Assembly (NCBI GenBank): GCA_038885615.1
Contig: JAVZZP010000001.1
Coordinates: 8,876 to 72,875, forward strand
Direction: 5' to 3'
DNA: 64,000 bases
From: Candidatus Pacearchaeota archaeon
GTDB lineage: Archaea > Nanobdellota > Nanobdellia > Pacearchaeales > GW2011-AR1
Made by a program: the position numbers and the translations under genes. Of this stretch, positions 1 through 64,000 are shown one piece after another. Below the pieces are notes generated by a model, which saw only the letters and a program-made list of their open reading frames with translations, made no database searches and was not told the origin of the DNA. How positions within the stretch are numbered: the stretch's first letter is position 1; each line of letters begins with the position of its first letter.

Positions 1-902
1 TTTATAACTTTCTCAACAAATTTTTTCGCATTTTCTCCTCTTAAAGAAACATTAACAAACCCTTCTTTTTTACAGCAAACAATTACGAACTTATCTCTGT
101 ACAAAAAAAGCAATCTGTTAGCAATTTCAGAAGATAAACTATGCTTTCCAGAAGATTCTAAATAAACTAATCTCTCAAAAACATGAGTTTTGCTTAGGGC
201 TGTGTCAATAAATTTTTTAAGCTCGTTGTACTTATCATGCATAAAAGAATTTTCCTTGCTTTCAATAAGAAGGTCATATGGAGATTTTATTTTAACTAAA
301 ACATCTAAAATTTTTGATATGTTTGCATCGCTATTCATTAAAGAAAGAGAAAGAATTTGAATACATTTTCCGAAATCAGAAGAATATAAAATATCAAAAA
401 TATCTTTTTTAGCAGGAAATAACTCCACGTATTTTTTTGCTTCGTCTTCAAAAAAATCCGGTATATAAAAATCAGAAATGCATCCGATTAAAGAAAGGAA
501 TCTTGTTTCTTCAGAATCAAAAACTTTTTGAGTTATGTAACTTGTAGGCTCAGAAGAAGGATAACTATTAAAATATAAACAATAAGCAATTTCTTTTTGT
601 TCATGGTGATCTATGCATATAACATTTATACTTTTTGACGAGAGCTTATAAAAGAAATCCTCGTCTTTTATAGGTTTGTCTATAATAAACACATCACTCG
701 GATAATTTGATAATATTTTTTTTTGAAATTTCTCACTTATTTTGTCAATTGACTTCAAAACAAGCCCTTTCCCTTTTTTTATGTTCCTTAAGAGAATAGC
801 AGTAGAACAAATTCCATCAGGGTCGTTATCAAACAAAAATAAAGGGTTTGTTGAACTTTCCAATAATTTTTTTAGCTGAACCAGGATTTTTTGAGAAATC
901 AT
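1..902 (-). CDS. DHH-family phosphoesterase (RecJ-like), N-terminal part; C-terminus lies beyond the window edge
   Basis: Own translation from ATG at 902: MISQKILVQLKKLLESSTNPLFLFDNDPDGICSTAILL...VICIDHHEQ. It has the DxDxDG and DHH motifs. It is absent from the ORF track because no stop lies in the window. Its ATG overlaps the disA stop (ATGA at 899-902). Confidence 0.7.
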   Translation of the reverse strand, partial: MISQKILVQLKKLLESSTNPLFLFDNDPDGICSTAILLRNIKKGKGLVLKSIDKISEKFQKKILSNYPSDVFIIDKPIKDEDFFYKLSSKSINVICIDHHEQKEIAYCLYFNSYPSSEPTSYITQKVFDSEETRFLSLIGCISDFYIPDFFEDEAKKYVELFPAKKDIFDILYSSDFGKCIQILSLSLMNSDANISKILDVLVKIKSPYDLLIESKENSFMHDKYNELKKFIDTALSKTHVFERLVYLESSGKHSLSSEIANRLLFLYRDKFVIVCCKKEGFVNVSLRGENAKKFVEKVI

Positions 903-1933
903 ATAACAACCTTTCCTTCTAAAATTTCTTCTCTTAATTTATAAATATTCTCTTTAATCTGAGATGCTCTTCCTTTTAAGATTTCTTCTAATAAGGTTTG
1001 GTCGGAGTTTATTATTTGATCTAAGGAATTAAATTTTGAAAGAAGTAAGGAGATATCTTTTTTTCCTAGACCAACTTTTTCCAAAAACCTAATACCTTTT
1101 GGAGATATGTTCTTTGTTAAGTCAAAATCAAATATAACTCTCGCAATAGAAGAAATATCCGAAAGCCCTTCTAAGGTTAAACTGTCAAGAATTTTTTTTG
1201 ACCTCTTTAATGGTTTTTCAGAATAATCTCTTAAGATATCTTCTTCTATTTTCTCAACATTTTTTGTTAATTCTCTAAATCTTAAACTGATAATATTTCC
1301 CTCCTTTCCAGCTTCTATAAGATCTTTTCTCATAATCTGAGCTATCTTAAGTATGCTCTCGCTTTTCTGTAATAAACGACAAACATCGCTAACAGTAACC
1401 AGGCCGGACAATTCAAGAATATTAAGTTTTGATATAAGCTCGTCGAATTGTTCTCTTTGCTTTTCTATTATCTGAAGGTTGTTAGAAAGAACTCTTAACA
1501 AATCTTCTAAATTCCTTAAACTATACTTTAAGCCATTAAAGTAAATTGTTGTTTTTTTTCTTCTTTCTGAAACAGCTATAACAAAGGTCTCGGCTTGCTT
1601 AGAAGTTTTATCTGCTGCCTTGTGCCTAGTACCTGTTTCGTTAGATGAAACTGATGTTGAAGGAGTCAATAAAACATTTCCATAGAAAATTCTTTTCATA
1701 TCCTGAGATATTACAACAGCACCATCCATTTTGCAAAGTTCAAATAATCTTTGGGGAGTGAACCTGCAATTAACTCTAAATCCACCTTCAATACACTCAG
1801 TAATCTTTGGAGAATCAAAAACAATCAACGCCCCCATATCAGATCTTATTATATCATCTATTACATTTCTTAGAGGCATTCCAGGAGAAACCTTCTTCAA
1901 AAACTCCAACATTTTCCTCTCTTTTTCTTCCAT
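899..1933 (-). CDS. disA: DNA integrity scanning protein DisA (diadenylate cyclase)
   Basis: 344 aa and collinear with Bacillus DisA as I remember it. DAC-domain motifs: MDGAVVIS and NETGTRHKAADKTSKQ...VIAVSERR. A linker and C-terminal helical region follow. Confidence 0.9.
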   Translation of the reverse strand: MEEKERKMLEFLKKVSPGMPLRNVIDDIIRSDMGALIVFDSPKITECIEGGFRVNCRFTPQRLFELCKMDGAVVISQDMKRIFYGNVLLTPSTSVSSNETGTRHKAADKTSKQAETFVIAVSERRKKTTIYFNGLKYSLRNLEDLLRVLSNNLQIIEKQREQFDELISKLNILELSGLVTVSDVCRLLQKSESILKIAQIMRKDLIEAGKEGNIISLRFRELTKNVEKIEEDILRDYSEKPLKRSKKILDSLTLEGLSDISSIARVIFDFDLTKNISPKGIRFLEKVGLGKKDISLLLSKFNSLDQIINSDQTLLEEILKGRASQIKENIYKLREEILEGKVVI

Positions 1934-2009
1934 TATCTTAAAAAAATCGAGATATTTATATATTTTTTGTTAAAGATAAACTTTTTAATCTAAAAAAATA
2001 ATAAAATTT

Positions 2010-2789
2010 ATGGAAAAAGAGGAAAAAATTAATTCTGAACAGTTTTATGAGATTTTAACAAAAGATGATCTAGGATGGCAATCGCTTATTTACGAGCTTA
2101 TAAAAACTGAAAGATTGGACCCTTGGGATATAAATATCTCTCTTTTGGCACAGAGATATCTGGAAACAATACAAAAAATGGAAGAAGCGAACTTTTTTAT
2201 TTCTTCTAAAATGCTTCTTGCTTGCGCGATTTTGCTAAAAATGAAATCAGAAATTCTAAACAGCAATATCATTAGAGAAATTGATGAAATGCTATACGGA
2301 AAGAAAGAAGAAAAGAAAATAACCAAAGAAATTGAAATAATAGAAGAAGAATTCCCCATCTTAATACCAAGAACTCCCTTGCCTAGACAAAAAAAAGTTA
2401 GTTTAGATGAATTAATGAGGGCTCTAAATAAAGCAATTGAAACTGAAACTAGAAGAATAAAAAAAATAGTAGGAAAGAAACATGCCGAGAACATTTCTAA
2501 ACTCTTTATGCCGAAGGACAACAGAATTCCTCTAAAGGAAAGAATTTCTTTTATTGTGAAAGAATTGGAAAAACATTTTGAAGAACTTAAAAAAGAAGAA
2601 ATAACTTTTTCTGAACTCGCGCCAACAAAAGAAGAAAAAAAATCGCTGTTTCTTCCTTTTCTTCAGTTGGCAAATCACGGAAAACTTTATTTTAAGCAGT
2701 ATTATCATTTTGAAGAAATTTTCATTAAGCTAGAAAAATACGAAGAAGAGCAGGAACATTTATTAGAAAAAGAAGAACTGAAAAACTAA
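2010..2789 (+). CDS. scpA: Segregation and condensation protein A (kleisin ScpA)
   Basis: N-terminal ScpA signature ERLDPWDINISLLAQRYLETIQKMEE...SSKMLLACAILLKMKSE. Length 259 aa. Confidence 0.8.
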   Translation: MEKEEKINSEQFYEILTKDDLGWQSLIYELIKTERLDPWDINISLLAQRYLETIQKMEEANFFISSKMLLACAILLKMKSEILNSNIIREIDEMLYGKKEEKKITKEIEIIEEEFPILIPRTPLPRQKKVSLDELMRALNKAIETETRRIKKIVGKKHAENISKLFMPKDNRIPLKERISFIVKELEKHFEELKKEEITFSELAPTKEEKKSLFLPFLQLANHGKLYFKQYYHFEEIFIKLEKYEEEQEHLLEKEELKN

Positions 2790-2855
2790 TTTTTGTTGTA
2801 ATTATAAAGTTACAAAAAAGAAAAGATTTATAAACTAGAAATATTTCTAGAATTT

Positions 2856-3065
2856 ATGCAAAACAACTATCTAAACATTGTAGAAATAAAGACGATTAAA
2901 AGCTTCAACTTTTTAAGAAGAGATATAAACAACTTAAGAGAAAAAATTTATTTAGCTGAAAAGACCCTATCTGAAAAAGTAAATGAACTTAAAAAAATAG
3001 AGGAAAAAATAAATAAGCTCTCAAAAAAAAAGAAAATTAAAAAAGAAAAAATTAAAGTTTTATGA
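2856..3065 (+). CDS. Hypothetical Lys-rich coiled-coil protein
   Basis: ORF track only; low-complexity K/E-rich sequence. See the finding on the A9 run and the downstream basic frame. Confidence 0.3.
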   Translation: MQNNYLNIVEIKTIKSFNFLRRDINNLREKIYLAEKTLSEKVNELKKIEEKINKLSKKKKIKKEKIKVL

Positions 3066-3225
3066 CCTAAAAAGAAAAAGATCTTTTAGTACAAATAAAT
3101 ATTCTTATAAGATAAGATCTGGAAGAAAATTTGCTGTTGCAAGAGCCCCATCTGGAGTAAAAAGCTGGAGAATTCTTGGTTCTAGATAATTAAATTTAAA
3201 AATCTTTTTTTTCTCATTAGTTTTA

Positions 3226-3297
3226 GCCTCAGTAGTATAACGGCTAGTACGCAAGCCTGTCGCGCTTGAGACCCGGGTTCAATTCCCGGCTGGGGCG
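3226..3297 (+). tRNA. tRNA-Asp (GTC)
   Basis: Cloverleaf read by eye: acceptor GCCTCAG/CTGGGGC, anticodon arm CAAGC-CTGTCGC-GCTTG, T arm CCGGG-TTCAATT-CCCGG, discriminator G. Confidence 0.9.
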
Positions 3298-3355
3298 TTT
3301 GGCAAATTTTATAAATCTTGTTTTCTATGAATGGTTAATTAAATAAGAGGTTAAA

Positions 3356-3745
3356 ATGGTTGTAAAAAACATACAAAAAGCAGTAGATAGTGCCGGCAAA
3401 AAAGAAATTGCAGGAAAAACAATAGGTGGATGGGCTTTTGTTGTTGGTCTTGTCATCGCAGTAATAATATCTTTTGTCGGACTAGAACAAAGCTGGCCAA
3501 TTTATCTATTATTGGTTTTAGGCTTGATTGTTGGCCTTTTTAACATAACAGAAAAAGAAGTCAACTCTTTTTTGTTGGCTGCTGTAGCATTTATGTTAAC
3601 TTTTGCTTCTCTCGGAGCAATATCTAGAGGAATACCTGGTATTGGCGAAGGTCTTGCAGTATTCTTCTTTTTAGTTAATGCTTTCGTTGCACCAGCAGCT
3701 GCAGTAGTTGCTTTTAAGGCCTTATTTAGTCACGCAAAAAATTAA
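3356..3745 (+). CDS. Small multi-pass membrane protein (paralog of 20389..20760)
   Basis: Three to four hydrophobic segments. Shares the motif GLFNITEKEVNSFLLA with GLFNFNEKDSFTFLVA in the other copy. Confidence 0.6.
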   Translation: MVVKNIQKAVDSAGKKEIAGKTIGGWAFVVGLVIAVIISFVGLEQSWPIYLLLVLGLIVGLFNITEKEVNSFLLAAVAFMLTFASLGAISRGIPGIGEGLAVFFFLVNAFVAPAAAVVAFKALFSHAKN

Positions 3746-3815
3746 GAGGATTTTTTATTTTTTTCCTCTTTTTTATTTTTTTAGAATTCTTTGGGGAGAG
3801 TGTATAATTTTGGTT

Positions 3816-4512
3816 TTAAAATAATTTTTTCCCCGAATTCTTAAAGCTAACTCCAACAAGAGGGACATAATAACTTTGCCTGTCTTTTAGTGGTGCTAAT
3901 GCTGGATCCACTATTTTTCCATCGACAACGACCCACATATGCCCTTCACCCTCTGGAGCAAGATCTTTGTCAAAAAACAATCCTGTAATAAGAGAATATC
4001 TCTTGATCTATCCTTCATATTTAGATACAAAGCACAAGCAATTGTTGAAAGAGCCCTACAATCAACCTCATTAATATCTCTTTTTTTAAGATAACTTAAA
4101 AGTTCTTTATTTTCTGATAATTTCAATGCTTGATCTTCAATAAAACTTTCTAAATTTTCATATTTTATTTGTGAAGGATTTTTGCAAGCTAAATTTCCTG
4201 ACAAAACTACAGCCTCCTGCGAGAAAAAACCGCAAGTTCTTAATAGATTAGCATAAAGTTCTGGATTATTCTCTGTGGAATTATATCTTGGAATTTTCCT
4301 TTTACTTTTTTCAGTATTACAATAATCAATTGATAAGGAAAAAACATTTTTTTTCTAAATCAGAAACAAAAGAAGGTTCCGTCTCTCTAAGCTCAGTTAA
4401 TTTTTCCCTTCCATTATGCCAATCCCGGTGGTTGTCACTTAGATAAACTTCGTTAGAAAAAGCAGAGCTAAAAAAGCATTGCTGATGCAATAATTCCTTT
4501 TTAATTTACCAT
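3816..4512 (-). pseudogene. Transglutaminase-like cysteine peptidase, disrupted by several frameshifts
   Basis: Pieces lie in three frames. KELLHQQCFFSSAF...NHRDWHNGREKLTEL; then LSIDYCNTEK...GFFSQEAVVLSGNLACKNP...EVDCRALSTIACALYLNMK (Cys motif); then DLAPEGEGHMWVVVDGKIVDPALAPLK (His/Asp motif). The frame changes sit at A/T homopolymers. Confidence 0.5.
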
Positions 4513-4567
4513 AAAACAATAAGCAATATCAAATTTATAAATCTTTCTATATGTTACTACTAAAAAG

Positions 4568-5311
4568 TTACTTAAATCTTTCCATACAATATTCTACTAA
4601 TTCTTCGTCTTGAATTTGCCTTGTTTGTGTTTCTGTTCTTATCATAAAAATCTTCCTTCCTTCCAAAGATAAAAAAACCGGAAATTCTGAAGGATTAACT
4701 TTTATTAAACAAACATTTTTTCCTTCAAAATTCTCAAACTTAAACTCCAAAAAATAGTTAATCTTATTATAGATTTTTGCGGGAAAATAAGGCCTAATTA
4801 TGTCGTCGATAATCATTCTTTTATAACCATCTAAGGAAAAATCCTTTTTTTGTTCTTTTAACTTCTCTAAATCTTTTTCTATTCCAATAATTTCGTAATT
4901 AGAGTTCTCTTTTTTTTCTTTTACACCTAAAACTAAAATTCCGCCATAACTGTTCATTAAAGCAGCTATTGATTTTGCTATTATTACTTTTGAAGCCTTT
5001 TGCTTGTATGCATGAAGCTCATAGGACTTGCTCTCATTTATTTGGTGCGTAGTATAATTTAGGCTCCATAAAGCTTCGGACTTAAACTCGATTTTTTGGC
5101 TTTCGCCCTTTTTTAAAAGTTCTTCCACTTCTGTTCTTTGTTTTTCGTCAATAATTTTTTGGACTCTTCCTATTTCTCCTGATTTTAACCTAACTAACAA
5201 TTGTTTTCCTTCTGTCTTTATTCCCAAATCTTCAACAATTCCAACAACATTCTTTTTACCTTTAATGGTGAGAATTTCAACTTTCATGCCTTTTTTTATT
5301 TCTCCATCCAT
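4568..5311 (-). CDS. YwbE/DUF2196-like N-terminal domain fused to an AlbA_2 (Schlafen-type, divergent AAA) putative DNA-binding domain
   Basis: N-terminus GMKVEILTIKGKKNVVGIVEDL...VRLKSGEIGRVQKI resembles DUF2196. The section ESQKIEFKSE...AALMNSYGGILVLGV resembles the AlbA_2 core. Confidence 0.5.
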   Translation of the reverse strand: MDGEIKKGMKVEILTIKGKKNVVGIVEDLGIKTEGKQLLVRLKSGEIGRVQKIIDEKQRTEVEELLKKGESQKIEFKSEALWSLNYTTHQINESKSYELHAYKQKASKVIIAKSIAALMNSYGGILVLGVKEKKENSNYEIIGIEKDLEKLKEQKKDFSLDGYKRMIIDDIIRPYFPAKIYNKINYFLEFKFENFEGKNVCLIKVNPSEFPVFLSLEGRKIFMIRTETQTRQIQDEELVEYCMERFK

Positions 5312-5394
5312 AGAGTATTTAATAATGGCTCCTATATAAGATTTTGTTATTTAAGATAGAAAAGTTTAAAATAATAAGATATTTCTTTTTTTAT

Positions 5395-5874
5395 ATGAAA
5401 CTAACTGAAAACTTGGCTAAAAAGCTAGCGAAAAAATATTTGCTTAATGAAAAAACAAAAGACGGAAAATTTCTTTTTTCTCATACTGAAAGAGTTGTTT
5501 TTTGTGTTGGTCTTTTGACTAAAAAATTTAAATTAGATGAAAAAAAGCTCGTTGTTTCTGCTTGGGTTCATGACATTGGGTATTTTTTAGGAGCAGAAAA
5601 TCATGCTGAGAAATCTCTTGAAATTTTAGAAAATGAAAAAATTGAAATTGACGAAGAAATTAAAGATGCAATTTTAAATCACGGAACAAACGCGAACCCA
5701 AAAACAATTTATGGTGAAATAATGCAAATAGCAGACAAAATAAGCATAATTGATAGAGATGTATTAAAAATTCTTCTAGAGCAAGAAAAAATTAGCGACG
5801 AGGACATAAAATTTTTTGAAAGGGTTTTTTCTAGTTGTTCGGAGATGTTAAAAAAACTAAAAGATATTTTTTAG
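5395..5874 (+). CDS. HD-domain phosphohydrolase
   Basis: FSHTERVV...AWVHDIGY is an H..HD metal-binding pattern. The ATG at 5395 lies about 25 nt after a TATA-like box, so it is preferred over the TTG at 5344. Confidence 0.7.
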   Translation: MKLTENLAKKLAKKYLLNEKTKDGKFLFSHTERVVFCVGLLTKKFKLDEKKLVVSAWVHDIGYFLGAENHAEKSLEILENEKIEIDEEIKDAILNHGTNANPKTIYGEIMQIADKISIIDRDVLKILLEQEKISDEDIKFFERVFSSCSEMLKKLKDIF

Positions 5875-5911
5875 AGAATAAACTTTTTAATATTTTTTAT
5901 GATAGTTTTTT

Positions 5912-6994
5912 ATGAAAAAAATAAAAGCAGGAGTTTTAGGAGCAACTGGTGCGGTAGGACAAAATTATTTATTGCTTTTAGAAAATCATCCGTGGTTTGA
6001 GGTTAGCTATGTTGCTGCTTCTCCTAAGAGTGCAGGAAAAAAATATGGTGAAGCTGTTAGAGGGAAATGGTTTATGGACAGGGCAATTCCCGAGAATATT
6101 GAAAGCTTGGTCGTTGGAGATGCTACAAAACCAGAAGAAGCTCTCGGAAAGTGTGATATTCTTTTTTCTTCCTATGAAGGAAGTAAAGATGAAATAAAAG
6201 CAGCTGAGATGACTTATGCAAAATTAGGTTTTCCAGTCATTTCTAATAATTCTGCTCACCGCTGGACAGAAGATGTGCCGATGATTATTCCTGAAATTAA
6301 TTATGACCACATAAGATTAATAGATATACAAAGAAGAAATAGAGGTTTTAACAGAGGATTTGTTGTTACAAAACCAAATTGTTCTATTCAAAGTTATATG
6401 ACTCCAATTGAAGCCTTACGAAAAGAAGGATATCAAATAAATAAAGTCGTTGTGACAACTTTGCAAGCGCTTTCTGGGGCAGGATATCCCGGAGTTGCTT
6501 CTCTAGATATTTTGGATAATATTATTCCTTACATAAACGGAGAAGAAGAAAAAACAGAACAAGAGCCTCTAAAAATCTTTGGAAGAATTAACGGAGAAAA
6601 AATCTTTATTGAAGAAAATCTTGAAATTTCTGCGACCTGTACAAGAGTACCTGTTATTGATGGACACATGGCAGTAGTTAATGTTAATTTTAATGAGCAA
6701 AGGCCAAATTTAGATGAAATAATAAATATTTGGAATAACTTTCAATCAGAACCACAAAGATTAAATTTGCCTTCTGCTCCAAAAAGACCAATAATTTATC
6801 TTAATGAAGAAAACAGACCTCAACCAAGAAAAGACAGAGACGCGGAAAATGGAATGGCTGTTGTCGTCGGAAGATTAAGAGAATGCAATGTGCACGATGT
6901 AAAATTTGTTGGTTTATCTCACAATACCATAAGAGGAGCAGCAGGCGGAGCAATTTTAACAGCAGAGCTTTTGCATAAAGAAGGTTATTTTTAA
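5912..6994 (+). CDS. asd: Aspartate-semialdehyde dehydrogenase (archaeal type)
   Basis: GVLGATGAVGQ NAD motif, KPNCSIQ active-site Cys, SGAGYPGV, HNTIRGAAGGA. Collinear with Methanocaldococcus Asd. Confidence 0.9.
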   Translation: MKKIKAGVLGATGAVGQNYLLLLENHPWFEVSYVAASPKSAGKKYGEAVRGKWFMDRAIPENIESLVVGDATKPEEALGKCDILFSSYEGSKDEIKAAEMTYAKLGFPVISNNSAHRWTEDVPMIIPEINYDHIRLIDIQRRNRGFNRGFVVTKPNCSIQSYMTPIEALRKEGYQINKVVVTTLQALSGAGYPGVASLDILDNIIPYINGEEEKTEQEPLKIFGRINGEKIFIEENLEISATCTRVPVIDGHMAVVNVNFNEQRPNLDEIINIWNNFQSEPQRLNLPSAPKRPIIYLNEENRPQPRKDRDAENGMAVVVGRLRECNVHDVKFVGLSHNTIRGAAGGAILTAELLHKEGYF

Positions 6995-7449
6995 TCTCTC
7001 CAAAAAGTTCCAACAATTTCAGCTTTTTCTAAAATGTGGCCTTGCATTTCCTTAATAATCTCTTCTTTTGTTGCACCTTCTTTTAGGTTTAAAAAATCAT
7101 CTAGAGCATAAAAAACAAAATGATAATTATGAACTCCGGTTCCTTTTGGCGGAGAAGGGCCCCCATAATCTAGATTTTTAAAGCTGTTTATACCTCTTTT
7201 TGCCTTAGAAGGAACTTTTCCCTCTTCGATTTTGAGTTCTTTCCCTTCAACAGGAATGTCAAACAAAACCCAATGAATCCACGAAAATCCGCAAACTCTT
7301 ATAGCGTCTGGGTCCTCACAAATCAAAACTAGGGATTTGGTTCCATTTGGCAAATCTTTAATTAAAAATGGGGGACTAACATTTTTGCCGTCAAAAGTAT
7401 AATCTTTCGGTATTTTTTCTTTGTTTTTGAAATGAGTTTGAACCAACAT
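6991..7449 (-). CDS. PEBP/YbhB-YbcL family (Raf kinase inhibitor-like) protein
   Basis: CEDPDA...WIHWVLFDIP...GGPSPPKGTGVHNYHFVFYALD are typical PEBP motifs. Confidence 0.8.
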   Translation of the reverse strand: MLVQTHFKNKEKIPKDYTFDGKNVSPPFLIKDLPNGTKSLVLICEDPDAIRVCGFSWIHWVLFDIPVEGKELKIEEGKVPSKAKRGINSFKNLDYGGPSPPKGTGVHNYHFVFYALDDFLNLKEGATKEEIIKEMQGHILEKAEIVGTFWRD

Positions 7450-7489
7450 AAAGCTATAACGTTTTTTGGCTTAAAAAAAATTTCGCAGT

Positions 7490-9967
7490 TTAGTTCTTAT
7501 CTTCTTCAATCTCTTGAACTCTTGTCATATCTGCTACTTTGTCGCCTTCTTGGAGCTTTATTATTCTTACACCCTGCGTCGCCCTTCCCATAATTCTAAT
7601 GTCTTTTACAGGACTTCTTATAACAATTCCTTTTATTGTAGAGGTTATAATAGTATCACTTTCTTTAACACTTTGAGAAGTAACAACTTTTCCTGTTTTA
7701 TCCGTAACTTTGATATTTATGACACCTTTTCCCCCTCTAGAAGTTAATCTATAATCTTCTATGTCGCTTCTTTTTCCATAACCTTTTTCTGTTATTGTCA
7801 GAATAGAGAAATCTTTTTGATTTTCAATAGGCAGAATTTCTATTGAAACAACTTCGTCATTTCCTTCTAATCTTATTCCAATAACTCCAAAAGCATTTCT
7901 TCCAACTGCTCTAACATCATCCGAGTTAAACCTGCATGCCTGCCCTTCTTTTGTAACAAGCAAAACTTCTTGGTGTTCTTTAAGTGGTTTAACTGCTATC
8001 AGAGAGTCATCTTTTCCTTCCAAATCAATTGCCTTAATTCCACCTTTTCTTGGATTGCTAAATTCTGCTAGTTCTATTTTCTTAACGAAGCCCTTTCTCG
8101 TTGCCATAATCAAATAATCTTTAAACTCTTTAACTGCCAAAACAGAAGAAATTTTTTCATCTTTTAATTCTAAAATATTAACTATTGCTTTTCCTTTTCC
8201 ATATTTCGCACTTTCCGGAACTTCATAAGCTTTAAGCCAATGCACCTTTCCTTTATCAGTAAATATAAGTAAATAATCATGTGTAGAACAAGTTAATAAA
8301 TCTTTTACAAAATCCCCTGTTGCTAAATCACTTCCAATAACTCCTTTTCCTCCCCTTTTTTGTTCTTTATACTGCTTCAAATCAATTCTTTTTATGTAAC
8401 CCTTATCTGTAATTGTAATAACAACATCTCTCTTATCAACCAAATCTTTTTCTTCAAATTCTTTAATATTTTCCAAAATTGTTGTTTTTCTTTCGTCACC
8501 GTATTCTTTCTTTAATTCTAGCAAATCTTTTTTGATTAATTTTAAAATTTCTTTTTCATCAGCCAAAATTTTCTTTAATCTTTCTATTGTTTCTTTAAGC
8601 TCTTTTTCTTCGTTGTTTAGCTTCTCGTATTCTAAAGAGGTCAATTGATTTAACTTCATTTCAAGAATTGCCTCGACCTGTTCGTTTGTCAATGAAAACT
8701 TTGATTTCAAGGAATCGGCTGCCTCTGTTTTTGATTTGGAAGCTCTAATCAATTTAACAACCTCGTTAATGTTTTTTTGAGCAACAATCAATCCCTCAAC
8801 AATATGTAATCTTTTTTCTGCTTTGTCTAAATCAAATTCTGTTGCTTTTCTTATAACTTTTCTTCTATGATTAACATAAACCTCAATTAATTGCTTTAAG
8901 TTTAATTCTTTTGGTTCACCATTAACTAAAGCCAATAAAATGGCATCAAAAGAAACTTGCAAATTTGTGTATTTATAAAGGCGATTTATTGTAAATTTAG
9001 GATCAACGCCTTTTCTTAACTCTAAAACAATTCTTATGTTTCCTTTTGCGGATTCATCCCTAATATCATTAACATCGAGCAACTTTTTGTCTTTAACAAG
9101 TTCTGCTATTTGTTCAATTAAGGCAGACTTATTTACCTGATAAGGAATTTCTGTTATGATAATTTTTGGCTTTCCTTCTTTTTCTTCTGTTTTGACCTTG
9201 CCCCTTATAACAAAACGACCTCTTCCCGTTTTATACATTTCAAGAAAATTACCAGAAACATAACCGCCTGTAGGAAAGTCAGGAGCTTTAATTATTTGGG
9301 CTAAATTTTCTATTTCTATTTCAGGATTTTCAATATAAGCTAAAATAGAATCACAAACATCATTTATATTATGGGTTGGAATATTGGTTGCCATGCCAAC
9401 AGCAATTCCAGAAGCACCATTCAAAAGAAGATTTGGCAGTTTTCCTGGCAAAAGCTCTGGCTCTTCTAAGGAGTTATCAAAATTAGGGAGCATTTTAATA
9501 GTGTTTTTTTCAATATCTTTTAGCAGCTCTTCTGCAATTTTTGCCATTTTTGCTTCTGTATATCTCATTGCAGCAGGAGGATCTCCGTCAATGCTTCCAA
9601 AGTTACCTTGGCCTTTAATCAAAGGATATCTTAAAGAGAATTCTTGGGCCATTCTAACCATAGCATCATAAACAGCCATATCTCCATGAGGGTGGAATTT
9701 ACCTAAGACATCTCCGACAATTCTAGCTGATTTTTTTGTTTGTTTGTTGTGTTCAAGCCCCATTGAGTACATTGCCCAAAGAATTCTTCTATGTACTGGT
9801 TTGAGACCATCTTCGGCAGCAGGCAATGCTCTAGCAACAATAACAGACATCGCATAATCAATATAGGCCTTTCTCATCTCTTCAGAAATTTCTGCTTCAA
9901 CTAGTTCTTTTGCTTCTGCTTTTGTTTTTGTTTCTTCCTTTTGCTGCTTAATTTCTTCAGGAGTCAT
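7490..9967 (-). CDS. gyrA: DNA gyrase subunit A
   Basis: [26 protein letters not shown], an active-site Tyr region (AAMRYTEAK), and a C-terminal beta-pinwheel repeat region. 825 aa. Confidence 0.95.
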
Positions 9968-10374
9968 TTTTTCCTCTTTATTTCAAATTTACAATTTTTA
10001 CATATGAAACTGTCCACGCTTCCGTCTTTCATTTCAACCTGAACAACATCCTTGCAATTAGGACAATAAATCTCTTTTATTTCATCTTTATAAGAAGCTT
10101 TTTTAGATTTTTTCTTTCTTTCCTTCTCAAAAGCGGCAATTGCTTTTTTGCTTATTTTCCATTTAGGAAAAATTGCTCCTTCAAAAAAACATTTGTTGCA
10201 TCTCATTCTAGGTATAATACCAAAGAGGTTTTTTAGTGAGAAGATAAATTCAACTTCTACACTTCGACATTTGGGACAAACATAAACCTCTACACTATCC
10301 TCGTTATTTTTATTACAATCGCATTCTTCCTCGCCGCAACAATTAAGCTTTATTTTTTTATTTTTTTTCTTCAT
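9964..10374 (-). CDS. Double zinc-ribbon protein (CxxC x4), hypothetical
   Basis: CPKCRS...CNKC and CPNCKD...CKNC pairs. Its stop overlaps the gyrA start. Confidence 0.5.
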
Positions 10375-10795
10375 TTTTCCCTCTTATTATTTTATAAACC
10401 AAGTAGATGGTAGAAATAGCAAAGTATAAAGATAGTATTAGAACTAAGATAATTTCATAGGTCTTTAAGCTAGAAATTTCACCTAGAGAAGCTATTAAAG
10501 GAAGCAAGTTGTAAATTGCAACTACAAAAAAGAGTCCTTTTATCTTTTTCAAATAAATCAAAGAAAGTGCAAAAACAACCAAAGAGAAAAAACCTCTTGA
10601 CAAAATAAAATCAAGAATCAACAAAAAATAACCTGAGAAGCCAATATCTTCAAACATAAAAAAGAATTGAGAGTAAGAAATTGCCATAAAAAAAAGATTA
10701 AAAATAATAAAAATAACACCGAAAATAATTATTATGGTTTCGCCTAAATCACTTTTTTGTTTTTCTTCTTTTTGTTTAGGTTTTTTGGGATTCAT
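10358..10795 (-). CDS. Hypothetical 4-TM membrane protein
   Basis: Hydrophobic segments throughout. It starts immediately after the gyrB stop. Confidence 0.5.
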   Translation of the reverse strand: MNPKKPKQKEEKQKSDLGETIIIIFGVIFIIFNLFFMAISYSQFFFMFEDIGFSGYFLLILDFILSRGFFSLVVFALSLIYLKKIKGLFFVVAIYNLLPLIASLGEISSLKTYEIILVLILSLYFAISTIYLVYKIIRGKNEEKK

Positions 10796-12688
10796 TTAAA
10801 AATCAACCTCCGCATATTTTGCATTTTCTTCAATGAATTTTCTTCTTGGACCTACGGCATCACCCATCAATATTGAAAATGTTTCGTCTGCCTCAACAGC
10901 ATCTTCTATTGTTACTTGCTTTAAAATTCTTGTTTTTGGATTCATTGTTGTTTCCCATAGTTGTTCGTCGTTCATTTCTCCGAGACCTTTAAATCTTGAA
11001 ACCTCCGGTTTTCCTCCGATTTCTTTCAAAACCTTTTTTAGTTCTTCGTCAGAATAAACATAAATATCTTTTTGACCTTTTCTTACTTTGTAAAGGGGGG
11101 CAACAGCAACGAAAACATGGCCTGTTTCAATAAGCTGGGGCATATACCTATAAAATAAAGTTAAAAGCAATGTTTTTATGTGCTGGCCATCGACATCTGC
11201 ATCAGTCATTATGATTATTTTATTGTATCTCAATTTTTCAATATCGAAATTTTCACCGACACCAGTACCAATGGCTGTTATAAGGTTCGCAATTTCCTCT
11301 GAAGAAAGGGCTTTAACAGGGCTCGCCTTCTCAACATTAAGAATTTTTCCTTTTAAAGGAAGTATTGCTTGGAATTCTTTGTCTCGTGCTCCTTTAGCTG
11401 TTCCACCAGCAGACTGGCCCTCAACAATGTAAAGTTCTGTTTTTTCTTTTTTATTTGATGAACATTCAGCTAGTTTTCCAGGAAGTCCTCCCCCTCCAAG
11501 AGCATTTTTTCTTCTCACCAAGTCTTTTGCTTTTTTAGCTGCCTCCCTTGCTTTATATGCCTCTAAAGATTTTTGAGCAATTTTGTTTGCTATTGTTGGG
11601 TTTTCCTCAAAAAACTCTGAAAGAGCGGAAGAAACTATTGAATCAACTATTCCTTTAACTTCAGAGTTGCCTAGTTTTGTTTTTGTCTGACCTTCAAATT
11701 GTGGTTCTTTTAGCCTTAAAGAGATTATCGCGGTTAAGCCCTCTCTTACATCATCTCCTTCTAATTTTCCGCCATTTTTGAGAAGGCCTTTTTTCTCAGC
11801 ATAGTCATTTATTACTCTTGTTAGGGCTGTTTTAAAGCCGGCAACATGTGTACCGCCCTCCACAGTGTTTATTGTATTGACAAATCCTTGTATGTTGTCA
11901 TTATAGGAATTATTATATTGAATAGCTATTTCTACAGAAAGGTCATTCTCGCCAGTTTTCTTAAAATAAATTGGCTGGTGCAAAACCTCTTTTGTTCTAT
12001 TGAGCCATTTAATAAATTCAACTAGACCTCCAGGATAATGAATTGTTTCTTCTTTATCTGAGATTTCGTCCTTGAAAACTATTTTTAATCCAGGATTTAA
12101 AAAACAAATTTCTCTAAAGCGGGTTAAAAGTGTGTTAAAATCAAATTTTGTTGTTGAAAATATAGTATCGTCTGGGAGAAAGGTCACTTTTGTGCCAGTA
12201 ACCCCTTTTTCGCAAGTGCCAATTACTTTAACATCATGGTCTGGAACACCTATTTTATAACTCTGCATCCAGATTTTTCCATCTCTTTTAACTTCAACAA
12301 TCATCTTCTTTGATAAAGCAGCTACAACAGAAATACCTACTCCGTGCAAACCGCCAGAAACTTGATAGGCTTTTTTATCAAATTTTCCGCCCGCATGCAG
12401 TTTTGTAACGATTATTTCCATAGCCGACTTTTTATAAACAGGATGAATATCGACAGGAATTCCTCTTCCATTATCTTCAACAGAAACAGAACCGTCTTTG
12501 TTTAAAGTTATTCTAATCAAATTACAAACTCCTGCAAGGCACTCGTCAACAGAATTATCAACAATTTCATAAACAAGATGATGAAGCCCTTCTTTTCCAG
12601 TACTTCCTATGTACATTGCAGGCCTTTTTCTTACACCCTCTAAACCTTCAAGAATTTTAATGTCTTTTGCAGAATATTCTTCACCCAT
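10796..12688 (-). CDS. gyrB: DNA gyrase subunit B
   Basis: GHKL ATPase motifs (EIVDNSVDE, DNGRGIPV, GGLHGVG), Toprim EGQSAGG and PLKGKILNVEKA. 630 aa. Confidence 0.95.
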   Translation of the reverse strand: MGEEYSAKDIKILEGLEGVRKRPAMYIGSTGKEGLHHLVYEIVDNSVDECLAGVCNLIRITLNKDGSVSVEDNGRGIPVDIHPVYKKSAMEIIVTKLHAGGKFDKKAYQVSGGLHGVGISVVAALSKKMIVEVKRDGKIWMQSYKIGVPDHDVKVIGTCEKGVTGTKVTFLPDDTIFSTTKFDFNTLLTRFREICFLNPGLKIVFKDEISDKEETIHYPGGLVEFIKWLNRTKEVLHQPIYFKKTGENDLSVEIAIQYNNSYNDNIQGFVNTINTVEGGTHVAGFKTALTRVINDYAEKKGLLKNGGKLEGDDVREGLTAIISLRLKEPQFEGQTKTKLGNSEVKGIVDSIVSSALSEFFEENPTIANKIAQKSLEAYKAREAAKKAKDLVRRKNALGGGGLPGKLAECSSNKKEKTELYIVEGQSAGGTAKGARDKEFQAILPLKGKILNVEKASPVKALSSEEIANLITAIGTGVGENFDIEKLRYNKIIIMTDADVDGQHIKTLLLTLFYRYMPQLIETGHVFVAVAPLYKVRKGQKDIYVYSDEELKKVLKEIGGKPEVSRFKGLGEMNDEQLWETTMNPKTRILKQVTIEDAVEADETFSILMGDAVGPRRKFIEENAKYAEVDF

Positions 12689-12712
12689 TTCAATAAAGAG
12701 AAATAAGGTAGC

Positions 12713-12721
12713 TTTATAAAT
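12713..12721 (-). promoter_or_regulatory. TATA box for gyrB (leaderless-type spacing)
   Basis: TTTATAAATC motif with its proximal edge 25 nt upstream of the gyrB ATG at 12688. Confidence 0.5.
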
Positions 12722-12761
12722 CTTTTGGACTTTTTTTCGACGATAAATAAAGATATTATTT

Positions 12762-13106
12762 TTAAAAACTCAAAATAAATTCAATTCTATCATACAAAAT
12801 CCTTGGTACAAGTCTATCTTTTTTACCTTTCTTTTCAGAAAAAAATTCTATAATTCCGAACTTTTCAAGCATTTTTAAGTCAGAATAAACACTCTTAAAG
12901 TCCCTTTTAAGCAATTTAGACAGCTGATAAATAGAGCTTATCTTTTCTTTTTTAAGGAAATAAAGAACTCTTCCTCTTTCTTTAGAGAGAATTTTTCTTA
13001 ATTGGGCTATATCTGCAGGGTCAAATTGCTCTTTTGATTTAAAAAATTTAGAGATAAAACCATCTTCCGACGGATTCAAATAAAAATAAAGAGTTTTTGT
13101 TGCCAT
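12762..13106 (-). CDS. Winged-helix (ArsR/MarR-like) DNA-binding protein
   Basis: RGRVLYFLKKEKISSIYQLSKLLKRDFKSVYSDLKMLEKFGIIEF is a wHTH pattern. I prefer the ATG at 13106 (MATKTLYF); the ORF track start at 13151 remains possible. Confidence 0.5.
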   Translation of the reverse strand: MATKTLYFYLNPSEDGFISKFFKSKEQFDPADIAQLRKILSKERGRVLYFLKKEKISSIYQLSKLLKRDFKSVYSDLKMLEKFGIIEFFSEKKGKKDRLVPRILYDRIEFILSF

Positions 13107-13230
13107 TTTAGAGTAAATTTTATATCTTTTTGTTATATATGGTATTTTCAAACATATATTTAAATCTTTCTCTTTTGAGCATTTGTTTTATGTTTATTTT
13201 TTCCCTAAAAATACCCTAAAAAACGAAAGA

Positions 13231-13239
13231 TTTATAAAT
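13231..13239 (+). promoter_or_regulatory. Candidate TATA box of the S-layer gene
   Basis: TTTATAAAT lies about 180 nt upstream of the ATG at 13418, which implies an unusually long leader. Confidence 0.4.
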
Positions 13240-13302
13240 AAACCGCAAAAAATCGCCCTTAAAAGAGCAAACTTTAAAAAGCCAAAATTTCTATAGAGTT
13301 TA

Positions 13303-13417
13303 TCTTATGATTCCCTAGTCATAAGATTCCGGCCAGGCTATTAGTGAAGCTGAACACGCGAAAGCGTGGCCTGAAAAGGCGGCTAACCTGATAGTGCTGA
13401 AAGGAGGTTTAAAAGAA
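13303..13417 (+). promoter_or_regulatory. Structured GC-rich 5' leader of the S-layer gene
   Basis: Hairpin TCTTATGA-ttccctag-TCATAAGA (13303-13326). GNRA hairpin CACGC-GAAA-GCGTG (13355-13368). Possible pairings GGCCA/TGGCC and CTATTAG/CTGATAG. GGAGG at 13403-13407, 10 nt before the ATG. Confidence 0.5.
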
Positions 13418-15685
13418 ATGAAATTCAAAAAAATAGTAGCAGCAATCGGAAGCGTCATGATGTTAGGCGCTACAATTGCTGGAGCTTTTGCAGCTAACTA
13501 CCCTGCACCTTTCGCTGCGTCTGACACAGTTGTTGTTTATGGAAACAACGCAGATCTAAATGCTGCAACATCCATAGCAAACGACTTGGGTAATAGACTA
13601 GGTGCTAGTGGAAGCGTGAGTGTTAGCGGAGAAAGTTATAAGATAGAGGCGTCTTCTGATAAGTGGGGTATTGGAGAAAATGCAACTGCCTTTAGAGGAG
13701 GTGTTGTTTCAAAATCCGATCTTCCACAATTATTAGCAGATGGAACAATCAGGGACAGAGAAAATAACGAAAGAAAATACACACAAAAATTACAACTGAA
13801 TGAAAGTTTAAAAATAACTCATTTCTCTGATTATGATTATAAAAAAGAAGAACCAACTGTAGGTATACATCTAGAATCTAACTCAAATGGCGAAATATTA
13901 AGATACGAATTAGAATTTACACAACAAGTTAACGCTACATTACTACAAACAAAAGAAATAACTATAATGGGTAAAAAATATTATATACATTCTGCAAGCA
14001 ATACAAAAGTAGAATTATTAGATGCAAGTAATAAAGTTATAGTAACAGAAGGAGAACAAAAAACAGTCTCTACAGATAAAAAAACATATACAGTAGAGAT
14101 TAGTTCTGTTTCTGGAACAACAAGTGATAATGCAGAAGTAAGATTGCTTGTAAATGGAGAATTAACAGATCCTATTAAAAAAAGTGGAACATATAAACTA
14201 TCTGACAACTCTTATGTAAGCGTGCTTGATATTGTTGTAGGTAACAGAGAAAGAGACAACCACAAAGTAGAGGTTGCTATAGGCAGTGGAAAAATAAAAT
14301 TACAAAATAATGCTGATGTTGAGTTGAATGATAAAGATAGCATAAGAAACTTGAGAGCTTATATCACTGGAAACAGCGCAACAGAGCTTAAAAAGATAAG
14401 TTTGGTCTGGGTTCCTTATGATGAAGCTTTCTTAACACCAGAGTCCTCATTAACTATGCCTGTATTTGAAAATGTTAAACTTGTTATGCAAGGAATTAAC
14501 TTTCCAAAGAAAGAAGAGATAAAAATTGAGGGAAATGGTGCTGATAAATTAAGAATGGTTGTTCCTATAACAGACGGAACATACAATCTTGATTTAGCTT
14601 ATGCAAACTCAACACACAGAGCTGTTGGTAACTACACAGGTCTTGGAAGAGATGCTAACAACAAATTAGTAGTTGGTACAAATTCTGTAAAACTTAATGA
14701 AAGTGCTAATGAAAAAATAGCTGTTCTTTCTTGGGTCTCTGGAAATGATGCTGAAACATATATAGTAAGTGCCAGAGCTTCAAAAGATGGAACAGTTGAT
14801 GTAGCAACAATAAGAAACGAGATTACAGGAGATACTTGTGATAAAGTTGCTGCAGGCGGAAGTTGTAGATTCGGAAGAGCAGAGGTTGTTGTTTCGGCAG
14901 TAGACGAAACTGCTGGAAATAGGTCTGTAATTTTAAATGCAGGTTCAGGAGTTTCCTTCAACAAAATATATACAAAAGAAGGATTAACAATAACTCTTCC
15001 TGCAAACAATGATTTTGATAAAGATCTTGGGGCACCTGAATTTACACTTGTTTTCCAAGAAGAAGATAAAGATGGAAAAATAGCTAACGGAAAGACTTTT
15101 AACGTTACAGCAAATATAAAGACTTTATCTTCTGAAAATAGAACTAGTGTAAAAGATACTAATGTAACAACTCAAAAAGTAGATATATCAGGAGAAGACA
15201 GATCAATAAGATATCTTGAGTCAGAATTAGCAACAAAAGTTGAATTGAGAACACCAAGCTCATCTGCTAATTCCGTTATAATAACATATCACGGAAGCGA
15301 GGTTAGCGCAGATGTTTTTGTAGCTGCATCCAGTGCAGTATCCGGAGGATCAACAGGTCTTCCAGTTGTAACAGATAGCGAAACTGACAAAATGACAGGA
15401 AAGAATCTTGTTGTTGTTGGAGGTCCTTGCGCTAATGCTGTTGCTGCAGAGCTTCTTGGTGGTAAGACATGTACTTCTGATTTCACAGCTGCAACAGGTA
15501 TTGGGGCAGGAGAATTCTTGATCCAATCCTTCAATAGAGGAGGCAAAGTCGCTCTTCTTGTTGCTGGTTATGAGAAAGAAGACACTGTAAAGGCAGCCAA
15601 TTACTTAACAAAGATTGGTGTTGATACAGCTGTCGGCAAGAAGTACAAAGGAACTTCCGAGACATCTGCTACATTAGTAGTTTAA
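13418..15685 (+). CDS. S-layer protein (Methanococcales-type N-terminal motif)
   Basis: Signal peptide MKFKKIVAAIGSVMMLGATIAGAFA followed by ANYPAPF, the S-layer N-terminal motif. T/S/N/V-rich beta-type composition with no Cys-rich or TM regions. The ATG at 13418 has an SD-like GGAGG. Confidence 0.75.
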   Translation: MKFKKIVAAIGSVMMLGATIAGAFAANYPAPFAASDTVVVYGNNADLNAATSIANDLGNRLGASGSVSVSGESYKIEASSDKWGIGENATAFRGGVVSKSDLPQLLADGTIRDRENNERKYTQKLQLNESLKITHFSDYDYKKEEPTVGIHLESNSNGEILRYELEFTQQVNATLLQTKEITIMGKKYYIHSASNTKVELLDASNKVIVTEGEQKTVSTDKKTYTVEISSVSGTTSDNAEVRLLVNGELTDPIKKSGTYKLSDNSYVSVLDIVVGNRERDNHKVEVAIGSGKIKLQNNADVELNDKDSIRNLRAYITGNSATELKKISLVWVPYDEAFLTPESSLTMPVFENVKLVMQGINFPKKEEIKIEGNGADKLRMVVPITDGTYNLDLAYANSTHRAVGNYTGLGRDANNKLVVGTNSVKLNESANEKIAVLSWVSGNDAETYIVSARASKDGTVDVATIRNEITGDTCDKVAAGGSCRFGRAEVVVSAVDETAGNRSVILNAGSGVSFNKIYTKEGLTITLPANNDFDKDLGAPEFTLVFQEEDKDGKIANGKTFNVTANIKTLSSENRTSVKDTNVTTQKVDISGEDRSIRYLESELATKVELRTPSSSANSVIITYHGSEVSADVFVAASSAVSGGSTGLPVVTDSETDKMTGKNLVVVGGPCANAVAAELLGGKTCTSDFTAATGIGAGEFLIQSFNRGGKVALLVAGYEKEDTVKAANYLTKIGVDTAVGKKYKGTSETSATLVV

Positions 15686-15694
15686 AAATAAGAT

Positions 15695-15720
15695 AAGGGC
15701 TTTACGCCCTTTTTTTCCTT
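15695..15720 (+). terminator. Hairpin plus T-run terminator after the S-layer gene
   Basis: AAGGGC-TTTAC-GCCCTT followed by TTTTTCCTTTTTTTT. Confidence 0.5.
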
Positions 15721-15795
15721 TTTTTTATTTTTTGTTTTGATTTTATTGATGTTTTTTGCTATTTTATTTTTTAATTTTACCATATTAGTTTCCAT

Positions 15796-16070
15796 TTGAA
15801 AACTTATGTTAGACGAAACTTTAATCTTGTTAAACCCTTAGTGGAGAGAAAAAAAAGTCCCTGCGGAACTTGCTCCGCCATACAAAAGAAAAGCATTAAC
15901 GAAGATTTTTTCATTAATGGAAAAAAACAAATTGTTATATTGACGGGCCTAAGAAGAGTTGGAAAGTCTACTTTCTTTATCAAACAATAGAAAAATATGA
16001 GAGTTTAGGGAAGGGTATAATTTCAAAGAGTTTTATTGATTTCTGCCTTTCAGAAGAACAAAGTTTAAAA
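15796..16070 (+). pseudogene. Remnant of an AAA_14/DUF4143-type ATPase (N-terminal fragment, frameshifted and truncated)
   Basis: Two frames give NP*WREKKVPAELAPPYKRKALTKIFSLMEKNK and QIVILTGLRRVGKSTFFIKQ* (Walker A). Full-length family members are about 400 aa. The tail beyond 15990 is tentative. Confidence 0.5.
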
Positions 16071-16129
16071 TAATTTTAATTCATTTCCATAACAAAAATC
16101 TTTAAAAGCTCTTTTTGGCTAATAAAAAA

Positions 16130-16690
16130 ATGAGAAAAATAGAAACAAAAGAAGAAAAAGAAAGAAAGGAAAAAAGAAAAAACATAATCTTAAGTTTAAT
16201 TTTAGCCGGAATTTTAGTTTTCTCTACAATTGGTTATGCCATTTTAAGCAGACATGAAGAAGAGCAAAACAATCTTAAAGTTAAAGTTAATGGAAGAGAT
16301 TTTTATTTTTACAGCGGAATGTGGGCAATACAAAAAGACGGAAAAGTTCTCTATTTTAATAACTTGCCGAATGAAACAAAAGATGTTTTAGTAAGCGACT
16401 TGAGAGGAATTAATTATTTTGGAAAAAAAGTTTATTTTGTCAATTCGCAGCAACCAGCGTATCTTATTGTGAATAATATAAAAGAAATAGAAATTTTTCA
16501 AGAGGCTTGCCTGGATGAAAAATGCTCAGAAGAAAAAAATTTGCCGATAAAAAATTGTACTGATCATTTAATTGTTTTCAGAGATGGCAACGAAACAAAA
16601 GTTTTAAAAGAAGAAAATTGTATTTTTTTAGAAGGAGATTTCAATAAAGCAGCAGACGCTTTTATGTATAAATTACTTGACATAAACTAG
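16130..16690 (+). CDS. N-terminally anchored hypothetical protein
   Basis: K/E-rich N-terminus, one TM (IILSLILAGILVFSTIGYAIL), and a Cys-containing ectodomain. ATG at 16130. Confidence 0.5.
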   Translation: MRKIETKEEKERKEKRKNIILSLILAGILVFSTIGYAILSRHEEEQNNLKVKVNGRDFYFYSGMWAIQKDGKVLYFNNLPNETKDVLVSDLRGINYFGKKVYFVNSQQPAYLIVNNIKEIEIFQEACLDEKCSEEKNLPIKNCTDHLIVFRDGNETKVLKEENCIFLEGDFNKAADAFMYKLLDIN

Positions 16691-16691
16691 A

Positions 16692-17378
16692 ATGGCAAAA
16701 AGAAAAAGCAAAAGGAAGAAAAAAGCGAAAGAAGAAATAATTTTGTCTAAAGAAGAATATGAACAAAATAAGCAACTAGCATGGATTTTAGGAATTATAA
16801 TATTGTTTTTTGGTGTTTTTTTAGCAAGCTATTTTTATTTTCAAAATCAAAATTATTTTAATTATGCAGGCCTTGATTTTAGGAAAGAAAAAATCGGGGA
16901 AATAAACTTTTATCACGCACAATTTCCGATAATTTATCAAGGGCAAGTTTACAGAATACATAATCTTTATTTAAGAACAGATCCAAGAAAAAACAAAATT
17001 CCAGTAAATACGAATTTTTCTATTTCAGAAAGAGTCATTATCTCTCTAGATGAAGAAATAAAAAATTGCGACAAAGCAGTTCTTGGACAAACAAATCTTG
17101 CAATGTTTTTATGGGCTATGCCTTGGGTTAAAAATGTCACAGCAGCACTAACGGACAGAGAAGCAGCTGAAAGAAACAACATGGACTTTGCCGATTGCTC
17201 AAATGCCTCAAACAGAAGAACAATAATTCTTGTTAAAAAAGCAGACAAAAATTCTATAGAAATGGAAAGTGAAAACTGCTATAGGTTGAATGTTGCAAAT
17301 TGTGAATATTTGAAAGTTGCTGAAAGATACATTATGGCAGTTGTAGAGCAAATAAACCAAAAAGAAAATAAGAATTAA
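16692..17378 (+). CDS. N-terminally anchored hypothetical protein
   Basis: K-rich N-terminus, one TM (LAWILGIIILFFGVFLASYFYF), and an ectodomain with 4 Cys. Same architecture as the upstream gene. Confidence 0.5.
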   Translation: MAKRKSKRKKKAKEEIILSKEEYEQNKQLAWILGIIILFFGVFLASYFYFQNQNYFNYAGLDFRKEKIGEINFYHAQFPIIYQGQVYRIHNLYLRTDPRKNKIPVNTNFSISERVIISLDEEIKNCDKAVLGQTNLAMFLWAMPWVKNVTAALTDREAAERNNMDFADCSNASNRRTIILVKKADKNSIEMESENCYRLNVANCEYLKVAERYIMAVVEQINQKENKN

Positions 17379-17381
17379 TTA

Positions 17382-17876
17382 ATGGATTTTGAAATTCTAG
17401 TAGCTCTTCTTTTGACTGTAGCACCAATAACAGAATTAAGATTGGGCTTACCTATTGTCGTTAATTATTGCTTAAAAAATAATATCTCGGTTTGGCCTTA
17501 TTTTTCATTTGTTGTTATCTTAAACATTTTAGTAATATTTATTTTGTTTTTTTTCTTTGATTTTTTACATGAACGATTTTTAAGAATAAAAACCTATAAA
17601 AGGCTTTTTAGCGAGTATATAGAAAAAACCAGACAAAAACAGGAAAAATTTGAAAGAAAATTTCACCAAATTGGTTATCTCGCTTTAGTTATTTTTGTAG
17701 CTATTCCTCTGCCTGGCACAGGAGCATGGACAGGCACTTTTTTAGCATGGCTTTTTGGCCTAGAAAGAAAAAAGAGCATTTTAGCAATATCCCTTGGAGT
17801 TTTAATAGCCGGAGTTATTGTTTTGATGGCTTCTTATGGAATTTTTTCTTTTTTTAGTTTTAATCAAACTTTTTAA
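17382..17876 (+). CDS. Small membrane protein, COG2426 (putative small multidrug export)-like
   Basis: APITELRLGLPI and AIPLPGTGAWTG motifs; 4 TM segments. Confidence 0.5.
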   Translation: MDFEILVALLLTVAPITELRLGLPIVVNYCLKNNISVWPYFSFVVILNILVIFILFFFFDFLHERFLRIKTYKRLFSEYIEKTRQKQEKFERKFHQIGYLALVIFVAIPLPGTGAWTGTFLAWLFGLERKKSILAISLGVLIAGVIVLMASYGIFSFFSFNQTF

Positions 17877-18368
17877 AAAAACGAAGTCATCATAACCAGG
17901 AATTTTTTTAATATTGAAAAGTTTAACTGAGGAAAACCAGATTAAGACGACAAAAATCGTTGAAAAAAAATTCCAAACTAACATATGAACACTGTCAAAA
18001 AAAGATTTTTCTATCAAAAAGGCCATAAAAAAAATTCTAACAACATTTACCAATAGAAAAACCCCAAAATTAAAGAAAAGAAGCTTAAAGTAATCTTTTG
18101 CTTTTAGCTCCATAGATAATATCAAAATAAAGAAAAAATAATAAGCTGCTGCTGCAACGCAAGATTTAGAGATTTCTATTGGAATATCGCTAAAAATAAT
18201 AAAATCCTTAATAAAATAGGCCTCTCCGAAAAAAGAAAGAAGTTTTGCTGACAAAAAGACCGTCGGAAAAAGAAAAATTTTGTAAAAAATTAGACCTCCC
18301 CCAAGCCCTGCTAAAAAGATGATGATATAACGGATAAACAAAAAATATACTTTTTTAATATCTTTCAT
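17802..18368 (-). CDS. Exosortase/archaeosortase-superfamily-like membrane protein (pacearchaeosortase-like)
   Basis: 188 aa polytopic protein with ordered candidate catalytic residues: Cys in IEISKSCVAAA, Arg in NVVRIFF, His in SVHMLVWN. Its 3' end overlaps the convergent gene by 75 nt. Confidence 0.5.
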   Translation of the reverse strand: MKDIKKVYFLFIRYIIIFLAGLGGGLIFYKIFLFPTVFLSAKLLSFFGEAYFIKDFIIFSDIPIEISKSCVAAAAYYFFFILILSMELKAKDYFKLLFFNFGVFLLVNVVRIFFMAFLIEKSFFDSVHMLVWNFFSTIFVVLIWFSSVKLFNIKKIPGYDDFVFLKSLIKTKKRKNSIRSHQNNNSGY

Positions 18369-18398
18369 TAAGTATAAAAGAGAAAAGAGTTTAAAAAA

Positions 18399-20300
18399 TT
18401 ATACTCTTCTGGCGAACTTTATCACAAGAACAATTATTATCAAAATAACTAAGACTATTATTGCTATTGTCAAATAGTATGTTAAATTCTCTTTAAGATT
18501 GTTATATGCTTTTGTAAAAAAGCTTTCCTCTGCTGGTTGTACTGAAACAGATATTCTCTGCTCTTTTGAATTTAAGCCATAAAGGATTTTAACATTAAAC
18601 TCTTGATTCCCTTCCTTTGTTGGAACAAAAGTCGCTTTTATTGTTCTAGATTGATTTGGTGCTAAAACAAAATTTGTTTCGTTTAATGAAGCAGATTTTG
18701 CCCAGCTTTCATAGTCATTTAAGCTTACAAAAATATTCTGTTGTGTTGATAAAGTATTTTTTATTGTTATTTCTACATCTAAGTTTGCTCCTACTTTTGT
18801 TTCTGTTCCATTAGCTAATCTTGCATTTATTAAAGGTTGCGAAGATGGTTTACATTTGTCCCCAGCAACTCTTACAGTATAAACACCCAAGTTTTCTGTT
18901 TGCCTATAAGCATCTAAGCTCTCTCTGTAATCATGCTCTAAATAAAATGTAATTCTATATGACTTTTCTTCTTTTCCTTCAGGCACAACAAAATTAAATG
19001 AAACAACTTCGTCTTTTTCCTCGTCTAGCTCAAATTGTTCTGAATAAAGATTTAAACCTAGCTCATTGCTATAAAGATTTACTCTCATTTTCTCGTCATC
19101 TCCTAGATTTAAATTAAAAACCCTTAAAGAAACAAAAGCTGGACTACCACAGCTTAAAAGAGAAGGCATCTCTAAGATTTCTGCAATAACATCTTCATCA
19201 AAGTCTATTTCTATTGTTTGATAGTCTGCATCACAAGTTTCTCTTTCAGAATTTCTTTCATATGCTTTAACATATAGTCTGTATCTTCCACCTTCTGATT
19301 TTAGATCAGCAGGAAGCTTAAAATCAAAATTAAACACTTCCTCATCATCGTCGCTAATTCTTATTGTTTGCTCCAATTCTTTTTCTCCGTCTTTAAGTTC
19401 AACAAATTTAGCTTTAACAGTATCATAAAGACCAATCTTAACAGTCACTCTTTTTGAAGAATCTGCTCTATTTTCAACTTCAATTCTTAAAGAAACTTCT
19501 TTTAATGGAGACCACTCCCAATCATCTCCTGAAGATCTGTCTTCTATTTCTGTAATTTTAATGTAACTAGAAGAATTCTCTCCGAATCTGCAATAAGATT
19601 TTTCAAATTTTATTTGACCTGCTGCTACAATGCTTCCAGAGGTTGCATTAAGGTTATTTGTGTATGAAGTTAAAGTAGTGCCAACATCAGAGGAATCAAC
19701 AAGAACAGTGTAACTCTTTGTTTCTCCGGCGTTTATTGTTTGTGCACCTGTCAAAAGAGTATATTTAACTGTTCCATTCTCTATTGTTAGAATAACATTC
19801 TCTAGTTGAGTATTTCCTGTATTTTTTACTTGTATTATTGTTGTATTTTTTCCTTCATAAACCACTATGGGAGAATTTAATATTTCTAAAGATGAAGATG
19901 CTTGAACATTTACTGCTATTTGACCTGTTTTTGTTTCATTATAAACACTATTATTTGTAGCATTTATTATATAATTAAAATTATAAACTCCTGGAGATAG
20001 ATGTGCTGGAATGGTTATAGAGTAACTTACATTCTTTTCTTCATTATAATTCAAAGAAAAAGGATCAGGAGAGTAAGAAAAACTTAAGTTTCCGTTTTGA
20101 CTTATTATTTTAACAGCGCTAAAATTGACAGAAGAATTTGTGTTTTTTATTGTTAAATAACCTGTAACAATAGAACTGTGATTTGCGTTTTTTGAAGTTT
20201 CTCCACTAATGCTAAAAGAAGATGCACTTGCTAAGCTAAACAAGCTTAATAAAACTAAAAAACTAAACATTCCGACGATAAACTTTTTTTTTCTTTCCAT
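18399..20300 (-). CDS. Secreted surface (glyco)protein with C-terminal TM anchor and basic tail
   Basis: Signal peptide MERKKKFIVGMFSFLVLLSLFSLASA. Many NxS/T sequons and beta-rich repeats. C-terminus YYLTIAIIVLVILIIIVLVIKFARRV. Confidence 0.6.
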   Translation of the reverse strand: MERKKKFIVGMFSFLVLLSLFSLASASSFSISGETSKNANHSSIVTGYLTIKNTNSSVNFSAVKIISQNGNLSFSYSPDPFSLNYNEEKNVSYSITIPAHLSPGVYNFNYIINATNNSVYNETKTGQIAVNVQASSSLEILNSPIVVYEGKNTTIIQVKNTGNTQLENVILTIENGTVKYTLLTGAQTINAGETKSYTVLVDSSDVGTTLTSYTNNLNATSGSIVAAGQIKFEKSYCRFGENSSSYIKITEIEDRSSGDDWEWSPLKEVSLRIEVENRADSSKRVTVKIGLYDTVKAKFVELKDGEKELEQTIRISDDDEEVFNFDFKLPADLKSEGGRYRLYVKAYERNSERETCDADYQTIEIDFDEDVIAEILEMPSLLSCGSPAFVSLRVFNLNLGDDEKMRVNLYSNELGLNLYSEQFELDEEKDEVVSFNFVVPEGKEEKSYRITFYLEHDYRESLDAYRQTENLGVYTVRVAGDKCKPSSQPLINARLANGTETKVGANLDVEITIKNTLSTQQNIFVSLNDYESWAKSASLNETNFVLAPNQSRTIKATFVPTKEGNQEFNVKILYGLNSKEQRISVSVQPAEESFFTKAYNNLKENLTYYLTIAIIVLVILIIIVLVIKFARRV

Positions 20301-20326
20301 GATGTAATTCTATAGTTACAACACCT

Positions 20327-20368
20327 TTATAAATCTTTCGGTTTTGGGATTTCATAAAGTTTATAAAA
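20327..20368. promoter_or_regulatory. Divergent pair of TATA boxes
   Basis: TTTATAAATC at 20327-20336 lies 27 nt from the minus-strand ATG at 20300. TTTATAAAA at 20360-20368 lies 21 nt from the plus-strand ATG at 20389. Confidence 0.5.
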
Positions 20369-20388
20369 ACTAAGATACAATAAAAAGA

Positions 20389-20760
20389 ATGGTTAAATCA
20401 AAGGAAAACTTGCTTGGGGCATATGCTTTTTTAATAGGAGTAATCTTAGCAGTTCTTGTTGGAATTCTGCAAACTACTTTAGACATAAGAAGCAGCGGCA
20501 TTCCCTATATATTATTGGTAATTCTAGGAGTAGGTGTTGGTTTATTCAACTTTAATGAGAAAGATTCTTTTACTTTTTTAGTTGCTTCTTTGTCTTTAGT
20601 AATAGTCAGCGGTTTCGGACAAACTGCTTTAGTTTATGTTTCAAAAGTTCCAATATTATCTTCTTTAAGCGATATTCTTGCTGCCTTAATGGTAATGTTT
20701 GTTCCAGCAACAATAATAGTAGCTTTAAAAACGGTTTTCAGCATAGCAAGCATAAGATAA
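20389..20760 (+). CDS. Small multi-pass membrane protein (paralog of 3356..3745)
   Basis: Same length class and topology as the other copy. Shared motif G(V/L)GLFNFNEKDSFTFLVAS. Confidence 0.6.
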   Translation: MVKSKENLLGAYAFLIGVILAVLVGILQTTLDIRSSGIPYILLVILGVGVGLFNFNEKDSFTFLVASLSLVIVSGFGQTALVYVSKVPILSSLSDILAALMVMFVPATIIVALKTVFSIASIR

Positions 20761-20930
20761 TAAACTCGCCATAAATGCTCTTAAAAAATTGGCAAAAGCA
20801 AAAAGTTTCTAACAATATTTCTTCTTGCTCCGATGAAATAATTTTATATGGTTGATAAATTTTCTTTCTCCGATTTTGAACAGATTAAAAAATTTTAATC
20901 AAGAATAAACCTTATCTCTGCTATTAAAGT

Positions 20931-21323
20931 TCAATCAAAAGTTTCTAGCTCTGTTGGCCTTTTTTTAGGTTCTTCGGTAACAGACCCTTTTTGAATTTTT
21001 GCAAAAGGTGGAGCAGCAATAACTGTTGTTTCTCCAAAACCTGCAATAGAACCCTCCATTGCTTCAACAGTTTTCTTTATTTTAGAAACTGCTCTTTTTA
21101 GTTCAACAACATCTTTGTTCTTTAGAAATTTTGTGTCTATAACAGCAATGGTATAACCCTCTCTGAGGGCATTAAGAATATTATTAACATCCTCATAAGC
21201 TTTTAGTGTGAATGTTTTAACAAAAACTTTTGATTCCTGAACTTTAACATTTTGATCTATCTCTATAAAATCAGGGCTCTCTCCATCTTCTCTCTCTTTT
21301 TTTTTGAAAAAATTGAAAACCAT
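20931..21323 (-). CDS. sepF: Cell division protein SepF (archaeal FtsZ anchor)
   Basis: DUF552/SepF core: VKTFTLKAYEDVNNILNALREGYTIAVIDTKFL...AVSKIKKTVEAMEGSIAGFGETTVIAAP. Confidence 0.7.
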   Translation of the reverse strand: MVFNFFKKKEREDGESPDFIEIDQNVKVQESKVFVKTFTLKAYEDVNNILNALREGYTIAVIDTKFLKNKDVVELKRAVSKIKKTVEAMEGSIAGFGETTVIAAPPFAKIQKGSVTEEPKKRPTELETFD

Positions 21324-21357
21324 ATTAAAATTAAAAAATAATAGTATTTAAACTTTT

Positions 21358-21720
21358 TTATATTTTTGTGTTATTTATTTCATTCATAATTTCTCTTTGT
21401 AGATCTTCCATTCTTTCTACATAATCCTTTTCTTGTTTTTCAAGATTTTTTATTCGAAGAGAAAGAACTTCCTTTTTATTGGCAATTTCCTCTAATATCT
21501 TCTCTCTATTAATCTTAATAATGTACTGACCAGCAATAATCTTAAATGTTTCCCCCTCGTATTTTTCTAAATCCTTCAAAGAATTCTCCAATTCTTCTAT
21601 TTCAAGAGAAATTGCTTGTTTTTCAAGAAGCAACTGTTGAAAGTTTTGCTCATAAATCTGTATTTGCTGAATTTTTTTTCTTGTTTCTCCGCTTAAATTA
21701 TCAAAAGAAACCTCGGTCAT
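21358..21720 (-). CDS. pfdB: Prefoldin beta subunit
   Basis: 120 aa. Coiled coil, then the beta-hairpin segment ETFKIIAGQYIIKINREK, then coiled coil. Confidence 0.8.
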   Translation of the reverse strand: MTEVSFDNLSGETRKKIQQIQIYEQNFQQLLLEKQAISLEIEELENSLKDLEKYEGETFKIIAGQYIIKINREKILEEIANKKEVLSLRIKNLEKQEKDYVERMEDLQREIMNEINNTKI

Positions 21721-21857
21721 TAATCTGTTTTGACAACTTTCGGTTTATTTCGCGGTTTAAAAAAAATCCTAGACCCGCATTTAGGACATAAAAATCTTTT
21801 TTCTAGAACTTCATCTTTTACCTTCTCCCCGCAGTCCAAACATCTATATGTAACCAT
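21720..21857 (-). CDS. rpoP: DNA-directed RNA polymerase subunit P (Rpo12)
   Basis: Own translation: MVTYRCLDCGEKVKDEVLEKRFLCPKCGSRIFFKPRNKPKVVKTD. It is a CxxC...CxxC zinc ribbon, 45 aa, and too short for the ORF track. Confidence 0.75.
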   Translation of the reverse strand: MVTYRCLDCGEKVKDEVLEKRFLCPKCGSRIFFKPRNKPKVVKTD

Positions 21858-21878
21858 ATTTTTAATAAAAAAAGAAAG

Positions 21879-22100
21879 TTATTTAAAACTTTCCAAAAAA
21901 TAAGTACCTCCTGAAAATTTTTTTCCACAAGTTTCACATTGCCATACTCCGGCAAAAACTCTTCTTGTTCTCCCCTTACAAAAAACGCATTTTTGTTTTT
22001 TTCTTTGTTTTTCTTCGATTAGAACCAATCTTTCTTTTGGCTTACCATAACCAACGCCAAATCTTCCAGCAGATTTAACCTTCTTTGTTTTTGCTCCCAT
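21879..22100 (-). CDS. rpl37ae: Ribosomal protein L37Ae (eL43)
   Basis: AGRFGVGYG...CVFCKG...GVWQCETCGKKFSGGTY. Confidence 0.85.
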   Translation of the reverse strand: MGAKTKKVKSAGRFGVGYGKPKERLVLIEEKQRKKQKCVFCKGRTRRVFAGVWQCETCGKKFSGGTYFLESFK

Positions 22101-22138
22101 AAAGATTATGTTAAAACTGGCTTTTTAAATTTTTGTAA

Positions 22139-22212
22139 TGGGGTTACCCGGATTTGAACCGGGATCACAAGCTCCCAAAGCTCGTAGGCTAACCAGGTTA
22201 CCCCATAACCCC
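22139..22212 (-). tRNA. tRNA-Pro (TGG)
   Basis: Minus-strand read: acceptor GGGGTTA/TAACCCC, anticodon arm CGAGC-TTTGGGA-GCTTG, T arm CCGGT-TCAAATC-CGGG. Confidence 0.9.
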
Positions 22213-22248
22213 TAGAAAATTTAAAGAAAAATAGTTTTTAAAGTTAAT

Positions 22249-22854
22249 TTATTTTTTTGTAGGATCAGTTACTCTAACTATAAACAAAATATTTCCTGTT
22301 CCTTTTTCTTGAATTATAAATATGAATGGATGGTCTGCTCTGAATACGCTTCTTGGCATCGCGGCAGTCGCCCTCATTCCAACTGCTGTTGCGGCTGCTG
22401 CTTCTGTACCTTTTTCATCGACTTTAACAAATGCTTGATGAATTACTTGGCTAATTTGCAGGTTTGCTGTTCCGTCCATTCCAAAGAAATCGGCTACGCC
22501 AAATGCATTAGGCATGCCAATAGCACTTAATGTCTTTCATAAAGTATTTGGTATCAAATTCAAATTTTGGAAGCGATATTGAATCAAGTTTTGTTTCTTT
22601 CATCTGTGATTGTATTCATTCATTTTTTCAGCAGATAATTCTATATCTTTAAGAGTATAATTATAGACAATTCTTTCTCCTGTTTCATAATCATAATATT
22701 CCCCTTGTTTTGGCAATAAAATCAACATTGAAATATTTACTCCCTTGTAAGACAATTCTAAAATTTGTAGTTTTTCTAAATCAGCATAACTAAATGTTGC
22801 TTTATTTGGCCCCATACTCATCATTTGAACCTTAACAATGTTTGAAGGAGTCAT
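22249..22854 (-). pseudogene. Serpin remnant (C-terminal half only, frameshifted)
   Basis: Fragments VKVQMMSM...LQILELSYKG.NISMLILLP and LPKFEFDTKY, then ADFFGM...LQISQVIHQAFVKVDEKGTEAAAATAVG...FRADHPFIFIIQ...ILFIVRVTDP (hinge and C-terminal serpin signature). The N-terminal ~200 aa are missing. Confidence 0.7.
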
Positions 22855-22917
22855 TTTTAAAATTCTAAAGATATACTAATATTTTATAAAAATCTTCCTA
22901 AAATTTTATCTCTTTTC

Positions 22918-23574
22918 TTATTTTTTCTGAGGGTTTTGTGATGGAGTTTGCGCTCCTTGTTGTTGTGTCGCTTGAGCTTTCTTTGCTTCTTCAGCAGCTT
23001 TTGCTTCTTCTTCAGCTTTCTTTCTGGCGTCTTGCTCTGTCTTAATCTTAGAGAAAAATGCCTTTAGTTCTTGCATCTTTTCTTTAGAAGCTTCTGTCTT
23101 CTGAGATGAAATCTCTTTGTCATATTTGCCCTGTTTAACTTCTTCAATAACTTCTTTTGGGTCTTTGCTCTCAACTAAAAAACCTGCTGACATTGCGCTT
23201 CCTAAAACACTTAAAAGCGCTTTCTTAAAATCTTTGGCTAATAAATTGGGATATTTCTGTTGAGTAACGGAGATTATTTGTTCTATTGCTAAATTTCCAC
23301 ATTGATATTTCTTCCTCTCTCCAGAGGCAAGTTCTATACCTGCTTCTTTTTTTAACAAAGCAGAAACTGGTGGAGACAAAACCTCTACCTTAAATTCTTT
23401 TGTCTTTGGATTAACATCAAGAACAACCGGAACTTGCATACCTGAAAAATTTTTAGTAGCAGAATTAACCTCAGAGATAACTTTTCCCATATTAATTCCT
23501 AATGGACCTATTTGCTGAGCTATTGCTGGCCCAGGTTTCATATTACCGCCATCAACAAGAAGTTTTATTTTCAT
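22918..23574 (-). CDS. rpl11: Ribosomal protein L11 (uL11) with a low-complexity C-terminal extension
   Basis: KLLVDGGNMKPGPAIAQQIGPLGINMGKV... is the uL11 core. The last ~60 aa are K/E/A/Q-rich. Confidence 0.9.
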   Translation of the reverse strand: MKIKLLVDGGNMKPGPAIAQQIGPLGINMGKVISEVNSATKNFSGMQVPVVLDVNPKTKEFKVEVLSPPVSALLKKEAGIELASGERKKYQCGNLAIEQIISVTQQKYPNLLAKDFKKALLSVLGSAMSAGFLVESKDPKEVIEEVKQGKYDKEISSQKTEASKEKMQELKAFFSKIKTEQDARKKAEEEAKAAEEAKKAQATQQQGAQTPSQNPQKK

Positions 23575-23604
23575 GTCCTTAAAAAAGAGAAAGGTTTTTT
23601 AAAA

Positions 23605-24228
23605 TTAACTTTTTTCCTCCCCCTCCTTTCTTATTACTCTAACATTATCTATTTTTACACTAACTGGCAAGGGTATGACTGCATTCAATAAAGAAACGAC
23701 AATTTCTCCCTTAAGTTTATCTACTCTAACAACCTTAGCTTGTTCTTTCTTAAAAGGTTCTCCAATTATTTCAACTATATCATTCTTTTCTATATTAATT
23801 TCTTGAATTGCAGGTTCAACCATATTCCTTATTTCATCATAGGAAAGATCTTTTGACAAGATTTCTTTTGTGTAAGGCAAGTTGTAGCATGCCTCTTCAG
23901 CGTTCTCCTTGTCTTTTGCCTCAATTATAAGATAACCTCTTAACCCATGCGGTCTAACCAATGAATAAACTTCTAAGTTCTTAGATTTAATCCTATCCGA
24001 AATCATCTCAAAAGATTTTTTCTCTTTGCCTGCACTAACTTTTACAACAAAAATAAAAGATTCTTTTTTTTGTTCTTCAATGGGAAGTTCTTCTTTCTTT
24101 TCTTCTATTTCAATTATCTTTTTTTCCTCGGTAATTTCTTTTATGCTACTATTTTTATCCTCTTCTGGTTTTTCCTTCCCTTCTCCAAGATACTCAAAAT
24201 CTTCAAAATTTAGTCCCATTAGTTCCAA
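23605..24228 (-). CDS. spt5: Transcription elongation factor Spt5 (NusG) with an acidic N-terminal extension
   Basis: NGN domain FIFVVKVSAGKEK...RGYLIIEA. KOW domain IVEIIGEPFKKEQAKVVRVD. About 55 extra E/K-rich residues at the N-terminus. Confidence 0.85.
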   Translation of the reverse strand: MELMGLNFEDFEYLGEGKEKPEEDKNSSIKEITEEKKIIEIEEKKEELPIEEQKKESFIFVVKVSAGKEKKSFEMISDRIKSKNLEVYSLVRPHGLRGYLIIEAKDKENAEEACYNLPYTKEILSKDLSYDEIRNMVEPAIQEINIEKNDIVEIIGEPFKKEQAKVVRVDKLKGEIVVSLLNAVIPLPVSVKIDNVRVIRKEGEEKS

Positions 24229-24286
24229 CTAACTCTTAAATATTTAAGAATTAGCTTAAAAAGATAAAAGAAAGTAGTTTAAAAAT

Positions 24287-24466
24287 CTATCGCTTTAAAA
24301 AAATAAAGAGAAGATTTATAAAAAAGCCTATCGCACCAAGCACTAAAACACCAATAGCAGAAACCTTTGTAATAAGCTTTAATTCCTCAACAGAAGGTTT
24401 TTTCATAACTCTCCATAACCTAAGATATTGCTCTTTTTGATTTCTTAAAAATGAACCAATTCCCAT
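24287..24466 (-). CDS. secE: Protein translocase subunit SecE (Sec61 gamma)
   Basis: Own base-by-base translation: MGIGSFLRNQKEQYLRLWRVMKKPSVEELKLITKVSAIGVLVLGAIGFFINLLFIFLKR. It has a single C-terminal TM and sits in the conserved position upstream of spt5. Confidence 0.7.
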   Translation of the reverse strand: MGIGSFLRNQKEQYLRLWRVMKKPSVEELKLITKVSAIGVLVLGAIGFFINLLFIFLKR

Positions 24467-24496
24467 AATAATTTCTATGAAGAGATATTTATAAAT

Positions 24497-25585
24497 TTAT
24501 TCTTCCAAAAATTCTATTCCAAGCTCGTTTGACATTTCTTCTTTTCTTCTTTCTTCTAGCGACTTCTTCTCCCCTACTATTTGGCTGCTCTTTACACCTG
24601 TAATAATCAGCATAACTCTTAATGTGCCCTCTAAATCCTTTGAAATTTGTGCTCCAGAAATAATCTTTGCGTCAGGAGAAAGTTTCTCTCCTACCAATTC
24701 TATAACTTTTTTATATTCTGCCAAAGACAAATCTTCACCGCCGATAACATTTATCAAGGCACCTGTTCCGTTAGATATATCTGCATCCAAAAGAGGATTA
24801 GAAATAGCTTTCTCTACTGCTTCGACCGCCCTATTTTTTGACTCATCTTCACCTATGCTTATAAGGGAAACTCCGCCGCCAGACATAACTGTCTTCACAT
24901 CAGCAAAATCCAAATTTACAAGACCTGTTTTTGTTACAAGCTCTGTAATTCCCTTTACCCCATTAGTTAAAATTTCATCAGCAATTTTAAAAGCAGTTGA
25001 CAAAGGCAAATCAGGAGCAAGTTCTAAAAGTTTATCATTAGGAATTATTATCAAAGTATCAACTATAGACTCTAATTTCTCTAGTGCCTCATAGGCATTT
25101 TCTAATCTTTTTTTTCCTTCAACTGTGAAAGGCAACGTAACAACACCTATTGTTAAAGCACCATTCTTTTTTGCTATATCTGCAACTACAGGAGCAGCAC
25201 CGCTTCCCGTTCCACCACCGAGCCCGCATGTTATAAAAACCATCTCTGCCCCTTCTAAACTTTTTTTTATCTCGTGAGATTGCTCTTTTGCTGCTTCCGC
25301 GCCAATTCTTGGGTTCGAACCTGCGCCGAGCCCTTTTGAAATTTCCTTGCCGATAAGAATTTTAAAATCCGCATCAGTATAAAGAAGATCTTGTGCATCG
25401 GTATTTATCGCAATAATTTCTGCCCCCTTAATCCCGACTTCCTTCATACGAGAAATGCTATTATTTCCAGCACCACCAATACCAATAACCTTTATTCTAG
25501 CTGTTTGTTTTTTAAGAAATTCCTCTAATTCTTTATCGAATTCCGTTTGTGGAGAAAAATTGCCTCTTTCTTTTATATAAGCCAT
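24497..25585 (-). CDS. ftsZ: Cell division GTPase FtsZ
   Basis: GIGGAGNN, the tubulin signature [15 protein letters not shown], and T7 loop NLDFADV. Confidence 0.95.
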
Positions 25586-25624
25586 AATTAAACTAAGAAA
25601 CCACTATTTAAAAGCATTTGTAAA

Positions 25625-26251
25625 TTAAACTTTAACAATCTCCAAGGACAAGCCCAAAATTTCCTCAAATCTCCTTCTTAATGCTTCAAACAAGGGCAAA
25701 AAATTTTTCTCTACTTTAACAACTGCCTTATCTTCTTTTATCTCACTTTCAAAAACCTTATTGAAAAAATATTCTTGTAATGAGTCTAGTTGCTCTTTTT
25801 TGTTATCAATTTTTTTCAGAACTTTAAACTCATAACTGATATCCTTTCCAGCAAGAGGATTATTAAAATCAACTAAAACTCTTCCGCCAGAAACAGAAAT
25901 AATTCTTCCGAGATTTCCATCGAAAGAAAATTGCATTCCTTTAACAGGCGATATTCCTTGTTCTCTAAAGTTTCTTATAGAAATCATCTTAACTAACAAA
26001 GGATTTCTTTTGCCAAAAGCTTTCTCTGATTTTATCTCTATGACATAGTCTTTTCCAATTTCCTTTCCAACAATTTCATCTTCAAAGGATTTTAAAATCA
26101 AACCGAAACCAAGAGGAATTTTTAATGGTTTTAAGTCCTCCTTACCGAAGAGTTTTGAATGTTCTTTTTTAGTGCTATCAAAAATTTCCCCCTCTTTGGT
26201 TTTAGCTACAAATTCTATTTCAATAAAATCTTTTTCTTTAATTTTTTCCAT
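25625..26251 (-). CDS. FKBP-type peptidyl-prolyl cis-trans isomerase (long archaeal SlyD-like type)
   Basis: FDST...PLKIPLGFG.ILKSFEDEIVGKEIG...VDFNNPLAGKDISYEFKV. Confidence 0.85.
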   Translation of the reverse strand: MEKIKEKDFIEIEFVAKTKEGEIFDSTKKEHSKLFGKEDLKPLKIPLGFGLILKSFEDEIVGKEIGKDYVIEIKSEKAFGKRNPLLVKMISIRNFREQGISPVKGMQFSFDGNLGRIISVSGGRVLVDFNNPLAGKDISYEFKVLKKIDNKKEQLDSLQEYFFNKVFESEIKEDKAVVKVEKNFLPLFEALRRRFEEILGLSLEIVKV

Positions 26252-26332
26252 AAAAAGAATTCCAAAAATGGCTTTTTAAGATTTTGCAAAATCAAGAGAA
26301 ACCTTTTTAAATAAACTTTTTTTAAGATTTTT

Positions 26333-26722
26333 ATGGTTTTAAAAGTCGTATCCGCAACAGAACTAAGGGTCGGGAGTTATGTTCTCATAGAAGGAGAAGG
26401 TTATTGCATAAAATCAATGGAAGTTTCTAAAACCGGAAAACATGGTGCCAGCAAATGCCGAATGGAAGCAGTTTCGGTGATAGACGGAAAGAAAAAAGTT
26501 TTAATGTGCCCAGGGCATGAAAGATTTGAAGTTCCAATGATTGACAAAAGAAAAGCACAAGTTCTTTCAATATCGGGGAATAAAGTAAACATAATGGACA
26601 GCGAAAGTTTTGAAAATTTTGAGTTAGATTTAAATGAAGAAGTAAAAGAAAATATTGCTGAAGGAAAAGAAGTTGAATATTGGGATGTTGAAGGAACTAA
26701 AATTTTAAAAAGAGTTTTATAG
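26333..26722 (+). CDS. eif5a: Translation initiation factor 5A (aIF5A)
   Basis: Hypusine loop SKTGKHGASKCRMEA; 129 aa. Confidence 0.9.
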   Translation: MVLKVVSATELRVGSYVLIEGEGYCIKSMEVSKTGKHGASKCRMEAVSVIDGKKKVLMCPGHERFEVPMIDKRKAQVLSISGNKVNIMDSESFENFELDLNEEVKENIAEGKEVEYWDVEGTKILKRVL

Positions 26723-26887
26723 ATGGCTACAAAAATTCCTGCAGCTCAGAGGAGATTATTTAAAAATCTTTTTTTTTGCAAAGTTTGCAAACAGAAAATA
26801 AGGATTGACCCCTCAAAGATATTAAGCGGAAAAGTTTCTTGCAGAAGATGTAAATCAAAAAGTTTTAGAGCTGCAAGAAAAAAATGA
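26723..26887 (+). CDS. rpl40e: Ribosomal protein L40e (eL40)
   Basis: Own translation: MATKIPAAQRRLFKNLFFCKVCKQKIRIDPSKILSGKVSCRRCKSKSFRAARKK. C..C...C..C zinc ribbon with a basic tail. Its stop overlaps the next ATG. Confidence 0.7.
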   Translation: MATKIPAAQRRLFKNLFFCKVCKQKIRIDPSKILSGKVSCRRCKSKSFRAARKK

Positions 26888-28308
26888 ATAAAATAATCAT
26901 AATAGATCTGGTTTTATTTCTTTTATTTTGCGTATTTGTATCTTTATTTCTCTATAAAAAAAGAAAAAATCTCAAGAGAGAAGGATTGATTTTTTTGTAT
27001 AAAACAAAAATCGGAATAGAATTTATGAATAGATTCTCTAACAAGCACAAAAAACTTCTTCAAAAAATGAGTTTTTTTATTATTGGTATATCAATATTAC
27101 TAATGATAGCAGTTATCCTGCTTGTATTAACGCAAGCCTATCTCTATGTAACAAATCCTAAAGAAGTAATAGAGAAAACAGAAGGTGCTCCACCTATAGC
27201 ACCGGTAATACCTTATTTCCCCCAGTTATTTGGTATGAAAAGTTTTTTTCCGAACTTTTATTTTGTTTATTTTATAATAGCTTTTTCTATTGTTGCATTA
27301 TTTCATGAGATGGCTCACGGTCTTTATATGGTTTTATATAAAGTAAAGATAAAATCAACTGGCTTTCTTTTTTTAGGGCCTATCTTAGGAGCTTTTGTAG
27401 AACAAGACGATAAGGAATTTAGAAAAAAGAAAAATAATGAACAAATGGCAACTCTTGGGGCAGGTGTCTTCGCAAATACCCTTCTAGCAATATTTTTCGC
27501 AGTTATTCTTATGATTTTCTTTTTTTCCTTTTATAAACCAAGCGGTTATTTAATAATTCCTTCGGCAGTTGATATAAGCCCAAATAACATAACTGAAATA
27601 AGAGAACTAGAGAATAATTTAACACTGATAAAAAGTGAAGACGGAAGAAAATATTTAGCAAATACAGATTTCCTAAATGCTATAAAGGAAAATCTTTCCG
27701 ACCACGAAAAAATAATAGTTCTTTTATATTCTCCTGTTGTAATTAACAATCTTTCTGGATATATAACGGAAATAGATGGAAAAAAAATAAGAGGTTCTTC
27801 TGATATTAAAGAAGCATTAAAAGAAAAAAAACCTGGAGAAGAAGTAATTATCAAAACAGAAATAAACAATCAGGAGAAAACTAACAAGGTTAAACTTGAA
27901 GAACATCCTCTAAATTCATCGATGGGATTTATTGGATTAAGAATAGTAACTGAAGAAGAAATAAGAATATTAGTAGCAAATGAAAAAAATCCTATAAAAA
28001 GAATCATTATGAAAATAGGTTCAATAAAAAATCCTTTTGTTCTATATAAATCATCAATAAATAACGATCTAGCAGAGTATATTTATTATTTAATGTGGTG
28101 GTGCATGATGATAAATTTTTTTGTTGCACTATTTAATATGCTTCCTTTTGGAATTTTTGACGGCGGAAGATTTAGCTATTTGTTAATTTTGTCTATTGTA
28201 AAATCAAAAGAAAAAACAGAAAAAATTCATAAAATTCTTTCATCGACAATGATTTTGTCTTTCCTTCTAATTATTCTTTCTTGGTTATTTGGAAGATTGG
28301 TTTTTTAA
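26884..28308 (+). CDS. Site-2 protease family (M50) membrane metalloprotease with a PDZ-like insert
   Basis: HEMAHG (HExxH) and the FNMLPFGIFDGGR motif; multiple TM segments. Confidence 0.8.
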   Translation: MNKIIIIDLVLFLLFCVFVSLFLYKKRKNLKREGLIFLYKTKIGIEFMNRFSNKHKKLLQKMSFFIIGISILLMIAVILLVLTQAYLYVTNPKEVIEKTEGAPPIAPVIPYFPQLFGMKSFFPNFYFVYFIIAFSIVALFHEMAHGLYMVLYKVKIKSTGFLFLGPILGAFVEQDDKEFRKKKNNEQMATLGAGVFANTLLAIFFAVILMIFFFSFYKPSGYLIIPSAVDISPNNITEIRELENNLTLIKSEDGRKYLANTDFLNAIKENLSDHEKIIVLLYSPVVINNLSGYITEIDGKKIRGSSDIKEALKEKKPGEEVIIKTEINNQEKTNKVKLEEHPLNSSMGFIGLRIVTEEEIRILVANEKNPIKRIIMKIGSIKNPFVLYKSSINNDLAEYIYYLMWWCMMINFFVALFNMLPFGIFDGGRFSYLLILSIVKSKEKTEKIHKILSSTMILSFLLIILSWLFGRLVF

Positions 28309-28470
28309 AGAAAATTATATAAATAAGTGTTTATTTTATATTATAATTAAAGAGGGAAAAAAAATGGCAGCAAAAAAGAAGAAAAAAAGAAGTAAGTAAA
28401 TTCAAATTTTATTTTTTTCTTTTTTTTTATTTTTAAAAAAGTTTTTATATCATATTTTTTTTATTTTTTG

Positions 28471-29490
28471 ATGAATAATAGAATAAGAAAAGAATTAAGA
28501 AAAAAAAGTTATGGTCTCTTCGGAGAAACTTCTGCAGTTCAGGTTTGTCATTGGACAAAAGAAGCAATACGAGGAAAAGAGGGCTGTTGGAAACAAAAAT
28601 TCTATGGAATAGACTCTGCTAGATGCTGTCAATTCTCTCCGTGCGTAATGTGGTGCGATCATAAATGTTTGCATTGTTGGAGACCAATCGAGATGAATTT
28701 AGGAAACAAAGTCCCTCTAACAAATGAAAGTCCAAAAGAGATTCTTGATGGAATTATAAAAGAAAGAAAAAAGCTCTTAACTGGTTTTGGCGGAAGAAAA
28801 GGAATAAACAGAAAAAAGCTTGAAGAATCTTTTGAACCAACATTATTTACAATGTCTCTTTCCGGAGAAGCGACGCTTTATCCAAGAATAACGGAGTTAA
28901 TTAAAGAAATAAGAAGAAGAGGAGCAATTTCTTTTTTAGTAACAAATGGACAGCATCCGGAAGTTTTAAAGAAACTAGAAAAGGAAAATGCTCTGCCAAC
29001 ACAATTAACAATTTCTTTAAACGCTCCAAATGAAGATTTATTTAGAAAGTGGCATAACTCACTTAATAAAGATGCGTGGAAAAGATTTAACAAAAGCTTA
29101 GAAGTAATAAAAAAACTAAAAGGAAAATGTCGTCGTTGTATTAGATTAACCCTTGTAAAAAAAGGCACAAATAACCAAATCCCACTAAACGACTTGACAA
29201 ACATGGTTGATGAAAATGTTAAAGAATACTCTTTTTTAATCAAAAAAGCTTGCCCAGATTTTATTCATATAAAAGGATTTACTTCTATTGGAGCAGCAAG
29301 AGATAGAATAGGATATGATAAACAACCAACTCATAAAGAAATTAAAAATTATGCTAAAAAAATTTTGATTGAATTAAACAAAAATCTAGAAAAAAATGAA
29401 AAAAAATGGAAAATTCTTGCCGAAGATGAAAAGAGTTGTGTTTTTGTTTTGGGTAAAAATAAAAAAGAGATGAAAATTAAAAAACCTTAG
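28471..29490 (+). CDS. taw1: tRNA 4-demethylwyosine synthase Taw1 (TYW1, radical SAM)
   Basis: CHWTKEA..GKEGCWKQKFYGIDSARCCQFSPCVMWCDHKCLHCWRP is the Taw1 double-cluster signature. Confidence 0.85.
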   Translation: MNNRIRKELRKKSYGLFGETSAVQVCHWTKEAIRGKEGCWKQKFYGIDSARCCQFSPCVMWCDHKCLHCWRPIEMNLGNKVPLTNESPKEILDGIIKERKKLLTGFGGRKGINRKKLEESFEPTLFTMSLSGEATLYPRITELIKEIRRRGAISFLVTNGQHPEVLKKLEKENALPTQLTISLNAPNEDLFRKWHNSLNKDAWKRFNKSLEVIKKLKGKCRRCIRLTLVKKGTNNQIPLNDLTNMVDENVKEYSFLIKKACPDFIHIKGFTSIGAARDRIGYDKQPTHKEIKNYAKKILIELNKNLEKNEKKWKILAEDEKSCVFVLGKNKKEMKIKKP

Positions 29491-29524
29491 TTAATCAATC
29501 AACTGCTAGTTGGGGAACAAAGGC

Positions 29525-29872
29525 CTATCTATTCGTAGGAATTTGTGCAGCTTGTCTCACATTTCTCAAAAAAAATTTCCCGTGCCTCTTTTCGAAGTAA
29601 TCTATTGCAGGTATTCCTCTCTTTTCAGGGTCTGTGTAAAAGTATAAAGAAGCTGGCTTCCCAAAAAAGTCTATTTCAATTTCAACATAATAACTTCCTA
29701 ATCCGGGAACACTAACTTTAACTACTCTTCCTCCTGTTGTAACATAAAAATCCCCACAAAGGTCTATCAAAGTTCTAGCAAATTCTTCTCTAAATTTTTT
29801 TTCGTTAAACCTTGTCTTGGTAGGAACATATGCAAGACCTACTTAAATGTTATATATAGGTCTTTCTGACAT
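29525..29872 (-). pseudogene. Hypothetical ORF interrupted by an in-frame TAA (or a shorter TTG-initiated product)
   Basis: ATG at 29872 gives MSERPIYNI, then TAA (29843-29845), then in the same frame VGLAYVPTKTRFNEKKFREEFARTLIDLCGDFYVTTGGRV...QIPTNR. The ATG lies 7 nt after the upstream stop. Confidence 0.4.
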
Positions 29873-29878
29873 CTTTCT

Positions 29879-30241
29879 CTACAAAAAAACAACACCTTCT
29901 TTAGTTAAAGCAGTAAATCTTACTCCGACGGGAATTGAAAGTAAGGAAGAGATCAAAGCCATATGCTCTTTTCCATCGCCAGAAGCAATAGACAAAGCAA
30001 CCTCTGAACTAAAATCTTTGTCTAATCTTGGTTTTAGTTTTTCTAAAAACTCTTTTTTAAGTAGAATAATCGGTTTTCCTAAGTCAACTTCAACAAACTC
30101 GCAATTAGGTGTGTCTATATGAAAATTCATAGCAAATCTGTCTCCGACCAGGATAACTTTCTCCCAGTTTCCCCTTTTTATTAGACCTGCCACTTGACCC
30201 CATGTCCCTTCTCCTTTTGAAAGCAAAGCTACTAAAATCAT
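29879..30241 (-). CDS. Small Rossmann-like hypothetical protein (weak CARF-like pattern)
   Basis: MILVALLSKGEGTWGQV (beta1-Gly loop) ... ALSIASGDGKEHMALISSLL (reminiscent of TGGTKxM); 120 aa. Confidence 0.4.
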   Translation of the reverse strand: MILVALLSKGEGTWGQVAGLIKRGNWEKVILVGDRFAMNFHIDTPNCEFVEVDLGKPIILLKKEFLEKLKPRLDKDFSSEVALSIASGDGKEHMALISSLLSIPVGVRFTALTKEGVVFL

Positions 30242-30324
30242 ATGTTTAATGAATAAAACCTCTTTAAAAGTATTTATATGATATAACCAACAAATTTAAA
30301 AACCCTCTTTTATAAAAAATTTTA

Positions 30325-30384
30325 CCAGACCACCGCGTCCGAAAGGAACTTCAAATGAAGTGTGGTAGGATAAGTGTTCTCTGG
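30325..30384 (+). promoter_or_regulatory. Candidate L1 autoregulatory leader (rRNA L1-stalk mimic)
   Basis: GC-rich CCAGACCACCGCGTCCGAAAGGAACTTCAAATGAAGTGTGGTAGGATAAGTGTTCTCTGG. Pairings CCAGA/TCTGG and ACCAC/GTGGT. It contains a GTAGGATAAGTG motif. Confidence 0.4.
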
Positions 30385-30395
30385 TATTTATAAAA

Positions 30396-31151
30396 ATGGC
30401 AGAAAAAAAAGCTAAAAGCGAAGTTAAGAAAGGAGAAAAAGCCAAGAAAGGCGAAAATACTCCTAAAATAAAAGAAAAACAAGAACAAACAATCGAAAAA
30501 AAAGATAATGTAATTAATGAACAACAAAAAAAAGAAGCTTATTCTATAGAAGAAGCAATAAAAAAATTAAGGCAAGAAGAAAAAAGGAATTTCATACAAA
30601 GCGTTGATCTTATAATAAATCTACAAAAAATAGACGTCAGAAAACAAACGATAAATTCTTTTATTCAAGTTCCGAATGGAACAGAAAAAAAAATAGCTGC
30701 TTTCTTGACAAAGAAGGTTGAAGGAGTTGACTGTATTCTAAAAGAGAATTTTGATTCATATAAAACAAACAGAGAATTAAAAAAACTAGCAAAAAGCTAC
30801 GACATGTTTATTGCTTATGCTCCTTTAATGAAAGATGTTGCCGCAAAATTTGGTAGAGCTCTTGGACCAAGCGGGAAAATGCCCTCTCCTCAATTAGGAG
30901 TTATTGTTAAAGAAGACAAAGAGACAATAAAAGAAATGATAGAAAAAATGAAAAAGTCGATAAGAATAAGAGTTAAAGAAAGAAGTATAAAAATTCCAGT
31001 AGGAAAAGAGAATATGTCTGATGAACAAATAAAAGAAAATATAGAAAGTGCAATAAAATCTATAACTGAATTACTTCCTCTTAAGAAAGATAATATTAAA
31101 AATATTTTAATTAAATTAACTATGAGCAGACCTTACGAAATCGAAAAATGA
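30396..31151 (+). CDS. rpl1: Ribosomal protein L1 (uL1) with a Lys-rich N-terminal extension
   Basis: EAIKKLRQEEKRNFIQSVDLIINLQKID...GPSGKMPSP. About 45 extra K/E-rich N-terminal residues. Confidence 0.9.
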   Translation: MAEKKAKSEVKKGEKAKKGENTPKIKEKQEQTIEKKDNVINEQQKKEAYSIEEAIKKLRQEEKRNFIQSVDLIINLQKIDVRKQTINSFIQVPNGTEKKIAAFLTKKVEGVDCILKENFDSYKTNRELKKLAKSYDMFIAYAPLMKDVAAKFGRALGPSGKMPSPQLGVIVKEDKETIKEMIEKMKKSIRIRVKERSIKIPVGKENMSDEQIKENIESAIKSITELLPLKKDNIKNILIKLTMSRPYEIEK

Positions 31152-31936
31152 AAAGAAACAAACCTATACCTGAGAGTAAGAAAAAAGAAGTAAAAGAAAT
31201 AGCAAACCTTGTAAAAAAAAGATCAATCTTAGTATGCTCAACAAAAAATCTAAAAGCTGCACAGCTTCAGCAAATAAGAAAAAAAATAAGAGAGAAGGCT
31301 GTTTTGAAGGTTGCTAAGAAAAAGTTAATAAAAATTGCAATAGAGGAAACAAAAGATGAAAACCTAAAAAAAGTTCTTGAATATATAAATGCTGATTATG
31401 TTCTAATATTTTCTGATGGAGAAGCTTTTGAGATAATATCTTTATTAGCAGATAATAAAACTCCTGCAAAAGCAAGAGCAGGCCAAGAAGCTATCGAGGA
31501 TATTTGGGTAAAAGCAGGGCCAACAAACTTGGCTCCAGGACCAGACATCTCCTTATTAAGCTCTGTCGGTTTGCAACCAAAAGTTGAGGGAGGAAAAATT
31601 GCTATAGCTAAAGATACTTTATTTGTCAAAAAAGGAGAGAAAATCTCCCAAGAAAAAGCAACAATCTTAGCAAAGTTAGACATAACTCCTTTCGAAATAG
31701 GCCTTGAACCAATAGTAGCTTTTTCCGACGGAAAAATATATACGAGTGTAAAGTTAGACAAAAAAGAAACATTAAAAAACCTAAACGAAGAATACTCAAG
31801 AGGTTTAGCTTTTGCTGTCTCAATATGCTGGATTTCAAAAGACAGCTTACCTTTTATACTTTCAAAAGCTGCTTTGCATGAAAGTGTATTAAAAAAGCTG
31901 GTTGATGCTCAAACTAAATCAGGAGAAAAACAATAA
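31148..31936 (+). CDS. rpl10: Ribosomal stalk protein P0 (uL10)
   Basis: [14 protein letters not shown]...[26 protein letters not shown]. Lies between rpl1 and the P1 gene, with an ATGA overlap onto rpl1. Confidence 0.85.
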
Positions 31937-31937
31937 G

Positions 31938-32222
31938 ATGGAATACATTTATGCAGCACTTCTGTTGCATAGACTTGGAAAACCGATAAATGAAGAGAAC
32001 TTAAACAAGGTTCTAAACGCCGCAGGAGCAAATGTTGATGAAGGCAAAGTCAAGATTCTTGTGGCTTCCTTAAACGGCGTTAATATCGACGAACAACTTG
32101 CAAACGCAAGTTTAGTAGCCGTTTCTCCAAGCCAAGGAAGTGCTACAGAAGCACCAAAAGAAGAAAAGAAAGAAGAACCAAAAGCAGAAGCAGCAGAAGG
32201 TTTGGCAGCTCTATTTGGTTGA
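31938..32222 (+). CDS. rpl12: Ribosomal stalk protein P1 (L12e)
   Basis: Classic [11 protein letters not shown] start at the ATG at 31938, and the acidic/Ala tail ...[11 protein letters not shown]. Confidence 0.9.
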
Positions 32223-32309
32223 TTTTTTATTTTTTATAGAAAGCTGAACCTTTCCTTTTATTTATAGCTATAGCTATTTTAATTTTCAATAAAATAATAA
32301 TCAAAAAAA

Positions 32310-32390
32310 CGCCCGCTCCAGGAATCGAACCTGGGAGCCCCGAAGGGCCGGCCTCTCCAGGGCCGTGCAATACCACTATGCGAAGCGGGC
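32310..32390 (-). tRNA. tRNA-Ser (GGA)
   Basis: Acceptor GCCCGCT/AGCGGGC, anticodon arm CGGCC-CTGGAGA-GGCCG, long variable arm GCCCTTCGGGGC, T arm CCAGG-TTCGATT-CCTGG. Confidence 0.9.
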
Positions 32391-32467
32391 TTAAAGTTTA
32401 TACAAAAGAAGGTTTTAAAAAGTTTCTTTTCAGTAAAGATTAAAAAGATATTTTTTATTAATAATTT

Positions 32468-33859
32468 ATGGCAGATTTCAAAAAAATAATAAAAGAAGTT
32501 TCTGGAAAAGATCCTCTTTCTTCTTTTAAACTCACTTATGATGCTCAAACAAACCAAATTGAACCAGTTTATTATTGGCTTCTTGACTTTGTAAAAGACG
32601 CTGGTTACGACGTAGAAAAAATAGTTGATAACTTTACAACGACACCTGGCTCGGGCCACTTTGATGAATTCGGAAGAAAAAAAGGCACTTTACAAGAAAA
32701 AGTTTCTACATATCTAGGGGCAATAAATCAGGTTATTAAGTCCATCATAAATCTTCTTTACGACTTAAAAGAGTTTGAAATTCGCCTTAAACATTATGAA
32801 AAAGCAAAATCAGAAAAAAAAGAAGAAAGAGAAGCAGGAATGTTGGCTTTAAAACAAATTTGGATGGATAATGTTGACATAAAAAAAGGTAGGGGTAGCA
32901 TAAATCAAATGAGTTTTGAGCTGGGTTTTACAACCTTGAGAGATGCTTTTATGGTTTGTAATTCTATTGAAGATGTAAAGAAAAATGAAGTGCTCAATGA
33001 TCAAGTTAAAAGAATTTTGATTCCGCGTTTATCGGAGTTTTTGGAGTGGAAAGAACTTTCAGAAAAAGAATTAAGAAATAGATATGAAATAGAAAAAAAC
33101 TATCTTAGAAGCCAAGTAGAAACAGTTAAACTTTACTCTTCTTGGATTTCTCCTTACCTAAAAGCACTTGAACAATTAAATCAAACAGGGAATGAAAAAG
33201 ATCCTTCGTTAGTAAATGCTTTCTCTACCTCTATTTTTGAACTTACAATTTTGGGCAAAAAAAAGATTAAACCAGAGAGTATTTCAAATTTTTCTAAGCA
33301 TTTCCCAAGATATATTCCATCAAGAGATTATTTTGCCTGTGTTCTAATTTCTTTTAATTATAGAGGACACTATAGCCAAAGAGTTTCTCAAAGAGGTGAT
33401 ATGGCCTTTGGTTTCGGCGGAAGGGTAGATATAACCTTTGAATCATACGCACTAAATTCCGAAGAATTGGATTTGATAAAGAAAAAATTTGAAAAAGCAA
33501 ACTTGGACGAGGGAATAAGATTTTTTGAAAAAAATACAAACCAATCTTTGGAAACACTGAAAGAAGAATTAGAGCATTTTTTAGGTAACGAAAAAAAAGA
33601 AAAAAAAGAAACTAAATCAGAAGAGGACATAAATCCTTTTTCTGCTTTGTTTTCTATTTTTTCAGGATTATTCAGGTCTTCGGGGAAGAAAGAAAAGAAA
33701 AAAATAGAAAAACCAGAAGATATAAGAAAAGATAACTACATAGAAGAGATAATAAGGCAAAGTGCTGCCGAAAGCGCAAAAGCTTTTCTTTATAGTGTTT
33801 ATGATGTTTATAAGAAAGCTCACGCAATGGCTTCTTCACCAGAAAATTTTGATTATTGA
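32468..33859 (+). CDS. Hypothetical 463-aa mostly helical protein (first gene of an unknown 3-gene operon)
   Basis: ORF track. No family recognised, no TM or signal peptide, and a K/E-rich linker near the C-terminus. Confidence 0.6.
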   Translation: MADFKKIIKEVSGKDPLSSFKLTYDAQTNQIEPVYYWLLDFVKDAGYDVEKIVDNFTTTPGSGHFDEFGRKKGTLQEKVSTYLGAINQVIKSIINLLYDLKEFEIRLKHYEKAKSEKKEEREAGMLALKQIWMDNVDIKKGRGSINQMSFELGFTTLRDAFMVCNSIEDVKKNEVLNDQVKRILIPRLSEFLEWKELSEKELRNRYEIEKNYLRSQVETVKLYSSWISPYLKALEQLNQTGNEKDPSLVNAFSTSIFELTILGKKKIKPESISNFSKHFPRYIPSRDYFACVLISFNYRGHYSQRVSQRGDMAFGFGGRVDITFESYALNSEELDLIKKKFEKANLDEGIRFFEKNTNQSLETLKEELEHFLGNEKKEKKETKSEEDINPFSALFSIFSGLFRSSGKKEKKKIEKPEDIRKDNYIEEIIRQSAAESAKAFLYSVYDVYKKAHAMASSPENFDY

Positions 33860-33904
33860 AAGAATATAGAAAAATAAATAAATCTTATTTTCTTAATTTA
33901 CTAC

Positions 33905-34519
33905 ATGAAAAAAAGAAAAAAAATAACTAAAAAAAAGGGGAAAGATTGGGCAGAGATTAGGAAAAAAGATGAAGAAACTATAGAAAAAAACAAACAAGAA
34001 GAAAAAAAAGATGAACTGCCAGAAGAAGAAAGCCAGAAAGAGCTATCTTTAGAATTTATTCCAATAGAAGAAACAAAAAAACAGCAACCAAAAAAGATTT
34101 CTCTTGAAGATGAACTCTTTTTCCAAGAAGAACAAAATTTCGGACTTAATTCTTTAGCTTCTTCATTTTTAGGAGAAGAAGAGAAAAGAAAAAAGGAAGA
34201 AAATCCTTATTCTTTTCAAAAAGAAAATCCTTATTCTACAAGAAAAGATGAAAGAAAATATTCTGTTTCTGCTCATCCAAGACTACCCAACATTGGAAGA
34301 GAACATATAGAGATAAGACTTGTTGATTTGTCCTCCCCCCTATCAACCCTGACAACTGCTCAGATAAAAGGAAATTTCACACCTATTAGGATGCCTGAAG
34401 AAGAAATGTACAAGCAAGAGCCGTATAAGAGATATGAACTAGAAATAGTTTCTCCCGATGACTTAAGCAGAAAAACAAAAGAACATCGAGAGGTTAAAAT
34501 TAAGTACGATATTGATTAG
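33905..34519 (+). CDS. Hypothetical 204-aa protein with a highly charged N-terminal half
   Basis: ORF track. Duplicated ENPYS motif (EENPYSFQKENPYST). Same strand with short spacers to both neighbours. Confidence 0.5.
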   Translation: MKKRKKITKKKGKDWAEIRKKDEETIEKNKQEEKKDELPEEESQKELSLEFIPIEETKKQQPKKISLEDELFFQEEQNFGLNSLASSFLGEEEKRKKEENPYSFQKENPYSTRKDERKYSVSAHPRLPNIGREHIEIRLVDLSSPLSTLTTAQIKGNFTPIRMPEEEMYKQEPYKRYELEIVSPDDLSRKTKEHREVKIKYDID

Positions 34520-34553
34520 ATATCTTTAAATACAATAAAAACATTTATCTTTT

Positions 34554-36413
34554 ATGGGTGATGGATATGTTTCTTTTTACAGCGGGGGATATTCTTCTTT
34601 AAGACCTGATTATCCTGGAACCTATGGAAACTTTTTAGGTTACAGAATGGATGGCAGCAGTTTAAGTTCTACAACATCAATTCAATCGGCAAACCAAGTT
34701 AGCGAGGTACTTTCAAGAATAAGAGAAGGTGTAAAAAATGTTGAGTTGAGCCCAATAAGTATGCAGTTAATGGACAGCATTCCAAAACAGCAATTTAAAG
34801 AAATTCATGCTATAATGAAACTTACCGGAGTAAAGCCGAGCGTTCATGCTCCGATTGAGGATCCTGCGGGTTTTGGAGAAAGAGGTTATGAAGGAGAACT
34901 AGCAAGAAAAGAAGTAGAAAGAAAATTTTTGTCTGTTTTAGAAAGAGCAAAAGAAGTTTCTCCAGATGAGCCATTGCCTGTTGTTTTTCATTCTTCAGCA
35001 AGAGTTCCAGGACCAAATTTTATTCCTGGCGATGAAAAAAAAGGCGAGAAAAAATTTAAGGTTGTTGAAGATTTTTTGGTAAATAAAGAAACTGGACAAA
35101 TTGTCCCCATAAAAGAAGAAAGAAAATATTATCCTTATGAATATGAAGAGGGAAAATTTTCTGTTCCATTAAAGCAAAATAAACCTCTCGAAGAACAAGG
35201 TGTTGTTTATGATATAAACGACCAAATAAAAATGATTAATTTAACAGAATGGGACAACAAACTAAGAGAAATTGCTATGCTTGAAAAAGAAGCTGAGGAT
35301 AATTTAAGAAAAGCTGCTGAAACAGGCTCTTTTAATTTATACAAGGCGGAAGAAATTCCAGAAGAGTTTAAAATAAAGGCAGAGAGCTATGCTGAAAGAG
35401 CTAAACTTTTTTTAAGAGATGCTGAATTAGCTTTTAAATCTGCTTTTGATAAAGCATATGAATACGGAACAGAAGAACAAAGAAAAAAATTATATGAAAT
35501 GGCTAATGAATGGAAAAAAGAAGAAGAAAAATTATTAGAAAAATACAATAAAAGAACAAAAAACAAAGAAGAAATAGATGGGCTTTCTAAAATTGATTTA
35601 ATAAATAAGAGGGTTTCGCAGTTAAAAGAGTTTGTTAATACAACTCCTCCGGAGGTTTTTGTGCCTGCTGAACAGTTTGCTTTAGAAAAATCAGCCCAAA
35701 CTTTCGGAAATGTTGCTTGGGAAGGTTACAAAAGATGGAAAGATAAGGCACCAATTATCGCAATAGAAAATCTGTATCCTGGAATGGCTTTTTCTAGGGC
35801 AGATGATGTAAAAAAATTAGTAGAGCAAGCAAGAAAGACTTTTGTTGAAAATGCAAAAAAGCATGGTGTCTCTGAGAAAGATGCAAGAAAAAAAGCAGAA
35901 CAATTTATCGGAGTTACATGGGATGTTGGCCATCTAAATATAATGAAAAAACAGGGTTTTACAGATAAAGACATAGTAGAAGAAACAAAAAAAATAAAGG
36001 ACTTAGTTAAGCATGTTCATTTAACAGATAATTTCGGTTATGGAGATACGCACTTAGCTCCTGGGATGGGAAATGTTCCTTTTAAAGAGATTCTTAAAGA
36101 GCTTGAAAAAAACGGGCAATTTAAAGAAATGAAAAAAGTTATTGAAGCAGGTGCTTTGACAAATCCACAAATGGGGCTAAAAATATCTCCTCTAAAAGCG
36201 GCTTTGAATGCTTTTGGGCCGCAAGTTTATTCTGGTGGCGGCTATTGGAATCAAGTTGGAGAAACAATGGGAAGTTATTTTGGTTTTCCTCTGGCTTATA
36301 TGCCTGAAAAACATTTTTCTACATACGGAACTGGCTTTTCAGCTTTGCCAGAAGAACTTGGCGGCCAAATTCCAGGAACTCAATCAAGGTTTAGTGGGAC
36401 ACCGAATGCCTGA
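34554..36413 (+). CDS. Xylose-isomerase-like TIM-barrel (AP endonuclease 2/Nfo-like fold) protein with a large coiled-coil insertion and Tyr/Gly-rich termini
   Basis: The first half has VHAPIEDP and VVFHSS. The second half has IAIENLYPG, WDVGHLN and HVHLTDNFGYGDTHLAPGMGNVPF. About 230 aa of K/E-rich sequence lies between the halves. Confidence 0.6.
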   Translation: MGDGYVSFYSGGYSSLRPDYPGTYGNFLGYRMDGSSLSSTTSIQSANQVSEVLSRIREGVKNVELSPISMQLMDSIPKQQFKEIHAIMKLTGVKPSVHAPIEDPAGFGERGYEGELARKEVERKFLSVLERAKEVSPDEPLPVVFHSSARVPGPNFIPGDEKKGEKKFKVVEDFLVNKETGQIVPIKEERKYYPYEYEEGKFSVPLKQNKPLEEQGVVYDINDQIKMINLTEWDNKLREIAMLEKEAEDNLRKAAETGSFNLYKAEEIPEEFKIKAESYAERAKLFLRDAELAFKSAFDKAYEYGTEEQRKKLYEMANEWKKEEEKLLEKYNKRTKNKEEIDGLSKIDLINKRVSQLKEFVNTTPPEVFVPAEQFALEKSAQTFGNVAWEGYKRWKDKAPIIAIENLYPGMAFSRADDVKKLVEQARKTFVENAKKHGVSEKDARKKAEQFIGVTWDVGHLNIMKKQGFTDKDIVEETKKIKDLVKHVHLTDNFGYGDTHLAPGMGNVPFKEILKELEKNGQFKEMKKVIEAGALTNPQMGLKISPLKAALNAFGPQVYSGGGYWNQVGETMGSYFGFPLAYMPEKHFSTYGTGFSALPEELGGQIPGTQSRFSGTPNA

Positions 36414-36454
36414 AAGAAATTCATTAAGCATTCAATTTTGATATCGTTAATACT

Positions 36455-36620
36455 ATAAAAGTTCTTTTTCCGGGATGTTAGTTTCAATAAGCTGGCGGGC
36501 TACGGCGGACTTCTTGGTTGCTTCGCTCCTTTCTGTCTTGCCACGCTGCACTCTCGCCTCGCTAGGTTCGTTAAACAGCGATAAGAGGAAAAATCCGTTT
36601 AAATCCGCAAAAAAACTTCT
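36455..36620. other. GC-rich island: candidate ncRNA or remnant of a foreign or short ORF
   Basis: About 130 nt of much higher GC than the surroundings (GCTGGCGGGCTACGGCGGACTTCTTGG...CTCTCGCCTCGCTAGG). The plus strand is pyrimidine-rich. See the finding. Confidence 0.3.
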
Positions 36621-36672
36621 TTTAACTTTCAAAATGCTTAAATTTATAAAACCAAAACTCCATTAAATAAAA

Positions 36673-37539
36673 ATGGCGAAAAGAAAAAAAGAGGTGAAAG
36701 AGAAGCAAGAGGAAAAACCTCAAAATAAAAATTCTCCTGTAAATCCTACTTTAATGTTGGCGACGGACAGAGAAATTGCTCTTGATTTTGCTACAAAAGT
36801 TTATAAAAAATTTGAGACAATGATAAAAGCAATAGTTCTTTTTGGAAGTTCTGCTAAAAAAGTTTCCTTGCCTTCTTCAGATATAGATATTATAATAATT
36901 ATAGACGATGTTTCAATAAGGTGGGACATGGAGCTGGTTGCTTATTATAGAGAAGAACTTGGAAAATTAATTACGGCAAATCCTTACAAAAAATCTCTTC
37001 ATATAAATACTGTTAAGCTTTCAACATGGTGGGACGATTTATTAAGAGGAGATCCAATTTTAATAAATGTTATTCGCTACGGAGATCCATTAATTGATGT
37101 TGGCGGTTTTTTTTCTCCTCTAAAAGTTTTGCTTCAAGAAGGAAAGATAAGACCAACACCTGAAGCTGTTTATAGCTTGCTTAATAGAGCTCCGACTCAT
37201 TTAATGAGGGCGAAATGGATGCTTTTCAATATTGTTGAAGCATTGTATTGGTGTTGCGTGGATTCTGCTCATGCGGCATTAATTTCTGCTGATGAAGAAC
37301 CTGCCTCTCCCGAGCATATTTATGATTTATTGGTTGAAAAATTTGTAAAGAGGGGTTTTATAAAATCAAAAATTGCTGATTACTATAAAGAACTTTTTGA
37401 GATGTACAAGGGAATCTCTCATGGGGTAATAAAAGAAATTAAGTCTGGAGTTATTGATGACTTTTTTTACAAAGCAGATGTTTTTTTAGGAGAAATGGCT
37501 CGTTTAGTTGATGAGATAGTAGAAAAAAGAAAAGATTAG
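36673..37539 (+). CDS. Nucleotidyltransferase-domain protein with a helical C-terminal domain
   Basis: Minimal NTase motif LFGSSAKK...SDIDIIIIID. The ATG lies 24 nt after a TATA box at 36642-36649. Confidence 0.7.
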   Translation: MAKRKKEVKEKQEEKPQNKNSPVNPTLMLATDREIALDFATKVYKKFETMIKAIVLFGSSAKKVSLPSSDIDIIIIIDDVSIRWDMELVAYYREELGKLITANPYKKSLHINTVKLSTWWDDLLRGDPILINVIRYGDPLIDVGGFFSPLKVLLQEGKIRPTPEAVYSLLNRAPTHLMRAKWMLFNIVEALYWCCVDSAHAALISADEEPASPEHIYDLLVEKFVKRGFIKSKIADYYKELFEMYKGISHGVIKEIKSGVIDDFFYKADVFLGEMARLVDEIVEKRKD

Positions 37540-37567
37540 TTTTTTATCAGCTGACTCCTTTTTTCTC

Positions 37568-38527
37568 TTAACTGGATTTAGAACGATCTTCTCCTTTTCC
37601 TGATTCTTCTTTCTTCTTCCTTTGTTCTTCAATTGTACTATAAGCTACACCCATTACATCTCTCACTAGTTTAGGTATTACTTGAGAAGCAGTCGCTCCT
37701 TGCTTGTATTTTTCTGCAAATTCTTCTTGTTTCTTCTTGAAAGTTTCTTCAAATTCTGCTTGTTCTTCTAGTGTTAAATAACCGCCTTTTTCTTGTAATC
37801 TCTTCTGCAATGCCTCTTGTATTTCTTTTTGAAGTTTTTCTTGTTCTTGAGAGAATTCTTGAGATAACCTATTTCCAATAGTTATGCTCTCAGCTAGGTA
37901 TTTTTGTGTTGAGCCATAAGCTGATATTGCTTCAAATGCCCTTCTTTTTGCTATTAATTGGTCTGCCTTAAGAATTTCTTTTGATAAAGAACTCCAAAAA
38001 GTTCTGCTACTCTCATCTAAGCCTTCAAACCTTTTCTCTAAGTATTGTTCCGGGTCATTTTTTATATCTGTGGAAACATCTTGAAATCTTGTTACTGCTT
38101 GAGCTGCTTTTTTGTAATGTTCTGAAGAATCATCAGTATAAAAACCAGGATAAGTTAAACTTAAACTTAAAGCTGTTTCATTGTCTAAAAGCCCTGTTAG
38201 ACCGCCAATGTTTTTTAAGCTATTTTTAAACAAACCATCAGAAACCAAAGAAACCAGCGTTTTATATGTTTGTGAGGCAAATTGTGCTGGTCCCTCTTTG
38301 ATTGTAGGATCGTTAACAATAGAATAAAATTTATTGCGACCCTCTTTTGTGCTTAAATCAAGTTCTTGAAGATCTCTTAAAGCCGTAAAAGTATCATAAA
38401 AATAATCTGGAGACCATTTATCTCCTTCTGTTGGAAGTTTATAATTTATGTTCGCAAGTTTTTCAGGAGTTGTTTTAAGTTTATATTTTTCATCTTTCTC
38501 AGCTTGTGGTTTTTTATCGTCTGCCAT
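37568..38527 (-). CDS. Hypothetical 319-aa soluble protein
   Basis: ORF track. No family recognised. C-terminal coiled coil (QEQEKLQKEIQEALQKRLQE). Confidence 0.5.
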   Translation of the reverse strand: MADDKKPQAEKDEKYKLKTTPEKLANINYKLPTEGDKWSPDYFYDTFTALRDLQELDLSTKEGRNKFYSIVNDPTIKEGPAQFASQTYKTLVSLVSDGLFKNSLKNIGGLTGLLDNETALSLSLTYPGFYTDDSSEHYKKAAQAVTRFQDVSTDIKNDPEQYLEKRFEGLDESSRTFWSSLSKEILKADQLIAKRRAFEAISAYGSTQKYLAESITIGNRLSQEFSQEQEKLQKEIQEALQKRLQEKGGYLTLEEQAEFEETFKKKQEEFAEKYKQGATASQVIPKLVRDVMGVAYSTIEEQRKKKEESGKGEDRSKSS

Positions 38528-38663
38528 TTTAACCTCACAATTTATATAAGAAATACCACTTTATAAATCTTTTGTTTTGTTACTACTTATTAGTTTATAT
38601 AAAAAAAAGAGATATAATCACAAAATAGATTACCTTTAAAAATGTTGGCTTATATTTTTTCTT

Positions 38664-38999
38664 ATGGATAACAAATCAAAAAAAAACGAAGAAAGTGAAA
38701 ATCAAGAATTCATCCCTACAAGAGTTCGTCTTCCAAAGGGAAAAGAAAAGATTGGTTTGATAACACAAAGATTAGGTGCTGGAAGAATGTATGTTGCCTG
38801 CATGGATGGAAAAACAAGAAATTGCCGAGTTCCGGGGAGATTTAAAAGAGATTTTTGGCTAAGAGAAGGAGATGTTGTTTTAGTAGAACCTTGGGAATTT
38901 GATGACGACAAGGCAGATATTATATTTAAGTATACAAAAGGAGAAACTGAAAAACTAAAAAGAGAAGGTCACTTCAAACAGCCAGAAAACGAATTTTAG
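38664..38999 (+). CDS. eif1a: Translation initiation factor 1A (aIF1A)
   Basis: S1/OB core GLITQRLGAGRMYVACMDGKTRNCRVPGRFKRDFWLREGDVVLVEPWEF. Confidence 0.9.
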   Translation: MDNKSKKNEESENQEFIPTRVRLPKGKEKIGLITQRLGAGRMYVACMDGKTRNCRVPGRFKRDFWLREGDVVLVEPWEFDDDKADIIFKYTKGETEKLKREGHFKQPENEF

Positions 39000-39001
39000 T
39001 G

Positions 39002-39529
39002 ATGGTTAGAAAATTCTTTTTTGAGAATGAAAAAAAAATAAGAAAAGCTCTTCCTATAATAAAAGAAAAAATAAAAATTCGTCTTTTCTTAAAAGGTAAA
39101 ATAGTTTTTATAAAAGGCGATGAGTACACAGAGTTTATGGTTGAAAAAATTCTTTCTGCAATTGATTTTGGTTTTGAAATAGAAGATGCCTTGCTTATAA
39201 TGAAAGACTACTCTTTTAACACAATAAACATAAAAGATTACACAAAAAGAAAAAATCTTGAAGAAATAAGAGGAAGAATCATAGGAAAAAAAGGAAGGGC
39301 TATAAAAATTATTGAGAACATAAGCGGAGCAAAAATTATTCTAAAAAGAAATAAGGTAGGCATAATAGCGGACAACGAACATATTGAAGAAACAGAAGAA
39401 TCAATAAAATCTTTGATAAAGGGCTCTAAGCACGGGAATGTCTTTTCTTTTCTAGAAAGAAGAAATACAGAACTTAAAAAACCCGAATCAGATCTTGGAT
39501 TAAGAAAACCGAATAAAAAATTTCAATAA
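39002..39529 (+). CDS. KH-domain RNA-binding protein (aDim2/Pno1-like)
   Basis: IIGKKGRAIKIIENISGAKIIL is a GxxG KH motif. Conserved position after aIF1A. ATG at 39002. Confidence 0.75.
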   Translation: MVRKFFFENEKKIRKALPIIKEKIKIRLFLKGKIVFIKGDEYTEFMVEKILSAIDFGFEIEDALLIMKDYSFNTINIKDYTKRKNLEEIRGRIIGKKGRAIKIIENISGAKIILKRNKVGIIADNEHIEETEESIKSLIKGSKHGNVFSFLERRNTELKKPESDLGLRKPNKKFQ

Positions 39530-39561
39530 GTTTAAAAATTATCTTTTTTTAAAATTTTTAT

Positions 39562-39634
39562 GTCCCGGTAGCTCAGCAGGTAGAGCATGCGGCTGTTAAC
39601 CGCAGGGTCAGAGGTTCGAGTCCTCTCCGGGACG
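39562..39634 (+). tRNA. tRNA-Asn (GTT)
   Basis: Acceptor GTCCCGG/CCGGGAC, anticodon arm TGCGG-CTGTTAA-CCGCA, T arm AGAGG-TTCGAGT-CCTCT. Confidence 0.9.
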
Positions 39635-39672
39635 CTCAAAAATCTTTTAAAGAAGAAAAATTCTTATATCTA

Positions 39673-40845
39673 ATGGCAGAATATTCACATTCTAAGATTT
39701 CTACTTTTGAGCAATGTCCAAAAAAATACAAGTTTCAGTACATCGACAAAATAGAGCCAGATATAGAAACAACAATAGAGGCCTTCATGGGAGATCTGGT
39801 CCATAGAACATTGGAAAAGCTTTACAAAGATAGATACTTTCAAAAAGAAAATACAAAAAAAGATTTGATAGATTTTTACAACAAACTTTGGAAAGAAGAA
39901 TTCAGTAAAGAAATAATTATTGTAAAAAAAGATTTTAACGAAGAAAATTACCGTAAAATGGGAGAAAAGTTTATTTCTGACTACTATGATAGATTTTACC
40001 CTTTTGACCAACTTACAATTATAGGAATAGAAACAAAAGACAAAATGTTGTTGCCGGACGGAAATAGGTGGCATGTAAGAATAGACAAACTTGCTTGTGA
40101 TAAAGAAGGAAATTATTATGTTTGCGACTACAAAACAAATTCTAAAATGAAACTACAAGAAGAAGCAGATTCTGACAGACAATTAGCCATGTACTCTATT
40201 TGGGTGAGAGACAAATTTAAGGATGCAAAATCAGTAAAACTTGTTTGGCACATGCTTGCTTTTAACAAAGATGTTTTTTCTGAAAGAACAGAAAAACAAC
40301 TAAAAAAACTCCAAGAAGAAGTTATGTCAATAATAAAAAGAATTGAAAAAGAAAAAGAATTCCCGACAAATCCAAGTCCTCTTTGTGAATATTGCGGTTA
40401 TAGGAATATTTGTCCTTCTTTTAAACACATGGTTGAGCTTGAAGCAAAAGAAGAAACAAAAGGGTTTAAAGAAGACGAAGGTGTTAAGATAGTAAACAAA
40501 CTCGCAGAAATAAAAATAAAAAAAGCAGAACTTGAAGAAGAGGAAGAAAAACTTAAATCAGAGCTTATAGATTTTGCCAAGCAAAAAGGAATAGATGTTG
40601 TTTATGGAAGCAACTCAAAGGCATCGCTTAAAAATTACAAAAAAGTTGTTCTTCCAGAAAAAAAAGAAGAAATAATTAGTTTGCTAAAGAAAAAAAATCT
40701 ATGGGAAGAATTTTCAACATTAAACTATTCAAAGTTTAATTCTGCAGCAATAAAGCATGAACTTGACGATGAAATAATTAAAAAAATTTCTTTTGAAGAT
40801 GACTGGAGAATTTTTTTAAGCAAAAGAAAAGACAGAGAAGACTAA
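39673..40845 (+). CDS. PD-(D/E)XK nuclease (Cas4/RecB-like, Fe-S Cys cluster) with a ~130-aa C-terminal extension
   Basis: YSHSKISTFEQCPKKYKFQYI ... IDKL..D...YYVCDYKT ... QLAMYS ... CEYCGYRNICPSF. Confidence 0.75.
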   Translation: MAEYSHSKISTFEQCPKKYKFQYIDKIEPDIETTIEAFMGDLVHRTLEKLYKDRYFQKENTKKDLIDFYNKLWKEEFSKEIIIVKKDFNEENYRKMGEKFISDYYDRFYPFDQLTIIGIETKDKMLLPDGNRWHVRIDKLACDKEGNYYVCDYKTNSKMKLQEEADSDRQLAMYSIWVRDKFKDAKSVKLVWHMLAFNKDVFSERTEKQLKKLQEEVMSIIKRIEKEKEFPTNPSPLCEYCGYRNICPSFKHMVELEAKEETKGFKEDEGVKIVNKLAEIKIKKAELEEEEEKLKSELIDFAKQKGIDVVYGSNSKASLKNYKKVVLPEKKEEIISLLKKKNLWEEFSTLNYSKFNSAAIKHELDDEIIKKISFEDDWRIFLSKRKDRED

Positions 40846-41198
40846 GCTCCACAAAGAGCAGGAAAATCCCCAATTTTATCTACTGTTCTCCCAAAACTAT
40901 AATTGCATCTTCTGCCACAGCTACACCCTGGAATTTGGCCTTCTCCCCTCTCCACTCTATACTGACAATTTAAAGCCAAACTTCTCTCAGAAGAAAGCTT
41001 CATATGATATTCCCATGCTCTTATATTTTCTTCGTGTTTTTCTTTATGTTTTAAATTTTGATAGATTTGCTTTAACTGCTCTAATAAAACAGGGTTATCT
41101 CCAAGTAAAAAGGGTCTTGAAGAAGATCTGAAAATATCTTTTTCTTTTAAATTATTAACTTCGGCTCTTTCGCCACAATAAGACTCATCATTGTGCAT
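40842..41198 (-). CDS. Hypothetical Cys-rich small protein
   Basis: ORF track only. It fills the gap between the nuclease and elp3. PGCSCGRRCNYSFG...ALCGA. No family recognised. Confidence 0.35.
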   Translation of the reverse strand: MHNDESYCGERAEVNNLKEKDIFRSSSRPFLLGDNPVLLEQLKQIYQNLKHKEKHEENIRAWEYHMKLSSERSLALNCQYRVERGEGQIPGCSCGRRCNYSFGRTVDKIGDFPALCGA

Positions 41199-41228
41199 AT
41201 TATTTTACTTGAAAAATCCTTTATAAAG

Positions 41229-42584
41229 TTATATTTTCTTTTCCATATAAATTTTTTCTTTGTCTAAACAATAGCCAAGTTTCCTATAGTACTCTCTAAC
41301 ACCAACACCCGAGATTATTTTTATCTTATTTATTTTTCTACTCTTGCATATTTTTTCTGCTTCTTCCAGCAATTTTCTACCAAGGCCCTTGTGCTGAACT
41401 TTATCGCTTTCTTTTTTCCCTATTTCAATTGAGGGCCCATAAACATGCAATTCTCGCACCAAACCAACTTTTTCTTTTTTTAAAAACCTTAATCTTAAAA
41501 GAGCAAAAAGAATATCTTTTTTATTAACAAACTCTAAAAAGTATTCATCCTCACCGGAAGCTAAATATTTTGTTTTTTTTAATCTTAAATTAATATCAAT
41601 TTCTCCACCATCTCTTAAAGAAAAACCAATCTCTCTAAAACGAATTTCTTTAATTCTTATATTTTTTTTGCGAATTTCTTCCTCTATTTCTTTTCTTAAA
41701 TCCAAACTGAAAATACCTGCAGTTAAGTAACTCTTAGGAATTTCTCTCATTATTCTCATAACTCTGCAATAACGAGGAACAATTTTTAAAATTCTGATTA
41801 GCAATTCCTTCGTTTGTTCTTTTGTGTAAGGAATAAATTTTTTTTGATAAAACCATTCTTCTAAAATCGCACCTTTAACAACCTGACAAGGATAAATCTT
41901 TATTTGGTCTGGCCTGAACTTCGAATCTGAAAAAATTTTTTTTATTATTTTAAAATCTTTTTTTGGATTACTCCCAGGACAACCTGGCATTAAGTGATAA
42001 CCAACCTTGAAGGCTGCATTCTTCAGTCTTCTAGTTGCTTCAATAACATCTTTAACACTATGGCCTCTTTTTGTTATTTTGTATATTTTGTCGTCTGGCA
42101 ATTGAACACCAAGCTCAACTCTTGTAGCACCATAAAAAAGCATTTTTTTTATTTCTTTTTCAGAACATACATCTGGACGAGTTTCTATGCATAAAGCAAC
42201 ACAACGGTGTTTTGCAGTTTCATTAATTTTTTTCGCTTCCTCCAAGTTCTTACTTTCTTTCTCATTCAGAGCATCAAAACAATCTTTAATAAAATTATAC
42301 TGAAATTCTTCAGGATATTGTAAAAATGTTCCACCCATTATTATCAATTCTATTTTTTCTGTTGGGTGCCCCATATTCTCTAACATTTTTATTCTTTCAG
42401 AAACCTGCTTTTTTGGTTCGTAATTCAGAGAAGACGCTCTTAAAACAGCAGGGCTTTGCGGAGTGTAACTTTGTGGAGAATTTAAACTGGGACAATAAAC
42501 GCAGGCCCCGTGATTACACTTTCTTGGTGGAAGCATTACTGCAACAGGAGTAACACCTGAAATTGTCCTCGTCGGTTTTCTCAT
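41229..42584 (-). CDS. elp3: Elp3-type radical SAM/GNAT tRNA modification enzyme
   Basis: RTISGVTPVAVMLPPRKCNHGACVYCP radical SAM start, and the C-terminal GNAT motif HKGLGRKLLEEAEKI. Confidence 0.85.
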   Translation of the reverse strand: MRKPTRTISGVTPVAVMLPPRKCNHGACVYCPSLNSPQSYTPQSPAVLRASSLNYEPKKQVSERIKMLENMGHPTEKIELIIMGGTFLQYPEEFQYNFIKDCFDALNEKESKNLEEAKKINETAKHRCVALCIETRPDVCSEKEIKKMLFYGATRVELGVQLPDDKIYKITKRGHSVKDVIEATRRLKNAAFKVGYHLMPGCPGSNPKKDFKIIKKIFSDSKFRPDQIKIYPCQVVKGAILEEWFYQKKFIPYTKEQTKELLIRILKIVPRYCRVMRIMREIPKSYLTAGIFSLDLRKEIEEEIRKKNIRIKEIRFREIGFSLRDGGEIDINLRLKKTKYLASGEDEYFLEFVNKKDILFALLRLRFLKKEKVGLVRELHVYGPSIEIGKKESDKVQHKGLGRKLLEEAEKICKSRKINKIKIISGVGVREYYRKLGYCLDKEKIYMEKKI

Positions 42585-42588
42585 ATTT

Positions 42589-43734
42589 TTATCTTGTGAT
42601 AAGAATTTTATCCATTTTTTCTTTAAGTTTTTTCATTTCAGGAGAAGAAAAATGCTCTCTCGCTGGCTTTAAAATTTTTATTATTTCTTTCGCCATTGAT
42701 TTTTTTAAATCTAATGGGTGCAATTTTTTTTCTTTGAAATCTTTTTCAAGCTCTTCAAAAGAAAGATATTTTTTATTGCCGCCGAATTTCTCCGGTCTTT
42801 CAACTAAGAGTTCTTTTGATATTGGAAAAACAATGTACTTTGCCCAATCTATCAAAGGATTAAACTCTATCTCTCCCTCTGGACAAAAAGCTTCATTTAT
42901 CTTTTTTTCTATTGTTTTCTCATCATCGAGCATAAAAATTGCTGAATTTAGTATTGATTTAGACATTTTCATTTGACTCCAAATTTCCTGCTTTCTTTCA
43001 GCTACTATTGGCCAAACAGAAGGTTTATTTAAACCTAGAATTAAATGCCCATGAACAGCGACGGGTTTTATTTTTTCTCCTTTTTTGTTTAGCAAAGGAC
43101 AATATTTTAATTGCAAAGCAACATCTCTTGCAATAACTTGTGCTTTTCTTTGATCTAGACCTGCATGAACTAAGTTTAAATTCTGTGAAAAGATATCAGC
43201 AACCTGCATAGCAGGATAAAGAAGCATTGCAAATTCCACTGCCTCGCCTTCTTCTCTTCCGGCTATTGTAATACTCCTTAACATTCTTGCCAAAGTTGTG
43301 TTTTTAGAAATTTCAATAACTGTCTGCCAATATAAATCATTATTATGGTAAAGCTCACTTCCTACGACAAATTTTAAATCCGTAGGATTGCCACCGACAC
43401 ATTTATAACCTGCTTTCAAAACTTCTTTTATGAAATTAACGCCAACTTCTTTTATTATTTTTAAATCTCCACCTAATTTGTTATTTATCCAAGCATGATA
43501 ATCAGCTATAAAAATAGAAACATCTGCTCCAGCATCATGTAAATCCTTGACTTTTGACATGCAAACAATTCCATGGCCTAAGTGGGGCTTTCCAGAAACT
43601 TCAAAACCGATGTAATGTCTTAAAGGTTCTTTGTTTTTTAATAATTCTTTCAGGTCATCTTCTCCTAAAATTTCTTCTGTATTTCTTTTTATTAAATTAA
43701 ATTTTTCTTCAACTGAAAGTTCTTTTTTTGTCAT
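42589..43734 (-). CDS. tyrS: Tyrosyl-tRNA synthetase (archaeal type)
   Basis: IKRNTEEILGEDDLKELL...GFEVSGKPHLGH (HIGH), YPAMQVADI, KMSKS, ERPEKFGG...LHPLDLK. Collinear with M. jannaschii TyrRS. Confidence 0.9.
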   Translation of the reverse strand: MTKKELSVEEKFNLIKRNTEEILGEDDLKELLKNKEPLRHYIGFEVSGKPHLGHGIVCMSKVKDLHDAGADVSIFIADYHAWINNKLGGDLKIIKEVGVNFIKEVLKAGYKCVGGNPTDLKFVVGSELYHNNDLYWQTVIEISKNTTLARMLRSITIAGREEGEAVEFAMLLYPAMQVADIFSQNLNLVHAGLDQRKAQVIARDVALQLKYCPLLNKKGEKIKPVAVHGHLILGLNKPSVWPIVAERKQEIWSQMKMSKSILNSAIFMLDDEKTIEKKINEAFCPEGEIEFNPLIDWAKYIVFPISKELLVERPEKFGGNKKYLSFEELEKDFKEKKLHPLDLKKSMAKEIIKILKPAREHFSSPEMKKLKEKMDKILITR

Positions 43735-43775
43735 AAAAAAAATAAGAAGAGAGTGTTTAAAAATATTTGTTTAAA

Positions 43776-43848
43776 TGGTCCCGCCAGGAATTGCACCTGG
43801 GATTTCTTCCACGTCAAGGAAGCGTCTTAACTACTGGACCACGGGACC
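43776..43848 (-). tRNA. tRNA-Val (GAC)
   Basis: Acceptor GGTCCCG/CGGGACC, anticodon arm CTTCC-TTGACGT-GGAAG, T arm CCAGG-TGCAATT-CCTGG. Confidence 0.9.
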
Positions 43849-43888
43849 TTTTTAATTAAAAAATAAAAGAACTTATAAACTTTTCTTA

Positions 43889-44368
43889 TTAACAAGGAAC
43901 TTTTTTAGTTGAAAGATATGGGCATAAAATCATTTCAGTTTTTGAAGATGTAACAAAAGGTTGAATTTCAATAAAACAAACTTTTCCATAGGCTGACATA
44001 TTAACTTTATAGTTTGTTTGATTAAAGACTAATTTTATTTCTTGGTCTGGTTTGAGAGTTATATCAAACTTTCCCAGATTATAAACACCACTATCAAAAT
44101 CAGTGTTATTGTTAATCCTAACAAAAAAGCCTTTTATATTAAATCTTCCTCTATTTATTATAGTCAAATTCAATTCCTTGGATCTTTCATTAAAAAAATA
44201 ATCACTAATATAAACAGAAACTCCTTCAGGGCAACTCTCTGGTTCTGATATATCTGACTTAAATCTTAACCATGCATAAGCAATACCTGCAATAGCAATA
44301 GTTATGGAAATTAACAAAACATAAGAAACTATCATACTATCTGCTTTCTTCTTATTCAATTGCAACAT
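43889..44368 (-). CDS. Pilin-like protein (class III signal peptide candidate)
   Basis: MLQLNKKKADSMIVSYVLLISITIAIAGIAYAWL is a basic N-terminus followed by a ~22-aa hydrophobic helix. The rest is a beta-rich domain. Confidence 0.5.
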   Translation of the reverse strand: MLQLNKKKADSMIVSYVLLISITIAIAGIAYAWLRFKSDISEPESCPEGVSVYISDYFFNERSKELNLTIINRGRFNIKGFFVRINNNTDFDSGVYNLGKFDITLKPDQEIKLVFNQTNYKVNMSAYGKVCFIEIQPFVTSSKTEMILCPYLSTKKVPC

Positions 44369-44948
44369 GCCTCTCCTCGTCTTTTTCTCTTTTTATTACA
44401 AAATAAAAGTTTTTATATTTATCTAAAGGTATTTCATAGGGGATATCATCTACCCTAAATCTTATTTTTTTTTCAGGAATGCCCCCAAGTTTTATTGAAA
44501 AAATTTTATCTTTTATTTGCTGAGCTCTTAAGTCTATATTAACATTTGCTCCGCTTCTCCCAATCTGAATTGCCCCCTCTCGTTGAACATTATCAACAAA
44601 ATAATTATTTCCTTCAACAGATATGTTTATCCCTTTTTTTGCTAGATTTAAAACAGACAAATTAGAACCCTTGCCATAAAAGAAAATAAATTCTAAGTCA
44701 GGATTTTGAGAAAGATATGAGGAAGAGAACTTTCCTAAAAAGTCCTCCAACTTATCATCTCTAGTTATAAGGCCATAATCAATAACAACTGAAGATTCTT
44801 CTGAAAGCTGGTTTTTTAAAGAAATGACAAAATCACTCGAATAAAAAACATTTACCCTATTTCTAAAGGCAAAAAGAGAACCTGCTATTAAAATTATTAT
44901 AAGTGCTGCTATTAAAAAAAATTGCCCTCTTTTTTGTTTTTTTTTCAT
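44352..44948 (-). CDS. Pilin-like protein with class III (type IV prepilin-like) signal peptide
   Basis: MKKKQKRG/QFFLIAALIIILIAGSLFAF is a canonical KRG-Q cleavage context. Confidence 0.6.
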   Translation of the reverse strand: MKKKQKRGQFFLIAALIIILIAGSLFAFRNRVNVFYSSDFVISLKNQLSEESSVVIDYGLITRDDKLEDFLGKFSSSYLSQNPDLEFIFFYGKGSNLSVLNLAKKGINISVEGNNYFVDNVQREGAIQIGRSGANVNIDLRAQQIKDKIFSIKLGGIPEKKIRFRVDDIPYEIPLDKYKNFYFVIKREKDEERHVAIE

Positions 44949-44954
44949 GGTTTA

Positions 44955-45212
44955 AACAGACAGGAAGACGGCTTGATTCCACGAGAAGGTTTTCTTTGAC
45001 CTTTCTCAATCTCTTTTCTCCTCAAGCATCTAAACCATAAATTAGGGCTGCTCCGATCAAGGCCTGACCCGGTTTTCTATGGCAAGATCAAGAAGAGGGA
45101 GATCTCAGCGTCCAGCCAAAGGCCTTTTCGCTTCCTCTCACCGAAACTTCCTTGCGATCCGCCATAAAGCCCTTTTGCGGTTTAGCGTGGGGCTAGCACG
45201 CTATCTTGTCTG
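44955..45212 (-). ncRNA. ffs: Signal recognition particle RNA (7S/SRP RNA), compact
   Basis: Minus-strand read. The 5' CAGACAAG pairs with the 3' CTTCCTGTCTG. The helix-8 motif CCGGGTCAGGCC..GATCGGAGCAGCCC matches the conserved GGUCAGGUCCGGAAGGAAGCAGCC core. Hairpins AGCGTG-CTAGCCC-CACGCT and CCGC-aaaaGGGCtttat-GGCGG have complementary loops (GCCC/GGGC), as in Alu-domain helices 3 and 4. Confidence 0.75.
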
Positions 45213-45257
45213 TATTATATTATAGGAAATAGGTTTTAAAAACCTTTTTACTTAAAT

Positions 45258-48200
45258 CTAATGAACAAAAATCTCTGGATAACAAGCAGAATTTCCAAAA
45301 ACATCTTCGCAACGTATATAATAAAGCTGGCCTTTCTTTAGTCCTGTTGTAAATTCATTATCCTTAATTCTGCTCATAGTAGTTCCATTCTGGGCTACAA
45401 AAGCACAACCAAGCGAATTTAAAAATTTACAGCTGGTTGCTTTTTCGTTTAAAACTATTTTTAAATTTCCTTTGTCATTATAAACCCTTAATAATTTTGG
45501 AGGTTCTTTGTCTATAATAACCACGAGGCTATATTTATCTTGTGCCAGATTTCCTGCTGCATCTTCACACTGAACAGATATTTCATAATCTCCTTCAACC
45601 AAATTTAAGATAACATCAGTATGTGTTGTAGAGTTTGTTCTATTGAAAAATTTCCATGCGGAAGAGATATTATTTATTTTTAATTTCCACTTGCATTCTG
45701 CTTTTCCTCTTTCTACGCCATTTGCTGTTTTTAGTTGTATAGAAAGATTTTGTTTATCACTTCCTGTAATATACTCTCCTTTAGGAGAAAAATCAACTAT
45801 TTCCAAAGCCATAGAAGGTCTTAAAGAATATTCAAAAGCTCTTTGATTTTCATTTCTCTTATAGTATTGATTTTCTTTCCCTTCAAGCCATGGTTGATCT
45901 TTACATTTTATGTAAAACTTTGTAGAATTACCAACAACAGTTGTTATATTTCTTAATTCTCCTTCGCACCAATAACCTTTTGCTGTTGTTTCTTCATTTA
46001 TTTCATTATCACAAGCAAAATCGTTCTGACTAATAACCTCTTCTTCTCCTTCTTCATTGATTACTCTTGCTAAACCCATCTCTCCATATGCTTTTCCGCC
46101 GTCAAAATCCCATCTGCACTCAGCAGGCTCATTCAACTTAAACCTTATTCTTTTAGTTGTTCTGTTGAACTCTACGAAAGAGTTCGATGGTGGAACAAAC
46201 TCTAAAATTGAAGGAGGTATTTCATCAGGAGTTTTCATAACTTCTAATTGATGAACTTTTTGATTTGCATTTCCAGCAGAATCTTCACACATTATAAAAA
46301 TCTCGTACTTTCCATCTCTTGTTAGGAAAGGATAGGCTTGAATGTCTTCATTATCTATTGCAGCTCTAGGAGCTGACAAAATAAATTCATGTGTTTTTCC
46401 AAATTTGCTATCAGTTTCATATTTCATATTTTCTATATTAACTCCTCCACTCTTGAAATCAAATTTACAATAAGAATCTTCATTTGTTGTTATGGTTATT
46501 TTTACACTGCTATATGGTGGGATTGGATTTGGTGGATCCTGAGAAATAGAAATAACTGGCCCAGAAAAGTCATTAGAGCTTACACAAACCCCCGTGTCAA
46601 TTCCTCTCGGCTCCTTATACTCGCAATTCTTTCCGATTGCTTTGCATCTATATTCAGAACAAGGTAACCCGTCCGCGCCACACAATGAACAGTTGCCAGA
46701 AGAAGGTGGACGCCAAGGTTTTGCTTTGAAACTATAATAACAAGTTATTTCCCACCTGTGTTTTTCTCCTCCAGTATATTTACAAGGAATTTCTTCTATA
46801 CTCAAGGGAGCAATAGAACCAGAGGCACCAACCCAATTAGAATCTCCTGCACAATCGCTTATTCCAACCAATCTTTTACTTAAAAAACTTGTAACTCCTG
46901 GATTATTTATCGGAAGAGCTTTTTTCTGTCCGCTTTTAATGCACGCAGCTCCTAAACACCCATCATCATTTTCATCTCCGCATCTGTCTTTCCATAGTGG
47001 AGAGGCTATTGGATTATTGCTATTTGTTTCGCACTTCCAAGTCCAGCCATCATACTCTGACCAATCGGAATAACTTAGCGAAAAAATCCCTCCACACCCC
47101 CAAGCAAAATTACCGGTAGAGTTACAAGTACTTAATTTTGGATAAAGATAATAATATTCATCTCTTTTACTTCTTTTAAATCCAATATTTCGAGAATAAT
47201 CCCCTAAGCTACAAATGCCCGCACCACTTTTTTCACTACCTATTATTTTAGAAGAAATGTCTGACCCTGGAGCAATTTTTGGAACACACATACGAAGATT
47301 AAGGTCTTGTAAAAGAGGAGAAGAAACCTCCATAAGATTCTTTCCTGCTTGTGCTTGAGGAAGATTCCTCCAATCTTTTCTCTGTTGGCCGCAATAAATA
47401 GTTTCTTCTCCTTGAAACTGAATACAATCATCTAATCTTGTAATATAGCACCATTCTGGATCACAATCTTCAATTTTGTTTTCTCCTGTAACCTCGTCTA
47501 CAACATTAGCATCATAACAAGCATCCCCCCAGTTTGCAACACATTTTGCTCCTCCATCCATTGGAATACAAACCTCATTTCTATAATCTGCACAGGGCTC
47601 TGTAACAATCTCTCCATCGATACAAACCTGTCTAAAAAATCTAGATCCGACAGCATCGTTAAAAGCTGGAAGCTTCTCATCTGTTTTTTTAAACTCTGCT
47701 CCCCTAACATCGTCCGTAAGGACATTTCCATCTAAACCAATACACCAGCTTTCTCCGTTTTTTCTTTTATTCCCCCATTTATCAACACAATTTAAACTCT
47801 TACAAATTGCTTTTTTTGAGGTGTTTTGCACACAAATAAAACCTTCAGAGTATTTACATTCTTGAACTAAAGAATCTCTATTTCCGCAAGAATCAACAAA
47901 ATAAATATTTCCGTCTTCAAAACATTTTGTTCTATCTGTTTTACTACAGCGAGTTTTTAATGAGGGATCCGAACACAACTTACCCTCGTAAAATATTTTA
48001 TCTGTTCCCCTACAATTTTCTTTTTTTGTATAAGAACAAAAGTCGTAATTATAAACACAAGCGCCCATTACCCCGGAAGAAGCTAAATTTGAACATTGAT
48101 CTTCGCTCAGAGGTCTCCAGTCAACTTGAAATCCTCCAGACAGAGAGTCTAGTTCGCATTGCCTTCTGGTGGTATATTTAACTCCCAAACCTAAAACACA

Positions 48201-48395
48201 GCAACCCATTGAACATTCTGCTGAAGAACTACAAGAAGACCCAACAACTATTCCACTATTTTCAGTACAAACATTTGATGGAACCCTTTCTGAACAAATT
48301 CCGTTTGAAGGGTAAAAACAGCAAACCTCTGAAGAAACAAAGCTAAATGAAACAATTGCCAAAACTATAAATAAAAAAAATGTTTTTTTTCTCAT
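45258..48395 (-). CDS. Giant secreted Cys-rich protein with C-terminal beta-sandwich-like modules (putative adhesin)
   Basis: Signal peptide MRKKTFFLFIVLAIVSFSFVSS. Dozens of Cys in the N-terminal ~600 aa. Four C-terminal modules end in the motif C(E/K)D..GN (IMCEDSAGN, IKCKDQPW, VQCEDAAGN, IRCEDVFGN). Confidence 0.7.
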   Translation of the reverse strand: MRKKTFFLFIVLAIVSFSFVSSEVCCFYPSNGICSERVPSNVCTENSGIVVGSSCSSSAECSMGCCVLGLGVKYTTRRQCELDSLSGGFQVDWRPLSEDQCSNLASSGVMGACVYNYDFCSYTKKENCRGTDKIFYEGKLCSDPSLKTRCSKTDRTKCFEDGNIYFVDSCGNRDSLVQECKYSEGFICVQNTSKKAICKSLNCVDKWGNKRKNGESWCIGLDGNVLTDDVRGAEFKKTDEKLPAFNDAVGSRFFRQVCIDGEIVTEPCADYRNEVCIPMDGGAKCVANWGDACYDANVVDEVTGENKIEDCDPEWCYITRLDDCIQFQGEETIYCGQQRKDWRNLPQAQAGKNLMEVSSPLLQDLNLRMCVPKIAPGSDISSKIIGSEKSGAGICSLGDYSRNIGFKRSKRDEYYYLYPKLSTCNSTGNFAWGCGGIFSLSYSDWSEYDGWTWKCETNSNNPIASPLWKDRCGDENDDGCLGAACIKSGQKKALPINNPGVTSFLSKRLVGISDCAGDSNWVGASGSIAPLSIEEIPCKYTGGEKHRWEITCYYSFKAKPWRPPSSGNCSLCGADGLPCSEYRCKAIGKNCEYKEPRGIDTGVCVSSNDFSGPVISISQDPPNPIPPYSSVKITITTNEDSYCKFDFKSGGVNIENMKYETDSKFGKTHEFILSAPRAAIDNEDIQAYPFLTRDGKYEIFIMCEDSAGNANQKVHQLEVMKTPDEIPPSILEFVPPSNSFVEFNRTTKRIRFKLNEPAECRWDFDGGKAYGEMGLARVINEEGEEEVISQNDFACDNEINEETTAKGYWCEGELRNITTVVGNSTKFYIKCKDQPWLEGKENQYYKRNENQRAFEYSLRPSMALEIVDFSPKGEYITGSDKQNLSIQLKTANGVERGKAECKWKLKINNISSAWKFFNRTNSTTHTDVILNLVEGDYEISVQCEDAAGNLAQDKYSLVVIIDKEPPKLLRVYNDKGNLKIVLNEKATSCKFLNSLGCAFVAQNGTTMSRIKDNEFTTGLKKGQLYYIRCEDVFGNSACYPEIFVH

Positions 48396-49180
48396 GGAGT
48401 TTTATCACAATTTTTAATTGCAAAATGAAAGGTGTTTTTCTTTTCTGTGTAGTCTTCTATTGTGTAAACTTTTTCCCCACGTGAACCAATAAAAAAGATT
48501 ACCTTATAATCATTATACTTACTCATTAATTTAATTGTATCTGCGGTACAAGATTCCATTGGACAATTACAAGTTACTTCTTGATTTATTATTTCATTGG
48601 AAATTTGAATATAATCCCAAATATTTGAATTCACATAAACATCAAAATTTTCAAAAAAAAGTTTGCCTTCATCACTTTTTGATATTTCTATTGGCTTTCT
48701 TACTTTTAAGTAAATTCTTTTCGGCTGTATTTCTACACTAAAGTCGGTTTCTTTCATTTCTATATTAAATCCCTTATTTTTTTCTTTCATCTCTTGAAAG
48801 CATTTTTCCACATCATTTCTTATTTTATTTTCTAACTCTTCTTCAATTCTTCTTTTGCTTTGCGCATCATTTCTCGTACATATTGTTCTTTTTTGCGAGG
48901 TATAACAATGATAAGAAACATTCTTACCCTTATAAACCAAATAACTTGGAGGATTGAAATACATTCCTTTTTCTAAAAATTCCGGTAAAACATTTTCAAG
49001 GGATTTAGAAATACATGGTTTAACCTCTAGATAGGGTTCAATAGATGATTTCTTTGTGCTCTCAAACTTTGGGGATGGAAAAAGAAAAAAAAAGGCCAAG
49101 ATTGAAACTAAAATCAAAAGGCCAAAAATTATAAAAAGAGTTACTTGTGATTTCTTATTTAATCCCCTTTTATTTTCCAT
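48392..49180 (-). CDS. Pilin-like/N-terminally anchored protein, first gene of the cluster
   Basis: MENKRGLNKKSQVTLFIIFGLLILVSILAFFF. Its stop overlaps the ATG of the giant gene. Confidence 0.5.
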   Translation of the reverse strand: MENKRGLNKKSQVTLFIIFGLLILVSILAFFFLFPSPKFESTKKSSIEPYLEVKPCISKSLENVLPEFLEKGMYFNPPSYLVYKGKNVSYHCYTSQKRTICTRNDAQSKRRIEEELENKIRNDVEKCFQEMKEKNKGFNIEMKETDFSVEIQPKRIYLKVRKPIEISKSDEGKLFFENFDVYVNSNIWDYIQISNEIINQEVTCNCPMESCTADTIKLMSKYNDYKVIFFIGSRGEKVYTIEDYTEKKNTFHFAIKNCDKTP

Positions 49181-49220
49181 AAATAAATAATAAAAAATAA
49201 TCTTTATAAATTTGTCTAAA

Positions 49221-49294
49221 TGAGCCCGCCAAGATTTGAACTTGGGACCCCCACCTTATCAGAGTGGTGCGCTACCTGGCTGCGCCACGGGCTC
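49221..49294 (-). tRNA. tRNA-Ile (GAT)
   Basis: Acceptor GAGCCCG/CGGGCTC, anticodon arm CCACT-CTGATAA-GGTGG, T arm CCAAG-TTCAAAT-CTTGG. Confidence 0.9.
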
Positions 49295-49336
49295 CTAATA
49301 AAACCAATATAAAACCATTTATAAAATTTATTAAAA

Positions 49337-49816
49337 TCAACTTTGAGCTATTGGGCCACTTTTAGAACTGCTATCATAGGTTACAAAATCAAAATCATTC
49401 CTTACAATATCATCAATACTTCCCAATATCTTGTCTTTATCTTTAATTTTCATTTTGTCAATGCCTTCTGCTATTTTGGAAAGACCTCCAACAACATGTT
49501 TTCCTGGGTCTTTATTTTTTTGAAAAGTTTTTAAACCATACATCAAGTGTGAAACTCCGTCAATAACTCCTACAGCAATACCTGCTTCTGGGCCAGCATA
49601 AGACGATACTACGGGCGTTAATGTGTCTAAAAAAGAGTTTAGCTTTCTATGCGTATCCTCAGGCATCTTCCAAATTATATAAAGTTCTGGTTTTAGCATG
49701 AAAATTCTCTCATAAAAATTTCTTGGTTTATAAATATCCCACCATCGCCCAACAAAAGAATCTTCTTGATGAGACAAACCTCCTTCTCTTCTCTTAACGG
49801 AATTATCTTTCATCAT
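49337..49816 (-). CDS. Hypothetical protein
   Basis: ORF track. ATGA overlap with the upstream Zn-ribbon/ACD gene. No family recognised. Confidence 0.4.
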   Translation of the reverse strand: MMKDNSVKRREGGLSHQEDSFVGRWWDIYKPRNFYERIFMLKPELYIIWKMPEDTHRKLNSFLDTLTPVVSSYAGPEAGIAVGVIDGVSHLMYGLKTFQKNKDPGKHVVGGLSKIAEGIDKMKIKDKDKILGSIDDIVRNDFDFVTYDSSSKSGPIAQS

Positions 49817-50421
49817 TCTTTTATAGTTAAAATAACTTTATTCTCTTTTACAGAATAACTGAAAGAATCAACTTTAAGAGGAATTGTCTTAACATAGCAC
49901 TTATCTTTTGTATATGCCCTTATCTCTATTCCTCCTTCTATTCTGTTTATAACTATGTCTTCTCTCGACTTCACTCCCGGCGCGAAAATTTCATATACAA
50001 CTCCTTCTGGAAGTCTTCTAAATTTTGCTTCTGCCTTTACAATCTGAACAGGGTTATCTGATAATTCTCTCTTATTATTTTTCTTTTGTTCATGAACATC
50101 GTTTTTATTCTTATTATAAGATATTTCTCTTCTTGGAGAAAATGTTGAGAATTTTATTTGAATATTGTTAAAAGGAATTGTATTTGCTTTTTTTTCTATT
50201 GAAGAATTGGAAAAAAGATTGTTCATATCAGAAAAAATTCTTTCAAATATCCTGTCAATAGGGAAAAAAATCTCTTTATCGGAAAAAAATTCATCATCTG
50301 TCTCTCCCAACAAGCCATAATCGCTTTTTGTTTTTTTTGCTAATTTCTCACCACACCAAGGGCAAAAATCAAAATTTCTTTCAATCTCTTTATTACATCT
50401 TAAACATTTTTTCTTTTTCAT
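49813..50421 (-). CDS. Zinc-ribbon protein with a C-terminal Hsp20/alpha-crystallin-like domain
   Basis: CLRCNKEI..FCPWCGEKL at the N-terminus. The C-terminus VVYEIFAPGVKSREDIVINRIEGGIEIRAY...VKTIPL...NKVILTIKE resembles an ACD. Confidence 0.5.
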   Translation of the reverse strand: MKKKKCLRCNKEIERNFDFCPWCGEKLAKKTKSDYGLLGETDDEFFSDKEIFFPIDRIFERIFSDMNNLFSNSSIEKKANTIPFNNIQIKFSTFSPRREISYNKNKNDVHEQKKNNKRELSDNPVQIVKAEAKFRRLPEGVVYEIFAPGVKSREDIVINRIEGGIEIRAYTKDKCYVKTIPLKVDSFSYSVKENKVILTIKE

Positions 50422-50460
50422 AAATTATATAGTGCTTGCCTTTTTTTAAATCTTTGTATA

Positions 50461-50533
50461 TGGGGTTACCAGGATTTGAACCTGGGTCGCGCGCTCCCTA
50501 AGCGCGAATCGTACCAAGCTAGACCATAACCCC
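50461..50533 (-). tRNA. tRNA-Pro with anticodon AGG (A34)
   Basis: Acceptor GGGGTTA/TAACCCC, identical to the TGG isoacceptor. Anticodon arm CGCGC-TTAGGGA-GCGCG. T arm CCAGG-TTCAAAT-CCTGG. Confidence 0.8.
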
Positions 50534-50536
50534 GCA

Positions 50537-50607
50537 TGCGCGGCCCGGGAATTGAACCCGGCTCTTAACCTTGGCAAGGTTACATTCTACCGATAAACTA
50601 GCCGCGC
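50537..50607 (-). tRNA. tRNA-Gly (GCC)
   Basis: Acceptor GCGCGGC/GCCGCGC, anticodon arm TAACC-TTGCCAA-GGTTA, T arm CCGGG-TTCAATT-CCCGG. It lies 3 nt from tRNA-Pro. Confidence 0.85.
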
Positions 50608-50677
50608 CTAGAATTTTTTATTGAGCGTAGTTTAAAAAGATAACCTTTAAAAATAAAAAGACATCTTTAAAGTACAT

Positions 50678-50748
50678 GGGCTCATAGGCTAATGGTAGAC
50701 CCTCTCGCTTACACCGAGATGGCGGAGGTTCGATTCCTCCTGGGCCCA
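50678..50748 (+). tRNA. tRNA-Val (TAC)
   Basis: Acceptor GGGCTCA/TGGGCCC, anticodon arm TCTCG-CTTACAC-CGAGA, T arm GGAGG-TTCGATT-CCTCC. Confidence 0.85.
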
Positions 50749-50785
50749 TCAATAGATTTTTAAAAGAAGTTTTTTTGTTTTGTTT

Positions 50786-51364
50786 ATGGAAATAAAAAAA
50801 GAGTTGAAAAAATTTTGGGATTTTTTAAATGAAGACAGTTGGCAAAGCACGGTTGTTAGTTTAATAATTTTTTTAATTTTAATTTACTTTATAATAATGC
50901 CTTTTTTTAGTTTGGTTTTTGGCACAAAATATTTTTTAGTTATTGTTGAAAGTTGTTCTATGCACCATTCAAAAAATTTAGATGAAATTTTAGAAGAACC
51001 TATCTATAAAGAATATGGTATTCATCAAGAGAACTCATCTGATTGGAGATTAAAAAGAGGTTTTACAAAAGGAGATATAATCTTTTCTATAGCCCCTAGA
51101 AATCTAAAAGTTGGGGATGTCATAATTTTTGATGCGAGTGAAAAAGGTTATAAATATCCGATAATTCACAGAATAATAAAAATAGAAGAAAACAAAATAG
51201 TAACTAAAGGTGACAACAACAAGGGGCTTTTAGAAGTAGAAAAAAATATTTCAAGTGAACAGGTAAAAGCAAAATCTCTTTTTAGAATACCTTACATTGG
51301 ATGGATAAAACTAATTTTTTTTGACTGGAAAAAACCTCCAGAACAGAGAGGATTTTGCAAATAA
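50786..51364 (+). CDS. Signal peptidase I (archaeal/Sec11-type S26)
   Basis: N-terminal TM segment, Ser box VESCSMHH, His box IIHRII, and TKGDNN. Confidence 0.7.
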   Translation: MEIKKELKKFWDFLNEDSWQSTVVSLIIFLILIYFIIMPFFSLVFGTKYFLVIVESCSMHHSKNLDEILEEPIYKEYGIHQENSSDWRLKRGFTKGDIIFSIAPRNLKVGDVIIFDASEKGYKYPIIHRIIKIEENKIVTKGDNNKGLLEVEKNISSEQVKAKSLFRIPYIGWIKLIFFDWKKPPEQRGFCK

Positions 51365-51401
51365 ACAAAAGTTTTAAAAATGCCATTTACGAAAAAGTCA
51401 G

Positions 51402-51710
51402 ATGAAATTTTGTCCTAAATGCGGGGCAATGCTTATACTTAAAAATAAAAATTTTGGTTGCCCTCGATGTAATTATTCAACAAAAGAGAAAGTTGATTTA
51501 AAAGTTAAAGAAAAAATTGAAGAAAAGCAGGCTATTGAAGTTATAAAAGATAAGGATGTTGATATTCTGCCAAAGATAGCTGCTGAATGCAAAAAATGCG
51601 GCAACAAGGAAGCCTATTTCTGGACTTCTCAAACAAGAGGCAGCGATGAAACAGAAACAAGATTTTTTCGTTGCACAAAGTGTGATAACACTTGGAGAGA
51701 GTACAAATAA
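51402..51710 (+). CDS. tfs: Transcription factor S (TFS, RpoM-like)
   Basis: N-terminal ribbon CPKCG..CPRC. C-terminal ribbon CKKCGN...TSQTRGSDETETRFFRCTKC with the acidic loop. Confidence 0.85.
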   Translation: MKFCPKCGAMLILKNKNFGCPRCNYSTKEKVDLKVKEKIEEKQAIEVIKDKDVDILPKIAAECKKCGNKEAYFWTSQTRGSDETETRFFRCTKCDNTWREYK

Positions 51711-51720
51711 TTTTGTTAAA

Positions 51721-51795
51721 TGACCCCGGAGGGATTTGAACCCTCGACACCCGCGTTAAGAGCGCGGTACTCTAACCGGACTGAGCTACGGGGCC
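51721..51795 (-). tRNA. tRNA-Lys (CTT)
   Basis: Acceptor GGCCCCG/CGGGGTC, anticodon arm CCGCG-CTCTTAA-CGCGG, T arm GAGGG-TTCAAAT-CCCTC. Confidence 0.9.
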
Positions 51796-51879
51796 GATAA
51801 TAATTTTTTAAAATCTAAATTTAAAAAACTTCCCATAGTTAAACAAAAAGTTTTTAAATAAAAAAACTTCCTCTTCTTT

Positions 51880-52191
51880 ATGAAAATTCCAAAGACAATA
51901 AAGAGATACTGCCCCTTTTGTAAGAAAGTAACAGAGCAAAAAGTCAAACTTTTAAGCGGCGCCGGTAAAAGAAGCTCTCTAAAAAGAGGAAGCATCGATA
52001 GAGCAAAATTAAGAGGTCTTGGTAGGGGCATAGGCAACAAAGGAAGATGGGGCTCAAAACCTCCGGTCGGACAATGGAAAATGAAGACAAAAACAACTAA
52101 AAAAACAAATCTTCTTTATACTTGTTCAGAATGCAAAAAATCTAAACCTCAAAAAAAAGGAAAAAGGAGTGGGAAAATCGTCGTAGAATAA
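51880..52191 (+). CDS. rpl44e: Ribosomal protein L44e (eL42)
   Basis: MKIPKTIKRYCPFCKKVTEQKV...YTCSECKK. Confidence 0.85.
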   Translation: MKIPKTIKRYCPFCKKVTEQKVKLLSGAGKRSSLKRGSIDRAKLRGLGRGIGNKGRWGSKPPVGQWKMKTKTTKKTNLLYTCSECKKSKPQKKGKRSGKIVVE

Positions 52192-52192
52192 A

Positions 52193-52750
52193 ATGGCATT
52201 AAAGAAAAAATTTAACGAAATAGAATTACCTTTATTTAATGAAGTTTCTTTTTTATTGGGTGAAAAAGAAGACCTAGTAAAAAAAACAATAAAGTTAGAT
52301 GTTTCAAAAAAATTAAAAGGGAAGTCAGCAGAAATAGTTTTTTTTATAAGAGAGCTTGAAGGAAAGTTTATAGGAATACCAAAAAGAATAACTGTTTTTA
52401 AAAATTACATTGTAAGACTAATAAGAAATAAAACCTCTTATGTAGAAGATTCTTTTGAAGTTCAATGCAAAGACGTCGTTGCAAAAATAAAGCCTTTTCT
52501 TGTTACAAGAAAAAAAGTTTCTAGAGCACTAAGAAAAGCACTTAGAGAAAAAATAAAAGAACTTATAATAGAAAAATTTAAAGAAATGACTTTTTATGAG
52601 ATAATCGAGGCCATTATAAGAGAAGATATCCAAAAAGAAATTGCAAAAAAAATAAAAAAAATATATCCTCCTTTGGCATTTGAAATAAGAGAAATTGAAA
52701 CGAAAGAAAAAGAAAAAGTAATTTTTGAAAATAAAAATAAAGGTGAATAA
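52193..52750 (+). CDS. rps3ae: Ribosomal protein S3Ae (eS1)
   Basis: Size and C-terminal IAKKIKKIYPPLAFEIREIE resemble the eS1 KKIYPL..VEIRK signature. Basic composition. Confidence 0.7.
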   Translation: MALKKKFNEIELPLFNEVSFLLGEKEDLVKKTIKLDVSKKLKGKSAEIVFFIRELEGKFIGIPKRITVFKNYIVRLIRNKTSYVEDSFEVQCKDVVAKIKPFLVTRKKVSRALRKALREKIKELIIEKFKEMTFYEIIEAIIREDIQKEIAKKIKKIYPPLAFEIREIETKEKEKVIFENKNKGE

Positions 52751-53296
52751 ATGAGCAGTGTTCAACAATGTCTTGTTTTAATAAAACCTGACGGACTTGT
52801 TAAATCTCTAACAGGAAATATAATTACTTGCTTATCAGAAACAAAGGCTAAAATTGTCGGCGCAAAAATTGTTTCTGTAAAAAGAGAACTTGCAGAAGCC
52901 CACTACTCCGAATTAAAGCAAAGATTAACAGAAAAATTTGGAGAGAAAAAAGGTGAAGAAGTGTTTGAAAGCGTTCTTAAGTATATTCAAGGTCACTACC
53001 ATACAAACAGAGTGATGGCTTTAGTTTATGAAGGAGAAAACTGTATAGAAAAAATAAGAAAGTTGGCTGGCCATACAAATCCTGAAGAAGCAGACCCAAC
53101 AACAATAAGGGGCAAGTACGGAAGAATAAATAGCAAAACAAATATTTTTGAAAATGTTGTACATGTCTCTGATTCTGAAGAAAACGCGAAAAAGGAAATA
53201 CAACTTTGGTTTGAACCAGAAGAATTAACAAATTTAATCTATCCTACCAAAAAAGAAAAAGTTTGCATGGAAAAAATTGTTTGGGCAAACGATTAA
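52751..53296 (+). CDS. ndk: Nucleoside diphosphate kinase (with internal insertion)
   Basis: LVLIKPDGL, TIRGKYG, and NVVHVSDSEENAKKEIQLWF (active-site His). Confidence 0.85.
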   Translation: MSSVQQCLVLIKPDGLVKSLTGNIITCLSETKAKIVGAKIVSVKRELAEAHYSELKQRLTEKFGEKKGEEVFESVLKYIQGHYHTNRVMALVYEGENCIEKIRKLAGHTNPEEADPTTIRGKYGRINSKTNIFENVVHVSDSEENAKKEIQLWFEPEELTNLIYPTKKEKVCMEKIVWAND

Positions 53297-53327
53297 TTTA
53301 AAAATATTCTTTAATTAAATTTTTTGT

Positions 53328-53400
53328 GCCTGCATAGCTCAGTTGGTAGAGCAACTGCCTTGTAAGCAGTAGGTCGGGGGTTCGACTCCCTCTGCAGGCT
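53328..53400 (+). tRNA. tRNA-Thr (TGT)
   Basis: Acceptor GCCTGCA/TGCAGGC, anticodon arm ACTGC-CTTGTAA-GCAGT, T arm GGGGG-TTCGACT-CCCTC, discriminator T. Confidence 0.9.
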
Positions 53401-53405
53401 TTTAT

Positions 53406-55130
53406 TTACATACCCCAAGCAGGATTTTTCTTTCTTTTTATTACTGCAATTTCCTGTAAAACTTTCTTTTCTTCTTCTGTTAGGAGATGCTTATTTTCCT
53501 TAAATTCCCTAAATTGGTTTTCAGACAAATTTGAGTAAAGAAATTCATCAACCCTTAATTGTCTCTCAAAATTTAAGCCAGGAACACAAATAGCAACTTC
53601 TTTCCCACTTTCAGCTTCTTCGAGATTATTCTTATCAGATTGAATTGTTTTAACTCTTCCAATTTTTTCTTCTGAATAATTTATTAGCTCTGATTCTTTT
53701 TTTAATTTTCCAAGTTCTACTCTAACTCCAAAAATAGCAGGATTAGAGTTCCTAAATACAAAATTTAAAACCTTTAACTTGCAAACAGATGGCAAAATTT
53801 CTAGTTTTTTTCTTTCCTCTTCCTCTTTTTTCTTTAAACGATAATTTTTAACCTCGTCAATAATTTTGTATACTACATCCCCAAGAATTATAGCTATATC
53901 TTTTGTCTCCTCAACTTCTTTGTTTTTTTGAACATTAAATCCCAAAATTATTCTATTTTCATCTTCTAAGGATTTAGCAAAAAAAATATCCCTTTTAGTT
54001 ATTTCCCCTATGGAAGCTTTTTTTACTTTTATTCCTTCAAGCCGAAGTAAATTTAAAATTGCCTCTAAACTACCTAATGAGTCTGCTTTTACAATAATTC
54101 CTGCTTCGTCAGTTTTTATTTCCTCGGATATTTCTTTACCTAACTCTTCTTTTACATCTTCAAAATCATCTGAAAAAACAATAAAAGGCATTCCAGGGTA
54201 GATTTCTTCCTCACTAGAATTAACTAATATTTTTACTCCGCTGGCAGCAAGAACTTTTTTTACGCTTTTATAACCCCTATTTAAAGGCAAAGCCTCCTGC
54301 AAACTTCTAACTTTTGTTTTAATAACATTATTGAAAGAAGCAATAGCGATTTCATCTCCTTCCTTAAGTTCACCATCAAAAACAACGCTCTCTAAGAAAT
54401 TTACTCCTTGTTCTTTTTTTATCTCTAAAATAATTCCTTTTCCTTTTTCGCCAACAGAAAGCCTATTTTTTAAAAATTTTTGGGAGAGAGCACAAAGCAG
54501 AGTAAGCAATTCTTCAATGCCTTCGCCAGTTCTAGCAGAACAAGGAACAATTGCAAAACTTTTAGTAAAATCAACTATCTTAAAATATAACTCTGAATTT
54601 ATTTTATGGCTTTGCAAACTTCCAATAAGAGTAAATAATTTCTCATCAAAATCCTGTCTTACTGAAATTGCTTGTTTATCATAAGAATCAATAAATCTTT
54701 TACTCTCGGAAGATTTCCAACCAGAAATATTGTCTATTTTGTTTAATGCGATAACAAAAGGTGTCTTATTTAGTTTAAGAATTTGCAAAACTTCTATTGT
54801 TTGCGGTTTTATTCCTTCGTTTATGTCTATTACTAATACTGCTAGGTCGGCTAAGCTCCCTCCCCTCTTTCTTAAATTTGTAAAAGCTGCATGCCCTGGG
54901 GTGTCAATAAACAAAAAACCAGGAATCTCTATTGGGATCTTAAATTTTTCTAATAGATCTCCGCAAACATCTCTTATTTTCTCAGACGGCAAAATGCTAA
55001 AAGATATTTTCTGAGTTATTCCTCCTGCTTCTCCTTCTTGCAGTCTTGTACCTCGCAACCTGTCTAATATTGAGGTTTTCCCATGATCAACATGCCCGCA
55101 AACAGTAACAATAGGTTGTCTTATTTTCAT
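53406..55130 (-). CDS. infB: Translation initiation factor aIF5B (IF2-type GTPase)
   Basis: IRQPIVTVCGHVDHGKTSILD, DTPGH, NKID; 574 aa. Confidence 0.9.
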   Translation of the reverse strand: MKIRQPIVTVCGHVDHGKTSILDRLRGTRLQEGEAGGITQKISFSILPSEKIRDVCGDLLEKFKIPIEIPGFLFIDTPGHAAFTNLRKRGGSLADLAVLVIDINEGIKPQTIEVLQILKLNKTPFVIALNKIDNISGWKSSESKRFIDSYDKQAISVRQDFDEKLFTLIGSLQSHKINSELYFKIVDFTKSFAIVPCSARTGEGIEELLTLLCALSQKFLKNRLSVGEKGKGIILEIKKEQGVNFLESVVFDGELKEGDEIAIASFNNVIKTKVRSLQEALPLNRGYKSVKKVLAASGVKILVNSSEEEIYPGMPFIVFSDDFEDVKEELGKEISEEIKTDEAGIIVKADSLGSLEAILNLLRLEGIKVKKASIGEITKRDIFFAKSLEDENRIILGFNVQKNKEVEETKDIAIILGDVVYKIIDEVKNYRLKKKEEEERKKLEILPSVCKLKVLNFVFRNSNPAIFGVRVELGKLKKESELINYSEEKIGRVKTIQSDKNNLEEAESGKEVAICVPGLNFERQLRVDEFLYSNLSENQFREFKENKHLLTEEEKKVLQEIAVIKRKKNPAWGM

Positions 55131-55136
55131 TTTGAA

Positions 55137-55217
55137 CGCCCCCGCCAGGAATCGAACCTGGGAGCCCCGAAGGGCCTGGATCTCAAGTCCAGTGCAATAC
55201 CACTATGCGACGGAGGC
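55137..55217 (-). tRNA. tRNA-Ser (TGA)
   Basis: Acceptor GCCTCCG/CGGGGGC, anticodon arm CTGGA-CTTGAGA-TCCAG, long variable arm GCCCTTCGGGGC, T arm CCAGG-TTCGATT-CCTGG. Confidence 0.9.
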
Positions 55218-55243
55218 CTAAAAAAATATGTTAAAAAAGCTTT

Positions 55244-56725
55244 TTAAGCTTGTCTAAAAACTATTGGCTCAAACTCTTTAAAATATTTAATGCCATCTTC
55301 TAATTTTATTGGGCTCTCTGCATACAAAGTAATTATTTTTTCATTTTTTTCAACAAAACCCTCTTTTTTATGCAAATAAACTCCGGCTGTTTTTGTTTCC
55401 GGAGCACCTAAAATCCTGCAAAGAAGATTTATTTTCTTATTGTCTATGGATTTTATTTTCCCTTCTGAATTAGCTATAATGTCTTTTTTATATTTAGCAT
55501 ATTTTAGTCTTTTTATTCTTGAATCAAAATCACTTTTCCCATTTTGAGCATTTATTATTTCTTTAAATTTTTCATAAGCTTTACCGCTTTCAAGAATTTC
55601 TCTAGCTTTTTGCTTTGCATTTTTTATACCACACAAATCCATAAGCTCCGAAGAAATATATAGGGCTTTGTTTTTTAAATCATCTGGCCCGTCACCTCTT
55701 AAAACTTTTATTATGTCAAATATCTCCAAAACAGGACCTATGCCGTTTCCTATGGGTTTTCTCCCATCTGTATAAACGACTCTTAATTTTACATTAAAAT
55801 AATTTGCTACCTTAGCAAACCTTTTACCAAGTTCTTCTGCACTTTCCCTTGTAGAAAATTTTCCTCCGCCATAGGGTATATCTATTATAATGTGATTTGA
55901 ACCTGCGGCAATTTTTTTTGACATTATTGAAGCTATTAACTGAGGTTCTACATCTAAATTAAGCATTCTTTCCACATGAATTATTTTATCATCGGAAGGA
56001 GACAAGTTCAAAGCTCCGTTCCAAACTAAACAGCCACCGACCTTCTCAACAATTTTTGTTATTTCCTCTTTAGTAAAATCAACCTTAGCTATTGCTTCTA
56101 TTGTATCTGCTGTCCCTGCAGCACTAGTTATTGCTCTTGAAGAGGTTTTAGGAAAAATCAAACCTGCTGCAGCACAAATAGAAACCACTAAAGGAGTTGT
56201 TCTGTTGCCAGCAATTCCTCCTATGCAATGCTTATCAGCAACTATCTTTGTATTCCAACTTAATCTTCTTCCGTTATCTATCATTGCTTTTGTTAAGCCA
56301 ATTATTTCACCTATTGACATTCCTTTCATTTTCTCAGCAGCAATGAAAAAAGCAATTTCTGCCTCGGTAAGGTTATTGTTTGAAATTTCTTTTATTATTA
56401 ACCTAAGTTCTTCATTTGTGAGAGTTTCGCCTGACATCTTTCTCTTAATTAGTTGACCTGCATTAGTACTATCTGCAGGAAAAACATCTACCAACAAATC
56501 TTTTTTAAAGTTAAAAAAAGAAAATGCTTCATAAGAAAAACCTATTTCATCATCTTTTGTTATGTCTGAAAAAATATCTACTACTGCATAAAACTTCTTT
56601 TTGTTATGGGAAATAAGAACTCTTTCATTAACATGGACATTTAACCTTCTCGCTGCTAATGGCGATAAAATTACAACCGGCCTTCCTGCAAACCAAGAAA
56701 GTTTTTTTGTTCTTAGCTTCATCAC
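55244..56725 (-). CDS. deoA: AMP phosphorylase (archaeal thymidine phosphorylase family, DeoA)
   Basis: About 490 aa with an extra N-terminal domain (FAGRPVVILSPLAARRLNV). DKHCIGGIAGNRTT and TSRAITSAAGTAD motifs. Confidence 0.75.
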   Translation of the reverse strand: MMKLRTKKLSWFAGRPVVILSPLAARRLNVHVNERVLISHNKKKFYAVVDIFSDITKDDEIGFSYEAFSFFNFKKDLLVDVFPADSTNAGQLIKRKMSGETLTNEELRLIIKEISNNNLTEAEIAFFIAAEKMKGMSIGEIIGLTKAMIDNGRRLSWNTKIVADKHCIGGIAGNRTTPLVVSICAAAGLIFPKTSSRAITSAAGTADTIEAIAKVDFTKEEITKIVEKVGGCLVWNGALNLSPSDDKIIHVERMLNLDVEPQLIASIMSKKIAAGSNHIIIDIPYGGGKFSTRESAEELGKRFAKVANYFNVKLRVVYTDGRKPIGNGIGPVLEIFDIIKVLRGDGPDDLKNKALYISSELMDLCGIKNAKQKAREILESGKAYEKFKEIINAQNGKSDFDSRIKRLKYAKYKKDIIANSEGKIKSIDNKKINLLCRILGAPETKTAGVYLHKKEGFVEKNEKIITLYAESPIKLEDGIKYFKEFEPIVFRQA

Positions 56726-57750
56726 TCTTTTAAGATTTCATTAAATCTTCCCTCTTTATAAAAGTTTATTATTAAAATAAGATAAGCTATGATTAAAGGG
56801 CCGATAATTAGTCCAACTATTCCAAAAGCATAAACTCCGCCAACCATCCCCAAAAAACTTAAAGGAATGCTCAAAACAGTTCTCTCAGATAAAATATATG
56901 GTCTTAAAAATCCATCAACAAACCAACCAACAACTAACCCATAAACAACAAGTATTAATGCTAGAATAAACTGGCTCCTGGTCAGAAGAATTAAAGAAAC
57001 AGGTATCCAAACAAGACTTGGTCCTACCATCGGAAGTATTCCTGCAACTACACCAACACTAGTAAAAAATAAAGTACTTTCAAAGCGAATTATGAACAAA
57101 AATAAACCCATAAGAAGGCCTTGAACAATACCTAAAAGAATTTGTCCATAAACAATGCTACTAGTTATGCTCTTAAATTCCCTAGCAAATTTTTCCGCTG
57201 CATCTTTTTTAAGAGGAATTAAGCCAATTATTTCCTCTGATATCTCATCTAAATTCTGTATAGCATAATAAAACAAAAAAAGAAAAATAACAAAACCTAT
57301 AAAAGCAAGATAAAGACGATTATACAGAAAATTTTCAAATGATTTATTTAGGTTCTCAAATAATCTATCTAAAAAATTATGAAATTGAGAATCAACAATT
57401 GTTAATGTTTCTTTAGAAAATCTACCTGGGAAAAAACCATCTATGCTCTCCGAAAGATCAATGCTGTTGGAACTCGCATAAAGATTTTTAATTTCTCTTG
57501 CTAAGGGAGGTGCTAAAAAAAACACTGGCAAAAAAATGACAATTAAAACTAAAAAGGTAACAACGACAGAAGAAAATTTCTTTGAATGAGTTTTATTAAA
57601 AAGATAAAGATAAACTGGATAAAAAGCGTATGCCATTAAAAAAGAGAGAAAAAGAATAGTGAGCATGCTTCTTAAAATAAAAAAAGACAGAAAAAAAATT
57701 ATTATGGTTAAGGAAATCAATATTGTCTTATCTACTATTTTCTTCTCCAT
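56722..57750 (-). CDS. AI-2E family (PerM/UPF0118) transporter
   Basis: Eight or so TM segments. GQILLGIVQG and SLVWIPV...GFLRP patterns. ATGA overlap with deoA. Confidence 0.7.
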   Translation of the reverse strand: MEKKIVDKTILISLTIIIFFLSFFILRSMLTILFLSFLMAYAFYPVYLYLFNKTHSKKFSSVVVTFLVLIVIFLPVFFLAPPLAREIKNLYASSNSIDLSESIDGFFPGRFSKETLTIVDSQFHNFLDRLFENLNKSFENFLYNRLYLAFIGFVIFLFLFYYAIQNLDEISEEIIGLIPLKKDAAEKFAREFKSITSSIVYGQILLGIVQGLLMGLFLFIIRFESTLFFTSVGVVAGILPMVGPSLVWIPVSLILLTRSQFILALILVVYGLVVGWFVDGFLRPYILSERTVLSIPLSFLGMVGGVYAFGIVGLIIGPLIIAYLILIINFYKEGRFNEILKE

Positions 57751-57828
57751 GGTATAATTTTAAGATAATATCTTTTTAAAGTTGTCGGGTAGCATAAAAT
57801 TTTTAAATAAAAAATTTTTTCAAATTTA

Positions 57829-58536
57829 ATGATAATAAAAAAGATATTTGAAGGAAATTTTGACAACGACGTACATTTAGACTTTTTGAAATATAGCAAA
57901 GGCATTTTTAATAAAAAGTATTTATTGGAAGTAAAAAACAGCAAGAAAGGTCTCCAAATAAAAACTGGTCCGGAGTTTGCGAATTACTTTGTAAAAAAGG
58001 GGTTAGAATTAGCAAATTCTTCTAAGGTAGATCTTAAAGGAATAATAGTATCAACTTTAGACATTAATATACCTTTCTCTAAAGAAAAAAAACAATTTAT
58101 GGGAATAAAGCAATACAAGGTAAATGGAAACTTTAATTCTAATGAAGTTCTAGAATTTATTAAGCAAAATCCTAAGATATTTTTCGCGTTGAGTTTCTCT
58201 TTGCCTAACTACGAACTTAAAATAAAACCGAAAATGCCAAAATCTCCTAAGCCTTCAAACAAAGTAGAAGATGAAGATGAAATCTCTCCAAATTTTTGCT
58301 CATTAAAAACAAATTTAAGAGAAGTTATTGAAGAAATGCTCTTTGAAGTAAAAGAAGAATTTCAGCATGTTTCTGTAGAGCATATCATTCAAGTTGATGA
58401 AATAATATATCCTGAAGGTTATCAAAAGATGAAACCGGAAGAAATAAGAGAAAAATCTAAAAGAAAAGGGAAAATAATCAGGAAATTGATTATAGATGGT
58501 AAAGAAAAAGTTAGTGAGGCAAGTTTTGTTGTATAA
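57829..58536 (+). CDS. Hypothetical 235-aa protein
   Basis: ORF track. No family recognised. Confidence 0.45.
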   Translation: MIIKKIFEGNFDNDVHLDFLKYSKGIFNKKYLLEVKNSKKGLQIKTGPEFANYFVKKGLELANSSKVDLKGIIVSTLDINIPFSKEKKQFMGIKQYKVNGNFNSNEVLEFIKQNPKIFFALSFSLPNYELKIKPKMPKSPKPSNKVEDEDEISPNFCSLKTNLREVIEEMLFEVKEEFQHVSVEHIIQVDEIIYPEGYQKMKPEEIREKSKRKGKIIRKLIIDGKEKVSEASFVV

Positions 58537-58553
58537 TTTTTCTTCCTAAAAAA

Positions 58554-58721
58554 CGCTCCCTCCGGGATTCGAACCCGGGTTACCACCGTTCTCTGCATCA
58601 CCTCGAGAAGAAAATTTTCTTCCAGAGAAGCAGCTTCCTTTTCGGATGAAAGCTTTTGTCTCATCGACTCTGCCCTCACTGCTTGAGAGGGTGGTGTCCT
58701 TGGCCTCTAGACTAAGGGAGC
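58554..58721 (-). tRNA. tRNA-Glu (CTC) with a 95-nt intron at the canonical 37/38 position
   Basis: Exons: GCTCCCT-TA-GTCT-AGAGGCCAA-GGAC-A-CCACC-CTCTCA / C-GGTGG-TAAC-CCGGG-TTCGAAT-CCCGG-AGGGAGC-G. BHB motif: central helix CTCT/AGAG, bulges CAA and AAC, outer helix GCA/TGC. Confidence 0.75.
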
Positions 58722-58901
58722 TATTTTCTTTAATATAAAAATATTTTTAAATTTTATTAAATTGAAAATTTTTTAAAAATGTAAGATAAAAAATTAAAAA
58801 TTATAGATTTATTTGGTGTTAGTACTTCTATTGGTTCAAGGTTAATAAGTTATACTTTCAATAGTTTCAACTTTCTTAGGTTGTAAAATATTAAAAAGAG
58901 A

Positions 58902-59228
58902 TTAACTTAACTCCAAAATTGCTTCAGCAATGTCTCCTTTTGTTTTTTCCAAGGCATTGATAACTTTTTCTCTTGGCTTGCCTGTCTTTTCCATAACAAT
59001 TTTTATGTCTTCTTCAGAAAAAGCTTTTCCCTCTTCTTCACTTATATCTCCAGAAATCTGAAAACTTACATTCCCAGACATTTTTATTTTAACTACGGAA
59101 GGATTGTTTATAACAATACTTTTATCCTGACACTCTATAATAACTCTGCTGGCATCTATCTCTTCTTGGGCAATGCCCATTTTTTTCATTAAACCTTCAA
59201 CTTGTTTTGGGTTGAAATTGCCAAACAT
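58902..59228 (-). CDS. nac: Nascent polypeptide-associated complex protein (NAC)
   Basis: NAC beta-barrel segment VIIECQDKSIVINNPSVVKIKMSG plus a C-terminal UBA-like KTKGDIAEAILEL. Confidence 0.85.
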   Translation of the reverse strand: MFGNFNPKQVEGLMKKMGIAQEEIDASRVIIECQDKSIVINNPSVVKIKMSGNVSFQISGDISEEEGKAFSEEDIKIVMEKTGKPREKVINALEKTKGDIAEAILELS

Positions 59229-59229
59229 T

Positions 59230-59379
59230 TTATTTTAGAAAGTTTAGTATAAGATAAAAAACAACAAGAAAAACTATGAATCCAACTACTAAGCCAGGAC
59301 TTAATTGAATTTTTGAATCATACTCTTCCCTGTATCTTGTTAATCCCCCATAAGAAGGTAGAAAAATGTTATCTGCCAT
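59230..59379 (-). CDS. secG: Preprotein translocase subunit Sec61 beta (SecG, archaeal)
   Basis: Own translation: MADNIFLPSYGGLTRYREEYDSKIQLSPGLVVGFIVFLVVFYLILNFLK. GL.RY motif plus a single C-terminal TM, as in M. jannaschii Sec-beta. Confidence 0.65.
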   Translation of the reverse strand: MADNIFLPSYGGLTRYREEYDSKIQLSPGLVVGFIVFLVVFYLILNFLK

Positions 59380-59486
59380 ATAAAAATAACAAAAAAAGGG
59401 TTTTTAAACTTTCTCACAAAAATTAGTTGTCTGAAATATTATCAATAAATCTTAAAATAAAATTCTTTTTTTCTTTATTTGTTTTT

Positions 59487-59921
59487 TTATCCCTTAAGAT
59501 ATGTAATTTGTTTTCTCAGAGAAAGAAGTTCTTTTTTCCTTTCTTGCTCAATTTCTTCAATTTTTCTTCTAAAATTTTCATGAAAAGAGTTTATTTTATT
59601 CTCTATTTCAAAAAATTCCCCTCTAAAAGATTTCTTAGCTATTTGCAAATCAGAATAAAGGTTGTTTAGTGACCTAACAAAATAATTTTTTTGTTTTGAG
59701 AAGTTAAGGTCTATTTTTTTGTTAAATAAACTAAAAAGAGTTTTTTCAAGATCTTCTTTTATTCTAGCTTTATTCAGCTTTTTTTCAAAATAAAAAATTC
59801 TATCTTGAGATATTTTTATTTTTTCCTCAAATTTTCTTAATTCCCTGTCTAATGATTTTTGAAGATTAATTAATTGTTCTGAAAAACCTTCGTTCTTTAA
59901 TTTTTCTCTAATAAAATTCAA
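59487..59921 (-). CDS. Hypothetical coiled-coil protein
   Basis: ORF track. K/E/L-rich heptad-like sequence. Confidence 0.4.
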   Translation of the reverse strand: MNFIREKLKNEGFSEQLINLQKSLDRELRKFEEKIKISQDRIFYFEKKLNKARIKEDLEKTLFSLFNKKIDLNFSKQKNYFVRSLNNLYSDLQIAKKSFRGEFFEIENKINSFHENFRRKIEEIEQERKKELLSLRKQITYLKG

Positions 59922-60045
59922 AGAGTTTAATATCGCTAAATTGTCTTTCTTAATTAAACTAAAAGAGTTTTTTAGCTTATTTTTATTTCTTCAACTTTTT
60001 TATTTAGAATTCTTTCAACTATTCTTTCTAAATATTCTTTAGTAG

Positions 60046-61884
60046 TTACCATCTTAACAAAATAACTAAAACTATTAATAAAATCAAAAGAATTATTGCA
60101 ATAAAAAGTATCAAATTAATGTTATTATAAGAAAAAGCCATTTTTTCTTCTTTCTGTCCTAAAAATATTTTATCATCGAATTTTTCTATTGTGTATGAAA
60201 TTTTATTTGTTCCATTCTCAAAATCCTCTATATTTTCCATTCTTCTTTTAGATGATCTAGAAGAAGCTGTTTTTTTATTCTCATCTTTTTTGCTTTCTGG
60301 CTCTTCAACAAAAAAACTTACATTTTTATAAACTAGATTTGTTCCATTAGTTGCCCAAGCATGAAGGACTATTTGACCGGATGAAAAATTGACAAAAATA
60401 GGCCCAAAATAACTAACATTAGTTCCGTTCCAATTATACCAAAAAGAATTTCCATTTGAAGATAAATTTACTAAAATTAGAGAATTGCTATATGTTTTAT
60501 TCTCGGGGCTTATTATCCTTAAGTATAGCTCCCCCATATTTTGATCGGAAGAAGCATTAACAAAGAAAAAAACAGAACTACAAGAACTTCCATTGATATT
60601 TATTCCACAAAAAGTTAGATTATAATAGTTATTAGATAGACTTAAGTTGCCTAATACATTTCTTGAGTTATTTAATAAATAAACAATGGTTCCATTTAAG
60701 TACAATGTCCAATTAACTACTTGGTTTGAGCTTCCATTAAAAAGAACAATATTGCTGTTTATTATAGAATTATTTATTGGCTGAAAAATATTTATTATTG
60801 GAATATTTATCTGTCCGCCACAAGAAAAATCTTCTATTATCCTGTATTCGTAATGGGTTTTATTTTGGAAACATCCCAAATTATTTGAGTCATATTCTAT
60901 TCTATATTTTGATTGATTTCTATGGGTTGAATTTATGCATTGAAGACTTTGCCAGTCACTCCAAAGACTAAACACAATATTGGCTTTAATTGTTCGATAT
61001 TCATAAAATATTTGAGAGGGTGCACAATTAAATAAATCATATTGAGTTAGATTTCTAACTTGTAAAAGATTTGCTCCAGAGCAGCCAATATCTTCCCAAG
61101 AACTCCAAGAGGTATTGACATAACTAGGACCAACTAACCTATATTCATAATATGTCTTATTTTGAAATGTGCCACAATTATTTTTATCATATTCTACTCT
61201 TTCCCTTCTTTCTTGTGTTTGATTCCCAACACAAGATATTTTCTGCCAATCAGACCAAGAAGTATTAACTAAAAAAGGGATACAGTAAGGTTGGCAGTTG
61301 CTAACTGCTGGTTGGCCATTTTCACAATAAACTAGCCCTGCTTCATTTGGAATACAAGAAGTTATTCTAAACTGAACAGAATCAAATGAATTTCCAGTAC
61401 CTTTAATCCAAACTTTTGAATTTTTACCTCCAAAAAAAGATCGTGAAAAAACACATACTTTATATCCCCCACCTAAATCTGCCCCGTTCCTTCCGTTTGA
61501 ACCGAAGCTATCAGAAATTCCAGCTTGAAAAGTTTCTCCGTCTTCAGGTCCATTATTGTCAAAATAATTTTTTATTAAAAGATAATAAACTCCATTTGAT
61601 AAAGGAAAATTTCTTCCTATCGATGCTCCACCCCAATGAAGACAACCAAAAGGCCCTAAATATTCTCCGCAGATTATCCCATAACTATGATCAGGAATTG
61701 TTTGAAACCAATCGACACCAAGAAGAGAATTAGAACAAGAAGAACGTTTGCCACCACAAACAATGTGATTATTATTTGTTCTCCAATTCTGCCAACCAGA
61801 ATCATAAGAAGAAACAAAACTAAAAAAGTTACTCAATAAAAAAATCAAAACAAAAGAAAATATCACTCCTTTTTTTAACTCCAT
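60046..61884 (-). CDS. Secreted surface protein: N-terminal Cys-containing domain, three WSxW (TSP1-like) repeats, sequon-rich region, C-terminal TM anchor
   Basis: Signal peptide MELKKGVIFSFVLIFLLSNFFSFVSS. Repeats at residues ~205-350. C-terminus INLILFIAIILLILLIVLVILLRW. Confidence 0.65.
   Translation of the reverse strand: MELKKGVIFSFVLIFLLSNFFSFVSSYDSGWQNWRTNNNHIVCGGKRSSCSNSLLGVDWFQTIPDHSYGIICGEYLGPFGCLHWGGASIGRNFPLSNGVYYLLIKNYFDNNGPEDGETFQAGISDSFGSNGRNGADLGGGYKVCVFSRSFFGGKNSKVWIKGTGNSFDSVQFRITSCIPNEAGLVYCENGQPAVSNCQPYCIPFLVNTSWSDWQKISCVGNQTQERRERVEYDKNNCGTFQNKTYYEYRLVGPSYVNTSWSSWEDIGCSGANLLQVRNLTQYDLFNCAPSQIFYEYRTIKANIVFSLWSDWQSLQCINSTHRNQSKYRIEYDSNNLGCFQNKTHYEYRIIEDFSCGGQINIPIINIFQPINNSIINSNIVLFNGSSNQVVNWTLYLNGTIVYLLNNSRNVLGNLSLSNNYYNLTFCGININGSSCSSVFFFVNASSDQNMGELYLRIISPENKTYSNSLILVNLSSNGNSFWYNWNGTNVSYFGPIFVNFSSGQIVLHAWATNGTNLVYKNVSFFVEEPESKKDENKKTASSRSSKRRMENIEDFENGTNKISYTIEKFDDKIFLGQKEEKMAFSYNNINLILFIAIILLILLIVLVILLRW
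60835..61272 (-). repeat. Three tandem ~48-aa protein repeats (WSxW...C...R.R/Y.YD.NNC...YEYR)
   Basis: NTSWSDWQKISCVGNQTQERRERVEYDKNNCGTFQNKTYYEYR / NTSWSSWEDIGCSGANLLQVRNLTQYDLFNCAPSQIFYEYR / FSLWSDWQSLQCINSTHRNQSKYRIEYDSNNLGCFQNKTHYEYR. Confidence 0.7.
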
Positions 61885-61967
61885 TTTCTTATAAATAAGA
61901 ATAGCTTTTTAAATCTTTCTGAGGCAATGAACAATAAGCTTAAAAAGAATGCTAAATTATTTTTATT

Positions 61968-62636
61968 ATGGCTCAAACAACAGCAAGAATAAGAAGAGGG
62001 AAAAACAATTTTGAGATTTTGGTTGAATTAGAAGAAGCCCTTAAAGTAAGGAAAGGAGAAGGGGATATTGCTAAAGCTGTTTTAACAAGCGATATTTTTT
62101 ATGATTTAAAAAAAGGAGAGCACGCAGCAAAAGACATTCTAGAGATAGAATTTGGAACTTCTGATTTTTATGAGATTTGCAAGAAGATAATTACAAATGG
62201 TGAGGTTGTTTTGCCCTCTGAATATTTAAAGCAAGAAACAGAACAAAAATACAAACAGATTGTTGATTTTTTAAGCAAAAACGCTGTTTCTCCGCAAGGG
62301 ATTCCTTATACCCCGGATAGAATAATGAAAGCATTGAAGGAAGCAAAAGTTTCTGTAAAAAACAAACCAATTGAAAGTCAAATTGGCGAGATAATTGAGA
62401 GTTTACAAAAAGTTTTGCCTATAAAAATTGAGATAAGAAAGGTCAAATTGACAATTCCTGCGATTCATGTTGGAAAGGCCTATGGTGTTATTAGTGAATT
62501 CAAACAAGATGAAGAATGGCTCTCTAATGGTGATCTTGTCGTAAAGGTTGCTGTACCTGCAGGACTTTTGCTTGATTTTTATGACAAACTCAACAAAGCA
62601 ACTCACGGGGCCTGTTTAAGCGAGGAGTTGAAATAG
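61968..62636 (+). CDS. sdo1: Ribosome maturation protein SBDS (Sdo1)
   Basis: ARIRRGKNNFEILVE...DIFYDLKKGEHAAKD...FGTSDFYEICKKIITNGEV. Confidence 0.9.
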   Translation: MAQTTARIRRGKNNFEILVELEEALKVRKGEGDIAKAVLTSDIFYDLKKGEHAAKDILEIEFGTSDFYEICKKIITNGEVVLPSEYLKQETEQKYKQIVDFLSKNAVSPQGIPYTPDRIMKALKEAKVSVKNKPIESQIGEIIESLQKVLPIKIEIRKVKLTIPAIHVGKAYGVISEFKQDEEWLSNGDLVVKVAVPAGLLLDFYDKLNKATHGACLSEELK

Positions 62637-62680
62637 AAAATTTTAATTAAACTTATAAACGCAAATATCCTTTTTTTTTG

Positions 62681-63163
62681 ATGGAAAAAAGAGGCCAACA
62701 GGAAATCGCGGGTTTTGTAATTATTGTTGTTTTAGTGATGGTTGCAGTTTTTATTTTTGTTATTATGTATTTTGCTAATAAAAAAGACAATTTGCAAAAC
62801 AAAGAAGTTGAAGTTCTCCTATTGAGCATGGTGAAAATCACAACAGATTGTTTTTTGGAAGAAGGAAAACCGGCTAACCTAAGAGAAGTTCTTATTAATG
62901 CTTATGGAGAAATCCCTAAAAAGTGCAAGGGCAATGAAAAAAACTCTCGAGAATACGCTGAGGAATACATCCCAAAAATTATGAAGGACATATTAGCTTT
63001 AGAAACAAACTTTGAGGTATATTCTCTTGAAATAATTGATGAAAAAAGTGGCACCATTGTTAAGAGTTTCTCAAACGGGGATTGCCAAAAAAAAGGCGTT
63101 ATAAGAAGTGCCGATTTAATAATAAAAAGCGAGGAACTTAGGGCTTTTCTAAAAATTTGCTAG
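62681..63163 (+). CDS. Pilin-like protein with class III signal peptide
   Basis: MEKRG/QQEIAGFVIIVVLVMVAVFIFVIMYF has a KRG-Q context. ATG at 62681. Confidence 0.5.
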   Translation: MEKRGQQEIAGFVIIVVLVMVAVFIFVIMYFANKKDNLQNKEVEVLLLSMVKITTDCFLEEGKPANLREVLINAYGEIPKKCKGNEKNSREYAEEYIPKIMKDILALETNFEVYSLEIIDEKSGTIVKSFSNGDCQKKGVIRSADLIIKSEELRAFLKIC

Positions 63164-63201
63164 CTAAAAAGATTTAAATAGCTTTTTTACCTTGAATTTT
63201 T

Positions 63202-63528
63202 ATGTTATTTAAAAAAAGAAAAAAAATAATCGACTTAACAGAACTACAGCGAAGAGGTATTATAAGGCCTCCAAAAAAAGAAAAAGAAATAAAAACAGAC
63301 AAACAAGGTTTTGTTGATTTATCACAAAATAGCACTAGCAGTGCATCTTCTTTTAGTGACCCTTTTTTATTTGCAGAAAACCCAACCACTCAAAATAACG
63401 ACGATTTTTACAAAAAAAGAGAAGTAGACAGAAAAATCGAAGAACTTGATAACAAAATTTATAAACTCGAACAAAGAATTGAACTTCTTGAAAGAAAAGT
63501 TGGCGTAGGAAATTATTCTTCTTATTAA
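63202..63528 (+). CDS. Hypothetical protein with a C-terminal coiled coil
   Basis: ORF track. EVDRKIEELDNKIYKLEQRIELLERKV. Confidence 0.4.
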   Translation: MLFKKRKKIIDLTELQRRGIIRPPKKEKEIKTDKQGFVDLSQNSTSSASSFSDPFLFAENPTTQNNDDFYKKREVDRKIEELDNKIYKLEQRIELLERKVGVGNYSSY

Positions 63529-63529
63529 A

Positions 63530-64000
63530 ATGGATTCTGAAAAAGAACTTAAGGAAAAAGCTAAAAAAATAAGTATTTATGAAGGAAGCGCGTATTCTTT
63601 CTCTGAAGGTTTTGGTTTAAGGAATGTTTCGCCATACGCTCTTTCACTAGGGGCGCAGAATTCAGCAATATCTTATCTAACCGCAATACCTTCTTTTTTA
63701 GGAAATCTCTCTCAATTTTTAAGCTATAAAATATTGAAGAAAACAACTAGGAAAAAAGCCGTTTCAATTCTTGTTTTTTTACAGGCCATATTCTGGCTTT
63801 TTTTAATCTTACCTGGCCTAATTTTTTTATATAACGAAAAGAAATCAGAAGAAGCGCTCTTAGTTTTGATATTTTTTTATACGCTGCTTATAGTTTTCGG
63901 TGCTATTTCTGGGCCGATTTGGTCTTCATGGATGAAAGACATAGTTGAAGAAAAAGAGCTTGGAAGATATTTCTCAAAAAGAAACAAGATTATATTAATT
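63530..64000 (+). CDS. MFS-type transporter, N-terminal part (continues beyond the window)
   Basis: Own translation from ATG at 63530: MDSEKELKEKAKKISIYEGSAYSFSEGFGLRNVSPYAL...AISGPIWSSWMKDIV..LGRYFSKRNK. TM-rich, with no stop before 64000. Confidence 0.55.
   Translation, partial: MDSEKELKEKAKKISIYEGSAYSFSEGFGLRNVSPYALSLGAQNSAISYLTAIPSFLGNLSQFLSYKILKKTTRKKAVSILVFLQAIFWLFLILPGLIFLYNEKKSEEALLVLIFFYTLLIVFGAISGPIWSSWMKDIVEEKELGRYFSKRNKIILI

What the first reader, a model, noticed from the sequence alone, without database searches (positions are those of the whole stretch)
43889..49180. Pilin-like trio around a 1045-aa Cys-rich secreted giant: candidate type-IV-pilus tip/adhesion module of a symbiotic archaeon
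Four co-oriented minus-strand genes form the cluster. A 262-aa protein with MENKRGLNKKSQVTLFIIFGLLIL has a stop that overlaps the ATG of the 1045-aa signal-peptide protein. Downstream lie a 198-aa protein with a textbook class III signal (KRG/QFFLIAALIIIL) and a 159-aa protein with KKKADSMIVSYVLLISITIAIAG, and these two overlap by 17 nt. The layout resembles bacterial minor-pilin plus PilY1/PilC tip-adhesin operons, but I recognise no family for any of the four proteins. DPANN archaea depend on attaching to hosts, so a pilus-displayed Cys-rich adhesin would be functionally central. No assembly ATPase, platform protein or prepilin peptidase lies in the window. A fourth KRG/Q pilin-like gene sits at 62681..63163.
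Basis: partly seen in the sequence, partly recalled or inferred. Interest (0 to 1): 0.75.

Follow-up and report, generated by a model that had tools for sequence, protein, structure and literature searches.

The report
Two surface-protein gene pairs, wrongly merged
What looked like one four-gene pilus-adhesin operon in a tiny symbiotic archaeon is really two unrelated conserved gene pairs separated by the signal-recognition-particle RNA gene: a true pilin pair, and a widespread, never-described pair encoding a pilin-like partner and a large cysteine-rich surface protein.

Summary
The four ORFs, their overlaps and their N-terminal motifs are exactly as described. But the 309-nt "gap" between the giant and the 198-aa gene holds an archaeal SRP RNA gene, and tRNA genes flank the cluster.

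Comparison with 159 related loci shows two independent units.

(1) g262→giant. A g262-like gene sits directly upstream of 97/117 giant paralogs that carry the Cys-rich head, and of 0/36 rod-only paralogs. In most Pacearchaeota/Woesearchaeota the pair belongs to a larger unannotated cluster. That cluster holds 2–3 giant paralogs, four small class-III-signal proteins (one is the window's g161) and the S-layer gene.

(2) SRP RNA→g198→g159. This is conserved in at least 52/80 loci. PilB/PilC lie within 8 kb in 43/80. g159 is a UpsA-type archaeal type IV pilin.

The two units never co-occur elsewhere: 0/80, 0/79, and 16 assemblies hold them on separate contigs or more than 50 kb apart.

The giant is a secreted, disulfide-rich head on a four-Ig-domain rod, with no PilY1-like or enzymatic fold. 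g262 has a conserved [KR][GAS]↓Q N-terminus and a globular fold with no solved relative.

A pilus link for the giant is plausible but unproven. The "one module" reading is not supported.

The parts
49221..49294 (-). tRNA-Ile(GAU), immediately upstream of g262. It bounds unit 1 on its 5' side.
   Evidence: ARAGORN and Rfam tRNA at 65.6 bits. A TTTATAAAG box lies about 27 nt before the g262 ATG (read from the sequence).
48392..49180 (-). g262: 262-aa class-III-signal-like partner protein. The site reads KKS|QVTLFIIFGLLILV; relatives have KRG|QLTLFII. A helix at 9-33 is followed by a floppy linker and then a disulfide-containing alpha/beta domain with no solved relative.
   Evidence: ORF. Family of at least 173 clusters, none with a name other than 'hypothetical protein' and none with a Pfam domain. 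The Gln after the [KR][GAS] is invariant. AF2 pLDDT 86. No Foldseek or PDB-sequence match. Directly upstream of 97/117 head-containing giant paralogs.
45258..48395 (-). Giant: 1045-aa secreted protein. It has a Sec signal peptide (1 to about 22), a Cys-rich head (about 25-315, motifs GCC, RKNGESWC, EPCADYRNEVC), a middle region (about 316-555, partly low confidence), a PCSEYRC connector and four Ig-like beta-sandwich domains (about 610-1045). There is no C-terminal anchor.
   Evidence: 174 homologs, and relatives in 337 species-level genomes. Nearly all invariant columns are Cys. Big_13 at 29.1 bits. AF2 pLDDT 85. Foldseek finds only tandem Ig/FnIII arrays.
44954..45215 (-). Archaeal SRP (7S) RNA gene, lying between the two protein-gene pairs. 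It is the conserved 5' neighbour of g198.
   Evidence: RF01857 at 67.9 bits, E 3.8e-15, full-length model match. Local GC 0.50. Homologous elements lie upstream of g198-family genes in at least 52/80 loci and in none of 79 giant loci. The L147 copy reaches the Rfam gathering score.
44352..44948 (-). g198: 198-aa class-III-signal protein (KRG|QFFLIAALIIIL), a putative minor pilin or pilus-associated protein. It is a distant paralog of g262.
   Evidence: 629 relatives by exhaustive HMMER, all about 170-200 aa and starting M..KRGQF[FY]. Q9 is invariant. hhalign against the g262 family gives probability 93%, E 3.5e-7 over 84 columns. A g159-like gene lies immediately downstream in 68/80 loci.
43889..44368 (-). 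g159: archaeal type IV pilin of the UpsA/Pilin_N type (KKA|DSMIVSYVLLISITIAIAG). It overlaps g198 by 17 nt.
   Evidence: NCBIfam UpsA E 2.7e-10. 38/46 family members hit UpsA and 18/46 hit arch_flag_Nterm. The family profile hits the solved pilus subunit 8fk7 at E 1.4e-5. PilB/PilC are nearby in relatives.
43776..43848 (-). tRNA-Val(GAC), immediately downstream of g159. It bounds unit 2.
62678..63163 (+). g161: a member of family D, the last of four small class-III-signal proteins that follow the giant paralogs in canonical clusters. Here it is stranded about 14 kb from the giant.
   Evidence: Family-D HMM E 2e-40. D follows the giants in 24 loci.
12762..15685 (.). The dispersed tail of the canonical cluster: a winged-helix regulator (family E, 12762-13151, minus) and an S-layer protein (13394-15685, plus).
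   Evidence: Family E HMM E 1.4e-41 and family F HMM E 8e-260. The L061 counterparts hit Pfam HVO_A0114 and S_layer_C.

Best explanation
The region holds two separate, individually conserved units that are neighbours only in this genome.

Unit 1 (g262→giant, translationally coupled by an ATGA overlap) is a reduced version of a large, clade-wide and so far unannotated cell-surface gene cluster of Pacearchaeota/Woesearchaeota. The giant is exported by Sec. It folds into a disulfide-locked head on a rod of four Ig-like domains and has no anchor of its own. g262 has a conserved [KR][GAS]↓Q hydrophobic N-terminus and specifically accompanies proteins that carry the Cys-rich head.

I infer that g262 is the membrane- or filament-embedded partner that holds and presents the head-plus-rod protein on the cell surface, most likely for cell-cell or host contact. 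I also infer, without having shown it, that g262 and the related small proteins A-D of the canonical cluster are handled like minor pilins by a class III signal peptidase.

Unit 2 (SRP RNA→g198→g159) is the conserved head of this clade's type IV pilus locus. g159 is a UpsA-type pilin. g198 is a distant paralog of g262 and is probably a minor pilin or pilin partner. In this lineage the pair has been separated from PilB/PilC.

Shown: the gene structure, the SRP RNA, the synteny statistics, pilin membership of g159, the predicted folds, and the absence of known families for g262 and the giant.
Inferred: signal cleavage, the g262-giant interaction, and the adhesion role.
For: - SRP RNA between the pairs and flanking tRNAs.
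- A g262-like gene lies directly upstream of 97/117 head-containing giant paralogs and of 0/36 rod-only paralogs, Fisher p 6e-21. 4-nt overlaps are the commonest junction.
- The canonical cluster PCNA-[g262-giant]x2-rod-A-B-C-D-E-S-layer recurs across dozens of loci. The window retains D, E and the S-layer gene elsewhere.
- The giant has a Sec signal peptide, 60 Cys that are nearly all invariant, and four Ig-like domains. Foldseek finds only adhesion-type Ig arrays.
- g262 has an invariant Gln after [KR][GAS], and its N-terminal 20 residues are more conserved than the rest (0.59 vs 0.46).
- g262 and g198 are related: hhalign probability 93%.
- Unit 2: g159-like immediately downstream of g198-like in 68/80 loci. 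PilB within 8 kb in 43/80, with T2SSE and T2SSF confirmed. SRP RNA upstream in at least 52/80. g159 is a pilin.
- Independence of the units: 0/80 and 0/79 cross-occurrence. 16 assemblies hold both apart.
Against: - No experimental or multimer-model evidence exists for a g262-giant complex.
- g262's model has a proline-rich, low-confidence linker between the N-terminal helix and the globular domain, and no pilin-like fold. That fits an ordinary signal anchor as well as it fits a pilin.
- The window's g262 has Ser rather than Gly/Ala at the predicted -1 position.
- No prepilin peptidase, PilB or PilC could be looked for in the rest of this genome.
- The very high conservation of the giant across an order-level clade is unusual for an adhesin. 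It may point to a core envelope role instead.
- In one close relative (L009) a pilin/PilB locus lies directly downstream of the giant. So some loose pilus-giant linkage cannot be excluded.
Confidence: 0.55

Rival explanations
1. One reading: all four genes form one type-IV-pilus tip module, in which the three pilin-like proteins (g262, g198, g159) assemble into a pilus that displays the giant as a PilY1-like tip adhesin.
For: - All three small proteins have class-III-like N-termini.
- g159 is a real pilin.
- g262 and g198 are distant paralogs.
- In L009 a pilin/PilB locus lies just downstream of the giant. Together with the window, that makes two different juxtapositions of pilus genes with the giant in the 1045-aa subclade.
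Against: - An SRP RNA gene separates the pairs, and the 42 nt between the giant's stop and the SRP RNA contain a TATA-like box.
- Cross-occurrence is 0/80 and 0/79.
- 16 assemblies hold the pairs on separate contigs or more than 50 kb apart.
- The giant has no propeller, vWA or DUF2341.
- Canonical giant clusters bring their own set of small class-III proteins (A-D), not g198/g159.
Confidence: 0.12
2. g262 plus the giant (and the larger cluster) is a core envelope scaffold tied to the S-layer and has nothing to do with type IV filaments. g262 and families A-D are uncleaved type II signal-anchor proteins. The giant is a structural spacer or strut of the pseudo-periplasm or S-layer rather than an adhesin.
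For: - The canonical cluster ends at the S-layer gene and a wHTH regulator, and contains no ATPase, TadC or peptidase.
- The giant is strongly conserved in 337 species-level genomes, like a housekeeping component.
- g262 has a flexible linker and a non-pilin fold.
Against: - The +1 Gln is invariant, and [KR][GAS] at -2/-1 is conserved in g262, g198, C and D. The sequence-level conservation of the N-terminal helix exceeds that of the giant's own signal region.
- g262 is a paralog of a protein that heads the pilus locus.
Confidence: 0.28
3. The adjacency and the pilin-like motifs are coincidental. The small ORFs are fast-evolving membrane proteins with no shared function, and the giant is a generic secreted Ig-repeat protein.
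For: None of the four hits a family at curated thresholds, except one Big_13 domain.
Against: - Each pair is conserved as a pair over deep divergence (68/80; 97/117).
- The families are large (629, at least 173 and 174 members).
- Both structural models are confident.
Confidence: 0.03

Closest known systems
Bacterial minor-pilin/PilY1 tip complexes of type IV pili (P. aeruginosa FimU-PilVWXE + PilY1) and the T2SS GspH-I-J-K pseudopilus tip
   Same: Several small proteins with prepilin-type N-termini are encoded beside a large secreted, non-pilin surface protein that has no anchor of its own. Canonical clusters here have four small proteins (A about 170, B about 315, C about 175, D about 170 aa). 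That resembles the four-minor-pilin sets, which include one larger member.
   Different: There is no beta-propeller, vWA or DUF2341 domain in the giant. No ATPase, platform or peptidase lies in the cluster. The system is archaeal and disulfide-rich. g262 has a linker and a fold unlike pilins. The resemblance is architectural only; no homology was detected.
Archaeal type IV pilus loci with large adhesin-like or S-layer-like, Ig-rich, Cys-containing proteins (Makarova et al. 2016, PMC4858521; TFF preprint 10.64898/2026.04.22.720090)
   Same: Large signal-peptide proteins with Ig folds and conserved cysteines are co-encoded with diverse small class-III-signal proteins. S-layer-like genes are sometimes in the same neighbourhood.
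   Different: Those loci are defined around the ATPase and TadC genes. The g262/giant cluster contains neither and sits apart from the PilB/PilC locus. Neither paper, as far as I could search them, describes these families.
Sulfolobales UpsA/UpsB pilins and the Pilin_N / arch_flag_Nterm archaeal pilin superfamily
   Same: g159 and its family match the UpsA model over most of its length and the pilin N-terminal domain. They also match solved archaeal pilus subunits and sit next to PilB/PilC in relatives.
   Different: Scores are far below the UpsA equivalog cut-off (40.5 vs 130 bits). It is a distant DPANN pilin family, not a Ups ortholog. It is always preceded by g198 and usually by the SRP RNA gene.
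Methanococcus maripaludis EppA-processed Epd pilins (class III signals with Gln at +1; from my own knowledge of Szabo et al. 2007 and Ng et al. 2011, not checked here)
   Same: The [KR]G↓Q motif with a conserved +1 Gln is seen in g262, g198 and families C and D.
   Different: No EppA-like peptidase could be sought in this genome. The globular domains are unrelated.
Aureispira GhpA 'grappling hook' and RTX/Ig-repeat adhesins (best Foldseek matches)
   Same: The giant's C-terminal half matches them as tandem Ig-like beta-sandwich rods.
   Different: Similarity is generic: TM 0.15 or less on the whole chain and 9-14% identity. The Cys-rich head has no structural or sequence relative.

Membership tests
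Archaeal type IV pilin (Pilin_N / arch_flag_Nterm / UpsA-like): g159 | Short basic leader, [KR][GA] cleavage site and a roughly 20-aa conserved hydrophobic helix that matches pilin N-terminal models | tested here: met
   KKA|DSMIVSYVLLISITIAIAG. UpsA NF046073 E 2.7e-10 over residues 8-133. 38/46 family members hit UpsA and 18/46 hit TIGR02537. All scores are below the curated equivalog cut-off, so this is superfamily membership and not orthology.
Archaeal type IV pilin: g159 | Similarity to solved archaeal pilus subunits that extends beyond the helix | tested here: met
   The family profile against PDB finds 8fk7_A at E 1.4e-5 (columns 11-88). Weaker hits are PilA2, Iho670 and FlaF.
Archaeal type IV pilin: g159 and g198 | Encoded with the PilB-type ATPase and PilC/TadC platform | tested here: inconclusive
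   Not in this window. In relatives PilB lies within 8 kb in 43/80 loci, confirmed as T2SSE E 7e-34 and T2SSF E 8e-15. The rest of this genome could not be read.
Class III (prepilin-type) signal peptide: g262, g198, g159, g161 | Sequence motif: basic residue at -2, G/A/S at -1 and a hydrophobic stretch from +1, all within the first 30 or so residues | tested here: met
   Relaxed FlaFind-type pattern found as KSQV@10, RGQF@7, KADS@8 and RGQQ@5. The +1 Gln is invariant in the g262 and g198 families. The N-terminal block is the best-conserved part of each family.
Class III (prepilin-type) signal peptide | Actual cleavage by a PibD/FlaK/EppA-type peptidase encoded in the genome | not testable with these tools
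   No peptidase is in the window. The parent contig is not retrievable. A strict GxGD[..][KR] multi-TM screen of the fetched loci found none, but that motif is too strict to be informative.
Type IV pilin fold: g262 | A continuous N-terminal helix of about 50 residues packed on a beta-sheet or Ig-like globular domain | tested here: not met
   The AF2 model (pLDDT 86) has helix 9-33, then a low-confidence Pro-rich linker at 34-48, then an alpha/beta domain. No pilin appears among the Foldseek PDB matches, where the best is E 0.013 and TM 0.12. hhalign against the g159 family gives probability 3%.
PilY1/PilC-type pilus tip adhesin: giant | C-terminal beta-propeller, with or without a vWA domain; in archaea, DUF2341 | tested here: not met
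   Pfam finds only Big_13, DUF4625 and Y_Y_Y Ig-like hits. The AF2 model shows four beta-sandwiches and no propeller. The top 50 Foldseek hits are Ig/FnIII arrays.
Bacterial Ig-like domain (Big_13, PF19077): giant C-terminus | Pfam score at or above the gathering threshold | tested here: met
   29.1 bits against a threshold of 27, residues 920-962. Four tandem beta-sandwich domains in the model.
Archaeal SRP RNA (RF01857): 44954-45215 | Covariance-model match to the full model, including the helix 8 GGAGCA motif | tested here: met
   67.9 bits, E 3.8e-15, model positions 1-317 with one 40-nt deletion. This is below the gathering score of 96.5. The homologous element in L147 reaches 96.6 bits, and L159 and L142 hit other SRP-clan models.
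Single operon or functional module of all four protein genes | Conserved co-occurrence of the four families in related genomes | tested here: not met
   0/80 g198 loci hold a giant and 0/79 giant loci hold a g198-family gene. In 16 shared assemblies the two are always on separate contigs or more than 50 kb apart.

The most novel reading that the evidence does not exclude
The g262/giant pair is the minimal remnant of a previously unrecognised, clade-wide surface organelle of Pacearchaeota/Woesearchaeota. In this reading a type-IV-filament-derived short fibre is built from five unannotated class-III-signal families (g262, A, B, C, D). It displays disulfide-locked head-and-Ig-rod proteins, uses the PilB/PilC machinery encoded elsewhere, and serves as the host-contact apparatus of these uncultivated symbionts. 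Separately, the pilus locus of the whole clade is physically locked to the SRP RNA gene, which suggests coupled expression of the secretion RNA and the pilins.
Probability: 0.3. Interest if true: 0.8.

Novelty: new variant of a known kind. Interest (0 to 1): 0.55.

Why it matters
Pacearchaeota and Woesearchaeota are abundant, uncultivated, genome-reduced archaea thought to live attached to hosts, and nothing is known about how they attach.

This analysis replaces a plausible but wrong four-gene model with two concrete units that can be tested. One is a conserved pilin pair at the head of the pilus locus. The other is an unannotated partner-plus-giant pair that belongs to a cluster of about 12-15 kb, present in hundreds of species-level genomes next to the S-layer gene.

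These families (g262, the giant, A-D, g198) have no Pfam, NCBIfam or PDB relatives. They are therefore obvious targets for cryo-ET, surface proteomics and multimer modelling.

The rule that g262 accompanies only head-bearing paralogs predicts a specific interaction surface.

The clade-wide linkage of the SRP RNA gene to a pilin pair is an unexplained regularity. It may bear on how these cells co-regulate secretion and surface structures.

Tried and rejected
- A whole-window Rfam search at gathering thresholds missed the SRP RNA. It appeared only with E-value filters on the gap.
- The search for related loci with the 34-sequence giant alignment failed for lack of a conserved stretch. A 14-sequence subset worked.
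- The word-indexed search with g262 alone found only 16 close relatives. A 35-sequence profile was needed.
- I tried to read the rest of the parent contig (about 280 kb) through the look-up of encoding contigs with four window proteins, to look for PilB, PilC or a prepilin peptidase. All four returned 'not on record'.
- A strict GxGD[..][KR] multi-TM screen for prepilin peptidases in all fetched loci found nothing. The motif is probably too strict, so this is uninformative.
- PDB sequence searches with the profiles of g262, the giant and g198 found nothing significant. PHROGs found nothing, so a viral origin is not indicated.
- Weak DUF7261 hits (11/60 g198 members) and DUF7289 hits (family D and a pilus-locus protein) are leads only.
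- The 'arCOG01314 putative secretion system' and the DPANN family cls.004306/NEQ255 (PMC5898192, PMC6393860) were considered as possible prior descriptions. The former has MoxR/vWA components that are absent here. The latter could not be mapped to any of these families without its sequence.
- Families A, B and C are absent from the window even with unfiltered HMM searches.
- The bacterial promoter/terminator scanner was not used because it does not model archaeal promoters. TATA-like boxes were read by eye.
- Model coordinates are not exposed to scripts, so disulfide geometry and a head-only fold search could not be done.


Full report
**1. Observation**

The four minus-strand ORFs exist exactly as listed: 48392-49180 (262 aa, "g262"), 45258-48395 (1045 aa, "giant"), 44352-44948 (198 aa, "g198") and 43889-44368 (159 aa, "g159").
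- g262 and the giant overlap by ATGA. g198 and g159 overlap by 17 nt.
- The giant has 60 Cys, 48 of them in residues 1-604, and a Sec-type signal peptide (MRKKTFFLFIVLAIVSFSFVSS).
- g198 has KRG|QFFLIAAL and g159 has KKA|DSMIVSYVLLISITIAIAG.
- The context is a low-GC (about 0.31) archaeon with gyrase, FtsZ, aIF5B, Elp3 and TyrRS.
- A neighbouring 633-aa protein is a "PACE-CTERM" putative S-layer protein (NF033506, E 1e-91), and homologs come from Pacearchaeota/Woesearchaeota/Nanoarchaeota MAGs.

**2.

The 309-nt spacer between the giant and g198 is G+C-rich (0.50 against 0.31). It is an archaeal SRP RNA gene: RF01857, 44954-45215 on the minus strand, 67.9 bits, E 3.8e-15, full model 1-317, including the GGUCAGGCC…GGAGCAGCC helix-8 motif. 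The score is below Rfam's gathering score, which is why the default scan missed it.

tRNA-Ile (49221-49294) lies just upstream of g262 and tRNA-Val (43776-43848) just downstream of g159. The layout is therefore:

tRNA | g262-giant | SRP RNA | g198-g159 | tRNA

The 42 nt between the giant's stop and the SRP RNA contain a hairpin and T-run and a TTTTTAAAA box (read). That is consistent with termination of the giant's transcript and an independent SRP RNA promoter. This part is inference.

**3. The giant and g262 form a conserved pair**

The giant family has 174 database clusters; sources give no name or only "hypothetical protein". Relatives occur in 337 species-representative genomes. Nearly all invariant columns are cysteines.

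In 79 fetched loci, g262 relatives occur in 71, immediately upstream of a giant paralog. Most genomes carry a larger stereotyped cluster:

PCNA – g262 – giant(1200-1400 aa) – g262 – head-only paralog(450-680) – [small lipoprotein-like] – rod-only paralog(700-950, N-terminal TM) – A(about 170) – B(about 315) – C(about 175) – D(about 170) – E(minus strand; wHTH, Pfam HVO_A0114) – S-layer (Pfam S_layer_C)

Families A-D all have class-III-like N-termini. The window's g161 is family D (E 2e-40). The window's 12762-13151 and 13394-15685 are families E and S-layer. So this genome holds a dispersed, reduced version of the cluster. A, B and C are not in the window.

Mapping each paralog onto the window's giant shows that g262-like genes precede 97/117 ORFs that contain the Cys-rich head (query residues about 25-315) and 0/36 rod-only ORFs (about 555-1036). 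Fisher p is 6e-21. g262 therefore goes with the head, not with the Ig rod.

**4. Structures**

*Giant.* AF2 with a 96-sequence alignment gives pLDDT 85 and pTM 0.63. The model shows a signal helix, small beta-rich disulfide-type modules to about residue 380, a low-confidence stretch (386-458), helices 467-510, and four beta-sandwich domains from about 610 to 1045. There is no C-terminal anchor.
- Foldseek against PDB returns only tandem Ig/FnIII arrays: PTP-delta, the Aureispira GhpA grappling hook, complement components and an RTX adhesin. Whole-chain TM is low. There is no enzyme and no beta-propeller.
- Pfam gives one Big_13 domain above threshold.
- The family profile finds nothing in PDB sequences.

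*g262.* AF2 with 16 sequences gives pLDDT 86 and pTM 0.74. The model shows helix 9-33, a Pro-rich low-confidence linker (34-48), then an alpha/beta domain.
- It has no significant Foldseek match (best E 0.013, TM 0.12) and no PDB sequence match.
- This is not a recognisable pilin fold.
- Across 35 diverse members the Gln following [KR][GAS] is invariant. The window copy reads KKS|Q where relatives read KRG|Q.
- The +1…+20 block is better conserved than the rest (0.59 vs 0.46). The giant's own signal region is not (0.44 vs 0.48).
- The broad g262 family has at least 173 clusters, named only "hypothetical protein" where named at all, and with no Pfam domain.

**5. g198 and g159 are a different conserved unit**

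g198 looked like an orphan in the giant loci (0 hits). Exhaustive HMMER then found 629 relatives, all about 170-200 aa and beginning M..KRGQF[FY]LIAAVII, with Gln9 invariant.

In 80 loci fetched with this family:
- a g159-like gene lies immediately downstream in 68, typically overlapping by 17-35 nt;
- a PilB-like ATPase lies within 8 kb in 43, at a median distance of 2.6 kb;
- no locus has a giant, and only one has a g262-family gene.

The ATPase is T2SSE (E 7e-34) with a PilB3_C domain. The following gene is T2SSF/TadC (E 8e-15). More Pilin_N-type pilins lie between.

g159 is a true archaeal pilin:
- NCBIfam UpsA E 2.7e-10 over residues 8-133;
- 38/46 family members hit UpsA and 18/46 hit arch_flag_Nterm;
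- the family profile finds the solved archaeal pilus subunit 8fk7 (E 1.4e-5) and, weakly, PilA2, Iho670 and FlaF.

In L099 the g159-type pilin is a 660-aa modular pilin carrying Laminin_G_3 lectin domains.

**6. SRP RNA is locked to the pilin pair, not to the giant**

nhmmer with the window's SRP RNA found 68 matches, all in g198 loci and none in the 79 giant loci.
- The SRP RNA lies upstream of g198 on the same strand within 1.2 kb in 52/80 loci.
- Four more cases are masked by over-extended ORF calls, and nine lie 1.3-3.7 kb upstream.
- Five loci lack upstream sequence.
- Rfam at curated thresholds confirms SRP-clan RNAs at these positions. L147 scores 96.6 bits on Archaea_SRP.

In relatives the spacer is typically 33-50 nt and carries an AT-rich TATA-like box about 25-30 nt before the ATG, for example GCATAAATATTTAAAC in L080-L083. 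In the window the spacer is only about 5 nt. Here g198-g159 must be transcribed from within or upstream of the SRP RNA gene (inference). Why a 7S RNA gene is conserved at the head of a pilus locus is unexplained. I found no mention of it in the literature searches.

**7. Independence of the two units**

- No g198-family gene occurs in any giant locus, and no giant occurs in any g198 locus.
- Sixteen assemblies appear in both locus sets: CAZJUG01, CAZLFJ01, CAZKBE01, CAZGZN01, JAIFVW01, JAHJSH01, JAYONY01, CAYNLR01, CAZNJU01, CAYXTB01, CAYHBQ01, BDTJ01, JABHNB01, MNVZ01, CABMGO01 and JBBSZK01.
- In every one the units are on different contigs, or, in CAZNJU010000001, more than 50 kb apart.
- These include the four closest relatives of the window's giant.
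- The only hint of linkage is L009, where a pilin/PilB locus (not g198-g159) follows the giant.

**8. A link at the protein level**

Profile-profile comparison shows that the g262 and g198 families are distant relatives: probability 93%, E 3.5e-7 over 84 columns. The match covers the class-III-like N-terminus and the first helix and strands of the globular part.

Families C, D and A/B join a looser web through their N-terminal 20-50 residues. g159 stands apart as the classical pilin.

So each pair begins with a paralogous class-III-signal "leader" protein followed by its cargo or partner: a pilin in one case and a Cys-rich head protein in the other.

**9. Interpretation**

Shown:
- two conserved pairs, with an SRP RNA between them;
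- pilin identity of g159;
- the secreted head-plus-Ig-rod architecture of the giant;
- the specific association of g262 with the head;
- no known family or fold for g262, the head or g198.

Inferred:
- g262 anchors and presents the giant on the cell surface;
- its conserved [KR][GAS]↓Q N-terminus is processed like a prepilin;
- the canonical cluster (g262, A-D, giants) builds a pilin-primed surface structure.

The main rival is that these are uncleaved signal anchors of a core, S-layer-linked envelope scaffold. The strong conservation of the giant and the non-pilin fold and linker of g262 favour that view. The invariant +1 Gln and the paralogy to a pilus-locus protein argue against it.

**10. 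Comparison with the literature**

Large Ig-rich, Cys-containing "adhesin or S-layer-like" proteins next to diverse small class-III proteins are a known theme of archaeal type IV filament loci (PMC4858521; 10.64898/2026.04.22.720090). Unrecognisable DPANN pilins have been noted (PMC6393860).

Those descriptions are centred on ATPase/TadC loci. I found no description of the g262/giant cluster or of the SRP RNA-pilin linkage. The DPANN-specific family cls.004306/NEQ255, described as "secreted, next to S-layer-like proteins", may overlap one of these families, but that could not be checked.

**11. Verdict**

- The real content is a new variant of a known kind: pilin-like proteins plus a large surface protein.
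- It adds two findings of its own: the clade-wide unannotated cluster, and the SRP RNA-pilin linkage.
- Interest is 0.55.

Noticed in passing
window 44954-45215 (minus strand); loci L080-L159: An SRP RNA gene lies directly upstream of the g198-g159 pilin pair in at least 52/80 distantly related genomes, usually with a 33-50-nt spacer that carries a TATA-like box. In the window the spacer is only about 5 nt, so g198 has no room for its own promoter.
   Followed up: yes
window 12762-13151 (-), 13394-15685 (+), 16115-17378 (+): The S-layer protein (NYPAPF N-terminus; S_layer_C type in relatives), its upstream wHTH regulator (HVO_A0114-like) and two downstream membrane-anchored proteins form the conserved tail of the canonical giant cluster. 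Here they lie about 30 kb from the giant, next to gyrB/gyrA.
   Followed up: partly
window 18399-20300 (-): A 633-aa protein matches NCBIfam PACE-CTERM 'putative S-layer protein' end to end (E 1.3e-91). It is a second S-layer-type candidate and a marker of Pacearchaeota.
   Followed up: no
window 60046-61884 (-): A 612-aa secreted protein rich in Cys and N-x-S/T sequons, with a C-terminal TM anchor and no Pfam or NCBIfam family. It lies one gene away from g161.
   Followed up: no
L099 8534-10516: A g159-type pilin N-terminus is fused to two ConA-like lectin (Laminin_G_3, E 1e-31) modules and a pentaxin-like segment. This looks like a 660-aa 'modular pilin' adhesin at the same position, downstream of g198.
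   Followed up: partly
database proteins P0016-P0111 (long giant paralogs, 1150-1400 aa): Most long paralogs begin with a conserved 'KK-IIA[SG]FE-LxLMxVSxFAFSY' segment. It is a sequence-conserved TM helix with a Glu and is not a canonical [KR]G cleavage site. The window's 1045-aa subfamily has plain Sec signal peptides followed at once by GCC.
   Followed up: partly
L009 13113-16148: In one close relative (47% identical giant), three pilin-like genes and a T2SSE ATPase lie directly downstream of the g262-giant pair. The same MAG keeps its SRP RNA-g198-g159 unit on another contig (L080).
   Followed up: partly
window 50461-50750, 51721-51795, 53328-53400, 55137-55217: The window has a dense scatter of tRNA genes, 12 in all. 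Three lie within 300 nt at 50461-50750, and many protein genes are bounded by tRNAs.
   Followed up: no
window 50780-51364 (+) and 51402-51710 (+): A signal-peptidase-I-like protein (weak Peptidase_S26 hit, SCSM motif) is followed by a TFS/RpoM-like Zn-ribbon protein. In L065 the same two genes precede PCNA and the giant cluster, which may be a remnant of ancestral synteny.
   Followed up: no
window 7490-12688 (-): gyrB and gyrA are separated by two small ORFs: a 145-aa multi-TM protein and a 136-aa four-Cys-pair Zn-ribbon protein with overlapping stops and starts. This is an unusual insertion within a gyrase operon.
   Followed up: no
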